A stretch of 64,000 nucleotides of DNA from Geosiphon pyriformis uo1 (taxonomy: Eukaryota > Fungi > Glomeromycota), in contig JAAOMT010000571.1 of the NCBI GenBank assembly GCA_016748015.1, positions 1,360,524-1,424,523 of the forward strand, given 5' to 3'. Made by a program: the position numbers and the translations under genes. Below are positions 1-64,000 of this stretch, in pieces. Numbering within the stretch: position 1 is the stretch's first letter; every line of letters begins with the position of its first letter. The notes under the pieces were generated by a model, which worked only from the letters and a program-made list of their open reading frames with translations, was not told the DNA's origin and ran no database searches.

Positions 1-1104
1 TGGTACAATGTAAAAGTACTTTGTTTTCAATCTTGAATTCAACTGGTTTATCTAATAATTGGTTATATTGTCATTTTTTTTGTTTTTTTTGTGATCTTTG
101 AATGTTATTAGCTGCTCTTTGTCTTTTGTTTTTTAACATTTTTATTAAGTTATATGTTCTTCTCAACAATGTTTTCTGGAAGTTAACTTTTGTTATTGGT
201 TTTATTAAATATGTGTTGATGTTTATTTCAACTGGTAATATTGCTGTTCTACTATAAACAAGTTTAAATAATGTTGTTTGTGTAGTATCTTGCTTTATTG
301 TCTAATAAGCAAATAATACTAATAGTATAAACAAATTCCATTCATTCTGGTTTTTTTGGCTGATTTTTGCTATTGCTTTACACAATATTCTGTTGAACTT
401 TTCTACTAAGCCATTTGTTTGTAGATAATATAAGGATAATAATGGTTTTTTGATCTTAAATTTTTGACTTAATTTTGTTAATGTTTTGTTTACAAAGTGA
501 GTTTCTTAATCAGATAATAATTTTTTTGGACATCCATATTAACAAATCAAGTCTTGGTGGACAAATTTGGCTACAGATTCTGCATCTGCTCTTTGAATTG
601 TTTTTGCTTTTGGCCATTTTGTAAGATAGTTCATAGCTATTGCTATGTACTTATTGCCTTTACTAATTATTATTAATGATCCAACTAAGTCAATTTTAAT
701 TTGATCAAATAGTTGTCTCACTTTAATTGGTTTTAGTGGTTCACTGAGTTTTGTTCCTTCTCTTTTTTGACAAGCATTACAATTTTGAATGTATTAAATA
801 ATGTTTGAATACATAGATGACCAATAGTATCTTTTTCTGGTTTTTTTTATGGTTGCTTCTTTATGAAAATATCCTGCTGTTGGATCTGAGTACATGTTAA
901 ATAGTATTGTTTTTTCTTTGATTTTGTAATTATTCTGAGTGGTTGATTTGGATATTTTCTGTTCTTCTAATATAATATATCTTGGTAAGTAATAAAATAT
1001 TTTGATTGTTGTTTTATGTTGTTTTGTTTCTTTTGAAATAATTTTTTCTAAAACTGTTGAGTATTAATATAATATTAGAGTTATTAATATTTTTGTGTAT
1101 TTAT
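1..1104 (-). pseudogene. int: Integrase ORF of copy A (partial, many stops)
   Basis: Core motifs IDLVG and YLTKWP; start codon decayed to ATA at 1104-1102. Confidence 0.85.
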
Positions 1105-1134
1105 CTTTTGTTATATTTTTGAGTTGAAATGTTC

Positions 1135-4100
1135 TTAGATTTGTTTTATTTATGACAAATCATCAACATTTCTGTTTTCTTTATCTTTTTTATAATGTAC
1201 TGTATAATTAAATGGTGATAGTTTTATTTTCCATCTTGCATAGTAGTTGTCTTCAAATTCTTGCTTTTGGATTAATGTTAATTTTTTGTAATTAGTGTAT
1301 ACATTAAAATTTTGACTCAAATATTCTTTCTATTTTATAACAACTCAATAGATAGTTAAATATTCTAATGCTAAAGTTCTATAGTTCTTTTCAATTAGGC
1401 TTAAGCTTCAGCTGGGATATATTACTAAGTGTTTTTTTTTATCTGGTTTTTTTTGAAATAATATGGCTCCTAATGCTTAACTTAATACATTGGTAGTAAT
1501 AATGAATAACTTGCTGTGATCTGAATAAATTAGTACTAGTGCTTGAATAAGCTTTTTTCTTAAGATGTTAAAAGCTTTTTGTTGGGTCTCAGTCTATTTA
1601 TATTTCACATTTTTTGCTTGGAGCTGGTAAAGTGGTTAAGCCAATTTGGAGAATTTTTGAATAAAGTGGTAATAGTATTCAGCAAATTCCAAGAATGCTT
1701 TTAATTCCATAAGATTTGTTAGTACCAAAAAGTTTTTAAAAATCTTAATTTTGTCTGGATCTGTTTTAATGCTGTTTTTGCTCATAATATGTCCTAAAAA
1801 TTTCAGTTTTGTTTTGCCAAAGAAGCACTTGTTTGTGTTTAGTTTCAATCTGGCTCTTTTTAATTTTTCAAACACTTATTAGAGATAATAGAGATAATCA
1901 TTAAATGTCTTAAAAAACACATTGGTATTATCTAAATACATGACTACTAATTTTTATAGTAATTCAGTGTAAACAATTTTCATAAGCCATTGAAATATGG
2001 CTGGTATGTTGGTTAGTCCAAAAAGCATAACATCAAACTCAAAATTTCCTTCTCTAATTATAAATATGGTCTTTTCCTTATCTTTTGGTTTTATGGCTAC
2101 TTGTTAGTACCCACTGTCTAGATTCAATATTGAAAACTATTTTTTTCCTCCAAATGCATTGAATAGTTCTTAAATTCGTGAAGTTAAATAGCTGTTTCTC
2201 TAAGTCACACTATTAAGCTTTTTGTAATTCACACAAAAGTGGATTTTTTCATTTTTCTTCTGGATTAATACTATTGATAATGACTATGGACTCATTAATA
2301 GTTGAATTAATCTGTTGTTCAATATTCTATTGATTTCTTGTTAAATGATTTTATGGCTTGTTGATGGTACTCAATATGCTTATTGTTTAATTGGTATAGT
2401 ATCTTCAGTTTTGATCTGATATTAGATGATATCAGTTCTGCCAAATTCGTTTTTACTGGCAAAAATGTTAGTAAAATTATTGAGTAGTATTTTAAGCTGT
2501 ATATGTTGAAGTGGGTCTAAGTTTTCCAAGTTTATTTGGTCCAATTGTTTTGGTTAGAGCAAATAATATTCTTTTCATCCATATATTGTTTGTGATGTAA
2601 TATCCACATATCTGTACAATTGTAGAAAATCTAAAATAGTGTTTGGTGGTTGGTTTTTAATTTTAGTGTTCAAATATTCAATAGTAATTTCACTTGATAT
2701 TTTAATAGTGTTTTTAGTTGTATTGTAGATAGAAATTTTAATGTACTTACAGTTCTTAGCCAGTATATAGAAATTGGTAATTCTAATCTTTTTTGATTCA
2801 CAAATAGTTGGTTTTACTTCAAAAATCTGGGGCTGATTTTTTATTTTCCTTTCTATTACTAACATATACTGGTTATATGGTGAAATAGAAACTGATTCAT
2901 TGGTGGAAATAATTTCTTCTTTATCAATAGTTTTTTCTTCTGTTATATTGACTGGTATATCTATTTTACTTATGGACCCAAATCCATTTTTTCTTCTTGC
3001 TGTAATTACTAACTCTTCCCTTTTTTTTACTAAAACTAATTAGGCTATTTTAATTAAAGACAGGAATATTGCTTGTACTATTTTTTCATTTGGCCCAATA
3101 ATATATGGTTTTTCTGAATCATTTTGTATCATTGCAATAATATTTCTTACATATTTTGTGTCAATTATTTCTTCTCGAATACTGATTTTTTTCTTGGTTA
3201 AACTAGATCTGAATGCTATTTGAACTATTGTTGTTGCTGAGATTTCCAATGCTATTTTTAAATCAATACAAGTCTGTGTATTAGGCTCTAATGTTATGGC
3301 ATATTTTTTTAAATACCTTAGAACAAATTCTGTATTAGTATTATGTGCACATTCTGGCATAATATCTTTATTATTATCACTAAACTATTTTAGTTCTTGT
3401 TTCATAGATAGATCTGAAAGTGTGATATATTGCTTGAATTTTAAATTAGAGTTTAAATTGTCATTGTTGTTGTTATAGTAAACAGAGTTAGAATCATTGT
3501 TGTTATTATTATCAGAGTCTAAATCAGGATTGAGTTTCAATTTTGATTCTACTGCTTACTTGCTGATTGGTTTTTTCTTTTTGGGAATTGAATAGATCAT
3601 TTGTGGTGGTAGATTATAAATGAGATCACAATTGTTATAGTATTCAAAATCACTAAGAATCAAACAGTGCTTGTATAACTTTGTATTTAATTGTTCTAGC
3701 CTTTGTTTCTGTTCTTTTTTAGTTGGTGTTAGATTCTAATAGTGCTTGTGAATTTGTTCTAGATTATTTTCAATGTTATTAACAATGTCAAATATGAAAA
3801 TGTATTTGGGTTCAAAGAGTATAAGTGAGTTATTTTTAATTTTCAGTAGTTCATTGGATGTAGCACTTTTAACTTTAGTACTTACTATTTTTCAGATCTT
3901 GTGTTTATCATATAAATAGCTTTTTAAACATTTCAATATTCATTTCCAGATGTTGTTAATTGGAGTTTTTTTTTGTATCCAATTATTGATTAGAATTGTG
4001 TATTGACATATTTTGTCACATGTTTTTTTTTGTCCAGGAATGTTGTTTCATATTCCTTTGTTAAGAAAAATTATTTCACATGTGAAACAAGGCTTGTTAT

Positions 4101-7100
4101 CCTATTTTCCTTATTGTTTGGATCATTCAAACCTTTTTAAGATGCATAAGTAATAGTAGTATTTGGTTGCTATTGGCTATTTTTTATTATTATCACAACA
4201 TGTGCCTATTGTTGACAATTTTTTGCCACAATCAACACAAACTAGTTTGGATTAACAATAATTTGGCTGACTTTAAGTGGTAGTAGTATATAATATATAT
4301 GTTAAGATAATTGTTTAGAATTTTTTTTTTTCTTTCTAACTAGATACTGGTAGTAGACTTTTATGGCTTTTCTTGGTCTATAATACTTGGTAGACTTTCC
4401 AAATGGGTTTCTTTTTTTCTTCTTTAAATTCAATTAATGAGTTTTGAATAGTATTGCTTGGTTTGAAATGACTGCATATGACTGGTACCCTAGTATGTTA
4501 ACTATTTTGGCTAAACTATAGCTTTTAAGTGATCTAGTTAAACATAGTGCTAATCTTAAACAGCCAATTATTACCAATTAGTGTTTGGTATTGTGTGGCT
4601 TTCATAACAAGAACTTTGATTGGCATGATAATACTATTAACTTTGAATAGAAAGTTGTCAATTTTGTTAATTAAAGTTTTTGTTGTTTTATCAGTAGTAA
4701 TTATTCTTATGTTAACAGCTTGATCAACTCAGCAATCTAATTGGTTCATAAGTTGTCATGTAATAATGCTGTCTGTGGATTCACTATCAAGAATAAGCTT
4801 AATAGATTGGCCATTTACTTTGGGGTCTATATATATAGCAGTAATAAGTTTAGTATCAAGGACTGCTCTACTAAATAAAAAAGTTGGCACTGGTTCTTTC
4901 AGTTCAAAAAAAAATATGGCTGGAAGTAATTTATTATTTGTGATGATAACAGGTGAAATATTGTTGGTAAGTGTGGATTGATTGATCTTCTGGTTGTTGG
5001 TTGAGGCATTTTTTAGGATAATAAGAAGACTTAAATAGTTCTGAATATTTGGGTTTTAGGCATAATAGTTTTTTGGATTTGGTTGTCATGTTTTTAATGG
5101 TTGGTTTGATAAAGTGAAAATTAATTGGTATATTACTATTGTCAATCTTTAATTTTGGTGGATCTGAGTAGTTCTCAGTTTTTAATTTCTGGTTTGAGAT
5201 AAGTTTTGGGTTTGATTTTGATTTGGTTGAGACTAATAAATAATTTGAGACTGGGGCAGTTGATAAATTACTGGAATTGGTATCTAATAAATTGGTGGCT
5301 GATAAATTGGCTGTATTATTTGAAAGTAATATGGCTAATATTGGTATTTTTTGGATGATTAATTACTGATGTAGTTTGAAATCTGAAATCTGTGATTGGA
5401 ATTTTGATATTGATTTCTTAATTGTTGATTATTTTCTTTAAAGTGACAATCTATTTTTAGATGTTTTTGTTTACCATAATAGTAGTAATTACATGTTTCT
5501 ATTTGCCATTGTTGATTTAATAATAATAATAGATGTGACTGTTGTTAACCATAGTTAGAATTTCTTAAATTTTTGCAATATTGTAAAGATTGATATATTA
5601 CCTGATTGTTAGGTAAGTATCTCTTCAATTTTTGATTGATTGAATTACTGAATTGCTTCAGTTTAAAATCTAAGTCAGATGATTCATTCATTACTAAATT
5701 TACAGCTTGCATATAATTGGCTTCCAGCTTGGCTGATTTAAAATCTTGGGTACATATAACTGTGTTTTAGAGTATTTGTAAATGTAATAGACATATGTAT
5801 TGTAGGAGACTACTATGCAGGCCATGGATAAACTAATTTAGAATTTGGGGCACTGTGAAATAATCAGCATTAATGGCTTGGATCTGGTGCAAATTTTTGT
5901 GAAAATATCTTAGGTAAGTAGTAATTGTTTTTGTGTTGCCTTGTTTAATAGTAGTAAATGCCATTGCCAAGTGATTAATGCTATTGTTATTGCTAAAATA
6001 TCTCAAAAATTTGGTTTTAAATGTGTTAAAGATGGCAGGTTTGTTGATCAAATTCTGATATCATGAATTACCAGTATTTTGCAAAAAGTATAAGATGGCT
6101 TGTAAAGCTCTGTCATTATTCTAATTATTAGCAGTGATTGCTTTGGTAATATCATTGAGCTATACTTGGGCATTGTTTTCTTTGCCAGTAAACTTTTCTA
6201 ACTTGGCAATAGAAGTGTATATCATTACTATAATTGGTTGTTGTTGTGGTTGTGGTTGTAATTGAAGTGATTATTGTAGCAGTAGTTGAAATTGTGACTG
6301 TTGTTGCTGTTCAGCAATTAATACAACTAGTAGTGGGTCAATCATAATTACTGAAAGTAAGTTTTGAGAAATAATAGGAGCTGGATTTAGATTGTTTGGG
6401 TTTTGTGAAGTCTGAACAATTAGAGTTTAGATTTCTGGGTTTTCTAAGATCGAGTTTTGATAATTGAATTCTTGATCTTCATTTTCTTCTTCTTTTGAAT
6501 TGGTTATTTTTCACAAATTAGTGGCTTCAAAATTGGTTTGAGATGGTGGTAATCAAAATTTTGATGATATTGGTAATTATAATTTAAATCTTTCAAAAAA
6601 ATTGTTATAGATTCTTAATAAATTGGCTTTTTTTTGTTGGTTTTATAATGTTATTCTTGTTAATGATGTTTTTGCTGATAATAATGCACCTTCTAATAGT
6701 ATATTAATAGTACTACTAGACATGTAATAATATAACAGATAAATAAGTGAAACTACTCTTGGTTTCTTCCAAGTAGGTAGTTGTATTTTTCTTGGTATTT
6801 CTGTTAGTATTTGTAATTTTTTTTTTCATTGTCTGTCAAGATAATAGAAAATTGCTGTTTGGTATGTTTCTTAATTTTCCTGTTGATTTCTGTGATTATT
6901 AGAATGAACAAATGATTTTGTAAAAACATAGTACTTTGAAATAATTTACTATAGAAATTGTCAAGTGCTGTTTTCAGATTTTTTTGGTCTCTTAAGTGAA
7001 ACTTAATATTTTCATTAACATAAAAGTTGAAAGTAGATTCTGTTGACCAATAGTTATTTGTTAATCTTAAATAAATTTGATAGTATTAGAATAAAGCTTT

Positions 7101-7145
7101 TACAAATCTCAAGTGGTTTGTCCCTGTTTCTTTTGATTTTGCCAC
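1135..7145 (-). pseudogene. gag-pol: Gag-PR-Cys-rich-dUTPase-RT-RNase H polyprotein of copy A
   Basis: ORF fragments 5833-6051 (capsid-like FLRYFSNNNSIN), 3040-3360 (dUTPase), 2575-2865, 1636-1875 (RT); ends ...KQI* at 1135. Confidence 0.88.
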
Positions 7146-7190
7146 TGTTTTAGATAATTGCTGTTAATGCTAATTCTCTGTTGGATTATA

Positions 7191-7207
7191 CCTTACAGAG
7201 AGCACCA
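7191..7207 (-). promoter_or_regulatory. Primer-binding site of A (TGGTGCTCTCTGTAAGG)
   Basis: Starts TGG 2 nt after the LTR-terminal CA; matches the PBS of B, G and H. Confidence 0.85.
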
Positions 7208-7209
7208 AA

Positions 7210-8114
7210 TGTTACAGGTGATTATTTGAGATGTTAATACCAATAACAAACTCATAACTTAATGCTCAATAGCTGGTACAATTGGATAATATCTAAAGGT
7301 TTTGGTATTTGAAAGTTTTGGTTGAGTTTTTTGTATAATGAACAGAGATTCAATAGTGATATCTTTTTGTAATGTTTTTGATTCTTCCCCAACTCTTGAA
7401 TTGGTATGCATTGTTGTTTGTAGTCTTCTGGAAAATTCTTTTATCAATTTTTTTTAGCTTAATGGCTGGTTTTCTGGTAAGCTATTCTCAAATTTCAAGT
7501 GTTTATTCTTATTTTTGGGTCTTTTACCAGCTTTTTTGACATTAATAATTTTGCATGTTTAATTTTTTAATCAATTAGCAAATAATACAACAAAAAAGAA
7601 ATAAAAAAAATAAAGAAAAAATGAAAATAAAATAAAATAAAAAATTAGTATTCTGTTAATAGTCATAATCAAAAATTATTATTAACATGAAGTGTTAATA
7701 AATAGAAGAATGATTAGATTCTCAATTAAATGATAACAACATAAATTGGATAATAATAAGTAGGTTTTTATTGAATATTTTAATGAATTTATTTCAGTTA
7801 ATAGTAACTATCTGTAAAGTAAGGATTATTTAATAGATAAAAAATGGAATGCTAAACTAAAACTGAACTGAATTTTTCTTTTTTTTTTTACTTCTAATGC
7901 TATTGTTATATATATAGTTGGTGTTATATAAGATTCCTAAAATCCTGCAATTCCTTTAGAGAAATTCTGAAATTCTAGAATCCTGCAATTTTTTATGAAG
8001 AATTCTGGGATTCTGGAATCTTATAATTTCTTTAGAGGAATCTTAGAATTCTTTTATTACTACATTTATTTCTAATTGGCTATTTCTATAATACCCTAAT
8101 TTTTATAAATAACA
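7210..8114 (-). repeat. 5' LTR of A
   Basis: TGTTAC...ATAACA termini, GAATTC/GGATTC-rich U3 repeats, TATATATA box; similar to LTR 25363-26194. Confidence 0.85.
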
Positions 8115-10435
8115 ATACTTACTATGAATTTACAAATAATTTTTTAATGATTATAATATTGTATTTCAAAAAATTGCTTGGATCTAAGAAATATACAAAA
8201 TCTTTTGTAATAAAAATTTTTAGTTAAATTTAATATATAAATAATGAATTATATCAAAGAGAAATATAATGACTAAAATACTTATCATGTATTTAATTGA
8301 ATTATGATTTAGTTTTAAAATTGGTTTTTTAGACTGTAAAAAAAATTTTGATTGTTGAATATTTTAACAACTTATTAGAATATAATATATAATAGCTTAT
8401 TATAATAATCAAAAAACTTATATTAGTTAATGTTAATTTAAAGAAATTAGATTGAAATTGAAAGATTTTTGGTTTTACCTTAATTGAGAAAACTGAAGTT
8501 GTCTTAAAGCCAATAATTTTGAATAGCTTTTTTTTTTAGTGTTGTATATTTTCTAACAAGTTTGTTTTAATGCAAAAAATATAGGAAATATATTAGTTTA
8601 AGTAAATAAAACCCAGATTTTTTTGTAAAAATTTAATAAACTTCTCATTTGTAAAAATTTAACATCTTTAAAAATGTATAAATTATTATTAAAATATATA
8701 ACATTTTCGAAATCAATTGCAAGTTCTGATTAAATTCATAAATAGATAATATCCTTTTAAATTTTCTGCTAATATAATATAGAAAACATATATTAAGTAT
8801 TAAATAACCAATGAGAAAAAAATACATAGTACCAATCTTAATCATGTTTAAGAATCTTAGCTTTTTAATTACATTATAATATTCTAGATATTTTTTTTTA
8901 AATGGTAAATCCATAAATAATTCGGCATATTATTAATCACTGAATATGAAAATAAGAAGTTACAACTAGGCTGTAATACTAAAAATGAAATTTATCTCAA
9001 ATATTCTTATTTACTATCTTTTTAATTAACAATTATTTGCAATAAATTTTTTATTAACTCTAAGAGATTGGCTTTAATTTGAAAATCAGGTTTTTTTTGA
9101 GTTAGTTGTTTAATTGTCAATGTTAAACTTTTTTGCTCAAATTCTTTGTTATAAGTCAAAGAAGTTTTTGTAATAACTATTTTTATTAATGTTACTTGAA
9201 TTTTTGGCTCAGATAATTTTCTTGATCCCAATAGAAAATTTTCTTTGATGAATGCCAAAAAAGTTTTTTTTGATTGCTTTTTATTCAAAAATACAAAACA
9301 AAAATTAAAGTTTAAATTGGAACCAAAAAAATTTAAAAAATAGATATATATCTAAGTTAAAAACATTATTTTTATTGTGATACAATTTTGTTGTATAATA
9401 TTACATGGTTCAAATTTTTTAATTCTGTCCAAGCACTAATTACACACTAGATTAATATTACATCACATAAAAAAATACCACTTCATTTTAAAGGAAAAAG
9501 AAAAGCTAAAGATTAAGTTAGAAATGCAAAAAGATTATATAAAAAAACACATTATACCATTTCAATAAATGATCATAATATTGAAGTAAACGAATTTAAT
9601 AGACTAGATATTAGTAATAGAAAGTGGGATAATAATGATGATAATTAATAAGATAATACAGAAGATATAGAAGCCACAATTAGAATAAATACAAAATTAA
9701 AAGAACTCAATTTAGTATGAAAAAATAACAATCATCTAAAAAAAAAAGTAAAGCCTTTACATAACAAAAAAAATACCAAAGTCAACTTATTATAATAAAT
9801 ATGGACCAAATAGTTTATTTACCAAAGCAACAGCCAGAACTAAAAAAATCACCACTTTTTTTAATATTAGTAATGCTTAAACTACAGACTTATAATAACC
9901 CAAATCTAATAAATCTTTAAGCAATTCAGAAAGTAAGATTGATCTGTATGTCAGTTAAATAAAAAAAGAGCAAGAGTTAAAAAAACATTTAGAAAAACAA
10001 TATGCTTAGTTAATTGTCTTTGAATATAATCAAAAAAGAGCTATTTTTGAATATTTTACTTTGTTAAATAATAATAATAGACGTAAAAAAATTAATGCCA
10101 ATTTGAAAATTGCCCAGAAAATTTTTATTGATGATAGTATATGGAAAGCATAAAAAATTTGATATTTTGCAAAGTATTGGTTGCTTAATGATAAGTTTTC
10201 AATATTAAAATATAGAAAATACCAAAAAATAATTAGAATAATTAATGATAAAAACATTGTGGAAAAATATTATATTTGAATTAGAAACCAAAACTTGAAT
10301 GCCATTTCAGCCACATTAAAAAATTCATTGAGCATAAATTGTTTTCTAATATTGGAATAATGAAAAAAAACTATTAGTCTTATAACTACAGTAAAATGGC
10401 TCAAAATTTTTGGTTATTTATTTCAACAATATTAT

Positions 10436-11278
10436 TATTACTCATAAAAAAAAAACAGATATAGAAAATAGTAAATTAATAGGAAAATAGTAGTTAGCAC
10501 ATGAGCATATTGCTCAGCAATGTGAAACAATATTAGAAATCACAGCACATTGCTTAGCAATATGAAGTGATGTTAAAAAATTAGGGCACATTGCTTAAGA
10601 AATCATAATACATTGCTCAGGAATGTAAGCAATCTCATAGAACATCAATTATGTATATATAGCAGTAGTATTAGAAAAAAAAAAGACAGACCTCCCAGTT
10701 TAGATTTGATCTAAGCAATCTTTCATTCACAAATATCAAATAAATAATTATTCACTATCTCAATTTACTCTTTATTATTAATACTTTATGTTAATAGTAA
10801 TTGATACTTAAACCATGAAATAATAGTTCTTGATTATGGCTATTGATAGAATACTAACATTTATCACTTTGGCTTATTTCTTTTATTTTTATTTTATTTT
10901 CTTTTGTTATTTCATTTGTTTTACTAATTGATTAAAGAGTAAAAGCACTGAATTATTGACATCAAAGATAGCCTGGTAAAAGACTCCAAAGAAAGTGTAT
11001 AATATTGAGAATTTAAAGATAACTTACTAAAAAGACATCTCTGTCAAATTACCAGCCACTATGCTGAGAAAAAAATTGGATAGAATTGCAATTCTGAGAG
11101 ACTACTGAAACAACTATTGAATCTCTGTTCATTATATAAAAAACTCAACAACACAATTTTCAGACTATCAAAACCTTCAGATTAACCAAATCTTCAGAAA
11201 TCATCATCATTATATTAATTGAACACCAAGTTATGGGTTTGTTATTTGCTTTGAGACCCCAAATAATCATTTGTAACA
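10436..11278 (+). repeat. 5' LTR of B
   Basis: T(A)TTAC...GTAACA termini; direct repeat of 21089-21874; TATA-like box ~10654-10661. Confidence 0.93.
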
Positions 11279-11280
11279 TT

Positions 11281-11297
11281 TGGTGCTTCCTGTGAGG
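11281..11297 (+). promoter_or_regulatory. Primer-binding site of B (TGGTGCTTCCTGTGAGG)
   Basis: Complementary to a tRNA 3' end CCTCACAGGAAGCA-CCA, 2 nt after the LTR. Confidence 0.9.
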
Positions 11298-11340
11298 TAT
11301 AATTTTACAGAAAACCAGCACCAATGACAATCATCTAAAA

Positions 11341-14300
11341 GTGGCAGAATCAGAAATCATAGGGACAAACTATTTAGAATTCACTAAATTCTTATTTCAA
11401 CAGTACAGTCAACAATTGAACTTAACCAACAACTATTATCCAGCAGAATCAGCCTTTAACTTTTATGTCAACAAAAAAATCACAGATTTTCTGGAAAGAC
11501 CAGTTGACATTGAATCAGCAAGAGAAAATTTCTATACAGAATTAATTTAATACACCAGCTTACCATGAAATTACAGTTTCATACCAATTATTAGAGAAAT
11601 TAATCAAGCAATTAAAAGATATACACAACAACAATTCCCTATTACCTATGCAGATAAGGGTAAAGAAAAGCTCCAAACACCAGCAGTAACTCCAAAAAGA
11701 ATACAATTACCAATATGGAAGAAACAAAGATTTGAATTTCTACTATATTTATTATATTACCACACATCCAAAAGTACTATCAATATCACATCAAATGCGA
11801 CATCAATATTTGGATAACTTCTATTTCAAAGTAAACAAAAGAAAGCAGAATTATTAGGAACCTATGGCAATTACTTCAAAGGATTTAAATTATGATTGCC
11901 AACACCATCAGGATTTCGATCACCACCACCTCCACCAGATTTTGAAACTGCAAGTCCTTGGAAAATAATGGCATTAAAAGAAGAGAAAAAAGAGGACCAA
12001 GAATTTAATTATCAAAATCCAATTGTGGAAAATCTGAAAATTAAAACTCTGAATATTCAAACCCAGCAAACTCCAAATAATCCAAATTCCAAGTTAATTA
12101 ATTAAGAAAACTTACCTCCAGAAATCATCATCAATTAGCAACAGATTAATCCAATTGCTAAACAACTTCAACAGCCACCAATATTACTCTAACAAATACT
12201 CCTTCAATTACCACAACAACCAAACTTGGATTCAATAACTTATGTCCCAATAGCAAAGCTTGAAAAGTTCACAGGTAAAAAAGATAATGCCCAAGTATGG
12301 CTGAACAATATGGAAAAAGCCATCACAGCCAACAGATGAAATGATACTAGAGCTATACAAGCCATTTCATATTTCCTCCAAAATACTGTTAACTCGTGAT
12401 ATCAAAGCTTGGTTAACAAACCTTAAGATTTCAATACATTCAAACTTGCATTTCTGCAATATTTTAACAATAATAATAGTATCAACTGATTGGCCAACAC
12501 TTTTACCACTATCAAGCAAAGAGAAAATAAAGCAGTCACTACTTATTTGGAATGCTTCCACAGAAATCTGCACCAGATTCAGGCCATATAGGCTGATTAT
12601 TTCACAGTGCCACAAATTCTAAACCAATTCATTAGAGGCCTGCACAGTAGCATTCTTCAATACATATGCCTAATGCATTCAGCAGACCTTCAAGCTGCAG
12701 TTACAAATGCCAGAAATTTTGAAGCAGCTGAACTCAAAGCCAACTATGCTCAAACCATAAATCTAGTGATGAACAAATTATCTGACTTGGATTCCAAATT
12801 GAAGCAATTCAATAAATCAATCAACCAGAAATTAGAGAGATATTTAGCTAACAACAATCAGGCAATTTATCAATCTTCTCAACAATACAATAATTAAGGA
12901 AACTCTAATCACGTCTAAAATTAACCACATCCAGTATTGTCAACCAATCACCAGTGGTAGCAGAAAATGCATGTATGCTACTATTGTGGTAAACAAAAAC
13001 ATTTGCAATTTGAATGTTGCAAAAAGATAAGCAACCTAAAATCAGCTAATTAGTATCGAAACTCTGATTACTGACTTTAAACTCAGAATTACATCAGTAA
13101 TCAATTACCAGAACAATACCAATCTTAATTATATTACTTTTTAGTAATGCAACTGATTTATCAAATTTCAATGATATAGCAATTATACTCACTTTCAGTA
13201 TATCAGTCTCTAGCATCAATCTATCAACCAACAACACCCATAATTTATCAACCATCACAATCACAAGTAATCTATTAGACATTAGCAATCTCAACCCCAA
13301 ATTCAGCTCAGATGACATCAGAAAATCCCAGATCCAGAGTCACTTAAAACTGGAGATTAATGATAGTTGTCTACCAACTGATTTCCAGTTCATCTATCTA
13401 GTAGACAGGATTACACTAGTAGAGTTCAGGAACTGGGTATACTCAAAATCCAAGTTCCCAAAACTATTTAAGTCTCTTGGTAACTTCAGAAGACACTTCA
13501 CTTAACAACACAAAACTTAACCAAAAACAACCACTCACCAGCAATATACTTCCAGCCACCATTACCAATAATGAAACATTCACAGCTATCTTTCCATTCG
13601 AACTTAAGGAACTGACATCCATGTTCTTGTTTAGTGGAGTTACACTTGAAGAAAAACCAATTATTGCCATATACACTAATACCAAAGTCAATGGCCATTC
13701 TATTAAGTTCATTCTTGATAGTGGGTCAGCAGACAGCATTGTTACATGACAACTCATGAATTAATTAGGTTACCAAGTTGATCATACTACCAGTGCCAGA
13801 ATCATAATTACCAAAGAAGTGACCAAAACTCTAATTGGTGAAATAAACAACTTTTCTTTTAAAGTCAATGGTGTTATTGGAGATTTTTGGTCTTTTTTCT
13901 TGAATGTTGTTAATGTTGATTTGCTGTGAATTCACGTTTTTAGGAAGTAGTTGGACCTCCAGTAACTGAATTTATTTTCAAATTATCTCTTATAATTTGA
14001 ACTGCTGGGCTTATAAATGGAATGACCAATTCCATGCCAGTTGCTTGTGTAGTTATGTTGTAATAAATATCAACTCTTTCTCAAGAATTGCTCATTTGGA
14101 AGCTCACTAAAATATGTAGTTATTTTGCTGTGAAAGTCAACTCTTTTACAGAAATCTTGTCTGTAGACTACTCTAATGATTATAATAAAAAGAGGAAAAG
14201 AAAAATAAAAAAAATGTAAAAGAAATAAAATTTTATTAAGGGAAACGTTTTTTTATCCAGGTCTGAAGTCACTAACAGTTTTATTGAAATTGGTAGCTAA

Positions 14301-17300
14301 TCAATTTCAAAACGTTAGTTGTGTTGAAAGAATTTCAAGTATAATAATTTAAGAATTTGGTTTTTGAATATTTAATTTTTATTTGAATGTATAAAAAGAT
14401 GATTTGTTTCAATTAAGATATCTAAAGTAAGATACTATGGTAAAATACTATAAGAAAATACATTTTCTTGAAGAGAGAAGCTTTTTTTTTATACAACTTG
14501 TTATAGTACTAGTCTTTAAACTTGTACTTTTTTCTTTGCTACAATTTGGGTGAACTAAAAATATATTTCTGCAAACTACAAGTTATTTCACTAAACTATT
14601 GATTATTTCGGCCAATTTTTATTAATTTTGGCGAATTTTGACTATGTTAAATGGTTCAGAATATTGTGTAATTTAATCATCTTAATTTCTAGAGTATAAA
14701 TTGGATTATTAATTGAGTAATGATATTTGATAATTTGATTAAATAATAAGTGATAATTGAAATAATAATGTATGCTAATTAATAATAGGAATTATGAACG
14801 TAATTTCATGCTAATTATTAGCTAAAATTCTACTAGTAACAATGGCATCATAATACTAATCAAGATATTAGTAATAGAAGCAACTCAGTACCAAGCTCTC
14901 ATTAGGAATAACTGGCTGTCCAAAACCAATGCCATGCTTAACTAGAACACCCAAGAACTGCAGCTCAGCCAAAACGGCCACTACACACATGTGCCAGCCA
15001 CTTGTGGTCACTTCAAGACCACAACCAATGACAAATCACTCATTGAATTAGAAGAAGAGGAAAAAAAACCTACCTGGAAAGCTTACCAAGTTTCCTGGGC
15101 CAATACCGAGCACAACAAATTACCACCAGTACTGTTCTGAGACAACCACAGAAAAAGAAAGCAAAAAGAGGAACTTACCAAAAATAATAAACAAACATGG
15201 TGGACTAATGATGACAGTACCAAGCTGATACCAACTTAGGAGTGGGAAGAGAATACAAAAAAAAAAAAAAGAAAAAAAAGAAGAGCCAGTACCAACCACT
15301 ACTGTCACTCATATTCTCTACACCTATACCACATCACCACTATCTAACTATTGCCAACTGAAACTAGTATGTATCAACTGTGGCAAAAAATTGTTCACAA
15401 TAGATGTATGCTGTAGTGATAACAAAGAATGGCCAATGGCAACTAAATTTTATTGCCATCCATGTCTCATTGATCAGTTTGGATGACCAAAAAGACAAGA
15501 AAAATGAGACAATGAACCATGCTTGGCTTGCAGCAAAACTCTTCTCAATGAAGAAATGTGGAATGACATCCCTAGGAGAGAAGAAACATGTAACAAATCA
15601 TATCAGTACATGATTCTAATAAGCAACTGAGTGAAAAAAGGAATACCAATAGAAGCAGTCTGAAGGAGAGCAGTAAAATGGTTAGATGGATGTCCACACA
15701 ATGACGACAAAATTTGGCAAATAGTTCTTACCAAAATCAAAAAAGTGTTACCAAAAGAAATAAGGACCATCAAAAACAACCCACCAGAACCCATAAAACT
15801 TGACTGAAACCTAAACCCAGATATTGTCTTAGAGCCAATAGACCCAAAACAATTCCATGAGCACTACCAAAAATTAGCACTCACTCAAGAAGAACAAAAA
15901 CAACAGTTAAAAGAAATAAACACATAACTATATGACTATTGTTTGATCTCATGTGACTTCCAATATTGTAATAAGTGTGATCTTATTTACAATCCACCAC
16001 CACACATGATCTACACAATTTCAGAGAAAAAAAACCAATCAGCAGCTGCACATTGGAATCAGAATCAATTTTCAATTCCAATCCAAACTCTGACAATGAC
16101 AATGATGAAAACAATGGTTCCAGTTCCACTCAATATGGCAACAAAAATAACAATGATTCAGACTTAGATTCAAACTCTGAACCATATATTACACTCCCTA
16201 ATTTTACCAAGGAACAAGAACTAAAATGGTTCAGCAATAATGATGAAGATATTATGTTAGAACATGCACATAATACCAATACCAGGTTTGATCTAAGATA
16301 TTCAGGGAAATATGCTATCAAACTGGAACCACATTTGTGCACATGCATTGATCTAAAAATAGCACTGGAAATTCTAGCAACCACTATGATTCAATTAGCA
16401 TCCAGAAGTAGTTTAGCAAAAAAGGGAATCAACATTAGAAGAAGAATAATTGATGCAGAATATGTAGAAAATATTATTGCAATGTTACAAAATGACTCAG
16501 AAAAGGCCTACATCATAGAGCCAAATGAAAAAATAGCACAGACAATATTCCTGCCTCTGGTTAAAATAGCTCAATTAGTATCAGTGGGAAACAGGAAGAA
16601 ATTAAGAATTACAGCAAAAGGAATATAGCGTTTCAGATCCATGAGTAGAATAGATGTACCAGTTAATATGACAGAGAAAAAAATTGTTAACAAAGGAGAA
16701 ATTATCTCCACCCATCAATCAATTTCTATTCTATCATATAATCAGTACATGGTAGTTATAGAGAGGAAAGTAAAAGATCAGGTTCAAATTTTTGAGACAG
16801 AAGCAACACTTTGTAAATCAGAAAAAATTGGATTAGTCAATTTACACATACCAGCCAAAAACCACTGTCACATCAAAATTTCCATTTACAACAACACAGA
16901 AGATATTATCGAGATACCAGAAGGAATCACTATTGGATATCTAACCACTGAAATTAAAGACCAACTGGTAAATACCATTCCAGATTTTTTACAATTGTGT
17001 AAATATGTAAATATAACATCTCAAACAATATATGGATGAGAAGAATATTATTTGCTCCAACCAAAACAATTGGAACAGATGAACTTAGAAAATTTAGACC
17101 CATTACAACATATGCAGCTTAAGATGTTACTTAACAATTTCAATGACATTTTTGTTAGTAAAAACGAATTTGGCAGAACCAACATAATCCAGCACCCAAT
17201 CAAGCCTGAAAATACAATGCTGATTAAACAAAAAGCATATCAAGTACCACCAGCCAGCCATGAAATTATTTGTCAAGAAATCAATCAAATGCTTGACAAT

Positions 17301-18452
17301 AGGCTAATTTAATCATTAATAAGCCTATGATTATTACCAGTAGTACTAATTCATAAAAAAAATGGGAAAATCCGCTTTTGTGTAAATTACTGGAAACTGA
17401 ATGGAGTAACCAAAGGAGATAGCTACTTAATACCAAAAATCCAAGAGCTGTTTGATGCTTTTGGAGGAAAAAAATGGTTCTTAACTTTAAACTTAGACAG
17501 CAGTTACTAACAAGTTGCCATGAAACCAGAAGATAAAAAGAAAACAGCTTTTATAACTCAAGAAGAAAATTTTGAATTTGAGATTATGCTATTTGGCTTG
17601 ATGAATGCTCTAGTCATATTTCAACAACTTATGAAAATCAGTAATTGTATATCTGGATGACATCAATGTGTTCTCCAAAACATTTGATGATCATCTACAC
17701 TATCTCCAACAAGTATTTAAAAGACTAAGAAAAACCGGATTGAAATTAAATGCAACCAAGTGTTTCTTTAGAAAAACAGAACTCAAGTTTTTAAGACATA
17801 TTGTGAACAAAGACGGTATTAAAACAGACCCAGATAAGATTGAGATTGTTAAGAACTTTTCAGTACTAAATAATCTCACAGAATTAAGAGCATTTTTGCG
17901 ATTTGCTGAATACTACTGCCATTTTATCAAAAACTTTTCCAAAATAGCTTAACCACTATATCAACTCCAAACAAAAAACACCAAATATAAATGGACTAAA
18001 GTCCAACAAAAAGCCTTTAACACACTGAAAAAAAACTGATTTAAGCTCCAATATTGATCTATTCAGATCATAGTAAGCCATTCATAATTACAACAGATAT
18101 ATTGGATCAAACATTGAGAGCAGTACTATCTCAGAAAAAATTAAACAGATGAGAACATTCAGTAACTTATGCCAGTAGAAACTTAAGTTCAGGTGAAAAG
18201 AACTATGGAACTTCAGTACTAAAACACTTAGCTATCTATTAGACTGTTATCAAATGGAAAGAATATTTGAGTTAAAAGTTTGATGTATACACTGATTATA
18301 AAGGATTGATTTCAATTCAGAAGCAAAAATTTGGAAACGACTGCCATACCAGATAGAAAATAGAACTTTTACCATTTAATTATACAGTACATTACAAAAA
18401 AAGAAAAAAAAACAGAAATGCTGATGGTCTGTCATAAATAAAACAAATCTAA
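11341..18452 (+). pseudogene. gag-pol: Gag-PR-Cys-rich-dUTPase-RT-RNase H of B, interrupted by a solo LTR
   Basis: Same-frame gag/PR fragments (11341, 12607, 13477); CYYCGKQKHLQFEC knuckle; ILDSGS protease; dUTPase in 16053-16628; YLDD at ~17648. Confidence 0.92.
13872..14841 (-). repeat. Solo LTR of another family inserted in the protease of B, TSD ATGG
   Basis: TGTTAT...GTAACA termini; ATGG at 13868-13871 and 14842-14845; removal restores KVNGIII. Strand inferred from polarity of the A-rich tract. Confidence 0.85.
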
Positions 18453-18483
18453 AAATATTTTAAACCCAAAAATATAACAAAAG

Positions 18484-19866
18484 ATGAATATACAAAAATA
18501 CTAACAACTCCAACATTATATAAATACTCAATTGTTCAAGAAAAAATTATCTCAAAAGAAACAAAACAACATAAAACAGCAATTAAAATATTTTATCAAC
18601 TATCAAAATATACTTTATCAGAAAAACAAAAGAAATCTAGATCAACTAACCAGAGTAATTACAGAACCAGAAAAAGAGACAATATTATTCAACATGCACT
18701 CAGATCTAACAGCAAAATATTTTCACAAAGAAGTAATCATAGAAAAAATCAGAAAAAGATATTATTAACCATCAATGTATCCAGACATTATTTAATATGT
18801 TTAAAGTTGTAATGCTTGTCAAAGAAGAGATGAAACAAAACCCAGTGAACTATTGAGACCAATCAAAGTAAAACAACCATTTAATTGTATTAGAATTGAC
18901 TTGATCAGACCATTAACAATTATCAGCAGAGGCAACAGATATATTGTAGTAGCCATGAATTATCTCACAAAATGGCCAGAAGCAAAAGCCATTCAAAGAG
19001 CAGATGCAGAATTCATTGCTGAATTCGTCCATCAAAATTTGATCTATTGACACAGATGTTCAAAAAAACTATTATCAAATCAAGGAACTCACTTTGTAAA
19101 TAGAACATTGGCAGAATTAAGTCAAAGATTTGGGATAAAAAGACCATTATCATCACCATATTATTCACAAACAAATGAGTTAGTTGAAAAATTCAACAGA
19201 ACACTGTGTGAAACAATAGCCAAGATCAGCCAAGAAAACCAAGATAAATGGAATTTGTTCATACCATTAGTATTATTTGTTTACAGGACAATGAAGCAAG
19301 ACACTATACAAGCAACACTATTTAAATTAGTATACAGTAGAACAGCAACATTACCAATTGAAATAGAAGTCAGAACATATCCAACAAAATCAATAACAGA
19401 AGAGAATTTTCAAAGAACATTGTTGAGAAAAACATATGACTTAATGGAAACACTAGAAAACAAATGGCAAAAAGCAGCTGATAACATCCAAAAGTTACAA
19501 GAAAAACAAAAAGAAAGACATAATAACCAACTACCAGATAAACCAGTTGAATTCAAAATTGGAGACAAAGTATTTTTACATCATACCAAAGCAAAAAAAC
19601 AATGAAATAGAAAATTTGACCCCAAATAGAATGGACTATTTTACATAGAAGGAATTCTAGAAAATAGAGCTTATAAATTAAAATGAAACAACAAAATCTT
19701 AACCAAAGCAGCACATGGTGATTGACTGAAACTATATTATCATATAGTGTTATCATCTACCAGTAATATTCCACAATTAGGAATACAGAGACTACTAGTT
19801 CAATCAAATGAAATTCCACGAGATCTGAAACCAATCATAGTTATTAAATCAAACACATCAAATTGA
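18484..19866 (+). pseudogene. int: Separately encoded integrase of B
   Basis: Own ATG at 18484; HHCC remnant (NMHSD...CNACQ), IDLIRP, ELVEKFNRTL, GPY/F-like region; no chromodomain seen. Confidence 0.9.
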
Positions 19867-20539
19867 ACAACCAAAAGAGTATATAAAGACATAGTATATA
19901 TGACAAAAGCAGCAAAAAAAAATGGAAATACCAGATCATATTCATATTTTAATTCAACAATTGTTTCAGGCTTCAAGTCAACAGCAAGTAAACATAGAAA
20001 TTATCATCAACAACCAAACAANNNNNNNNNNNNNNNNNNNNTAACCAACTACCAGATAAACCAGTTGAATTCAAAATTGGAGACAAAGTATTTTTACATC
20101 ATACCAAAGCAAAAAAACAATGAAATAGAAAATTTGACCCCAAATAGAATGGACTATTTTACATAGAAGGAATTCTAGAAAATAGAGCTTATAAATTAAA
20201 ATGAAACAACAAAATCTTAACCAAAGCAGCACATGGTGATTGACTGAAACTATATTATCATATAGTGTTATCATCTACCAGTAATATTCCACAATTAGGA
20301 ATACAGAGACTACTAGTTCAATCAAATGAAATTCCACGAGATCTGAAACCAATCATAGTTATTAAATCAAACACATCAAATTGAACAACCAAAAGAGTAT
20401 ATAAAGACATAGTATATATGACAAAAGCAGCAAAAAAAAATGGAAATACCAGATCATATTCATATTTTAATTCAACAATTGTTTCAGGCTTCAAGTCAAC
20501 AGCAAGTAAACATAGAAATTATCATCAACAACCAAACAA
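19524..20539 (+). other. Exact 498-bp duplication flanking a 20-N gap (20022-20041), probably an assembly artefact
   Basis: 19524-20021 equals 20042-20539; identical ORF translations at offset 518. Confidence 0.85.
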
Positions 20540-21075
20540 TCTGTTATCAAAACACCAAACAAAAAGAGAAAAGTACACCATACCAGCAACTACAAAAACA
20601 ATCAATAAACTGGTTAGATAAAATAATAGAGAAGGTAAAGAACACTTTTGAAAAGATAACCATCATGGTTCCAATAGAAAAACTGGCAAAAGAAAATTGG
20701 AACAAATAAATAGACCAACTTCTAATACCATACTGCTACTATCAATTGGAACAAAAAGTAGATATTCAGAAGTTATATCTTGACAAATCTAAGAGAATCT
20801 TCAATTAAGAGATAATCCGGAATATTAAAGACATTATTAGAAAGAAAACAAATTTAACACTACACATTAGAACCATTTATTGACTACACACTATATTTCA
20901 AAACTACCCAGAAGTATTGTTATACTCTGACATGGAAACAATAATTATCAACCAATAGGGAAAAATGAACAACTCACAAATCAAAGAAATAAAGAGTAGG
21001 GTAAAACAGATGCTACTTAAAAAAGAAGTATTTGACATAATTCAAAATGAAAATTTTAACAGAGCTCAATATTAA
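20440..21075 (+). pseudogene. ORF3 of B, unknown ~211 aa protein
   Basis: One frame from MEIPDHIH to FNRAQY* with internal stops; YCYYQL motif shared with D, related motif in E and G. Confidence 0.85.
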
Positions 21076-21088
21076 AAAGAGAAGATAA

Positions 21089-21874
21089 TATTACTTATAA
21101 AAAGAAAAAACAGATATAGAAAATAGTAGACCAATAAGAGAATAGTAGTTAGCACATGAGCATATTGCTCAGCAATATGAATATTGCTCAAGAAATCATA
21201 ACACATTACTCGAGAATGTGAGTGATCTCATAAAACATCAATTATGTATATATAATAATAGCATTAAAAGAAAAAAAAACAGACCTTCTAGTTTAGATTT
21301 GATTTAAGCAACCTTTCATTCACAAATATCAAATAAATAATTATTTACTATTTTAATTTACTCTCCACTATTAACACTTCATGTTGATAGTAATTGATAC
21401 TTAAACCATACTGGAACAATAGCTCTTGATCATGGCTATTGATGGAATACTAACATTTATTGCTTTGGCTTATTTCTTTTATTTTTATTTTATTTTCTTT
21501 TGTTATTTTGTTTGTTTTACTAATTGATTAAAAAATAAAAGTGCTGAGTTATTAACATCAAGGATAGCCTGGTAAAAGACCTTAAAGGAAGGGTATAATA
21601 TTGAGAATTTAAGGATAGCTTACCAGAAAAGCATTTCTGCCAGATTACCAGCCACCATGCTGAAAAAGAAATTGGATGGAATTGCAATTCCGGGAGACTA
21701 CTGAAATAACTATTGAATCTCTGTTTATTATACAAAGAACTTAACAACACAACTTTTAGACTATCAAAACCTTTAGATCAACCAAACTTTCAGAAACTAT
21801 CATTATTATATCAATTAAGCACCAAGTTACAGGTTTGTTATTTGCTTTAAGACCCTAAATAATCATCTATAACA
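21089..21874 (+). repeat. 3' LTR of B, preceded by PPT 21076-21088
   Basis: Direct repeat of the 5' LTR, shorter by loss of U3 repeat units. Confidence 0.93.
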
Positions 21875-23259
21875 TTATTAAAACTTATATTATGATAAAC
21901 ATAAAAGAAATGATGTTTTGTAATCTCAAAAAAAATTTTTAGAAAAAATATATAAGCATAAAAAATATATGTTAAAATATGAAAATAAATTTATGAATCA
22001 AATACATTCTAACTTACTTAATAGAAAAAAAGAAAGAGTTCTTATAATTCATAATAAATGTATTTTTTATTCAAATAATAACAAATATGGCATATGAACT
22101 GAGCATAAAAATTTGCCACAAAAAAAAAAATAGAAGATTAATCATAATTAGTAAATTTCTAATTAAAATTAATAGATATTTATGTTTACAACAAAATGAT
22201 ATAAAAAACTATTCTAATATATCAAAAGAGACACAATGTTATTTGCAATCTAATATAAATTAAGATAATTATTAGATAATAAACCATCTTCTTAAACAAA
22301 TTAAATATAAAACAATTCCAATTTTTGAGAAATTATATTTGGATTGTACAGCTGTATTTACTTTTAATAATAGCTCTAATCATGCAACATTTAGTAAAAA
22401 TGCTTAATTGCAAGCAAAATAAATTTAAGTCTAGGTGAAAAGCAATCATTAATATAAAATACTTTTTTTGGATTAGATAATCAATTATAATCAATGATCT
22501 TTCCAGAAATATATTCAGATAAAAAACTTCAAAGATTGTTTAAAGGAATTAAACAAATATTAATAGAATGAAAAAAATAGCCATTAAAAAAATTAGTATT
22601 AAAATGCCAAAAATGTAAAAGAAAAATCAAAAATTTTTTAAAAGTTTCTTGTTGTGCACATCAAGTAATATCTTTGGAATTTGATTTTTTTGTTTAAAAA
22701 AATGCAATTAAAAAATTAATTGAAAGCATGAGACATAAATACATTTTTTTTCCAAAATTTCATTGTAAATTAAATTTTATTAAAAGATATTAGAAAGCTG
22801 CTAAAAGATATACACATTACAAATGTAATTATTTATAGAAAAAATTACAAAAAATAGTGTTTAAAAATCTTAAATTAGTATTTTTAATAACTATTAGACA
22901 ATTTTCAAGAAAATATTGGTGTTATATAAATTTTTATAAAAAGATTTTAGTGAAAAATTAGTGAAATATACTATAAAAAAGTATAAATTTCATAAAAAAA
23001 TTCCAGATAATATTCTTAAAGAATTAGATAAATTAAATAATATTCAAACTTTATAATACTGTATTTGGTTTTATATTATATAAAATTTAATAAAATTTTA
23101 TTTTTTATTATAAATAATATATTAAAAACACATGTATATTAACCAATAAAATTTAATTATATAAATAAAAACATGTGAAAATTATTATTTAAAATTTCGA
23201 ACTGATCTATATTTTTGATAATTATAAATAATTTATACCATAATAGCTTATTATAATAA

Positions 23260-26194
23260 GTATGCCCAATATACCCAAATACTCTTCAAAATGCAGTTAT
23301 TCATGCCAAAAATTTTGAATTGGCAGAACTTAAAACCAATTATGTCCAAGCTGTCACTTAGTAATGAACAGATTATTTAAATTAGATTTTAAGCTAAAAC
23401 AATTTAGTAATTCAATCAACCAAAAATTAAAAAAATATTTAGCTAATAATTAAGTAATTTATTAGCTTCCTCAATATTATGACAATTTAGGAAATTTAAA
23501 TCAATTCCAAAATCAGCCATGTTTATTATTATTATTATCAAATCAATTATAATAACAAAAAATGTGTAATTGTTACTATTGTAATAAACAAAACTATTTA
23601 AAAGCAAATTGCTATTTCAAATTTAATAACTCACAATTAAGAAACCAATATAGAAGTCCAAATCACAGATTTCAAACCCAAAACTACATCAATAATTCGT
23701 TATTTAAACAATACCAATCATATTACACACTAATAATACAACAACTAATATATTTATCTGTCATTTATCAAACTTTAACACCAGTAATATATCAACTATA
23801 GTCACAAGTAATTTATCAATTTTAACAAATTCAAATACTATTTTAATATACTATATTAATATCAAATAAAATTCAAAAACTAAGAATTACCTATATTCAA
23901 CAAAATTGAAAATTAGCAATAATTATGTACCAACTAATCTCCAGTTTATTAAACCAGCCATTAAAATTACATTTAAAAAATTCAGGAAATGGGTAAACCC
24001 AAAACCCAAATTTTCAGAATTATTTAAATCTATTGGTAATTCCAGAAATTACAACACCCAAATTATTAGAAATCAATTCAATACCACTTACTAACAATAT
24101 TTCATTAACAACTGTTATAGAAGACAAATTACTAATTACTATCTTTTTATTTGAATTAAAAGATTAATCAAAAACCTTATTATTTAGTGGAACTGTTTTT
24201 AATGCCAAATTTATTATTATTATATATACTAATACCAAAGTTAATGGCCAATTTATCAAACTAATCTTTAATAATAGGCAGCAAACAGCATTATTACATG
24301 ACAATTTATAGACTAATTAAATTACTAAGTTAATTATACAGCCAATACCAAAATTATCACAGCCAATAAAGCAGCCAAAACTCTAATTAGTGAAATTAAC
24401 AACTTCTTTTTTAAAGTCAATAATATCATTACATCCATTAAAATTCTTATTATAAAAGCCACACAGTACCAAATTCTTGTTGGTAATAATTGACTGTTTA
24501 AGACTAATACTGTGCTTAACTGAAATACTCAGAAGCTATAGCTTAATTAAAATAATTAGCATATTTAAGTATTAGCTATCTATAGTCATTTTAAAACAAC
24601 CTAATTACAGCCATTAATAGAATTTAAGAAAGAAAAAAAACCTATCTAGAAGACTTAGCAAGTCTTATAAGCTAAAAATAATTACAATAAACTACTGCTA
24701 ATACTCTTTTGAAACAATTAGAGAAAAAAAAAAAAAGAAGACAAACTATAAGTCACTATTTTCACAAAAAAAACAAACAATAATTGGCATATTTCATATT
24801 TATTAGAACCAAAAAAAAAACCACTCTACTACTAAAATCTAGCACTCATTCAAGAAAAACAAGAACAGTATTTAGAATAATTAAATGCTAGATTCTGTAA
24901 ATATTGTCTAATTTTTAGTGACTTTAAATATTGTAACAATTGTAATTTTATTTACAATCTATCACCACAGATGATTTATTTAATTTCCAAAAAAAAAACC
25001 AAATAGTGAATGTGTTTTGAAATCAGAATCAAAATTTAATCATAATTTAAACTTTAATAATAATAACAACAATGATTCTAATATTGTTTACAATAATAAC
25101 AATAGCAACAACAATCCAAATTCCAATTCTAAACTCAAACAATATATTATGCTTCCAGATTTTTTAATAGAGCAGAAATTTAAATAGTTTAGCAATAATA
25201 ATAAAAGTATCATATTAGAATAAATACATAATACTAATACAAAGTTTAATCTCAGATATTTTTAAAAAACTGCTATCAGATTGGAATCTTATTTATGTAT
25301 CAGTATAAATTTAGGAGATTTAAAAGATTTCAACAGAGCTTAATATTAAAAAGAAAAAATAATATTACTCATAAAAATTAGGAATTATAATAATAAGTAA
25401 AATAATCAATCAGAAATAAATATAATAAAAAGAAAAATTCCAGGATTTTTTTTGAAAAATTACAGAATTGCAAAATTGCAAAATTTTAGAATTTCTGTTA
25501 AAGAAATTGAAAAATTTTAAAGAATTTTGTATAACATAAATTATATATATATAGCAAGAGTATTAAAAGCAAAAAAAGACTAGACTTAAACAAAATAGTA
25601 GTTAACAATAACTACTTATTCCATACTCTTTCTTTTAAAATATAGTTTTTTATAATTTGAAGCAGAATTATTTCCATATTAATAAAATTATCCATTATCA
25701 TCCAATTTATGTTATTATTATTTGATTAAAAAAATATTAATATTTCTATATTATAATACTCTATGTTAATAAAATTCAATACTTAACTATACTAAATCAA
25801 TAGTTTTTAATTATAACTATTGATAAAGTATTAATTTTTTATTTTCTTTTTTTCTTTTTTTTATTTTGTTTCTTTGTTGTTTACTAATTAATTAAAAAAA
25901 TTAAGTATTAAATATTTAACATCAAGAATAATCTGGTAAAAAACCCAAAAACAAGAGTAGAAAACTTAAGAATAGCTTACCAGAAAGGCATAACTGCCAA
26001 AATAAATTGGCCATCATCCTGAAAAAAAAAATTCACAAAAAAAACCATTAATTAAATCTCTGTTTATTATATAAAAAACTCAACCAAAATCTTTAAACTC
26101 TAAAACTTTCAAAAATTACCAACATTCTTAGCTATTGAGCACCAAATTATAGGTTTATTATTTGTTTTAACACCCTAAATAATTATTTGTAACA
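23260..26194 (+). mobile_element. Old, internally deleted Ty3/Gypsy copy C (gag C-terminus, PR, Cys-rich part, dUTPase start, ORF3 tail, PPT, 3' LTR)
   Basis: CYYCNKQNYLKANC knuckle remnant in 23562 ORF; protease remnant ~24240-24500; junction to ORF3 tail at ~25310; LTR 25363-26194. Confidence 0.85.
25363..26194 (+). repeat. 3' LTR of C
   Basis: TATTACTCATA...TGTAACA; follows decayed PPT; similar to LTR of A. Confidence 0.85.
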
Positions 26195-27904
26195 ATATAT
26201 TAAATATTAAATTCTAATAAGTTATAATATTATAAATTAATTTCAATTCTTTAAAATTAAAAGTCCAACATTATTTTTTCATAATATTAGAATAAAAAAC
26301 AAATTTTAACAATTAATTTTTAAAGCTAAATAATATGTAAAATACAATAAACTAAGATTATAGGTATTTTAAATTTAATAATTAAACAAAACCAATTTTA
26401 ATTATATACTTATCTTAAAAATTAAATTCAAATTTAGAATATTCAAGATATTTAACTTAATATTTTTTTTAGCAATATTATTAGTTTTTAATATTTTTAA
26501 TATATTTTAAACTGCCAAATTAATGATATAAACAATATAAATAATATGATTTTTATGTTTATTAAATTCAATATTTTTATTTTGATTAATGTTTTTAAAA
26601 CAGTATATAAATATATTATTATTTTATAATATATTTAAGAATTTAAAAAATTAAAAATAAATAAAAATATAATAAAAAAAATATTAAGTTTTTTACAATA
26701 TTTTACAAATACTATAGCAGAATTTTTTTTTTATTAAAATTTAACAAATGCAGTCTAATCATTACCTAAGTACATAAAATCAAATAAGATTCTAAATTAA
26801 AAGTGGTTCATGTCTTTTCTATACATGATTAGACACTTAGTTTAGTTAAGACAGCACTATGTACTTACAGGATTTGTCAAAAGAATATTACACAAGACAC
26901 CAAAACCCAATTCAGTAAGATAGAAACACAAACCAAAACTCATATGAACACCCAACCTGATACCGAAGCTACAGATAATATTAACAGTCCAAACATCTGA
27001 CAAACCAGCCACCGAAGGCACCACAGATCCATCTCATAATAAAAGATTGTGCTTCTTATAGAAGGCCCTCAATTTGGCTGCAGGCAACCAAATATCTGAT
27101 CTATGACTCTTTGTAAGACTGTGAACCAACTTAACAATCAAATAGCCACCAAAATCAAAGCTAAGGCACTAAAAAGCATTAGCTGTTCAGCTTTTTAACA
27201 CAAATCTCTTGGCCAACAACATGTACAATTTACCAGACAACTCAGCTTTATGCAGAGATTGTTCCACCTACTTTTCACAGCAGACCCACCAGCCATTTTA
27301 TTCCACATCTTACTAATGGACAATAATATAGATCTCCTGGCATTGTCATCATGTGTACAAAAAACAGGTGATCAGAGTCCTCAACCATTCTACACCTAAT
27401 GCACATTATGCTAGAATATTTGGAATTGTACAATCTCTTCCTTACAGTGACTGGCAGGCAGTGATGCAGAAATTTTATAAGGTAGGACTGCAGAGAAGCT
27501 GAAGACAAACTGGTGTGACTGGAGCAGATCTTACCATTAGGGTGCCAAACACTGAATGATTTAGGTGTGTTAATATTACCAGCAACACCACCATTAACAA
27601 TGTTGGCACCATACCTGGATTCCCAACTGACAAAATTAATAGTGTTGAACAAACTTTTGACAAAATAACATGCATTTCCAGAAACAGATCTGTTTTCAAT
27701 CCTAAAAAATTGATATGGCATGTCTAGGGGCAGTATAGACTCAGAGATAACTGCTGCATTAGCAAAAAAATTCACTTGTTTATTCCCAACAATGTCTAAA
27801 TGTCCCTTGACTTTTTTCCACATAACTGACAGATTTTTTTTCAAAATAACTTGATGAATATGTTTCTTCTTGATCCAGCATTTGTGGCAAAAATTAGGAC
27901 CCGA

Positions 27905-28781
27905 TGTTATGGTTTAAGAATTTAGCAAAAAGAATCATAAAAATAATACAAACTATTCAATCATAATATAGCACAGTAATGATCTTAGAAAGGTAATGAT
28001 TAACATAGTAGCAAACACCATCTCGCGATAGTGGCAAGCACCAGTTCACAATAGCAGCCAACACCAACTGGTGATAGCAGCAAACACCAGGTTGAAATAT
28101 CAAAAAAAAGTATTACAATGTGTTTTCTTGTAGAACTACAAACATGTATATATACAGTAGTTTTAATATTGGGAAATAATTAATCAAGTAATAAAAATCA
28201 TAACTTATCAAGCAATAGATCCAATTTTATCCAACAAACTCCACTTTAAATCATACTTTCAAATTAAATATCCCAAGAAACCTTTAAAATCAAAAAGAAA
28301 TGAAAAAGAATATTTAAAACTGAACTATTACAACCCAAAGTATTAAGAAACTTACTTGTATTATTTATTGAATGAAACTATCATTCATCAACTGAATCCC
28401 TTGGAAAAATAATCCTTGATCAAGATTATTCATGTTGTTATTAATTGATAAAAGCTTTATTGTAAGAATTAGAAAAGTGCTAAAAGACCATTAACATTCT
28501 GTGTTTCTAGAGTAAAGAAACACATCAGGCAATTGCAAGGATAGCCTCAGAGAAGACCCCAAACAGTGGGTAGATTTCAGTTCAGCCTCTGAAAAGAAGT
28601 ACATAAACACACACAACAATCAAGAATCGAAGAATAACTTACATTGCAACAGTAAAAAGAAAGCCTTCAGTGTAACAGTGACATTATCACACAAATAAGA
28701 ATTGAGGAACTCACGAAAGACTGATTGCAATTAAAACAGGATATCAGCAATTAAATATAACAAGAAAACTATTCCGTAACA
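27905..28781 (+). repeat. 5' LTR of D
   Basis: TGTTATGG...CCGTAACA; about 97% identical to the 3' LTR pieces. Confidence 0.95.
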
Positions 28782-28783
28782 TT

Positions 28784-28800
28784 TGGTGAACCTTACGAGG
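28784..28800 (+). promoter_or_regulatory. Primer-binding site of D (TGGTGAACCTTACGAGG)
   Basis: TGG start 2 nt after the LTR; differs from the PBS of the other copies. Confidence 0.85.
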
Positions 28801-28863
28801 AAAGAAAATCAAAAAAGAAATAATAATTAGCAATAATTTATTGCTAAAAAGGAAAAGACAAAA

Positions 28864-31800
28864 GTGGCAACAAAAACCCCTAATCTTACTGTTCTTGAAT
28901 TCTGCCGTGCTATTTACACACAAAATCAAAGTGATCTTGGATTACCAGAAGGGTGTTGTCCAGTAGAATCTGCTCTCACTTATTATATCAACACCAGAAT
29001 AAATTATCATATAGGAAAGGAAGAAGAACCACACGACACAAAACTTGGATTGTATAGAAAATTATCACAATACACTACAAAAAAAGTAACAGTAATAGCC
29101 ACAACTATTGTCAAAATTCATCAAGAAATTGAGCAATACACCAATAAAAATTTTCCAATATCCACAGGAAACACTAGAGAACATGCCAACAAAACCAAAG
29201 AAAATTTAGAAACTAATCAGGAAAGTAACCAGCAAAAACTAGAAACACCAGCTCAAACGCCAAAGAAAACTGTCACTCAATTAATAAAGAAACAACGTAT
29301 TTATTTACCAGAAGATAAATCATACCATTTTTCACCAGAAAATAAAATACAAATTCTATTAAGAGCTGCATCATCATCAACATCAACTCCACAAACACTA
29401 AGAACTCCTAGTTATACTGATAAAATTAAACAACGTAACTGGGGAGACATACCAATTACAGGAGGATATTCATCACTATTCCAAAACCCTTTTTTTCAGC
29501 CAAAATTTAGAATGGGGTTTGAAAACCATGAAGAAGAATCTGAATCGGAATCCGAAAAAGAGACCAGCGAAAAAACAATTACAAGACCAGTCACTGGAAC
29601 AAGCAGCCAGTCCAGAAACCAAGAAACTCATGATCAAGAGGAAGAACCGGATATAAGGGAAGCCACCTTTAGGAACGCTCAAGGAAATATCATCCCACCT
29701 CCTCTTAGACCAATAAACCCACCAGCAAAAAACGGCAACAAAATAACCACACCATACATTGCAAGACTAACAAATTTCTCAGGAGAGGAAGAAGAAACGG
29801 ACATGCACACATGGCTCAGAGAAGCACAAAAAGCCATCCAGGCAAATAACTGAAACGACCAAAGAGCAATTCAAACATTACCTTTCTTCCTGAAAAGCAC
29901 AGCCAACTCGTGGTATCAAAGCCTGGAAACAAAACCCACGAGCTTCGCCAAATTTAAAAATGCACTCCTGAAGTATTTTAGCGACCCAAACGCTGTAATC
30001 CAACTACAGAACAAATTCAATACTATCAAGCAAAATACCGGTAAAACTGTCACCCAATACCTTGCTCAATTCAATCAAATTCGCCATCAGATTGAAGTGA
30101 TTGAACAAGGATACTACACTGATTCTCAGGTTTTAAATCAGTTTATTAGAGGATTAAAAAACAGCATTTTAGGAAGAGTACACCCTGCCCACCCTAATTT
30201 CTTATCAGAAGCCGTTATACTTACCAGAGCCCTTGAATCGGCTGAGAAAGAAGCTAATCATAGTTAAATGGTTAACATGGTAATGGAGGAAAATAAGACA
30301 GAAACATTAGAGAAAAGAGTAATGCAATTAGGGGAGGAACTCTTTAAGAAAATAGAAAGTTACCTCATCCCGGATCTGAGAAAAAATACATACCAACCAC
30401 CCCAAAGACGCAGCCAGGAAGTCAGCGACAGTCGAAATAATTGCTCGTCATGCCAGGAATTCAGAACAGAAACACATGCCTGCCATTTTTGCAAACGCAT
30501 AGAACATTTGATTAGTCAATGTTGAATGTGAATGATGCAGGAAGCATGTGAAAATAATTACTACGTGCCACCCCAAATGCCCAGAAACCAGTACATGCCA
30601 ATACCATGCCAATATCCCACCACGTATCAAAATCAAGGAGCTTACCAACAACAGCCCATGATAGCCAACCTGAATTGGCGTCCCGAGGCCCGAAATCAGT
30701 CCATGTGGAACCAGAACGCGTTGGTCCAAAGGAATCCAAACTGCACCGGAACCAATCAGCAAACCAATTCAAACTACCAAAATTATCAACAAACTTACCT
30801 TAATATACCAGAAAATCTGATCATCGGAAACAATGACGGTAGAAACATAAACAGAACCAAGAATTTCTTCAAATTGAGCCAGACAATACCACTAGTAGTT
30901 GCCACCAAAGATAGCAGCCTTGCAGCTATTTTTTCTTTTGAATTAGAGAAAAACGAGGCTATGTTCAGTGTAGCAGCATTGGACAAAAAACGCCCAATCA
31001 CTACTATGTATACCAAAGCCACTGTAAACAATACCCCAATCAAACTTATCTTAGACAGCGGATCTGCTGGAAGCATTGTAACACTTCAAAGTTGATCATG
31101 CTGTGACATTCCAAATCATAACAGCTGATGGAAGTACAAAGCTGCCTCATGGTGAAATCAACTCATTCCCTTTCGAAATTAATGGCATAGTAATACCTAC
31201 AAAAGTATTAGTAATGGACGTTACACAATATCAAGCATTAGTAGGGAATGACTGGCTAACAAAAGCCAATGCCACCCTAGACTGGACCACCCAAGAGCTT
31301 CTGATAAATTATAATGGCCACCAGGCCAAAATTCCAGCCACCTGTGGCCACTTCCAAAAACCCAGCGCCAACTAAAGACCTACCTTCGAATTTGAGGAAA
31401 ATCCAGCACTACCAGCCATTGGAACCTATCAGCTCTCTTGGGCTGATGACCAAAGAACAGGACTACCAGCCGTACCAACATGGACCAGCGAAAAAAGATC
31501 CGAATGGAACCAGGTAAGTTCACGAAGAAACCACCAGCAACGCAGACCAAAGCTAGAATGCTCGGTTTGTAAGAAGAAACTCTCGTCTATGACTGCATGC
31601 AGCACACCGGACAAAGACCCAAGAAACCCCACCCACTACTATTGTAACCATTGTAACAAAGAAAAATACGGTTACCCAGAAAGACATGGAAAATGGGACG
31701 AGGAACCGTGCCTCGCTTGTGGAGAACCATTACCAAAAGGGTGCGACTGAAACGACATACCAGGCAGAAGAGGAATGTGTGATGCAACTTGCCAATACAC

Positions 31801-34549
31801 AATTCTCATCTGTGACTGGGTAAGAGGAGGAACGCCGTTCAAAGCAGTGTTCAACAGAGTGTTAAAAAGACTACAGCACTACCCACATGACGAGGACGAG
31901 TTGTACAACACCACACAAGCCAAAGTAAGAGGAGAAACCGCCAAAAAAATATGATGTTGGAAAGAGTTAGCTGAAGTAGCCAATGAAGTCACCAGCTACA
32001 ACATGTTCGACCCAGTGGACGAATTTCAGAACTACTACCAACAACTATGCCCCACTCAACAAGAGCAAGAACAATACTTCACCCAAATCAACACTTATCT
32101 CTGCGAAAACTGTCTCATCCCATGCCAAAATCAGTGCTGTGAAGAGTGTTAAGATGAAAGAGACTTAGAAAGAAAAATGGAAATTGAGAATCAGCAGTCT
32201 CAAAATCAATCAATAAATCAACAAGACTCACCTGACGATCCTGAGTCAGAAAAATTTGTAGCCTATACTGACCTAGAACAGATGACCAACATCCAATACT
32301 TCAACAATGGGCACTTAGGAATAATACCCAAAAGAGCCCATCCAACCGACACCGGATTTGATCTACGTTATCTGGAAGACCAATCTACAATGTTACCACC
32401 CAAGAGCATCACCAAAATCGACCTAAAAATAGTGGTTGAAATTCTGCCAGGAATAATGGTTCAAATGGCATCACGATCAAGTCTCGCGAAAAAAGGAATA
32501 AGTGTTCAAGAAGGAGTAATTGACTCCGGATACACTGGAAATTTAATGGTTTTGCTACAGAACAATTCAGAAAAGCCTTATACTATTGAATCTAAGAAAA
32601 AGATTGCACAAGCAATTTTCTTACCATTGGTAAAAATTGGGAAATTCATGCCAGTGGAAAATCGTGAGGAATTGTCACAAACAACGAAAGGAACTTTTGG
32701 TTTCAGATTAACAGGAAAAGGAATTGAAGTGAATTTTGCTAAAACAATAGAGGAAAAAAGCGAAGTAATTAAAAATGAGCAGTCCATCACACTCTTACCA
32801 TATGGAAAATCAGAAATAAGAATAAAAAAGACAATTAAAGAAAAAGACCTAATATTTGAGCCCTATCCAGAAACTTGCCAACAGTTTCTCATAGGACTTA
32901 CTAACCTTTTTATTCCAGCTGATAAAGCTCAATGGATAAAAATTCCTATCACAAACACTACAGAAGAACCCATTTACATTCCGGAAGATACCATCATTGG
33001 ATACCTCGGAATGGAGCTAGAAAATGCGTCAACACCACAAGAAATTCTAAATTTCTCAGAAATCGCCCTCTATTGTGAACTCACTTCAATAAATTGGCAA
33101 CAACTGTTAGAATGCTATCAATTTACGCCAAAAGAATTGGCCAAATTAAACATTGGAACAATGGATCCTGACCAACAGCGACAATTAAAAGCATTAATTT
33201 TAAAATACTCTGATATATTTTCAAGAAATGGCGAATTTGGAAGAACCAACTTGGTTCAACACCAAATCCCCACTGGAGACGCCAGACCTGAAAAACAACG
33301 CACTTACCGTGTCCCACCAATGGAGCATAATTTTATCAGAGAAGAAGTCCAAAGCATGTTGGAAAAAGGAATAATACAACCATCAATAAGCCCATGGTCC
33401 TCACCAGTTGTTTTAGTAAGGAAAAAGAATGGAAAAATTAGATTTTGCGTCGACTATCGCAAACTAAACAGCAAAACAACCAAAAACTCATACCCAATAC
33501 CATTAATTGATGAAATCTTTGATGTTTTTGGAGGAGCAAAATGGTTTTCTACACTGGACTTGACCAGTGAGTACTGGCAAGTGGAAATGGACCCAAAGGA
33601 CAGGCATAAAACAGCATTCACAACACAAAATGGCAATTATGAGTTCAATGTAATGCTATTTGGATTAACAAACACTCCTGCGACATTCCAAAGACTAATG
33701 GATGTAATTTACTTTGGAATCCTGTGGCAATCCGTTGTTGTCTACTTGGATGATACAAATGTTTTCTCATCAAAATTCACAGATTATTTCCAACATTTAC
33801 AACAAGTTTTTGAGAGATTGAGACATGCTGGACTTAAACTAAATCTAGAAAAATGTTTCTTTGGGAAAAATGAGCTAGCATTTTTAGGACACATAGTTGG
33901 AAAAGATGGAATAAAACCAGATCCATCAAAAATAGACAAAGTGAAAAATTTTCCAGTATCTCGAAACGTTTCAGAAGTTAGAAGCTTTTTAGGACTCGCA
34001 TCTTACTACCGCCACTTTGTAGAAAACTTTTCAAACATCGCCAAACCCCTTAATTATCTACTATCTAAAAATGTGAAGTTTGAATGGACTGAAGCACAAA
34101 AAAAAGCTTTTGAGTACCTTAGACAAAAGTTCATTGAATCACCAATAATGATCTATCCGAATTTCAACAAGAAATTCATTTTGGCCACAGATGCCTCTGG
34201 AACTGGACTTGGAGCCATTCTGTCACAAAAAGATGATAATGGAAGAGAACGTGTAATTGCTTATACCAGCAGAAGTCTCAGTACAGCAGAACAAAACTAT
34301 GCAGCACATAAACTTGAATGTTTAGCAGTAGTTTGGAGTTGTGTTCACTTTGACACATATTTACGGTACCAACCCTTTGAGATTACGACAGATCATAGAG
34401 GTCTGGTCTGGTTAAATAACAAGAAAGCACTAAAAGGAAAATACACCAGATGGTCACAAACGTTAGCACCATACGATTATATTATCAAATACAAAGAAGA
34501 TACCAAAAATGCTAATGCCGACTGTTTGTCAAGAATAAGACACACATAA
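28864..34549 (+). pseudogene. gag-pol: Gag-PR-Cys-rich-dUTPase-RT-RNase H polyprotein of D (few stops, one inferred 23-nt deletion at ~31090)
   Basis: ORFs 28864, 30268 and 30532 are in one frame; CHFCKRIEHLISQC; LILDSGS; 790-aa ORF with RFCVDYRKLN, YLDD, TDASG, TDH, NADCLSR. Confidence 0.96.
32330..32719 (+). CDS. dut: Trimeric-type dUTPase domain inside Pol of D (homologues at ~2970-3360, ~16255-16650, ~47325-47720, ~52758-53150)
   Basis: Five motifs: DTGFDL, RSSLA, GVIDSGYTG, IAQ, KGTFGFRLTG (decayed RGxxGFGSTG). Confidence 0.93.
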
Positions 34550-34578
34550 AAATTACCAATCCATCCACCACAACAACA

Positions 34579-35386
34579 ATAAACAACCACCTTTACAAAA
34601 ATCTCAGCCAATACTTGGAAACACTACAAATAGACAAAGAAATGCCAGTAAAAGAGCTAATTAAGCTCCAAAAATTAGCAAAACACTATTTCATCCAAAA
34701 TCACATACTTTATTACTGGAATCGACAAAATCCAGATAATCCATTAAGAGTTATAACTACGGATGAAAAAGAAACTATCTTATTTAACATGCACTCAGAT
34801 ATTTATTCAGGCCACTTTGGAAAAACAGCAACCATCCAACGTGCAACTAGCCATTACTATTGGCCAAAAATAAGTTCAGACATAATCCAATACATAAGAA
34901 NNNNNNNNNNNNNNNNNNNNTGAGATTACGACAGATCATAGAGGTCTGGTCTGGTTAAATAACAAGAAAGTGCTAAAAGGAAAATATGCCAGATGGTCAC
35001 AAACGTTAGCACCATATGATTATATTATCAAATACAAAAAAGATACCAAAAATGCTAATGCTGACTGTTTGTCAAGAATGAGACACACATAAAAATCACC
35101 AACCCACCTGCCACAACAACAATGAACAACCATCTTTACAAAAACCTCAGCCAATACTTGGAAACACTACAAATAGATGAAGAAATGCCAGTAAAAGAGC
35201 TAATTAAGCTCCAAAAATTAGCAAAACACTATTTCATCCAAAATCACATACTTTATTACTGGAATCGACAAAATCCAGATAATCCATTAAGAGTTATAAC
35301 TACGGATGAAAAAGAAACTATCTTATTTAACATGCACTCAGATATTTATTCAGGCCACTTTGGAAAAACAGCAACCATCCAACGTG
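34579..35386 (+). pseudogene. int: Integrase N-terminus of D, present twice around gap 34901-34920 (starts 34579 ATA, 35122 ATG)
   Basis: NMHSDIYSGHFG (HH of HHCC), YYWP; separate frame from Pol. Confidence 0.88.
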
Positions 35387-35437
35387 NNNNNNNNNNNNNN
35401 NNNNNNAGATTCCAAAATAGCAGTCAAAATTAAAACA

Positions 35438-36106
35438 ATGATACTTATTCCAGAAAACATCAACAATATAACTCAACAATTAGTTGAAAGCTTACAACAA
35501 TTAAAATCTGATCTAGAAATCACAGTTAATAGCTCCAAAATAACATACATAAAAAGAACAATAAAAAATCCAAAAACAAGAAAAGAACATAATTTTGAAC
35601 CATATAATATTACCAAATATAACAACAAATTTATTAGCAAAGTTATTGAAAAATTAGAAATAGCATTGGGCAATACATTAATAATGGAAGAAATAGAAAT
35701 AAGTGAATTAACACCAAACACATTTAGCAACTTGAAAACAAAATTTCCAATTAATTACTGTTATTATCAACTAGGAAAGCACTTAAACATACAAACATTA
35801 TACTCAAAAGACTCAACTAAAGTGTTTGACAAAACAACTATCCAACTATTAGAACTTTTCATTGGAAAAACCAACACTACATTCCATTCAAAAACAGTTT
35901 ACAGAATTTTCAAAGCATTTGAAAACTGTCACAAATTATTGTTGGACCCAACCATGAACATAATAACAACCAACAGTATTGAACGACTTACCAACTCACA
36001 ATTTCAAGAATTATAACAACAAATTAATAACACAGTATTGAACCACTATAGTAACTTAGAATTTAATAAAGAAATTAACTTCGATTTCGATGGAGCTCAA
36101 TCTTGA
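35438..36106 (+). pseudogene. ORF3 of D, unknown ~222 aa protein with one internal stop (36014)
   Basis: MILIPENINNITQQL...YCYYQLGKHLNIQTLY...LTNSQFQEL...FDGAQS*; stop overlaps PPT GAAAGGAGGGG. Confidence 0.88.
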
Positions 36107-36119
36107 AAGGAGGGGATAA

Positions 36120-36417
36120 TGTTATGATTTAAGAATTTAGCAAAAAGAATTATAAAAATAATACAAACTATTCAATCATAATATAGCACAGTAATGATCT
36201 TAGAAAGGTAATGATTAACATAGTAGCAAACACCATCTTGTGATAGTGGCAAGCACCAGTTCACAATAGCAGTCAACACCAACTGGTGATAGCAGCAAAC
36301 ACCAGATTGAAATATCAAAAAAAAGTATTACAATGTGTTTTCTCGTAGAACTACAAACATGTATATATACAGTAGTTTTAATATTGGGAAATAATTAATC
36401 AAGTAATAAAAATCATA
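36120..36417 (+). repeat. 3' LTR of D, first 298 bp (last 108 bp at 37299-37406)
   Basis: Aligns to 27905-28202 with 7 transitions. Confidence 0.93.
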
Positions 36418-36437
36418 NNNNNNNNNNNNNNNNNNNN

Positions 36438-37278
36438 GCCAACGAAAAGGAGGAGCAAAAACAACGGAATTATTAAGACCAATAAAAGTTGGACAGCCAT
36501 TTGACAGAATCAGAATTGATTTAGTTGGACCCTTACCAATAACAACAAGAAACAACTGTTATATTGCAGTAGCCATGGACTATCTCACCAAATGGCCAGA
36601 AGCTAGAGCTATTAAAACAGCTGATGCTATTTCCATAGCTCAATTTGTACATGAAGACTTAATTTGCCGACATGGATGTCCACAAGAATTGCTATCAGAT
36701 CAGGGCACACACTTTGTAAACAGCACCTTAAAAGAATTTAGCCAAAAATTTGGAATCAAGCGACCACTGTCATCACCATACCACCCTCAAACAAATGGAT
36801 TAGTTGAAAAATTTAATCGCACATTATGCGAATCACTGGCAAAAATTAGTAACGAACATGAAAAAGAATGGGATTTGTTCATACCAACAGTACTACTAGC
36901 ATATAGAACAGTAAAACAAGATACTACACAATTCACACCATTTGAACTAATTTATAGAAGAAAAGCCACATTACCAGTTGAATTTACTATCCCAACTTAT
37001 CCAAGTGACACTATCACGGAAGCAACATTCCAGGAAACATTACTTAAAAGAACATACGAATTAATAGGAACTTTAGAAAACAAAAGAAGAAAAGCAGCAC
37101 AAAATATTGAACAATCACAAGAACAACAAAAAGTGAGACATGATAACCAGTTACCAGATAATATAATTAGCTACAAAATTGGAGATAAAGTATTGTTGCA
37201 TCGTACAAAAATGGAAAAACAGTGGAGTGGAAAATTTGATCACAAGTGGGATGGACCATTTTATATTCACAAAATACT
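36438..37278 (+). CDS. int: Integrase core of the D family on a mis-ordered contig
   Basis: IDLVGPL, LLSDQGTHF, NGLVEKFNRTL (D,D35E), WDGPFYI; bounded by N gaps. Confidence 0.93.
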
Positions 37279-40200
37279 NNNNNNNNNNNNNNNNNNNNAA
37301 CAGTGACATTATCACACAAATAAGAATTGAGGAACTCACGAAAGACTGATTGCAATTAAAATGGGATATCAGCAATTAAATATAACAAGAAAACTATCCC
37401 ATAACACCGACATGTCCACATTAAACTTATATACATCCAGTGATGCCTAACTATCTGTGAACAATTCAACTGTGCTAGAAACAGGCACACATTCCAGTAC
37501 CAAAGCAATGCCTTGCAGCTCTACCAGTGTTGAGAATAATAATCCAAAAACTTTTATACTGATGCTAGCATCGGCTTTTAGAAAATAAGCAGCAGTGCTG
37601 CCATAGGCACCAATAGACCCCAAACTTTTGACAGACCCATCAGTGTAAACTTCAACAGAGTTACACTTGGATGCCAACAAATGCTCAGACATAGAATAAA
37701 TGTCACAAGAAGATTTGGTGAGAGCAGAACAAGACTTTGTAGACATGTTATCACCCAAACCACCACTTTTAACAAAATTAGTAACAGAAACAAACCAGAT
37801 TGGAATTGGACCTCTTGGGTCAAGTTTTTTCTATCTATGAAAAGTGTTCTAAGTGAAGCACATACCATAATAATCCAAAAGTTAATTAGCAAAAATGAGG
37901 CTGTATCTCCTGAGAGAAGTTCTTACATCCAGATAACCATCCAGGCCCAGTACATCCAAGATTGACACACTAGTTCCAGTCTGAAAAACATTAGAAAAAG
38001 CACTACTTAAGGAGGTTTTGCACAAAGTGAGAACATGTGTAGCACTAGCCAAAAAACAATTCAAAAAATTAACAGGTAACATGACCAGAAAGCAAAGAAA
38101 GTGCTGGGGCATTTAGCTAGCAGCCTGTAGATCTATTGCTCTGTGTTTGAAAAATCTGCTGAGAGTCTTATCAATATTATTAAAATTGATCAGGTTGGCC
38201 AGCAAGTTTTTAAAAAGCACTTGTTCAAAAAGCTTCAGGCCATACAGCTCAGGATAATGCAGTGCCACACTAGAAAAGTTTTTGGGCAAATTTGCCTTGA
38301 ACTTAAGCTCTTTTCTTAATGATTTGTTCCATTTCTCACAAACACTCTTAGAAGCAAAGCTAAATTGAAGTCTGTAACAAATAATAGGCTGCAAAACAGC
38401 AAAAACCAAATACAAAAATTGTTTTTTAGTGATGGCTTTTTTCAAAACTACATTCAAAAAGAATTTGACATCAATATGAGCTTTGGCTAAACTTGGCTTG
38501 GAAAGGCTCTTAGTTGACAAAAAAATTCCCAAATAATGATGAGACTCTCCCTTTTTAGCCATTGAAATTCTTGAACCACTAATAAATAGTTTAGTCTTTC
38601 TAGCATCTTGATTAATGGGGATAGTGACAGTCTTCTCAGTATTAATTAAAATATCATTGACAGAAAAAAACTTACTGGCTATATTCAAGATATTTTGTGT
38701 TACCACCAAGTAATTTCCAACCCAGATTGTGTCATCCACAAAAGTGTTCATAACAAAAAACAAGATTCTGTTATTACCTGGGTCAGATTTGCTGAACTTA
38801 GTGTAGAATTTTAAACACATTCAATAGTCATACAATTGTTCATGTTTTTTGACTTCACAAAGCAATAAGTCATAGAAAATATGCCACAGCAATAATGAAA
38901 ATATCTCCTTTTAATCCAGACTATCATGCACAACATAACCATCAGACAAACCAAATTCTATCATAACCTGATTAAATCTACCATTGTGTATGCTGCCAAA
39001 GAAGCTTATGAAGTAGAAATACATTTTGATTCTAATCAAACTATTGAGTAAATAAGGCCACCCAACAGAATCATAGACCTTGTGCATGTCTTGAAAAACC
39101 AATCACAACTTCCTGTTTTTCTCCAGAGCGTCTTTGACAATTGAGCCAACAACAAAAATAGAAAATTGTGTAGAAGTGCCTTTTAACACCAAAAAATTGT
39201 CACCATGTAAAATGTCAAACCTGTTGTAAGCCAGAAAGATTCTATCTGAAAAAATTTTAGATAAGATCTTTCATGCAGTCTCAATCAGTGCTATTGGTCT
39301 AGTATTGGTAAGAATGCCCTTCCAATTATAAAGTTTAAGAATCATGAAAACCCAGGACTTTTTTTATTGTATAGGAACTCTTCCAGATTTTAAACATCCA
39401 TTGAAAATACCCAAAAGACTATTGAGAACCAAAGAATCACTGTGCTTCCATAATTTGTTGGAGATACCAAAAAGCCCAGCAGCCTTGCCATCTGGCAAGT
39501 TTCTGATGACCTGCTGAAGTTCATCCATGCTAACATTGCACATAACCCCTGAAAATGTATTATCATCTACGTAACCTAAGGGAGCATATTAATCAGACCA
39601 ATGATTCAGCAAAGCACCAGAGACCAAATGTTTCCTTGTCTACTCTTCTATTATAATATCAATTGAAGACTTGACAGCCTGAAGCTCTAAGATAAGCTCA
39701 TTGTTAACAATCAAATAATTGAAAACCACCTTTCTAAAAGACCAATTTAAAATACTACTTATTATTTACCTTTTATTCGAGCTAAAATTCTTCATGTATT
39801 TCAACATGGCTCTTTTGATAGAATTATCTCTGGCAACTCTAGATTTGTAATATTTAGATCTGTGGTAATCTCTCTTAACAACTAAAATATGACATAAAAT
39901 GTTCTTAACCTTATTACTCTTATCAATCATAATATGAATCTTGGATGCCTCCTTCCCATCTATGTCTGCCCAAGTATCAATTAAGCAGTCAATCTCCAAA
40001 CTCAGATCTAAATTTAAACTAATAATAATTTTGGACATCAACAACTCCAACCTGTAAAACCTAAAAGACAACTTGTTCCTTACACCTTCAAACTCACTGA
40101 ACCAGAGTCTGGAGAATGTTTCATTAGCAGAATCAATTATCACCCTTTTAAAAATATTTCACATGTTGTCCAAATTTCTACCATGTTTTGCGGCTTGAAA

Positions 40201-41041
40201 ACCAATTGACTTCTTCAAAAATTTGTCTAAAGAACACTTCATAAAACGTTTCCACCCATTAACATTTACACCCTTTAGCTTGAATTTCCGGTGATCTTTA
40301 CTTGCCTGTTTGCACAAACCCCCCAAATGAACATTTAAAAGCCCATCCAAGTCCACTAAAACTAAGACAGCTTTATGATCAGTATCAAAAAATTTAGACA
40401 CAGAGTTGACTTTGTGACTGGCCATTGCTGAGATTAGGTTCTCACTAATCAAGATGTAATCAATAACTTTTACAACACCCTTCAAATTGCTCCATATAGA
40501 AGCTCTAGCTAAAGGATGTCCACCAAAAAATTGACTAAGCCTAGACCCAAAAAAAATCTATAACTCACACTTTTCTTAGATCTGCCCTTATTAAAATCAC
40601 CACCCAAAACAACAAAACTGCTGGAGTTGACCACTCGAGTTATGAAAAAATTAATACCAGATGTCTGTTCAAACTGGTTACCAGAAGAGGCACAAGTGTA
40701 CAAACCAATAATTGAGACTGAAATCTTGCCCTTGAAAAGAAGATGCACTGAAATAACATGATCAGAAATCTCTTTTATCTTGAAAACATGTCGAGCCAAA
40801 GAATTGTTCATAATTATTGCCACCCCAGTCCCAAGAAACCCACTATTCAGGCCAGATGTAAAAATGCGCACTCCATCAAATCTGTTCATAATTCATGGCC
40901 TAACATTAGATCTTAATTTTGTTTCCATAACAATAGATACCATATTTCCAGACTTTTTGTGCCAATAAACAATGTCTTTCTGCTTAACAGAAACATTGAG
41001 ACCTTGAACATTACACATAGCAAACTTCCATACTAGCTCCG

Positions 41042-42486
41042 TCATTGAAAAGAGAGAGCAGCAGGAACCAAATTGGCATTGTCCATTTTGGCTGATAGGC
41101 CCATAACTATGATTGCAAAATTTTTTAAAGTGTTCTCCATTTTTTCAATAACAGAAGAATCAAAAATCACCACCCCTACAACAATCTCACTACCAGTGGC
41201 CACACTTAAACTCTCACTTATCATTATATTCATCCCTTGATTCTGTAATGAAGGGGTCACCAATGGCTGACATCCAGGGCTAAGCTGGGAAACCATTGGC
41301 TCAGGTGCTTCCAACCTCTTAGCCAGCATATCAACATGTTCTGCAAGGCTGGCAAAACTACACTCAAGAGCGGCAAACCTATCATTGATTTCCATCACAA
41401 CCAGTAGGAATGACTTCATCTCCAAAAAAAAGCCAATATTCACTGAAACAATCTGGCTAGAAAGAGGAGAAAAAAAAGATCTACCAGCTATCTTAGCCCA
41501 AAAAAGACCACCAAAAGAAACAGAACGAGCAACCAAAGCAGATTATTTGGCATAAATTGCAGCCAGTCTGCTTTTATCTGCATCTGAAAGCACTCTATGC
41601 AATGAGCTACCAGAAAAAATCTTCCTACCCTTAGTACAGCTTAATAATATATAACCCAGCTTCTCATACTTGGTGTATTTGGCAGACATAAAACTAAACC
41701 AATGCAAATTAGTGTCTTTGAGCACTGGTATGGTTCCCATAATAGCATCCAATGATTCAACAGAATTGAAACAAACAACAGTACACCTAACCCAGGCATA
41801 TGTAACTGGATGATGATTGATGACACATGTTTTCCCACCCACAAATCTAACAAAGTTTCAGATATTATGAGCATTAGTCCCTATTGGCAGTATGTAGAGC
41901 AGCATCCTATGATGATCCTTTGCATCCCATGATTCTTTGTCTGAATCAGCTCTAACAACATACACAGCATTCTTTTCAATTAAGATGGACTATTTAGCTG
42001 CGACCAAATTAGCATAATCTGACTGCTCAAATTCTACCATTGCTTTCTGCCACAGTCTCACCAATTGCATCTTGATTGACTTAATTATTCCAAACTCAAA
42101 TAGTGTAGTACACACAGCTTCAGCCAATGTTTCAACTGGAATTTTCTTAACCACCACAGCTTGATCTGAATGACCAGGTGATTTTTTGAGATCAGTGTTT
42201 ACTAAAATATTCACTGCTCTTGCCTTTTCTGTAGCCTGCACCAAACTAGATTTGGAAGTAAAAGAAGCATGAATAATCTCTAAGAACTTTGAGGAAGTAG
42301 AGGCCTTCTCAAAACCATTGACTTTTGAAAATAGTTTTTTGACCACCACTTGCTTTTTCTAAGAAGATTTCCCAGCCACCTTATCCAGCTCAATATCTAT
42401 AGCAAAAGATTTCCAGATAGAAATATTGACCAAATTCTTCAAGAGAAGAGGAAAAACCACAGAAGTATTTAAAAGAATGTTATCAT
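41042..42486 (-). pseudogene. LINE ORF1 (RRM-like repeats, decayed CCHC knuckle, C-terminal coiled-coil-like region), N-terminus missing
   Basis: VVVKKIPV...KAMVEFE and GGKTCVI...CTVVCF RRM-like segments; AKYTKYEKLGYILLSC; directly upstream of ORF2. Confidence 0.8.
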
Positions 42487-43353
42487 TGTTACAGATGATT
42501 ATTTGGAGTCTCAAAGCAAATAACAAACCCGTAACTTGGTGCTCAATTGATATAATAATGTTAATTACTGAAGGTGGTTTGTATCTGAAGGTTTTGGCTA
42601 AGTTTTTTGTATAATGAACAGAGATTAAATAGTTGTTTTCAGTAGCCTTCTGGAATCGCAATTTCATCAATTTTTTTCTCAACTTGGTGGCCAGCAATTC
42701 TCTAGTAAGTAATCCATAATTCTTGTACATGTTCTACCAACTCACAGGGGTCTTTTACCAGGCAATCCTTGATGTCAATAATTCAGCACTTAATTCTTAA
42801 TCAATTTAATAAACAAAACAAAAAGAAATAAAAAAATAAAAGAAAATAAAGAAAATAAAAAAATAAGCAAGATGATTTTTCAAGTTAATATCTCATTAAT
42901 AGTCATGATCAAGAGCTATTGTTTCAGTGTGGTTAAGTATGAATTAATATAAACATGAAGTGTTAATAGTGGAAAGTGAATTGAAATAGTGAAATAATTA
43001 TTTATTGATATTTGTGATGTGAAAGGTTGCTTAGATCAAATCTAAACTAAGAGGTTTCTAACCAAAAGATTCTACTTTTTTTCTTTCTAATACTACTGCT
43101 ATATATACATAATTGAGATTCCTTGATTTCTCAATTCTTCACACCAGAAATCCTGGAATTCCTGGAATTTTGTAATTCCTTTTGAGAGGAATTTTGGAAT
43201 TCTGGAATTCTGTGATTCCTTATATGAGAATTCTGAAATTTCTGGAATCCTGTAATTTCTCTTAAGAAAAATCCTGGAATTCCACATTTACTATGACTAC
43301 TTCTGATTGGTTACTTTATATGCTAATATACTTCTTATATTTTATAAGTAACA
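42487..43353 (-). repeat. 3' LTR of E
   Basis: TGTTAC...GTAACA; GGAATTCC-type U3 repeats; homologous to LTRs of B and G. Confidence 0.92.
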
Positions 43354-43366
43354 TTATTCTCTTCTT

Positions 43367-44018
43367 TTAATATTGAGTACTATCAAGATCTCCTAAATTT
43401 CCTAACTCTAAATCTCCTAACTTTAAATCTCCTAACTCTAATTCTCCATCTTTGAGTATTTCTTAAACTTCTTTTTCGAGGATTACTTGTATTATCTTGT
43501 TTTGTAATTTTTCAAATTGGGCATTGATTATTTTTTCCATTTGGTTAACTGTAATGGAATTCATTTCTGGATTAAGTAAGATTTCTAGTCTATCTTGAAA
43601 TCCAGTATATAGCTTATATATGGCTTTTGCTTGTGTAGTCAAATTGTTCTAGTTGTTGCAGTATTGTTGTGTCAAATAATCATTTTGTTTTATCTGTGTA
43701 TAAGTTCTAAATGTTTACATGTTGTTCCAAGTGAAAATAACAAAAGTTTTTTGAAAATTCGAATATCCATCATTTCCAAGTTTCTTTGGTTAACTCTCAA
43801 TATGTGGTAATATTTATTGGTTCTTCTATTGCCAATTTTATTTTTAGAACCATTTTGTCAATAGTGTTTTCTGTTTTTCTTTGAATTTTGTATTTAGGTA
43901 TCTTTCTGATATCTTACTATCAAATAGTTTGTTGGTTAATAGTAATTTTCATATTCTGTTGTTGAATTAGTTGGAAAAGTTGTTGTGTTAGTGAGTGAAT
44001 ATTGTCAGTGATTTCCAT
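43367..44018 (-). pseudogene. ORF3 of E (frameshifted)
   Basis: MEITDNIHSLTQQLF...QLEKIINAQFEKLQ...STQY*; homologous to ORF3 of G. Confidence 0.82.
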
Positions 44019-44078
44019 TTTATTGAAATTTTTTGTTGCATCTACTATGTCTTTATATATTCTTTTTATTGTTCCATT

Positions 44079-45455
44079 TTATGTGTTTGGTTCAATAATT
44101 ATGATTGGTTCCAGATCTCGTGGAATTTCATCTGGTTGGACTAGTATTCTCTGTACTCTTAATTGTAAAATATTACTGGTGGATGATGATACTATCTGGT
44201 AATATTGTTTCAATCAATTACTATGTACTGCTTTGGTTAAAATTTTGTTGTTCAACTTTAATTTATAAGCTTCATTTCCAAGAATTTCTTCTATGTGAAA
44301 TAGTCCGTCCTATTTGAGGTCAAATTTTCTACTCCATTGTTTTTTTGCTTTGGTACAATATAAAAGTACTTTGTTTCCAATCTTGAATTTAACTGGTTTA
44401 TTTGGTAATTGGTTATTGTGTCTTTTTTTTTGTTTTTTTTGTGACTTTTGGATGTTATCAGCTGCTTTTCATCATTTGTTTTCTAGTGTCTCTATTAAGT
44501 CATATGTTCTTCTTAACAATGTTCTTTAAAAATTTTCTTTTGTTATTGGTTCTGTTGGATATATTTTGACTTCTATCTTAACTGGTAATATTGCTGTTTT
44601 ATCATATACTAGCTCAAATAGTGTTGCTTGTATAGTGTCTTGCTTTATTGTCTAATAAACAAATAATACTGATAGTATGAACAAATCTCATTCGTCTTGA
44701 TTTTCTTGGCTAATTTTGACAATTGCTTCACACAATGTTCTATTGAATCTTTTGATTAATTTATTTGTTTGCAGATGGTATAGTAATAATAATGGTCTTT
44801 TGATTCCAAATCTTTGGCTTAATTCTGCTAATGTTCTATTTACAAAGTAAGTTCCTTGATCAGATAATAATTCTTTTAGACATCCATGTTGACAAATCAA
44901 GTCTTGATAAACAAATTCGGCAACAGATTTTGCATCTGCTCTTTGAATGGCTTTTGCTTCCAGCCATTTTGTGAGATAATTCATGGCTACTGCAATATAT
45001 CTGTTGCCTCTGCTGGTGATTGTTAATGGTCCAACTAAGTCAATTCTAATGTAATCAAATAGTTGTTCTATTTTAATTGGTTTCAATGGTTCATTGGATT
45101 TTGTTCCTTCTCTTTTCTGACAAGCATCACAATGTTGAACATATTAGATGATGTCTGGATACATTGATGGCCAATAATATTTTTTTCTGATCCTTTCTAT
45201 GATTGCTTCTTTGTAAAAATGTCCTGTTGTTGGATCTGAGTACATGTTGAACAGTATTGTCTCTTTTTCTGGCTCTATAATTACTCTGGTTGGTTGATTT
45301 AGATCTTTTCTGTTTTTCTGGTAAAGTATATTTTGATGATTAATAAAATATTTTAATTGTTGTTTTATGTTGTTTTGTTCTTTTTGAGATAATTTCTCCT
45401 TGAACAATTGGGTATTTATATAATATTGGAGTTGTTGGTATTTTTGTATATTTAT
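44079..45455 (-). pseudogene. int: Separately encoded integrase of E
   Basis: ORFs 45144-45407 and 44688-45086 (IDLVGPL, LLSDQGT). Confidence 0.9.
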
Positions 45456-45492
45456 CTTTGTTATATTTTTGGTTGGAATGTTTTTTTTTTTT

Positions 45493-47882
45493 TTAGATTT
45501 GTCTTATTCACAACAAACTGTTAGCATTTCCATTGTCTTTTCTCTTTTTATAATGTACTGTATAATTGAATGATAAAAGTTCTATTTTCTATCTAGCATG
45601 GTGATTGTCTCCAAATTCTTGCTTTTGGATTGAAGTTAATCCTTTGTGATCAGTGTACACATCAAACTTTTGATTCAAGTATTCTTTCCACTTGATGACA
45701 GTCCAATAAATAGCTAAGTGTTTCAGTGCTGGAGTTCCATAGTTCTTTTTAGCTGGACTTAAGCTTCTACTTGTATAAGCTACTAAATGTTCTCGTCCAT
45801 CCGGTCCTTTCTGGAATAATACTGCTCCTAATGCTTGACCAGATGCATTAGTTGTGATTATGAATGGCTTGCTATAATCTGAATAGATTAGTATTGGAGC
45901 TTGAATAAGCTTTCTTCTTAATGTATCAAAAGCTTTTTGCTGAATTTCTGTCCATTTATATTTGGTGTTCTTTGTTTGGAGTTAGTGTAGTGGTTAAGCT
46001 ATTTTAGAAAAGTTCTTGATAAAGCAGCAGTAGTATCCAGCAAATTCCAAGAATGCTCTCAATTCTGTAAGATTATTTAGTACTAAAAAGTTTTTAACAA
46101 TCTCAATCTTGTCTGGATCCATTTTAATTCTGTCTTTGCTTACAACATGTTCCAAAATCTTGAGTTCAGTTTTTCCAAAGAAACATTTAGTTGTATTTAG
46201 CTTTAATTTGGCTCTTCTTAGTCTTTCAAATACTTGTTAGAGATGATGCAAATAATCATTGAATGTTTTTGAGAACACATTGGTGTCATCCAAATATACA
46301 ACTACTGATTTCCATAGTAGCCTAGTATAAACAATTTCCATAAGTCACTGGAAAGTGGCTGGAGCATTCATCAAGCCAAATGGCATTACTTCAAATTCAA
46401 AGTTTTTTTTTCGAGTTGTAAAAGCCATTTTCTCTTTGTCTTCTGGTTTCATGGCTACTTGCCAGTAATTGCTGTCTAAGTTCAAAGTTGAGAACCATTT
46501 CTTTTCTCCAAAAGCATCAAAAAGTTCTTAGATCTTTGGAGTTGAATAGCTGTCTCTTTTTGTTACTCTATTCAGTTTCTAGTAATCTACACAAAAGTGA
46601 ATTTTTCTATTTTTTTTATGGACTAGTATTACTGGTGATGACTATGAATTCATTGATGGTTGAATTAGTCTATTCTCAAGTATCTGATTGATTTCTTGAC
46701 AAATAATTTCATGACTAGCTGGTAGTACTCTATATGCTCTCTGTTTAATTGGCATTGCATCTTTAGTCTTGATTTAATGTTGGATAATGTCAGTTTTGCC
46801 AAATTCATTTTCACTGGCAAAGATGTCACTGAAGTTGTTGAGTAATATCTTGAGTTACATCTGTTGAAGTGAATCTAAATTTCCCATGTTTATTTGTTCT
46901 AATTGTTCCAGTTGGAGCAAATAACATTTACTTTGTTCATAAATTGTTTGTGATGTGATGTTGACATATTCATAAAGTTGTGGAAAGTCTGGAATGGAGT
47001 TTGGTGGTTGGTCTTCTACTTTTGTGCTTAGATATCTGATGATGGCTCCTTCTGGTATTTCTACAATATTTCCTGTGTTGTTATAGATGGGAATTTTGAT
47101 GTGATTATGGTTCTTAACTGGTATGTGGAGATTGATGAGTCCAATCTTTTCTGATTCACAAATGGTTGGTTCAGCTTCAAAAATCTGCACTTGATCTTTC
47201 ACTTTCTTATCTATAGTATACATGTATTGGTCATATGGTAAAATGGAGATTGATTGATGGATTGAGATAATTTTTCTTTTGTCAACAATTTTTTCCTCTA
47301 CCATATTAACTGGTACATCTATTATATTTGTTGATTCAAATCTCTGTATTCCTCTTACTGTTATCCCTAGTTCTTCTTTATTTCCCACTAATACTAACTG
47401 AACTATTTTTACCAGAGGTGGAAATATTGTTTGTGCTATCTTTTCATTTGACTCTATGATATAGGTCTTTTTCGAATCACTTTGTAGCATTGCAATAATA
47501 TTTTCTATATATCCTGTGTTAATTATTTCTCTTTTAATGTTGATTCTCTTTTTTGTTAAGCTACTTCTAAATGCTAATTAAACCATTGTTGTTGCTGGGA
47601 TTTCCAGTGCTATTTTGAGATTAATGCAAGTGCCCAAATAGGGTTCTAATTTGATGGTGTCTTTTTTTGGATATCTCAGATCAAACCCTGCATCAGTATT
47701 ATGCACACATTCTGGCATAATATCTTTATTATTATTACTGAACCATCTGAATTCCTGCTCCTTGAAAAGATCAGAAAGCATAATATATGTTTTGGGATTT
47801 GCATTGGAGTCTGAATTGTTACTAATTTTGTTGCCATATTGAGTAGAGCTGAAACTGTTGTTTTCATCATTATTGTTGTCAG
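45493..47882 (-). pseudogene. pol: dUTPase-RT-RNase H part of Pol of E
   Basis: DAGFDLRYP in 47578-47892 ORF; YLDD at ~46286-46297; ends ...RQI* at 45493. Confidence 0.9.
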
Positions 47883-48745
47883 TGTTACTCATAGAATATA
47901 GAAAATATAGTATTATTAGTCAGTAGATATTAGCCAATCAGAGGTAGACGTAGTAAATATGGAATTTCAGAATTTCTCTCAGAGAAATTGCAGGATTCCT
48001 TGACGAGGAATTGCTGGATTTCAGAATTCCAGGATTTCTTTCATCAGGAATTGCAGGATTCCAGAAATCCCAAGATTCCTGTTGCAAAGAATTGAAAAAT
48101 TGAGGAATCTCAATTATGTATATATAGCAGTAGGATTAGAAGCTGAAAAGACAGACCTCTCAGTTTAGATTTAATCTAAGCAACATTCCAGTTCCCAATC
48201 ATCAAATAAATAATTATTCCATATCTCAACCCACTCTCTACTATCAACACTTCATGTTGACAGTAATTGATACTTAACCATGCTGGAACAATAGCTCTTG
48301 ATCACGGCTATTGATGAGATACTAACGTACCAAATTGCCTTGGCTTATTTTCTCTATTTTCTTTATTTTTATTTTCTTTATTTTATTTTCTTTCTTTCTT
48401 TGATTTTGTTGTTGTATACTAATTGATTAAAAAAATTAAGCGCTGAGTTATTGAGGTCAAGGATAGCCTGGTAAAAGACCCAGAAATAAGGGTAGGATTT
48501 TATATATTATCAGATAGCTTACCAGAAAGGCACAACTGCCAGACTAAATCTGGCCACCACACTGAGAAAAAAATTGGGAAAACTCATCTACTATTGACCC
48601 TATTGAATCTCTGTCCATTATACAAAGAACTCCATCAAAACCTTCAAATACAACACTTACAGAACCTTATCCATGGAAGTAGCTTTTGAGCACCAAGTTA
48701 TGGGTTTGTTATTTAATTCAACAGCAGAAATAATCATCTGTAACA
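47883..48745 (+). repeat. 5' LTR of G
   Basis: TGTTAC...GTAACA; direct repeat of 57126-57974. Confidence 0.95.
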
Positions 48746-48807
48746 TTTGGTGTTTCCTATAAGGTATATTTCTACAGAGAACCAGCACTGACAACACCAA
48801 ACCAAAA

Positions 48808-51800
48808 GTGACAGAATCAGAAAATATAGGAGCAAACCATTTAGGATTCACAAAATCCTTATTTCAATACTATTGTCAATACTTGGGATTAAACCACAAT
48901 CATATATCCACTGAATCAGCCTTCAATTTCTACATCAACGAAAAAATTTCTTTTTTATTAGAAACACCAGTGAATACTGAATCAGCAAAAGAAACTTTTT
49001 ATAAGGAGTTAATTTAAAACACCAACCTGCCAACAAATCATAATTTCGCATCCATCATCACTAAGATCAACAAAGAAATTAAACACCACACTCAACAAAG
49101 ATATCCAATTACATATACTAGTAAAGACAAGGGAAAACTACAAACACCAGCAATAACACCCAGAAAAATACAGCCACTTACTTGGAAAAAAAACAGAATT
49201 GAATCCTCAAGCAACCCATCCTACCACTATACACTTGGAAGCGCCATCAACATATCATCAACAAATGTGTTCCCATTAACTGCGACATCAGTATTTAGAC
49301 AATTTCCATTTCAAAGTAGACAAAAAAAAACAGAATTATTAGGACCATATGGCAAATACTTTGAAAGATTTAATTCATGATCATCAACCCCATTAGAACT
49401 TCGATCACCACCACCTCCACCAGATTTTGGAATCTTTGATCTGTGGGAAGCAGCAGAATCAGAAAAAGAGGAAGAAGAATCAGAGGATCAAGAATTCACT
49501 TACCAGCACCCAATTACTGAAAACCCAGAAGTTGAAACCCCAAATTTTCAAACTCAGCAAAATCTAAATCTAGAAAATTCGGAAATCGAAACTCTGAATC
49601 ATCAAAGGCAGAACAATTCAAAACCTGAATTAATTAATCAGCAAAACTTACCTCTGATAATCGTCATCGATCAACTGCCGATTAATCTCATAGCTGAACC
49701 TATACAACAGCCACTTCAACTACCACCTCAACAACCAGTACAACAACAACTGCTTGAACAGCCACCACAACCACCTAACTTAGATTCAATGGACTATGCA
49801 CCAATTGCAAAACTTGACAATTTTACTGGCAAAGAGGATGACACTCAAGTATGGCTGAATGATGTAGAAAAGGCCATTGTAGCCAACAGATGGAATAATG
49901 CCTGAGCAATGCAAACCATTCCTTACTTTCTCAAGGATACCACTAATTTATGGTATCAGAGCTTGATTAATAAACCACAAGATTTCAATACCTTCAAAGT
50001 GGAATTTCTAAGATACTTCAGCAACAATAACAGCATCAATTGCCTAGTCAATATATTCACCACCATGAAACAAAGAGAAACTGAAGTGGTCACCACTTAC
50101 CTGAGATGCTTCCATCAAAACCTGCGCCAAATTTAAGCAATTGATGCCAACTATTTCACAGCCCCACAGATACTCAACCAGTTTATCTGTGGCCTGCGCA
50201 GCAGCATCTTGCAACATGTACATCTATTGCATCCTGACACCCTTTAAGATGCAGTTACATGTGCCAGAGATTTTGAATCTGCTAAGTCAAAGGCTAATCA
50301 TGTCCAAACTGTTAATCTAGTAATAAATGGATCATCTGAATTGGATTCTAAATTGGAGAAGTTCAGTGAATCAATTAATAAGAGATTGGAAGAATACTTA
50401 GCTGACAATCACGCCATTTATTAGCCTCTACAATGACACAATAATCAAAAAAACTCTAATTATGCCCAAAATCAGCCATGTTCATCTTCATCAACCAATC
50501 AACAGTGGCAACAGAAAATGCATATCTGCCACTATTGTAGTAAACAAAGACATATCCAAATTGACTGTCACCAGCGTTCAAATAACCAATAATCAGGAAA
50601 CCAATATCAAAACCCCAATGGCCAGTTCCAAACTCCAAATCAGTACCCAAATCAAAACCAACCCGCTTACCTACCAGTAACGCAGTCATCAGTCTATCAA
50701 TCTCTGGTGTATCAAGCTCCAATCTATCAACCACAGCCACAAGTAATTTATCAACAACCACAGCCACAAATAATCTATCAACCCCAATAAATCCAAACAC
50801 CACCCCAAAGCTTACCAGCCAACAGAACCCAAAGACCGAGAATGACTCAACAGAGCTGGAGATTGGCGATGGTAGTTCATCAACTGATTTCCAGTTTTTT
50901 ACAGCAACCATCTGAATTACACCAGAGGAATTCGGGTGCCAGTCAACCCCAGAACCCAAATTCTCAGAACTAATTAAGTTTCCTGGTCACACCAGAAGAC
51001 GCCTCAACCAATAACTCAGCATTCATCCAAAAACAACTACTTACCAGTAATATCTCACCTGTTACCATTACCGAAGACGAGTCTTTGGCTGCTATATTCC
51101 CATTCAAATTTGAGGAAACAATTGCAATGCCATTATTTAGTAGAGCTGTTCTTGAAGCCAAACCAATTACTGTGATGTACACTGATGCCAAAGTCGAGGG
51201 ACAATCCATCAAATTGATCCTTGACAGTGGTTCAGCAGACAACATCATCACATGACAACTCATAGATCAATTAGATCACCGAGTTGATCAAGCTGCCAAC
51301 GCCAAAATCATCACAGCCGATAGAGCAACCAAAACTTCAATCGGCAAAATCGACAACTTCCCTTTCGAAGTCAATGGCATAGTGACTCCCATTAAAGTTC
51401 TAGTGATGGAAGCCACTCAATACCAAGCTCTTGTTGGTAATGACTGGCTATTCAAAGTCAACATAATGTTAGACTGGAACACCCAGGAACTCCAGCTAAC
51501 ATATCAAGGCTAACACATATGTGTACCGGCCACGTGTGGCTATTTCAAAACTCCTCCAAAAGAGAAACTATTGATTGAACTGGAGGAGAAGAAAGAGAAA
51601 CCTATCTGGGAAGCTTATCAAGTTTCTTGGGCTAACACTGACCACAACAAATTACCACTAATACTCTCATGAAACAACAACCCTAAGGGAAAGCAAAAAG
51701 AGGAACTGATTTGGGAAACAGATGATTTGACCTGGACCGACAACGAACAGAAAAAACCATCGAGTTGGGAGTGGAAAGAAGAAAAGGGAAAAGGAAAAGA

Positions 51801-54800
51801 GAGGAAAGAAAAAAACACTCAAGCCAACAACACTTATATCCCATATCAATCTATCGCTGACCCAAACTGATATGCATTAATTGTAGCAAAAAATTGTCAT
51901 CAATGAGCATATGCTGTGGCAACAATGAAGAATATCAGACAGCAACCAAGTTCTATTGCTGTGCATGCTGTGTCAAATGTTTTGAAAGACCAAAACGAGT
52001 GGAAAAATAGGATAATACACTATGTATAGCCTGTGGAGAAACTCTCCTTAACGAAGGAATGTGGAATGACATTCCAGGGAGAAGAGGAACGTGTGACATG
52101 TTCTGCCAATACACGATCCTCATCAATGACTGGGTCAAGAAAGGAACACCCATAGAAGCCACCTGGAGAAGAGCTGTACAGTGATTGAACAGTTGTCTAC
52201 ACGATGACGATGAATTATGGCAAATGACAATTGCCAAAATTGAAGGCGCATCACCAGAAAAAATCAGGACAATTAAAAACAATCCACTAAAACCCATTGA
52301 GCTTGACTGGGATGCAGAGCCAGTCATAAATTTTCTAGAACCAGAAGAGTTCCATGAACACTACCAAAACTTGGCACCCACTAGAGAAGAGCAAGAACAA
52401 TGGCTAGCACAGTTAAATACAAGACTGTGTTGCCATTGTTTAATTCTCAGTGACTTTGAATATTGTGACAATTGTAACTTTATTTACAATCCACCACCAT
52501 GCATGATCTACACGATTCCTGAAGAAGAAAAACCAATCAGCAGCTGTGCATCGGAATCAGAATTGCTGATTAATCACAATCCAGACTTCAACGATGACAA
52601 CGAAAATAGTTCCAGCTCCATTCAAAATGGCAATGACAACAAAGACGATTCAAACTCTGATTCAAACTCTGATTTAAACTATGAACAATACATTGCACTA
52701 CCAGATCTCTCCAAGGAACAAGAGTTAAAATAGTATAGTGACAATGGAGAAGGTATTATGCCAGAACGCGTGCACGATACTGATGCAGGATTTGATCTGA
52801 GATATCCAGGAACAGAAGCCATTAAATTGAAACCACATATGTGCACCTGCATTAATTTAAAAATAGCACTGGAAATTCCAGCAACAACAATGGTTCAATT
52901 AGCATCTAGAAGTAGTCTAGTAAAAAGAAGAATTAATATAAGAGGAGGAATAATTGACATGGGATATGTAAGAAATATCATCACTATGTTACAAAATGAC
53001 TCAGAAAAGACCTATATAATAGAGCTCAATGAAAAAATAGCACAGGCAATATTCCTGCCTTTGGTTAGAGTAGCTCAGTTAATATCAGTGGAAAAAAGGG
53101 AGGAATTAGAAATAACAGCAAGAGAAATACAGAGATTTGGATCAACAGGTAAAATAGATGTACCAGTTAATATGGCGGAGGAAGAAATTGTTGGTCAAGG
53201 AGAAATTATCTCAACTGGTCAAGCTATTTCCATTTCACCATATAACCAGTACATGCTAGCAATAGAAAGGAAGGAAAAAGACCAAGCACAAATTTTTGAA
53301 GCAGAAGCCAGTCTTTGTAAATCAGGAGAAGTTAGACTCATCAATCTCTACATACTAGCCAAAGATTATAGCTGCATAAAAATTCTCATCTACAACAACA
53401 CTGGCAATGTCATCAACATACCAGAAGGAACCACCATCAGATATTTAACCACAGAAATAAAAGACCAACCACCAAATTCCATTCCAGACTTTCCACAACT
53501 TTGTAAATATGTCGACATCACATCACAAACAATCTATGGACGAGACAAATATTATTTACTTCAACCAGAACAATTGGAACAAATGAACATAGAAAACTTA
53601 GATTCACTCCAATGTATGCAGCTTAAGATGTTGCTCAACAATTTCAAAAACATTTTTGCCAGTGAAAATGAGTTTGGCCAAACTGACATCATCCAGCATC
53701 AGATCAAGACTGGAGATACAATGCCAATTAAACAAAGAGCATATAGAGTGCCACCAGCCAGCCACAAGATTATTTGTTAAGAAATAAACCAAATGCTTAA
53801 CAATGGGCTAATTCAGCCATCAATAAGTCCATGGTTATCACCAGTGGTACTTGTTTATAAGAAAAATGGAAAGATCTGATTTTGTGTAAACTACAGGAAA
53901 CTCAATGGTGTAACTTGTAAAGACAGCTATCCAACTCCATGGATACAGGAATTATTCGATGATTTTGGCAGGAACAAGTGGTTTTCAACATTAGACTTAA
54001 ACAGTAGTTACTGGCAAGTGGCCATGGATCCAGCTAACAAAGAAAAGATGGCATTCACCACGAGAGAAAGGAATTTTGAATTTGAAGTAATGCCATTTGG
54101 TTTAACCAATGCACCAGCCACTTTCCAACGGCTAATGGAAATTGTTTATACTGGCTTATTGTGAAAATCAGTAGTTGTATACTTGGACAACACCAATGTA
54201 TTTTCAAAAACATTTGATGATCATCTTCATCATTTTCAACAAGTGTTTGAAAGACTAAGAAGAGCAGGACTAAAGTTAAATACAACAAAGTGCTTTTTTG
54301 GCAAGACAGAACTAAAATTCTTGGGACACATAGTCAGCAAAGACAGCATCAAAACAGATCCAGAGAAAATAGAGATAGTAAAGAACTTTCCAGTGCTAAT
54401 CAATATGACAGAACTGAAATCATTCTTGGGATTTGCCAGCTACTATCAACATTTTATCAAGAACTTTTCCAAGATAGCACAGCCACTCAACCAACTGCAA
54501 ACCAAGAATACCAAATATGAATGGGCAGAAAGTCAATAAAAAGCTTTTGACATTTTGAAAAGAAAGCTTATTCAAGCTCCAGTACTGATTTATCCAGATT
54601 ACAGCAAACCATTCATCATCACCATCAATGCATCTGGCCAAGCATTGGAAGCAGTATTATCTCAGAGAAGACCAGACAGCAGAGAATATTCAGTAGTATA
54701 TGCCAGCAGAGGTTTAACACCAGCCAAAAAGAACTATGGAACACCAGAACAAGAACACTTAGCAATATACTGGTTAGTCATGAAATGAAAAAAATACTTG

Positions 54801-54983
54801 AGCCAGAAGTTTGAAGTATACACAGATCACAAGGGATTAATATCACTCCAAAAACAAGAATTTGAAGATAAAAGACAGTCAAGATGGAAAATGGCACTCG
54901 CACCATACAATTATACTATACATTACAAAAAAGGAAAAGATAATAGAAATGCTAACAGTTTGTTGTAAATGAGACAAATCTAA
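48808..54983 (+). pseudogene. gag-pol: Gag-PR-Cys-rich-dUTPase-RT-RNase H of G
   Basis: Gag and PR in one frame; LILDSGS; 340-aa dUTPase-containing ORF 52758-53780; YLDN (decayed YLDD); ends MRQI*. Confidence 0.93.
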
Positions 54984-55045
54984 GAACATTTTAACACAAA
55001 AATATAACAAAACCAGAACAATACCAACGAAAAATATAACAAAAT

Positions 55046-56429
55046 ATGAACATACAAAAATATTAACAACTTTAACATTATATAAACACTCAACAGTTCA
55101 AGGAAAATTTATCTCAAATAGAACAAAAGAGTATTAAACAACAATCAAAATATTTTATTACTCACCAAAATATACTTTATCGGAAAAATAGAAAAGATCC
55201 AAATCAACCAATCAGAGTAATAACAAAGCCAAAAAAAGAGACAATATTATTCAACATCCACTCAAATCCAACAGCAGAACATTTTCATAAAGAAGCAATC
55301 ATAGAAAAAACCAGAAAAAAATACTATTGGCCATCAATGTATCCAGACATCATCTAATATGTTCAAAATTGTGATGTTTGTCAGTGAAGAGGAGGTACAA
55401 AACTCAGTGAACCGTTAAGATCAATCAAAGTAGGACAACCATTTGACTGTATTGGAATTGATCTAGTTGGACTATTAACAATCACCAGCAGAGGAAACAG
55501 GTACATAGCAGTAGCCATGGACTATCTTACTAAATGGCCAGAGACGAAAGCAATTCAAAGAGTAAATGCAGAATCTATTGCCGAATTCATTTATTAGGAT
55601 CTGATCTGTTGACATGGATGTCCAAAAGAATTATTATCAGACCAAGGAACTTATTTTGTAAACAAAACATTAACAGAATTGAGCCAAAAATTCAGAATTA
55701 AGAGACCACTATCATTATCATATTATCTACAAACCAATAGATTAGTTGAAAGATTCAAACAGAACATTGTGTAAAGCAATAGCTAAATTCAGCCAAGAAA
55801 ACCAGAATGATTGGGATTTGTTGATACCATCAGTACTATTTGCTTATCGGACAATGAAACAAGATACTACACAAGCAACACCATTTGAATTAGTATATGG
55901 TAAAGCAGCAATACTACCAGTGGAAATAGAAGTCAGCACATATCCAACCAAACCAATAACAAAAGAGAATTTCAAAAATACATTGTTGAGAAGAACATAT
56001 AACTTAATAGAAACATTAGAAAACAAATGACGAAGAACAGCTGATAACATACAAAAGTCACAAGAGAAACAAAAAGAAAGACATGATAACCAACTACCAG
56101 ATAAACCAGTTGAATTCAGGATTAGAAACAAAGTACTCTTACATCATACCAAAGTGGAAAAACAATGGAGTGGAAAATTTGACCCCAAATGAGACGGACC
56201 ATTTTACATAGAAGAAATTCTAGAAAATGGAGCTTACAAATTAAGATTGAATAACAAAATTTTGACCAAAACAGCACATAGAGATCGACTGAAACCATAC
56301 CACCATATAGTATCATCATCCACCAGTAATATTCCACAATTAGGAGTACAGAGAATACTAGTCCAACCAGATGAGATTTCACAAGATCTAGAACCAATCA
56401 TTATTATTGACAACAACACGTCTAATTGA
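55046..56429 (+). pseudogene. int: Separately encoded integrase of G
   Basis: ATG 55046; CDVCQ, IDLVG, LSDQGT, DGPFYI. Confidence 0.9.
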
Positions 56430-56482
56430 TTGACAAAAGAATATATAAGAACATGGTCAACACAACAGAAGATATCAGAAAA

Positions 56483-57112
56483 ATGGAAATTATGGACAAT
56501 ATCCATTCACTAGCCCAACAAATTTTTCAATTAATCCAACACCAGGAGATGGAAATTACCATCAATTAACAAACCATTTGTTACAAAAATACAGTAAAAA
56601 TACCACCAAACAAAGCACAAAAAAGACTTGAAAACGTGGTTGACAAGATTATAACCAAGATAAAATTGGCCATAAAAGAACAACAAATAGTCGGATTACA
56701 CTAAGAACTTACCAGAAAAACTTGGACTTGGTGGATACAACAATTTCCAAAAAACTATTGTTATTTTTACTTGGGACAACACATAAATATTCAGAACTTG
56801 TACACCGACAAAACAAAATGGTTATTTGATACCACCATACTGGGACAACTAGAACAATTTGTGGGAAAGAACAATCTAACTACACAAGCTTGAGCCATTT
56901 ACAGGATATATATGAGATTTCAAGACTGACCAGAAATCTTACTCAACACAACAATGGATACAGTTACGAGTAATCAATTGGGAAAAATGACCAATGCCCA
57001 ATTTGAAAAACTACAAAATAAAATAACACAAGTAATACTCGAAAAAGAAGTTCAAGAAATAATTCAAGAAGGAAAATTAAAAGAATTAGATTTCAACAGA
57101 GCTCAATATTAA
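56483..57112 (+). pseudogene. ORF3 of G
   Basis: MEIMDNIHSLAQQIF...YCYFYLGQHINIQNLY...QLGKMTNAQFEKLQ...FNRAQY*. Confidence 0.85.
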
Positions 57113-57125
57113 AAGAAGGGGATAA

Positions 57126-57974
57126 TATTACTCATAGAATATAGAAAATATAGTATTATTAGTCAGTAAGATATTAGCCAATCAGAGGTAAACATAGTAA
57201 ATGTGGAATTTCAGAATTCCTCTCAGAGGAATTGCAGGATTCCAGGAATTTTAGGATTCCCCAGCGAGGAATTGTAGAATTCCAAAATTCCAAAATTCCT
57301 CTCATCAGAAATCACAGGATTCCTGTTGCAAAGAATTGAGGAATTGAGGAATCTCAATTATGTATATATAGTAGTAGGATTAGAAACTGAAAAGACAGAC
57401 CTCTTAGTTTAGATTTAATCTAAGCAACATTCCAGTCCCCAATTATTAAATAAATAATTATTCCATATTTCAACCCACTCTCTACTATCAACACTTCATG
57501 TTGATAATAATTGATACTTAACCATGCTGGAACAATAGCTCTTGATCATGGCTATTGACAAGATATTAACAATTGTCTTGGCTTATTTCCTCTATTTTTT
57601 TTATTTTATTTTCTTTCTTTTTGTGATTTTGTTGTTGTATACTAATTGATTAAAAAGATTAAGCACTGAGTTATTGACATCAAGGATAGCCTGGTAAAAG
57701 ATCCAGAAATAAGGGTAAGATTTTATATATTATCAGATAGCTTACCAGAAAAGCACGACTGCCAGACTAAATCTGGCCACCACACTGAGAAAAAAATTGG
57801 GAAAACTCTTGGAAAGATACATCTACTATCGACCCTATTAAATCTCTGTTCATTATACAAAGGACTCCATCAAAACCTTCAGCACTTGCAGAACCTCATT
57901 CACGGAAGTAGCTTTTGAGCACCAAGTTACAGGTTTGTTATTTAATTCAACAGCAGAAATAATCACCTGTAACA
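57126..57974 (+). repeat. 3' LTR of G
   Basis: Direct repeat of 47883-48745. Confidence 0.95.
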
Positions 57975-60900
57975 ACAGTTTCTTTTTGTTCTTCTTGATC
58001 TTCATCATTACTTTTATCATCTGATTTATCTGATTGTTCTTCTTCCTGGTTCTGTTTAGGTACTGGAGGAGTTGTTTAATGTCGGGATTTAACCACAATG
58101 GATTTCTCATTACATCTGATGGTTAGCTCATAAAGTTCATAGTCAAGTAGTGCTTTGGCCTTCTTAAGTCATTCATTACCAACAATGATGGTGTACTTTT
58201 TTACTTTAGATACTTTCATGTCTGTTTCAATGCTAATACTATTGATGCAAACAAGAATAGCTTTGGCTATATCCAGACCTTTCTTCTTGTTACCATGTAC
58301 ATTGGTTATTGGTCTTGTGGAAGGCTCATCAATTTTTCTGCCAATTGCTTCAAGAAAGTGTTTGGCAATTACACTAACAGATAATCCACTGTCTAGAATC
58401 AGATCAATAAAGTAACCAGCCATTTGGGCTTTACAAATTAGAGAGGTGACATTGCTGTTATCAACAAATCCAGCTTGGTGAGAGTGTTTGTTGGTCTTTG
58501 GTGTTTTCTTTTTTGGTATTAATGATTTGTGAAGATCTTTTTTAAACTGTGGATGGGTCATCAATTGGCCAAATGTAATGTGTACAGGGGTTTCTATGAA
58601 ATCTTTAACAACAGAATAGGGGCCAGATTTTTGTACTATTTCTGGAGGTTCCAACTTTGGAGGATTTTTAAAAACCTTAGTCTTTGGTGGCTCATTGTTA
58701 TCAACAGATAATTTGGATGCTTTGTTTGGATCTAAGACGAAATGAACCTTGGCTTTCTTCTTTCTGGTTTATTCAGAGGTGTTGATTGCTAGTTTATCCA
58801 TATTATGATCATCATCAGTTAGGTTAAAAGCATAAAAGGGGTTTTCTTTTGGTTGGCTTGCACTCTCATCTTTTGGAGGTGCACCTACCAGTTTAAAGGC
58901 TGATAAACAGTGGCTTTAACTAAGGAATTCTCTCCAAAGAAATTGATGTTGGCATGATTGGGTTTTTGGTTGGGAACATTATTGTTGGTGGTTCTGTTGT
59001 TTTGATTGTCATTGTTTTTAGGAGCTGGAGAGGGCAATAGAGGATTGTTGCAGTCTTTTGAGAAGTGTCCAGTTAGTCCACAATAATAGCACACAGGTGG
59101 GCCATAATTTTGCTGTCTTTGATATAATGGTTGTTGGGACTGATTGAAGCAGAATTCAAATCTGGGTTTTTGGGGTTGTTGATTCTCTCTAACTGCTTGG
59201 GCCAAAGGTTCTAATAGCCAGACAAGATTTGCTGTAAGCCTATTTATTAAAAGTTCATTTAAATCTTGAGTTTGGGCAGCAAAAGAGGCCAAAGAGCATA
59301 TGATAGATCAGTTCTTAGTCTTTTTGTAAAGGAATGTATTTTCTGCTCTTCTGTCCAATTTCTTCCAGAGTCTACCCATTTAATGAGTTTTCTTATTGCT
59401 TTGGCATATTCTGTCACAACCTTACCAGGGCCTTGAGTTTTTCTTTCTAATTCTATATGCCATTTTGAGATTAAGATAGAAGTTCTAAATTTCATTTCAA
59501 ACCAGGTAGTGAAAGAGATGTTGTCTTCTCCAGTATTTGCCAATGCCCATCTAATGATTTTTTGCTAAGCATTGGCATTGGTTTCTTGTAAAAACCAAGT
59601 AGCAGAAGAGCCTTGGAGGTAGCCACCAACAATTTGGAACTTGTATTTATTATCATATTGGTTTGCTGTGGCAGCTTTCTTAAAATTATCTAGCCATTCA
59701 ATTGGATCTTGGGCATCATCTCTAAATAACAGTAATGGGGTGTTGTTTCTTTGCCCTAAAGCAGTTTGTATACCTTGGAGGGCAATTAGAATGTTTTGTT
59801 GCAGAGGGTCTTGAGCCATTGGTTCAGATGTAACTGTTTGTGTAGAGTGTTCTAATTCACTTGAAAATAGATCAAAAACAGAAGCAGTTTAATAGCTTTC
59901 TTCTTCTGTTTTAAGAGGAGTTTCTGTTGATTGATGGGCAACAATTCAAATGTGGATTTGATGATTCAAATATTCGAAATCAGAGGACTGTTGGTCAAAA
60001 GTTGTAGAATATAAGAGCTGATTGATACTGTTGTTTCTTTCTTCAAATTTGTCTTCAAAATAAGCTTGGTCAAAGTAATAGGTTGTATAAGCTGTATAGG
60101 TTTTAGCTGAATGCTTATTCAGGAACCAGTTCCAAAAGTTTTGGAATTGTCTGCTGGATTGTTTTTCAATAGAAAAGCAAATTAAGCAAAAGGACAAAAG
60201 ATTGAGTTTAATAAAGTTTAGATCATTTTTGTTATGTGCTTCAAAGTATTCTTCTGATTGTTGTAGCAAGTATAAATAATCACTCATACAATAGAAAACA
60301 AAGAGGATTTTTGACAACTTCACAGGAAGCACCACTTTTATGTTATGGGTTGGAGTAACAAGCTAACGGATAGTAAAGGAGAACAGGATTGTAAGGTGAT
60401 GAAAGGAATCAAAGAGAATTCAACTTCAAAGAGTGAATTAAATAAGTATGGATTCAATGTGTAAGATCAGTTTCATAAAATATCTCAGTCACTATACTTT
60501 TTAAAGATAACTGGGGAATCTAAAGGTAGAGAGATAGTTCGTACTGTCAACAAATGATCACACTTGGTATAATTCTATGTCTTATATTAGCACTCTTAGA
60601 ATTCAATATCAAGTATCAGATGTGCTCTTCAGTTATGTTTTATTCAATAATCTTCAAATATTGCAATTACACATTTCAAAAAAAGGATAAGTAAATGCCA
60701 ACAAGTAGTTTTTTATCTTTAAGATGTTCAGATACTTAAAAGTAAAAAAAAAAAAATTAGTGATAAGAGAAAGATTGAGATGAAATTGTTATTTTATTTC
60801 TTTATTTCTTTTATTCTTACATGCTTTTCTACAGCTAAGAGATTCATCACTTATATAGCTGTCAAAAGTGGTCAATGATCAGGTCAACAGTCAGATTATT

Positions 60901-61005
60901 GATCAGGTCAATGATCACTTACTAAAAATAGAGTGGCTAATTTATGTGACATCAATAGCTAATACATATAATTATTAATAAAAAGTATAAGTTTCAACCA
61001 TAACA
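57975..61005 (-). mobile_element. Ty3/Gypsy copy H (different family), 5' part: LTR, PBS, gag, protease
   Basis: MAQDP...DPIEWLDNF capsid-like region, CYYCGLTGHFSKDC knuckle, LILDSGL protease; PBS at 60318-60334; LTR 60341-61005. Confidence 0.9.
60341..61005 (-). repeat. 5' LTR of H
   Basis: TGTTATGG...CCATAACA perfect 8-bp inverted termini; GGTCAATGATCA repeats at ~60870-60920. Confidence 0.88.
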
Positions 61006-62000
61006 GTATCATTGATTTACAATCAATGTTCTAGATCCAGCCATCTAAATCTGATCATCTAAAAATCACTAGCTCTTGGATAAATAACAAGCCGAATAAG
61101 CTCATCATGAATTGATTAATTAAATGTATATAAATAATTGATGTATTTTAAATAGTTCTAATATAGTATGTAGATCTGATGTAATTTAGCTATATATACA
61201 GCCCCTCTGTCAGCTCAGGAAAGCATCAGTTTAATACTGAGCCAACTCTTTGCTATAGTTTTATAGTGAGCAGTTAGTCTTTTTCTCTACTTCTTACACT
61301 TTCTTTCCCCTTTTCTATGTTCTAAATACTTGTCATTATAATCTCAAGTATGTCTTCCCATATTCCTTATCACCATTTGGAATCATATTGTTTATAATCT
61401 TTTACTTACTTGTTATTACCATTTCAAGTTGTTCTATTACTTTTAATCTTTCAAATCATGTATTATCACCATTTCATATTAAGTTTTGTTTCACCAAACA
61501 AGTTGTTAAATATAAAAATAAGTAATAAAGTATTACATTGTTAGAAAGTGGTCTCAACAATAAAAAGTTTAAGCAAAATCTATTTCAGTTATGTTTAACT
61601 TTCATAATTCTTTTTATAATTCCTATAACTTTGTTTTCAAAGTGAGCATTTGAACACCACATTCTTTCGATGACTAATTGAAAAAATTCTGGTTACATAT
61701 TTCTTTGAGTAGTTGGTTTTATTCCTTGTTGCTGATTGCACTTCTAATACATATAAAGAGATGTGATTTTTCTTTCCTCTTTTAAATACCTAAGACTGGT
61801 TCTTGTCCAAAAACAAATAATAATGACAATATTTTCTTTTGCTTTTAATAACTTTATCATGTATCCTCTTTTGCTTTTCCACCTATTGAAATAGTCTATA
61901 CACTTATGATATGCTATAGTCAGTAGCATAATTATGGTAATGTGTGTTACCAGTTGAGCTAAGAAATGTTCTCTAATACTAACAAAAACCACTGGTAACA
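61006..62000 (+). repeat. Probable partial LTR of a further family, truncated by H
   Basis: TATATATACAG box at ~61191, pyrimidine tract, ends TGGTAACA exactly where LINE sequence begins. Confidence 0.55.
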
Positions 62001-63892
62001 GCATTCTCAATAATCAAACCAATAGCAAAAATGAGAGACTGAGTCATTGTATCTTTCAAAACTGAAAAATTGTCCCCATGAAAAATATTAAAAGTACTAC
62101 ATACCAAAGAAATTCTATTAGTGAGAATCTTGGAAAGAATTTTACAAGCTGTCTCAATTAAAGCAATAGGTCAAGTATTCATAAGAACACTCTTCTATTT
62201 ATATGATTTGGAAATTATCAAGACCCAAGCTTCCTTTCAAGAATCAGACACAGATTCACCAAACAAACAAGAGTTCAAAAGCACCAAAAGCATATTCAGA
62301 ACTGTCCTATTACAATGTTTCCAAAGCTCATTCAATATACCCAAGAGACCAACAGCTTTGCCATTAGGTAGAAAAAAAACCACCTTAAACAATTTATCAA
62401 ACTCAATTGAACACATAACATCAGAAAAAACTTCATCAAAAACATACTCCAAAGGTTGATATTAATGACACCAATCACCAAAAATATCATTAACCATGCA
62501 ATGCTTTCTAGTTCAACTCTCTATGATAACATCTATCTTAGATTTAACCAAATTGGATTCCAGGATAAGATCATCATCAACAATCAGATAATTGAGAACT
62601 ACTTTGCAAAATGGGCATTCCAGCACACTCCTAATTGTATGATCCTTATTTACCTCAAAGCTCTTCATTCTCTTATCTATAGCAGCTCTGATAGTTGCCT
62701 CCTTAGCCCTCAAAGATTCAGTAAGTTTAAATGCATGATAAGTCTTTCTAGCACCACAAAGAGCAGAACAAATGTAACCAGAGTCTGTACCAGAATCCAC
62801 AACATCTTAAATGACTGAAGCCTTAACATTGTTCAAAGAAATCCAGCACTTCATAAGAGAGACAAAATTTGCAACATTCTTCTCACATGAAACCTTAACA
62901 ATCTTAGAAACCAAAAGTTCCAATTTGTGATACCTTGAAGATTTCTTGGTAAAGATATCATCAAAGCTCTTAAACCACTTCTTCTTGAACACCTCATTAG
63001 CCAAGAGAACTATTATCTTGCAAATAACATCTCACATTGCATTCAGATTCGAAAACCTCACAGCTGTGGTGAACTCATCCAAAAACATCAATGCATTGGC
63101 CAATATAGCATTACCAAAATCTTTCCATTTAGCTTCATTAGCACCCTTAAAATTAAACTTCCAATAATTTCTATTTGCTTGCTTGTGAAAAAAGTTTAGC
63201 TGTATATTCAAAAGTCCATCCAAACTCACAGACACAGACACAGTCTGATGGTCAGTATCAAAAAATTCTCCAACATTAAACACATTTTGACTTATTACAG
63301 CATTGACCAAGTTTGAAGAAATAAACAAAAAATTAATTATCTTAGCCACACCATGAGAGTTAGTCCATGTTGGTATTTTCACATGAGAACATTCACTTAA
63401 GAAATTGACCAAACCAAGATCCAGACATTTTTTGAAACTGGCACACTTATGAGAACTATTTTCGTTGAAGTTACTATCCAGAATTACAAAAAATAACTTA
63501 TTTACAGCTTTAGCAATCATAGAATTAATATTACCAGCTTAAGAAAACTGAGCCACCAAAGAAGCATCAGCATAGAGCCCCAGAATTAAAACAGAAAGTT
63601 TATTTTTGAAGAGTAATTTAAGAGAGATGAGCCAACCAGAAACCTTGAAAACTTTACACATGTGTTTTGCCAAAGAAATGTCCATGATAATTGCAACACC
63701 AGAACCCAAATAGCCAGAGTTCAGACCAAAAGTGAAAATCCGAACACCATCAAACTTATTCATGATCCACAAGTGAATTTTACCCTTTAACTTAGTTTCA
63801 GTAACAACAATAATTAAATTATTCTGTTTCTTATGCCAACAAATTATATCATCCTGTTTCACAGAATTGTTCATGTCCCTAATATTGTACGT
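62001..63892 (-). mobile_element. Internal fragment of a second LINE ORF2 (APE to start of RT)
   Basis: VTETKLK, GSGVAI, TWTNS, TDHQTV, LPNGKAVG, FAIGLIIENA; paralogous to ~39130-41030. Confidence 0.9.
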
Positions 63893-64000
63893 TGTTACCA
63901 AACAAAATTAGAGATATTATTTAGCATGAAATTATCTTATAATTTCTATCATTAATTAGCATATATTATTGTTTCAAATTATCACTTATTACATTAGCAA
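63893..64000. repeat. Probable start of another LTR interrupting the LINE
   Basis: Begins TGTTACCA, the reverse complement of the TGGTAACA at 61993-62000; LINE homology stops here. Confidence 0.45.

Follow-up and report, generated by a model that had tools for sequence, protein, structure and literature searches.

The window analysed here is a stretch of 64,000 nt from Geosiphon pyriformis uo1, which consists mostly of decayed transposons and contains five Gypsy-type copies, designated A, B, D, E and G (Table 1). All of these copies are damaged, but A, B, E and G are free of gaps from RNase H through the junction into the integrase core. Pfam searches assigned a Ty3-type Gag capsid, a RT and a RNase H to the window elements, in which a dUTPase precedes the RT; the order protease, RT, RNase H, integrase is common to these elements and their relatives, and the HHCC, DDE and GPY/F features of integrases are present. 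An additional reading frame, ORF3, lies between the integrase and the polypurine tract (PPT) and was found in copies B, D, E and G. The LTRs of D are 97.7% alike and have TG...CA ends, the LTR of G ends in GTAACA, and a PPT precedes the 3' LTR. Read as a target-site duplication, the flanks of G match at three of four positions, while the flank of D lies inside a gap.

The gag region of copy D at 29854-30264 matched Retrotrans_gag (E 1e-14) and Ty3_capsid (E 3e-11), and its pol contains dUTPase, RVT_1 and RT_RNaseH domains. The end of RNase H and the start of the integrase are present twice, in pieces D1 and D2, which are separated by a gap of 20 Ns and differ at 18 of 466 positions. As the integrase core is located behind the 3' LTR, between further N gaps, D has to be regarded as a scaffolding mosaic. 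The N-terminus of the D2 integrase gave a weak match to Integrase_H2C2 (E 0.0013), and its start position is the one at which 92 of the 120 listed homologous proteins begin.

Table 1. Features of copy D and RNase H-integrase junctions of the other copies in the 64,000-nt window
Feature	Position	Strand	Remarks
Junction of copy A	1102..1137	-	TAA (first base 1137), 30-nt spacer, ATA (1104)
Junction of copy B	18450..18486	+	TAA (first base 18450), 31-nt spacer, ATG (18484)
5' LTR of D	27905..28202	+	97.7% identity over 299 nt to copy at 36119-36417; begins TGT
gag of D, broken by stops	28837..30267	+	Pfam on 29854-30264
pol of D: dUTPase, RT, RNase H	32153..34549	+	798 open codons; ends NADCLSRIRHT-stop; TAA first base 34547
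D1 spacer, 29 nt	34550..34578	+	86% A+C; no GT, AG, ATG; unpaired in folding
D1 integrase N-terminus, start ATA (34579)	34579..34900	+	97.7% identity to that of D2; ends at N gap
D2 RNase H end (second copy or haplotype)	34921..35092	+	TAA 35090-35092
D2 spacer, 29 nt	35093..35121	+	90% A+C; no GT, AG, ATG
D2 integrase N-terminus, start ATG (35122)	35122..35386	+	ATG in ACA-ATG-A context; MNNHLY...
ORF3 after integrase	35408..36016	+	also in copies B, E, G and relative L003
Polypurine tract	36105..36119	+	read from sequence
3' LTR of D, cut by N gap	36120..36417	+	
D-family integrase core and C-terminus, misplaced between N gaps	36440..37278	+	rve E 2e-13
Junction of copy E	45453..45495	-	TAA (first base 45495), 37-nt spacer, ATA (45455)
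Junction of copy G	54981..55048	+	TAA (first base 54981), 62-nt spacer, ATG (55046)

At all six junctions of the window, RNase H ends with a TAA, which is followed by an A/C-rich spacer of 29-62 nt and then by the ATG or ATA of the integrase. A preliminary description of this DNA gave the stops and spacer lengths (30, 31, 29, 37 and 62 nt) exactly. However, it paired the stop at 34547 with the ATG at 35122, which belong to the separate pieces D1 and D2. It also read NAD(G/C)LSR-x(4)-TAA in five copies; the position of the TAA, four codons past the LSR position, holds for each copy, but the clean motif was seen in D only; the decayed copies have a stop in place of the Arg codon. The window spacers consist of 73-90% A+C, contain neither GT nor ATG and are unstructured. 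Upon reading of the sequences, the spacers of A, B and E resemble a single spacer of 30-31 nt with run-length slips, and that of G a tandem doubling of this type.

To identify relatives, the integrase core was used in a search of proteins of 154-490 residues, which yielded 1369 matches, 120 of which were listed. The alignment of 92 of these starts at profile position 1, where each of the 92 proteins begins with Met-Asp/Glu/Asn; the species named are Rhizophagus irregularis and R. clarus, to which other searches add Cetraspora and Dentiscutata. These names point to a probable host among the Glomeromycotina, the arbuscular mycorrhizal fungi. The best 120 RT-RNase H homologues (proteins of 438-1397 residues) end at most 50 residues past RNase H in 94 cases, have a longer tail without integrase in 10 and contain an integrase in 16. 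A scan of metagenome contigs delivered at least 581 related stretches, from which 80 loci, ranked by their likeness to the stand-alone integrase, were kept. An upstream RNase H match is present in 52 of these. The remaining 28, in which no more than some 1.2 kb of DNA precedes the integrase, were left out of the counts; many of them carry the hairpin described below and belong to a clade with a long Pol tail. Junction counts also omit L029, whose N-terminus is shorter and whose start was mis-called, and the near-duplicates L036, L045 and L048.

All 52 loci are split by a stop before the integrase and none is fused. RNase H and integrase are offset by 0, +1 and +2 in 14, 17 and 21 loci, so that the preliminary statement that the spacers cover all three frames, which is weak within the window, is carried by the relatives. 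Their spacers span -20 to 943 nt, some of the long ones probably being decayed Pol tails. An ATG occupies the homologous integrase start position in 51 of the 52 loci, both frames are intact in 22 of the 29 that are long enough to include the RT, and LTR pairs that are 97-99% alike were found at the ends of L011, L017 and L067. No relatives were found in viral contigs. With six of six window junctions and 52 of 52 relatives in agreement, the stand-alone integrase frame proposed in the preliminary description is borne out, as is its view that the layout is not a product of decay; an ancestral state of this layout within the family is also supported. It is virtually certain that in this Ty3/Gypsy family RNase H ends at a stop and the integrase follows from an AUG of its own.

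The integrase AUG itself looks like a true start, judging by its context and by the first codons. A purine at -3 is present in 42 of the 48 non-redundant junctions (56% at internal ATGs) and a purine at +4 in all 48. The encoded proteins start with MD, ME or MN at 48 of 48 junctions, compared to 19 of 136 cases after an internal Met. N-termini of the type Met-Asp/Glu/Asn are substrates for NatB acetylation.

How ribosomes gain access to this AUG may differ between sub-lineages. For the short-spacer family, which includes the window copies, we put about equal trust and doubt in a restart of ribosomes after the Pol stop. Ribosomes would finish Pol at the TAA just after RNase H, cross the unstructured, AUG-free spacer on the full-length RNA and restart at the integrase AUG of the same molecule, while long-spacer relatives would likely rely on an added leader element instead of a bare restart. 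Counted from the stop onwards, the integrase AUG comes before any other AUG in 37 of the 41 junctions with spacers of up to 170 nt. In 26 spacers of 10-110 nt, five AUGs were counted versus 15.2 +/- 2.9 in shuffled sequences (1 of 1000 shuffles was as low) and GTA is also scarce in spacers (3 versus 8.5), although such counts are not independent because the loci are related. In 13 of 48 junctions the two frames overlap or adjoin (-20 to +2 nt), and four of these are ATGA, a type of overlap that can arise by chance where the frame runs into ATG-A/G. In these 13 the stop marks the beginning of the AUG-free zone, the previous AUG being a median of 21 nt back (background 30), and the same is true for 10 spacers of 3-63 nt, the window type (median 32 nt back). 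A separate mRNA leader would hardly have space here, and the pattern fits a restart. At 18 junctions of 64-170 nt, the zone reaches a median of 71 nt upstream of the stop; the seven longer spacers contain 2-27 AUGs each, yet are AUG-free for 82-188 nt before the integrase. Taken together, the signals lean towards reinitiation where spacers are short and towards a separate leader where they are long.

Ribosomes that restart after a long ORF usually depend on an RNA element. The end of RNase H displays no lineage-wide nucleotide conservation (same-codon ratios 0.85-1.16), a measure that clade-specific elements could escape, and no conserved fold was detected in the overlap or short-spacer junction groups. 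Neither excess synonymous conservation nor excess folding indicated a TURBS-like element in the region 40-90 nt 5' of the stop. Restart of the TURBS type drops beyond about 30 nt and ignores the Kozak context, according to the portion of PMC10275272 consulted. Unlike this, the spacers of the relatives reach hundreds of bases and the start context is strong: the distance from stop to start is -20 to +30 nt at 18 of 48 junctions and longer at 30, and in the window it is 29-31 nt, plus 37 and 62 nt.

A possible, though somewhat doubtful, alternative to restart is cap-dependent scanning of a subgenomic RNA that derives from an internal promoter or from env-like splicing from the 5' end. Scanning would yield the strict use of an AUG in strong context, and the long-spacer groups have AUG-free leaders of 82-240 nt regardless of the position of the stop. 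A GGAY/TGAY-like motif is repeated in 11 related spacers, and ORF3 likewise needs an access of its own. However, the 13 overlapping or abutting junctions have another AUG a median of 22 nt upstream, in D2 and G one lies 10 nt 5' of the stop, AG is absent from the D spacers, and synonymous sites show no conserved acceptor or promoter signal. For the long-spacer relatives, a subgenomic RNA or internal entry is the better fit.

Internal ribosome entry or RNA processing just upstream of the integrase, with a dedicated hairpin in one sub-lineage, is an unlikely explanation for the window family. Its support is a covarying hairpin of 36 nt just 5' of the integrase AUG, which scores at least 49 bits in 22 of the 80 loci and occurs weakly in two more. 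It consists of a 3-bp stem, a one-sided purine loop of 11-12 nt and a second stem of 8 bp, in which an A is bulged. Among 21 pattern matches, 20 are located 0-13 nt 5' of the AUG and the remaining one 32 nt. It occurs once per locus and, as judged from near-complete loci, not before gag or ORF3. Although the motif was chosen by eye, 99% of cells pair, six of 11 pairs vary on both sides, no value as high arose in 500 shuffles, and slid controls were 22-53% paired. The carriers mainly belong to one clade, with L050 in addition. There was no Rfam match in the 12 loci scanned (seven of them carriers), the exact pattern was not found in viral contigs, and the single match in prokaryote genomes does not pair and has no integrase. 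As the hairpin is absent from the window, whose spacers are unstructured, it bears on the lineage and not on the window copies. It is a compact candidate for an initiation element, but could also be a protein-binding or reverse-transcription signal.

A fusion of Pol and integrase in spite of the stop, through frameshifting, read-through or the splicing out of the stop with an intron, appears very improbable and is largely refuted by the conserved initiator Met. The integrase frame of D is open for 57-63 nt 5' of the start, whereas A, B and G have an integrase-frame stop 6 nt 5' of it, and such a stop lies within the spacer in 33 of the 52 related loci, where all three frame offsets occur. As stated in the preliminary description, no slippery heptamer precedes the D stop: an in-frame X XXY YYZ is missing from the last 90 nt of D1, D2, A, E and G, and copy B offers only an A-run in this stretch. 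Among the loci with an open shifted frame, none contains a usable heptamer, bar one +1 case. A possible in-frame GT-AG intron near the junction is lacking in 23 of 48 loci and the remainder share no position; U12-type donors near the junction do not share one either. The intron candidates of the window are not common to D and A/B/E/G, and nearly all of them cut the RNase H end. The search for a conserved intron that fuses RNase H to integrase was thus negative for the window and the 48 junctions. In sequencing runs, 0 of 15 read joints (of 18) were of the sense-strand GT-AG type; cover was thin, and this count is hence no evidence.

A search for longer proteins mostly returned distant ordinary Pols of 30-40% identity. 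RT and integrase are joined in four close gene models from Glomeromycotina, as they would be in a fusion, but the RNase H profile of these ends at positions 146, 98, 136 and 90 of 157. Because the end of RNase H is missing at the join, these four models look like the products of falsely predicted introns. P0244, in contrast, is a real, continuous RNase H-integrase ORF and the one fused relative in the wider clade. In a RT+integrase tree of 37 chosen rows, it forms one branch (99/97) with 21 split rows and is sister to the split L080 (100/99); a mixture model with 24 rows agrees with this tree. A strict single clade of split elements was rejected (p-AU 0.013), because P0244, though fused, clusters with L080. 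Two changes are required both by a single origin followed by a re-fusion and by two origins. In an integrase-only tree, long-branch fused rows were also drawn into the split group. Among the sequences included in the trees, the nearest outgroups of the split clade are ordinary fused Gypsy-type Pols.

A decay or assembly artefact of the window can practically be dismissed: every window copy is damaged and D is a gapped mosaic, but 52 of 52 independent contigs share the layout, 22 of them with intact frames.

ORF3 is a second downstream cistron. An ATG-initiated ORF of at least 90 codons follows the integrase in 28 of the 34 loci with enough DNA, and many of these ORFs are homologous; the distance from the integrase stop is at most 32 nt in seven of 25. 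A shared Pfam family was not found among 26 members. One member is predicted to form an all-helical domain (pLDDT 96.6), without a Foldseek match at E 0.001 in PDB or BFVD and with weak leads only from Atlas matches. The ORF3 of the window is tied weakly, through L003, to a larger ORF3 family.

A polyprotein is the textbook answer to both the dosage of the integrase and its carriage into the particle. As their integrase lies outside the Pol polyprotein, the split elements would need another route by which it reaches the cDNA. A free integrase would not need a protease cut, and it could reach the cDNA by binding the RNA from which it was made; alternatively, it might bind the replication complex or the RT, or meet the cDNA after the particle opens. 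The preliminary description held that the integrase must be packaged in trans, which is not supported as stated, since an intracellular element could meet its cDNA outside the particle. Ty1 integrase integrates DNA in yeast when it is overexpressed on its own, as stated in the part of PMC2939329 consulted. Tentatively, the elements may be seen as a polycistronic lineage (gag-pol, integrase, ORF3) with a freed integrase, delivery other than by polyprotein and interchangeable junction signals, one of which would be the 36-nt structured RNA that recruits ribosomes or serves RNA processing.

Such a lineage makes it testable whether an integrase needs to be packaged at all and how fungal ribosomes gain access to a second long ORF. 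As its junctions range naturally from overlaps through bare A/C spacers to hairpins, the property that these share becomes testable as well. For annotation, it is relevant that gene predictors appear to bridge the Pol stop with false introns and that counts of Ginger transposases may wrongly include stand-alone integrases where a rve-domain criterion is used, as in the consulted part of PMC5751038. We found no description of the split layout in open-access full texts; a prior note in subscription journals or Repbase is possible.

Canonical Ty3/Gypsy elements such as yeast Ty3 have in common with the window elements the LTRs, the PPT, the Ty3-type capsid, the order PR-RT-RH-IN and the HHCC/DDE/GPF integrase, and among solved structures Ty3 Gag-Pol matches the integrase profile best (E 1e-54). 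However, the Ty3/Gypsy integrase is typically a domain of Pol, whereas here a stop separates it from RNase H in all window junctions and all 52 relatives. Metaviridae produce one or two proteins with the integrase inside Pol, as outlined in the section of PMC12440569 consulted, and a separate ORF after RNase H is not among the five int positions listed in the consulted section of PMC2774666. The fungal Gypsy elements PosPlaTy3-5 of Postia and Tmt1 of Tuber also have a dUTPase between protease and RT, but the passages on them in PMC2864245 describe one or two ORFs and no separate integrase. In Gmr1-like Gypsy elements the integrase is upstream of the RT; this order differs, and integrase-first proteins form a separate clade. 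A chromodomain (PF00385) behind the integrase, the mark of chromoviruses, was found in none of the 120 listed stand-alone homologues.

The Ginger1 transposase is a stand-alone Gypsy-type integrase of about 400 residues with YPYY before the zinc finger, as given in the excerpt of PMC2836005. The corresponding Y/F-P-Y/F-Y/F occupies columns 12, 19, 38 and 46 here, in 20, 14, 21 and 22 of 22 rows. Ginger1, however, is an integrase without gag or RT between terminal inverted repeats, whereas the present elements are LTR elements with gag and RT, in which RNase H is directly upstream of the integrase (52 loci) and LTRs and a PPT are present. A position of Ginger1 as direct sister was not supported; two proteins that we label Ginger1-like on account of their protease domains lie outside the split clade.

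With regard to translation, LINE-1, with its ORF2 downstream of a 63-nt spacer, and SART1, with a UAAUG overlap (both from the excerpt of PMC5972666), resemble the window elements in that a retrotransposon enzyme is encoded by a cistron downstream of a stop. They are non-LTR elements with a downstream RT/endonuclease, whereas the coupling here would concern an integrase over -20 to several hundred nt. Fungal ribosomes are able to restart after long ORFs, as is known from the victorivirus HvV190S and the hypovirus CHV1 in the part of PMC10275272 consulted. Overlaps of the AUGA/UAAUG type, as in HvV190S, CHV1 and calicivirus TURBS, account for five of the 48 non-redundant junctions; unlike in those systems, no conserved upstream element was detected in the present junctions, the Kozak context is strong and many spacers are far longer than 30 nt.

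Delivery of a separately made enzyme also has parallels. Foamy viruses express their enzyme apart from Gag and still deliver it to the genome, with the integrase staying in Pol, and DIRS elements do so with a tyrosine recombinase ORF that is expressed apart from the RT and belongs to a different enzyme class. Compared to the usual Ty3/Gypsy organisation, the split layout is a lineage-wide departure, with a mechanism that we infer.

When the 777-nt contig of sequencing run X2 was aligned to the window (regions 32035-33086 and 34408-35110), gaps of 68, 70 and 167 nt were found, all of them with CT..AC ends, which are the ends of canonical GT-AG introns if the minus strand is read. An additional joint from the same run is compatible with a minus-strand intron whose donor lies within the spacer. 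The joints suggest a spliced antisense RNA spanning the pol gene of the mosaic copy D, although the source run is listed, by guess, as DNA. Another joint connects the integrase N-terminus at 34895 to position 36069, just 5' of the polypurine tract, and was found in both runs, X1 and X2. It likely represents a derivative with an internal deletion, which lacks the integrase core and ORF3, the further ORF downstream of integrase.

In the old Ty3/Gypsy-type copies A, B, E and G the CpG observed/expected ratio is 0.07-0.15 (0.5 in D), and C>T and G>A prevail among the changes between related contigs, a pattern of decay through cytosine deamination. The window also holds decayed pieces of non-LTR retrotransposons, the translations of which resemble endonuclease, RT and RNase H.

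In the window, a Cys/His-rich segment with protease on one side and dUTPase on the other yields a single, weak Pfam match, which is PHD-like. Relatives in the hairpin clade carry an acidic Pol tail of 220-345 residues with a Cys/His-rich motif. In 11 related loci, spacers of 74-98 nt consist in part of repeated GGAY/TGAY-like words ending near the AUG, and no fold is evident in these spacers.

Features of the window and of related metagenome-contig loci (L-numbers)
Feature	Position	Strand	Loci	Basis
Non-LTR retrotransposon pieces	37447-42733, 63032-63907	minus	window	translations read by eye
Cys/His-rich segment	31376-32150		window
Acidic Pol tail	after RNase H		L025, L036, L040, L051, L053, L071, L074
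GGAY/TGAY-like spacers			L001, L002, L004, L005, L007, L009, L010, L014, L016, L017, L022
ORF3	35408-36016		window
ORF3, relatives (e.g.)	5455-5871		L071
Other post-integrase ORF	1945-2886		L028

Two homologous proteins, P0081 and P0213, are family members under Bacillus MAG protein labels, and are probably encoded by fungal DNA that was binned with bacteria.

Members of the ORF3 family are 120-240 residues long; the predicted model of one member is all-helical, and structure comparison with PDB and BFVD matched it to no known fold. The ORF that follows integrase in L028 encodes a different protein of 314 residues, with what looks, by eye, like a Nudix-type motif.

What the first reader, a model, noticed from the sequence alone, without database searches (positions are those of the whole stretch)
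35438..36106. Conserved third ORF of unknown function in the env position, but not Env-like
Seen: a ~210-220 aa ORF between IN and the PPT in B (20440-21075), D, E (43367-44018) and G (56483-57112). Shared motifs are I..L/I.QQL, EI..N...I.Y, YCY(Y/F).LG....IQ.LY, (A/T)(I/V)YR....F, .....K/R(M/L)TN(A/S)QF..L and a terminal (G/R)AQ(S/Y)* abutting the PPT. Motifs persist despite strong nucleotide divergence. No signal peptide or transmembrane stretch is apparent. Inference: a soluble helical accessory protein under selection, for example a nucleic-acid-binding regulator, anti-silencing factor or targeting cofactor (the integrase has no chromodomain). The motif spacing is weakly reminiscent of helical DUF1016_N-like domains; this is speculative.
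Basis: partly seen in the sequence, partly recalled or inferred. Interest (0 to 1): 0.8.

Follow-up and report, generated by a model that had tools for sequence, protein, structure and literature searches.

The report
Retrotransposon third gene matches its promoter
Gypsy-type jumping genes in this fungal genome carry a conserved extra gene for a small soluble protein of no known family, and each version of the gene sits beside its own array of short promoter repeats, so the protein likely acts as the element's own on-switch, though binding is untested.

Summary
Confirmed. Four dUTPase-carrying Ty3/Gypsy elements hold a 209-222-codon sense ORF between pol and the PPT, 29-63% identical, with dN/dS 0.11-0.42 (pol 0.19-0.27). 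Named homologues are all Geosiphon pyriformis gene models (119 of 120 listed); unnamed remote homologues reach 20-29%. No transmembrane stretch, no family above cut-off; the core folds as a helical domain (pLDDT 80) with no solved match (best Z 3.5). DUF1016_N similarity is weak and inconclusive. The terminal GAQY motif is probably a DNA signal beside the PPT. Two new points: a TATATAA box sits 41-42 nt before the ATG in all three readable copies, and ORF3 co-varies with the U3 region: element B matches E and G in pol and behind the LTR TATA, but not in ORF3 plus U3, and the three ORF3 types carry three different 21-23-nt repeat arrays before the LTR TATA. Best reading: a separately transcribed, element-encoded regulator that binds its own U3 array, working like foamy-virus Tas (about 0.4; linkage alone could explain the pairing). 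Extra ORFs in this position are a known kind, and this scan noted similar genes on other genomes. New variant; interest 0.6.

The parts
35438..36106 (+). ORF3 of element D (222 codons, one premature TAA at codon 193)
20440..21075 (+). ORF3 of element B (211 codons, 4 internal stops)
56483..57112 (+). ORF3 of element G (209 codons, 4 internal stops)
43367..44018 (-). ORF3 of element E (frameshift near 43645, 8 internal stops)
20398..20404 (+). TATATAA 42 nt before the ORF3 ATG of B (candidate internal promoter); pol stop at 20382-20384
56442..56448 (+). TATATAA 41 nt before the ORF3 ATG of G; pol stop at 56427-56429
44053..44059 (-). TATATAA 41 nt before the ORF3 ATG of E; pol stop at 44081-44079
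36105..36116 (+). Polypurine tract of D, overlapping the ORF3 stop (B 21074-21085, G 57111-57122, E 43368-43357, C 25348-25359)
36220..36305 (+). D-type U3 array in the 3' LTR: 4 units at exactly 23-nt spacing, before the LTR TATA at 36360
28005..28090 (+). D-type U3 array in the 5' LTR (4 units, 23-nt spacing; LTR TATA at 28145)
10502..10620 (+). B-type U3 array in the 5' LTR (4 units, ATTGCT-N-AGCAAT dyads; LTR TATA at 10652)
21157..21215 (+). B-type U3 array in the 3' LTR (3 units, shortened; LTR TATA at 21245)
47962..48080 (+). E/G-type U3 array in G's 5' LTR (6 GAAT-N6-ATTC units; LTR TATA at 48117)
57206..57325 (+). E/G-type U3 array in G's 3' LTR (7 units; LTR TATA at 57361)
43147..43282 (-). 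E/G-type U3 array in E's 3' LTR (8 units; LTR TATA at 43109)
32153..34549 (+). pol of D: dUTPase, protease-like region, RT, RNase H
36438..37278 (+). Integrase core of D type, misplaced by the assembly behind the 3' LTR between two N gaps
27904..28780 (+). 5' LTR of D (97.7% identical to the 299 nt of 3' LTR visible at 36119-36417)

Best explanation
ORF3 is a conserved third gene of dUTPase-carrying Ty3/Gypsy retrotransposons that likely makes, from its own TATA-box promoter at the end of pol, a small soluble helical protein which would bind the repeat array in the U3 part of its own element's LTR and switch on or protect transcription there. Shown: the ORF, its position, purifying selection, absence of a membrane anchor, the upstream TATATAA, the type-specific U3 arrays and the co-variation of ORF3 with U3. 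Predicted: the helical core fold. Inferred: separate transcription, DNA binding, recognition of the array, and the direction of the effect (activation as by foamy-virus Tas, or shielding from CpG methylation as by VANC). On this reading gene and array are a matched pair that is swapped between subfamilies as one cassette, and because U3 is copied to both LTRs at reverse transcription (established knowledge) each new insertion gets a promoter fitted to its own regulator. That ORF3 is a real selected gene I put at about 0.9; the confidence given is for the whole mechanism.
For: Selection: dN/dS 0.11-0.42 in 6 of 6 ORF3 pairs versus 0.19-0.27 for 4 pol pairs and 0.19-0.40 for 3 IN pairs; differences rank codon position 3>1>2 in all six; shifted-frame controls give 0.50-1.13. 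Family depth: seven types at 20-42% identity with full-length frames. Promoter: TATATAA at -42, -41, -41 in 3 of 3 readable copies; 7 of 7 columns invariant against 17 of 35 in the spacer behind it; TATAWAW background 0.0013 per base. Separate gene: a stop closes pol 53-60 nt before the ATG in 3 of 3 copies and the frame relation differs between them. Cassette: B is 70-88% identical to E and G through pol and the IN tail, 50-76% from the pol stop to the LTR TATA, while E-G stay 65-85%; informative sites BE/BG/EG are 393/272/318 in pol and 44/57/142 in ORF3 (chi2 62.8, p 2e-14). U3 identity B-E 58%, B-G 59%, E-G 73%; behind the TATA 78, 75, 75%. Arrays: three ORF3 types, three array types; the 16-mer taken from G matches 16 places in the window, all 16 in U3 (1,945 of 64,000 nt) and none in the U3 of B or D; D has 4 units at exact 23-nt spacing; dyad excess over Markov controls in E3 (0 of 100 reach it), G3 (0), G5 (1), B3 (1). 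Protein: pI 8.4-9.3, no hydrophobic stretch; helical core, pLDDT 79.6, pTM 0.68. Precedent: foamy-virus Tas is made from an internal promoter and binds U3 motifs (PMC3185757, passages); maize Grande gene23 has its own promoter and a nuclear product (PMC7264820).
Against: No direct evidence of DNA binding. ORF3 and U3 are neighbours, so one template switch moves both whether or not they interact; there are only three types and one discordant element, and with three sequences a swap cannot be formally told from faster change in B. The array patterns were written after looking at the sequences; the B 9-mer (9 of 38 matches in U3) and D 14-mer (6 of 15) are less specific than the G 16-mer. Dyad excess is not significant in B5 (7 of 100), D5 (17), D3 (61), A5 (45) or C3 (11). 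Unlike foamy viruses, the E/G motif has no match near the internal TATA (0 matches outside U3), so no autoregulatory site is seen. The three TATA copies share ancestry and are not independent, the box overlaps a stretch that could also be coding, and in D its position lies in an N gap. In E, pol and ORF3 are in frame across a single stop, which leaves readthrough open. dS is near saturation in several pairs and codon pairs came from protein-guided alignment, which favours low dN.
Confidence: 0.4

Rival explanations
1. ORF3 is a real, separately expressed accessory protein with another job (binding the element's RNA, suppressing small-RNA silencing, or aiding particle assembly or movement in the coenocytic hypha); the U3 arrays bind host factors and travel with ORF3 only because they are adjacent.
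For: All evidence for selection, solubility and the TATA box fits equally. Tandem enhancer repeats in U3 are common in LTR elements without an element-encoded factor (own knowledge). One ESM Atlas feature hit for a remote homologue was a closterovirus coat protein (0.91, 138 shared features, under the 170 typical of true family hits). A related fungus uses DNA methylation and small RNAs on transposons (10.1101/2021.03.30.436303, passages).
Against: The divergent block in B starts at the pol stop and ends at the LTR TATA, taking in exactly ORF3 and the array, and the replaced array is a different motif, not a drifted one. A three-unit heat-shock element, the obvious host-factor candidate, occurs once in 9 U3 regions.
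Confidence: 0.33
2. ORF3 is an integrase partner or a readthrough extension of integrase that steers insertion, standing in for the missing chromodomain.
For: Position directly behind IN; no chromodomain hit in 2 of 2 IN tails; in E the two frames are in phase across one stop; the elements are clustered and nested (G lies inside E), which suggests targeted insertion.
Against: Stop at the end of pol in 3 of 3 copies, at the same place in B and G, and out-of-frame relation in B and G. B's integrase tail is 81-88% identical to those of E and G while its ORF3 is of a different type, so ORF3 co-varies with U3 and not with integrase. The six longer proteins that contain ORF3 (four read) join it to LTR-, gag- or LINE-like sequence, not to an intact integrase.
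Confidence: 0.12
3. ORF3 is a decayed or captured passenger with no present function, kept by the PPT and neighbouring cis-signals.
For: All four window copies are broken; element C has lost nearly all of it; the last codons are constrained as DNA.
Against: dN/dS like pol across the whole length; open full-length frames in types only 20-29% identical; the breaks match post-insertion decay, since 28 of 32 differences between D and related contigs are A or T in the window against G or C in the contig, and the premature stop of D is absent there; pol copies are broken in the same way.
Confidence: 0.04
4. ORF3 is a divergent or truncated Env.
For: Only its position, sense orientation between pol and the 3' LTR (PMC7264820).
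Against: No hydrophobic stretch (max 0.27-1.05), no furin motif, 1-2 cysteines, about 210 aa, basic pI; all-helical soluble core.
Confidence: 0.02

Closest known systems
Sense additional ORFs between pol and the 3' LTR of LTR retrotransposons (aORF-3S; Athila, Bagy2) and the antisense kind (Grande gene23, Retand, Botrytis Boty) (PMC7264820, parts 1-2 of 3 read)
   Same: Extra ORF in the same interval, present in most copies, conserved about as well as pol; Grande gene23 has its own promoter and a nuclear product.
   Different: The sense ORFs described there are Env-like with transmembrane segments and spliced messages; this one is sense, soluble, has a TATA box just upstream and no detected sequence link to any of them.
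Fungal Gypsy elements with dUTPase and with an 'additional ORF of unknown function' (Postia PosPlaTy3, Phanerochaete, Tuber; PMC2864245, passages read)
   Same: dUTPase at the amino terminus of pol (as in PosPlaTy3-3) and the notion of an unexplained extra ORF in fungal Gypsy elements.
   Different: That survey centres on chromoviruses of other phyla; the elements here lack a chromodomain hit, and the passages read give no sequence, promoter or U3 pairing for the extra ORF. Its supplements (old .doc files) were not read.
Foamy-virus Tas (Bel1) with internal promoter (PMC3185757, passages read)
   Same: Works like it on the best reading: accessory gene at the 3' end, internal promoter, target motifs in U3.
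   Different: No sequence or fold match found; the host element is Ty3/Gypsy with no env; no copy of the U3 motif near the internal TATA; activity untested. Not a member.
VANC anti-silencing proteins of VANDAL DNA transposons (10.1101/2024.04.02.587720, passages read; sequence-specific target arrays recalled)
   Same: Transposon-encoded, fast-evolving accessory protein; would pair with family-specific tandem motifs in a methylated genome (window CpG observed/expected 0.19).
   Different: VANC belongs to plant MuDR DNA transposons and is described there as MAIL1-like; no such match appeared here; no demethylation evidence.
DUF1016_N (PF17761), helical N-terminal domain of YhcG-type PD-(D/E)XK nucleases (PMC1189080, passages read)
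   Same: Similar motif order over about 60 columns (aromatic pair, IG, then N and an RxY/FY helix); both mainly helical.
   Different: Scores are below significance; no nuclease domain here; the function of that domain is itself unknown.

Membership tests
Ty3/Gypsy LTR retrotransposon (host element) | Paired LTRs ending in CA, with PPT before the 3' LTR | tested here: met
   LTR pairs 80.8% (B), 86.2% (G), 97.7% (D, partial); purine tracts
Ty3/Gypsy LTR retrotransposon (host element) | pol order protease-RT-RNase H-integrase | tested here: met
   Pfam and tblastn order in A, B, E, G
Ty3/Gypsy LTR retrotransposon (host element) | RT closest to Ty3/Gypsy | tested here: met
   Best solved-structure sequence matches are 4ol8 and 7q5b (the latter named Ty3-G Gag-Pol), E 3e-95 and 5e-95; next 4e-58. 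No tree was built.
Ty3/Gypsy LTR retrotransposon (host element) | Primer-binding site complementary to a host tRNA | not tested
   TTTGGTG follows the 5' LTR in A, B, D, G; no host tRNA set was available
Chromovirus | Chromodomain at the integrase C-terminus | tested here: not met
   IN tails of E and G give SH3_Tf2-1 and no chromodomain at E up to 0.1; copies are decayed
Additional ORF, sense, between pol and 3' LTR (aORF-3S) | Sense ORF in that interval in most copies, conserved like pol | tested here: met
   4 of 4 elements with an intact 3' internal region; dN/dS
Env / Env-like | Transmembrane anchor and signal peptide | tested here: not met
   Maximal 19-residue hydropathy 0.27-1.05 in 5 of 5 proteins; no dedicated signal-peptide predictor was available
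Env / Env-like | Furin-type cleavage site | tested here: not met
   0 of 5 proteins
Env / Env-like | Sequence or fold match to a known fusion protein | tested here: inconclusive
   No significant row
Foamy-virus Tas-type transactivator | Internal promoter driving the accessory gene | tested here: inconclusive
   Conserved TATATAA in 3 of 3 readable copies; no transcript data
Foamy-virus Tas-type transactivator | Sequence-specific binding to U3 motifs and activation of the LTR | not testable with these tools
   Only co-variation of gene and array
Foamy-virus Tas-type transactivator | Binding site also at the internal promoter | tested here: not met
   E/G 16-mer: 0 matches outside U3 at up to 3 mismatches; a degenerate site would be missed
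Foamy-virus Tas-type transactivator | Homology to Tas/Bel1 | tested here: inconclusive
   No such Pfam or fold row
DUF1016_N (PF17761) | Profile match above the curated cut-off or significant profile-profile match | tested here: inconclusive
   0 of 14; 1 of 8 at 14.6 bits versus 32.8; hhalign probability 0.1-1.3%; 4 of 60 shuffles reach the score
VANC anti-silencing factor | Sequence-specific loss of methylation at target motifs | not testable with these tools
   No methylation data for this genome

The most novel reading that the evidence does not exclude
A fungal LTR retrotransposon lineage encodes its own sequence-specific transcription regulator of a new helical fold, made from an internal promoter, and swaps regulator and cognate U3 binding array together as a cassette: complex-retrovirus gene control, evolved independently in a Ty3/Gypsy element, and a possible driver of the LTR expansion that fills 41% of this genome.
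Probability: 0.35. Interest if true: 0.85.

Novelty: new variant of a known kind. Interest (0 to 1): 0.6.

Why it matters
Extra ORFs in LTR retrotransposons are common and almost all unexplained (PMC7264820). This one comes with a ready test: three natural protein types and three short candidate target arrays give a 3 x 3 binding matrix. If the diagonal binds, it is an element-encoded transcription or anti-silencing factor in a Ty3/Gypsy element, a feature textbooks assign to complex retroviruses and to VANDAL DNA transposons, and a new protein-DNA recognition family. It would also offer a mechanism for the LTR burst in Geosiphon (41.2% of the genome, PMC11952901). Practical point: about 190 gene models annotated as hypothetical host proteins in this species are copies or fragments of this transposon ORF.

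Tried and rejected
Family scans: no family above cut-off in Pfam, PHROGs (best E 0.006, unknown function) or NCBIfam. Solved-structure sequence search: best E 0.32 and 1.9. Fold searches: full-length model, Foldseek PDB and BFVD, 0 rows at E 0.001; VIA best Z 4.7 on the low-confidence N-terminal helices only; core model, BFVD 0 rows at E 0.001 and VIA best Z 3.5, none of 48,161 chains at Z 5; several rows at Z 2.7-3.5 are DNA-binding helical domains (SopB, KorB, BEN, CENP-B), which is within noise and not used as evidence. The core model was not run through Foldseek PDB (cap reached). None of this shows that the fold is new. ESM Atlas: nothing for P0011; for P0167, 25 of the 30 hits were unnamed clusters, the best of them eukaryotic with Mucoromycota commonest (0.90), a lead only. 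Viral contigs: no relative of ORF3 or of the integrase. Metagenome contigs: 1 locus, a chance match in a bacterial membrane-protein gene, rejected. Phage tblastn: no match. Three long repetitive proteins among the 104 hits (P0202, P0207, P0215) were dropped as spurious. Sequencing runs: no RNA holder listed; the one run is probably DNA and does not cover the pol-ORF3 junction. No whole genome was held, so the cassette test rests on one window. The source organisms of the remote homologues could not be looked up. The complex predictor was not available, so dimer formation is untested. Heat-shock-element reading of the E/G array: 1 three-unit match in 9 U3 regions. No consensus protein was needed: intact natural copies were used. 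Literature searches listed no paper describing this ORF; the Geosiphon genome papers did not appear in the listings and could not be checked, nor were any supplements read.

Full report
Setting. Integrase ends in an SH3 domain with no chromodomain hit in the two tails scanned. All 7 hits of the first protein search and 119 of the 120 listed hits (of 192) of the second are hypothetical proteins of Geosiphon pyriformis; the other one is the window's own. I infer that host. A paper reports that LTR sequences cover 41.2% of that genome (PMC11952901, passages). No whole genome was held.

The ORF is at 35438-36106, with homologues at 20440-21075, 56483-57112 and 44018-43367. Identities run from 28.5% to 64%. 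All four window copies are broken (1, 4, 4 and 8 stops), as are most pol copies, but uninterrupted copies exist in the database (P0011, P0015). The damage looks post-insertional: 28 of 32 differences between the D region and related contigs of run X1 are A or T in the window against G or C in the contig, and the premature stop of D is absent there; CpG is at 0.19 of expectation. In D the assembly is scrambled around N gaps, so the order integrase-ORF3 is read from B, E and G.

It is a gene under selection. dN/dS is 0.42, 0.24, 0.31, 0.25, 0.11 and 0.31 for the six pairs, against 0.19-0.27 for four pol pairs and 0.19-0.40 for three integrase pairs; shifted frames give 0.50-1.13. dS is close to saturation in some pairs, so the values are rough. 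A profile search of 1.84 billion representatives gave 104 hits, among them a fourth close type and five remote full-length or near-full-length homologues (P0167, P0181, P0203, P0204, P0213); seven types are 20-42% identical. Three long repetitive hits were dropped as spurious. The organisms behind the remote homologues are unknown. They end in ELSLEEEIML-like peptides, which is how the PPT and LTR-start junction of the window copies reads in other frames; I infer that they too come from the 3' end of LTR elements and that the terminal GAQY motif is a DNA signal. Element C supports this: it has lost ORF3 but keeps these last codons.

It is not Env. Maximal hydropathy is 0.27-1.05 in five proteins, none has a furin motif, and pI is 8.4-9.3. 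The full-length model is uncertain at the N-terminus (mean pLDDT 61). The core, folded from a 44-sequence alignment, is confident and nearly all helix (pLDDT 79.6, pTM 0.68). No family or fold search gave a significant match.

It probably has its own promoter. TATATAA lies 42, 41 and 41 nt before the ATG in B, G and E; its 7 columns are invariant while 17 of 35 columns behind it are. In D that position is in an N gap. A stop closes pol 53-60 nt before the ATG in all three copies; E is in frame across that stop, B and G are not. Many G-type gene models start ten codons earlier, at an ATG just behind the TATA box, probably too close to be in the message (inference). No transcript data were available.

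ORF3 travels with U3. In a three-way alignment B is 70-88% identical to E and G through pol and the integrase tail, falls to 50-76% from the pol stop to about 21300, and is 62-91% afterwards, while E and G stay 65-85% alike across the divergent block; informative sites shift from 393/272/318 (BE/BG/EG) in pol to 44/57/142 in ORF3 (p 2e-14). U3 identity is 58-59% for B against E and G and 73% for E-G; behind the LTR TATA all three pairs are 75-78%. Just before each LTR TATA lies a repeat array with a period near 21-23 nt, and its motif follows the ORF3 type: four units at exact 23-nt spacing in D, ATTGCT-N-AGCAAT dyads in B, and GAAT-N6-ATTC units in E and G, also in A and C, whose ORF3 is outside the window or deleted. 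A 16-mer from G matches 16 places in the window, all in U3 and none in the U3 of B or D; the shorter B and D probes are less specific (9 of 38 and 6 of 15 in U3). Dyads exceed Markov controls in E3, G3, G5 and B3 but not in B5, D5, D3, A5 or C3. The patterns were chosen after inspection.

How it most likely works. Basal transcription from the internal TATA would make a small basic helical protein that binds the phased, partly dyad sites in its own U3 and raises or protects transcription from the LTR. Gene and array would then need to match, which is why they move together. This is how foamy-virus Tas works (PMC3185757, passages), and it parallels VANC of VANDAL transposons (10.1101/2024.04.02.587720, passages; target arrays recalled). 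Every functional step is inferred. The main weakness is linkage: neighbours move together regardless, and there is one discordant element among three types. No copy of the E/G motif was found at the internal promoter. I give the mechanism 0.4, another accessory role with host-bound arrays 0.33, integrase partner or readthrough 0.12 (ORF3 co-varies with U3, not with integrase), passenger 0.04, Env 0.02.

Relation to what is known. Additional ORFs between pol and the 3' LTR are a described class with mostly unknown function (PMC7264820, parts 1-2 of 3), and fungal Gypsy elements with dUTPase and with an unexplained extra ORF are in print (PMC2864245, passages). Nine searches listed no paper on this ORF, but the Geosiphon genome papers were not in the listings and no supplements were read. 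This scan noted similar accessory genes on other genomes; sequence look-ups linked none to this family. Verdict: a real feature, a new variant of a known kind, with an unnamed protein family and a directly testable gene-promoter pairing. Interest 0.6.

Noticed in passing
window 19524-20021 and 20042-20539: A 498-nt stretch is duplicated at 100% identity across a 20-N gap, an assembly overlap; it repeats the integrase tail, the TATA box and the first 33 codons of B's ORF3. A similar 466-nt duplication (96%) flanks the gap at 34901-34920.
   Followed up: yes
window 32153-34549 and copies near 16150, 47840, 52700, 3430: All five pol genes begin with a dUTPase domain, and the protease region scores weakly with the spumavirus protease family (E 0.0018 and 0.00035).
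   Followed up: partly
window 47883-57975 inside element E: Element G is nested in E on the opposite strand; E's gag-protease region continues near 58000-60400.
   Followed up: partly
window 10429-10432 and 21875-21878: Element B is flanked by a 4-bp direct repeat (TTAT), and G by a 4-bp repeat with one mismatch, suggesting 4-bp target-site duplications.
   Followed up: partly
window 23281-26195: Element C is an internally deleted derivative that keeps part of gag-pol, the last ORF3 codons, the PPT and an LTR with an E/G-type array; it could be mobilised in trans.
   Followed up: partly
window 28781-28800, 11279-11300, 48748-48770: Putative primer-binding sites differ between D and the A/B/G group after a shared TTTGGTG, hinting at different primer tRNAs.
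   Followed up: no
window 27275-27913 and 37447-42400: Minus-strand ORF fragments between the LTR elements look like decayed non-LTR retroelement sequence (weak RNase H hit, E 0.02).
   Followed up: no
database proteins P0002-P0132: About 190 Geosiphon gene models labelled hypothetical protein are ORF3 copies, many with predicted introns that skip stop codons or join LTR sequence.
   Followed up: partly
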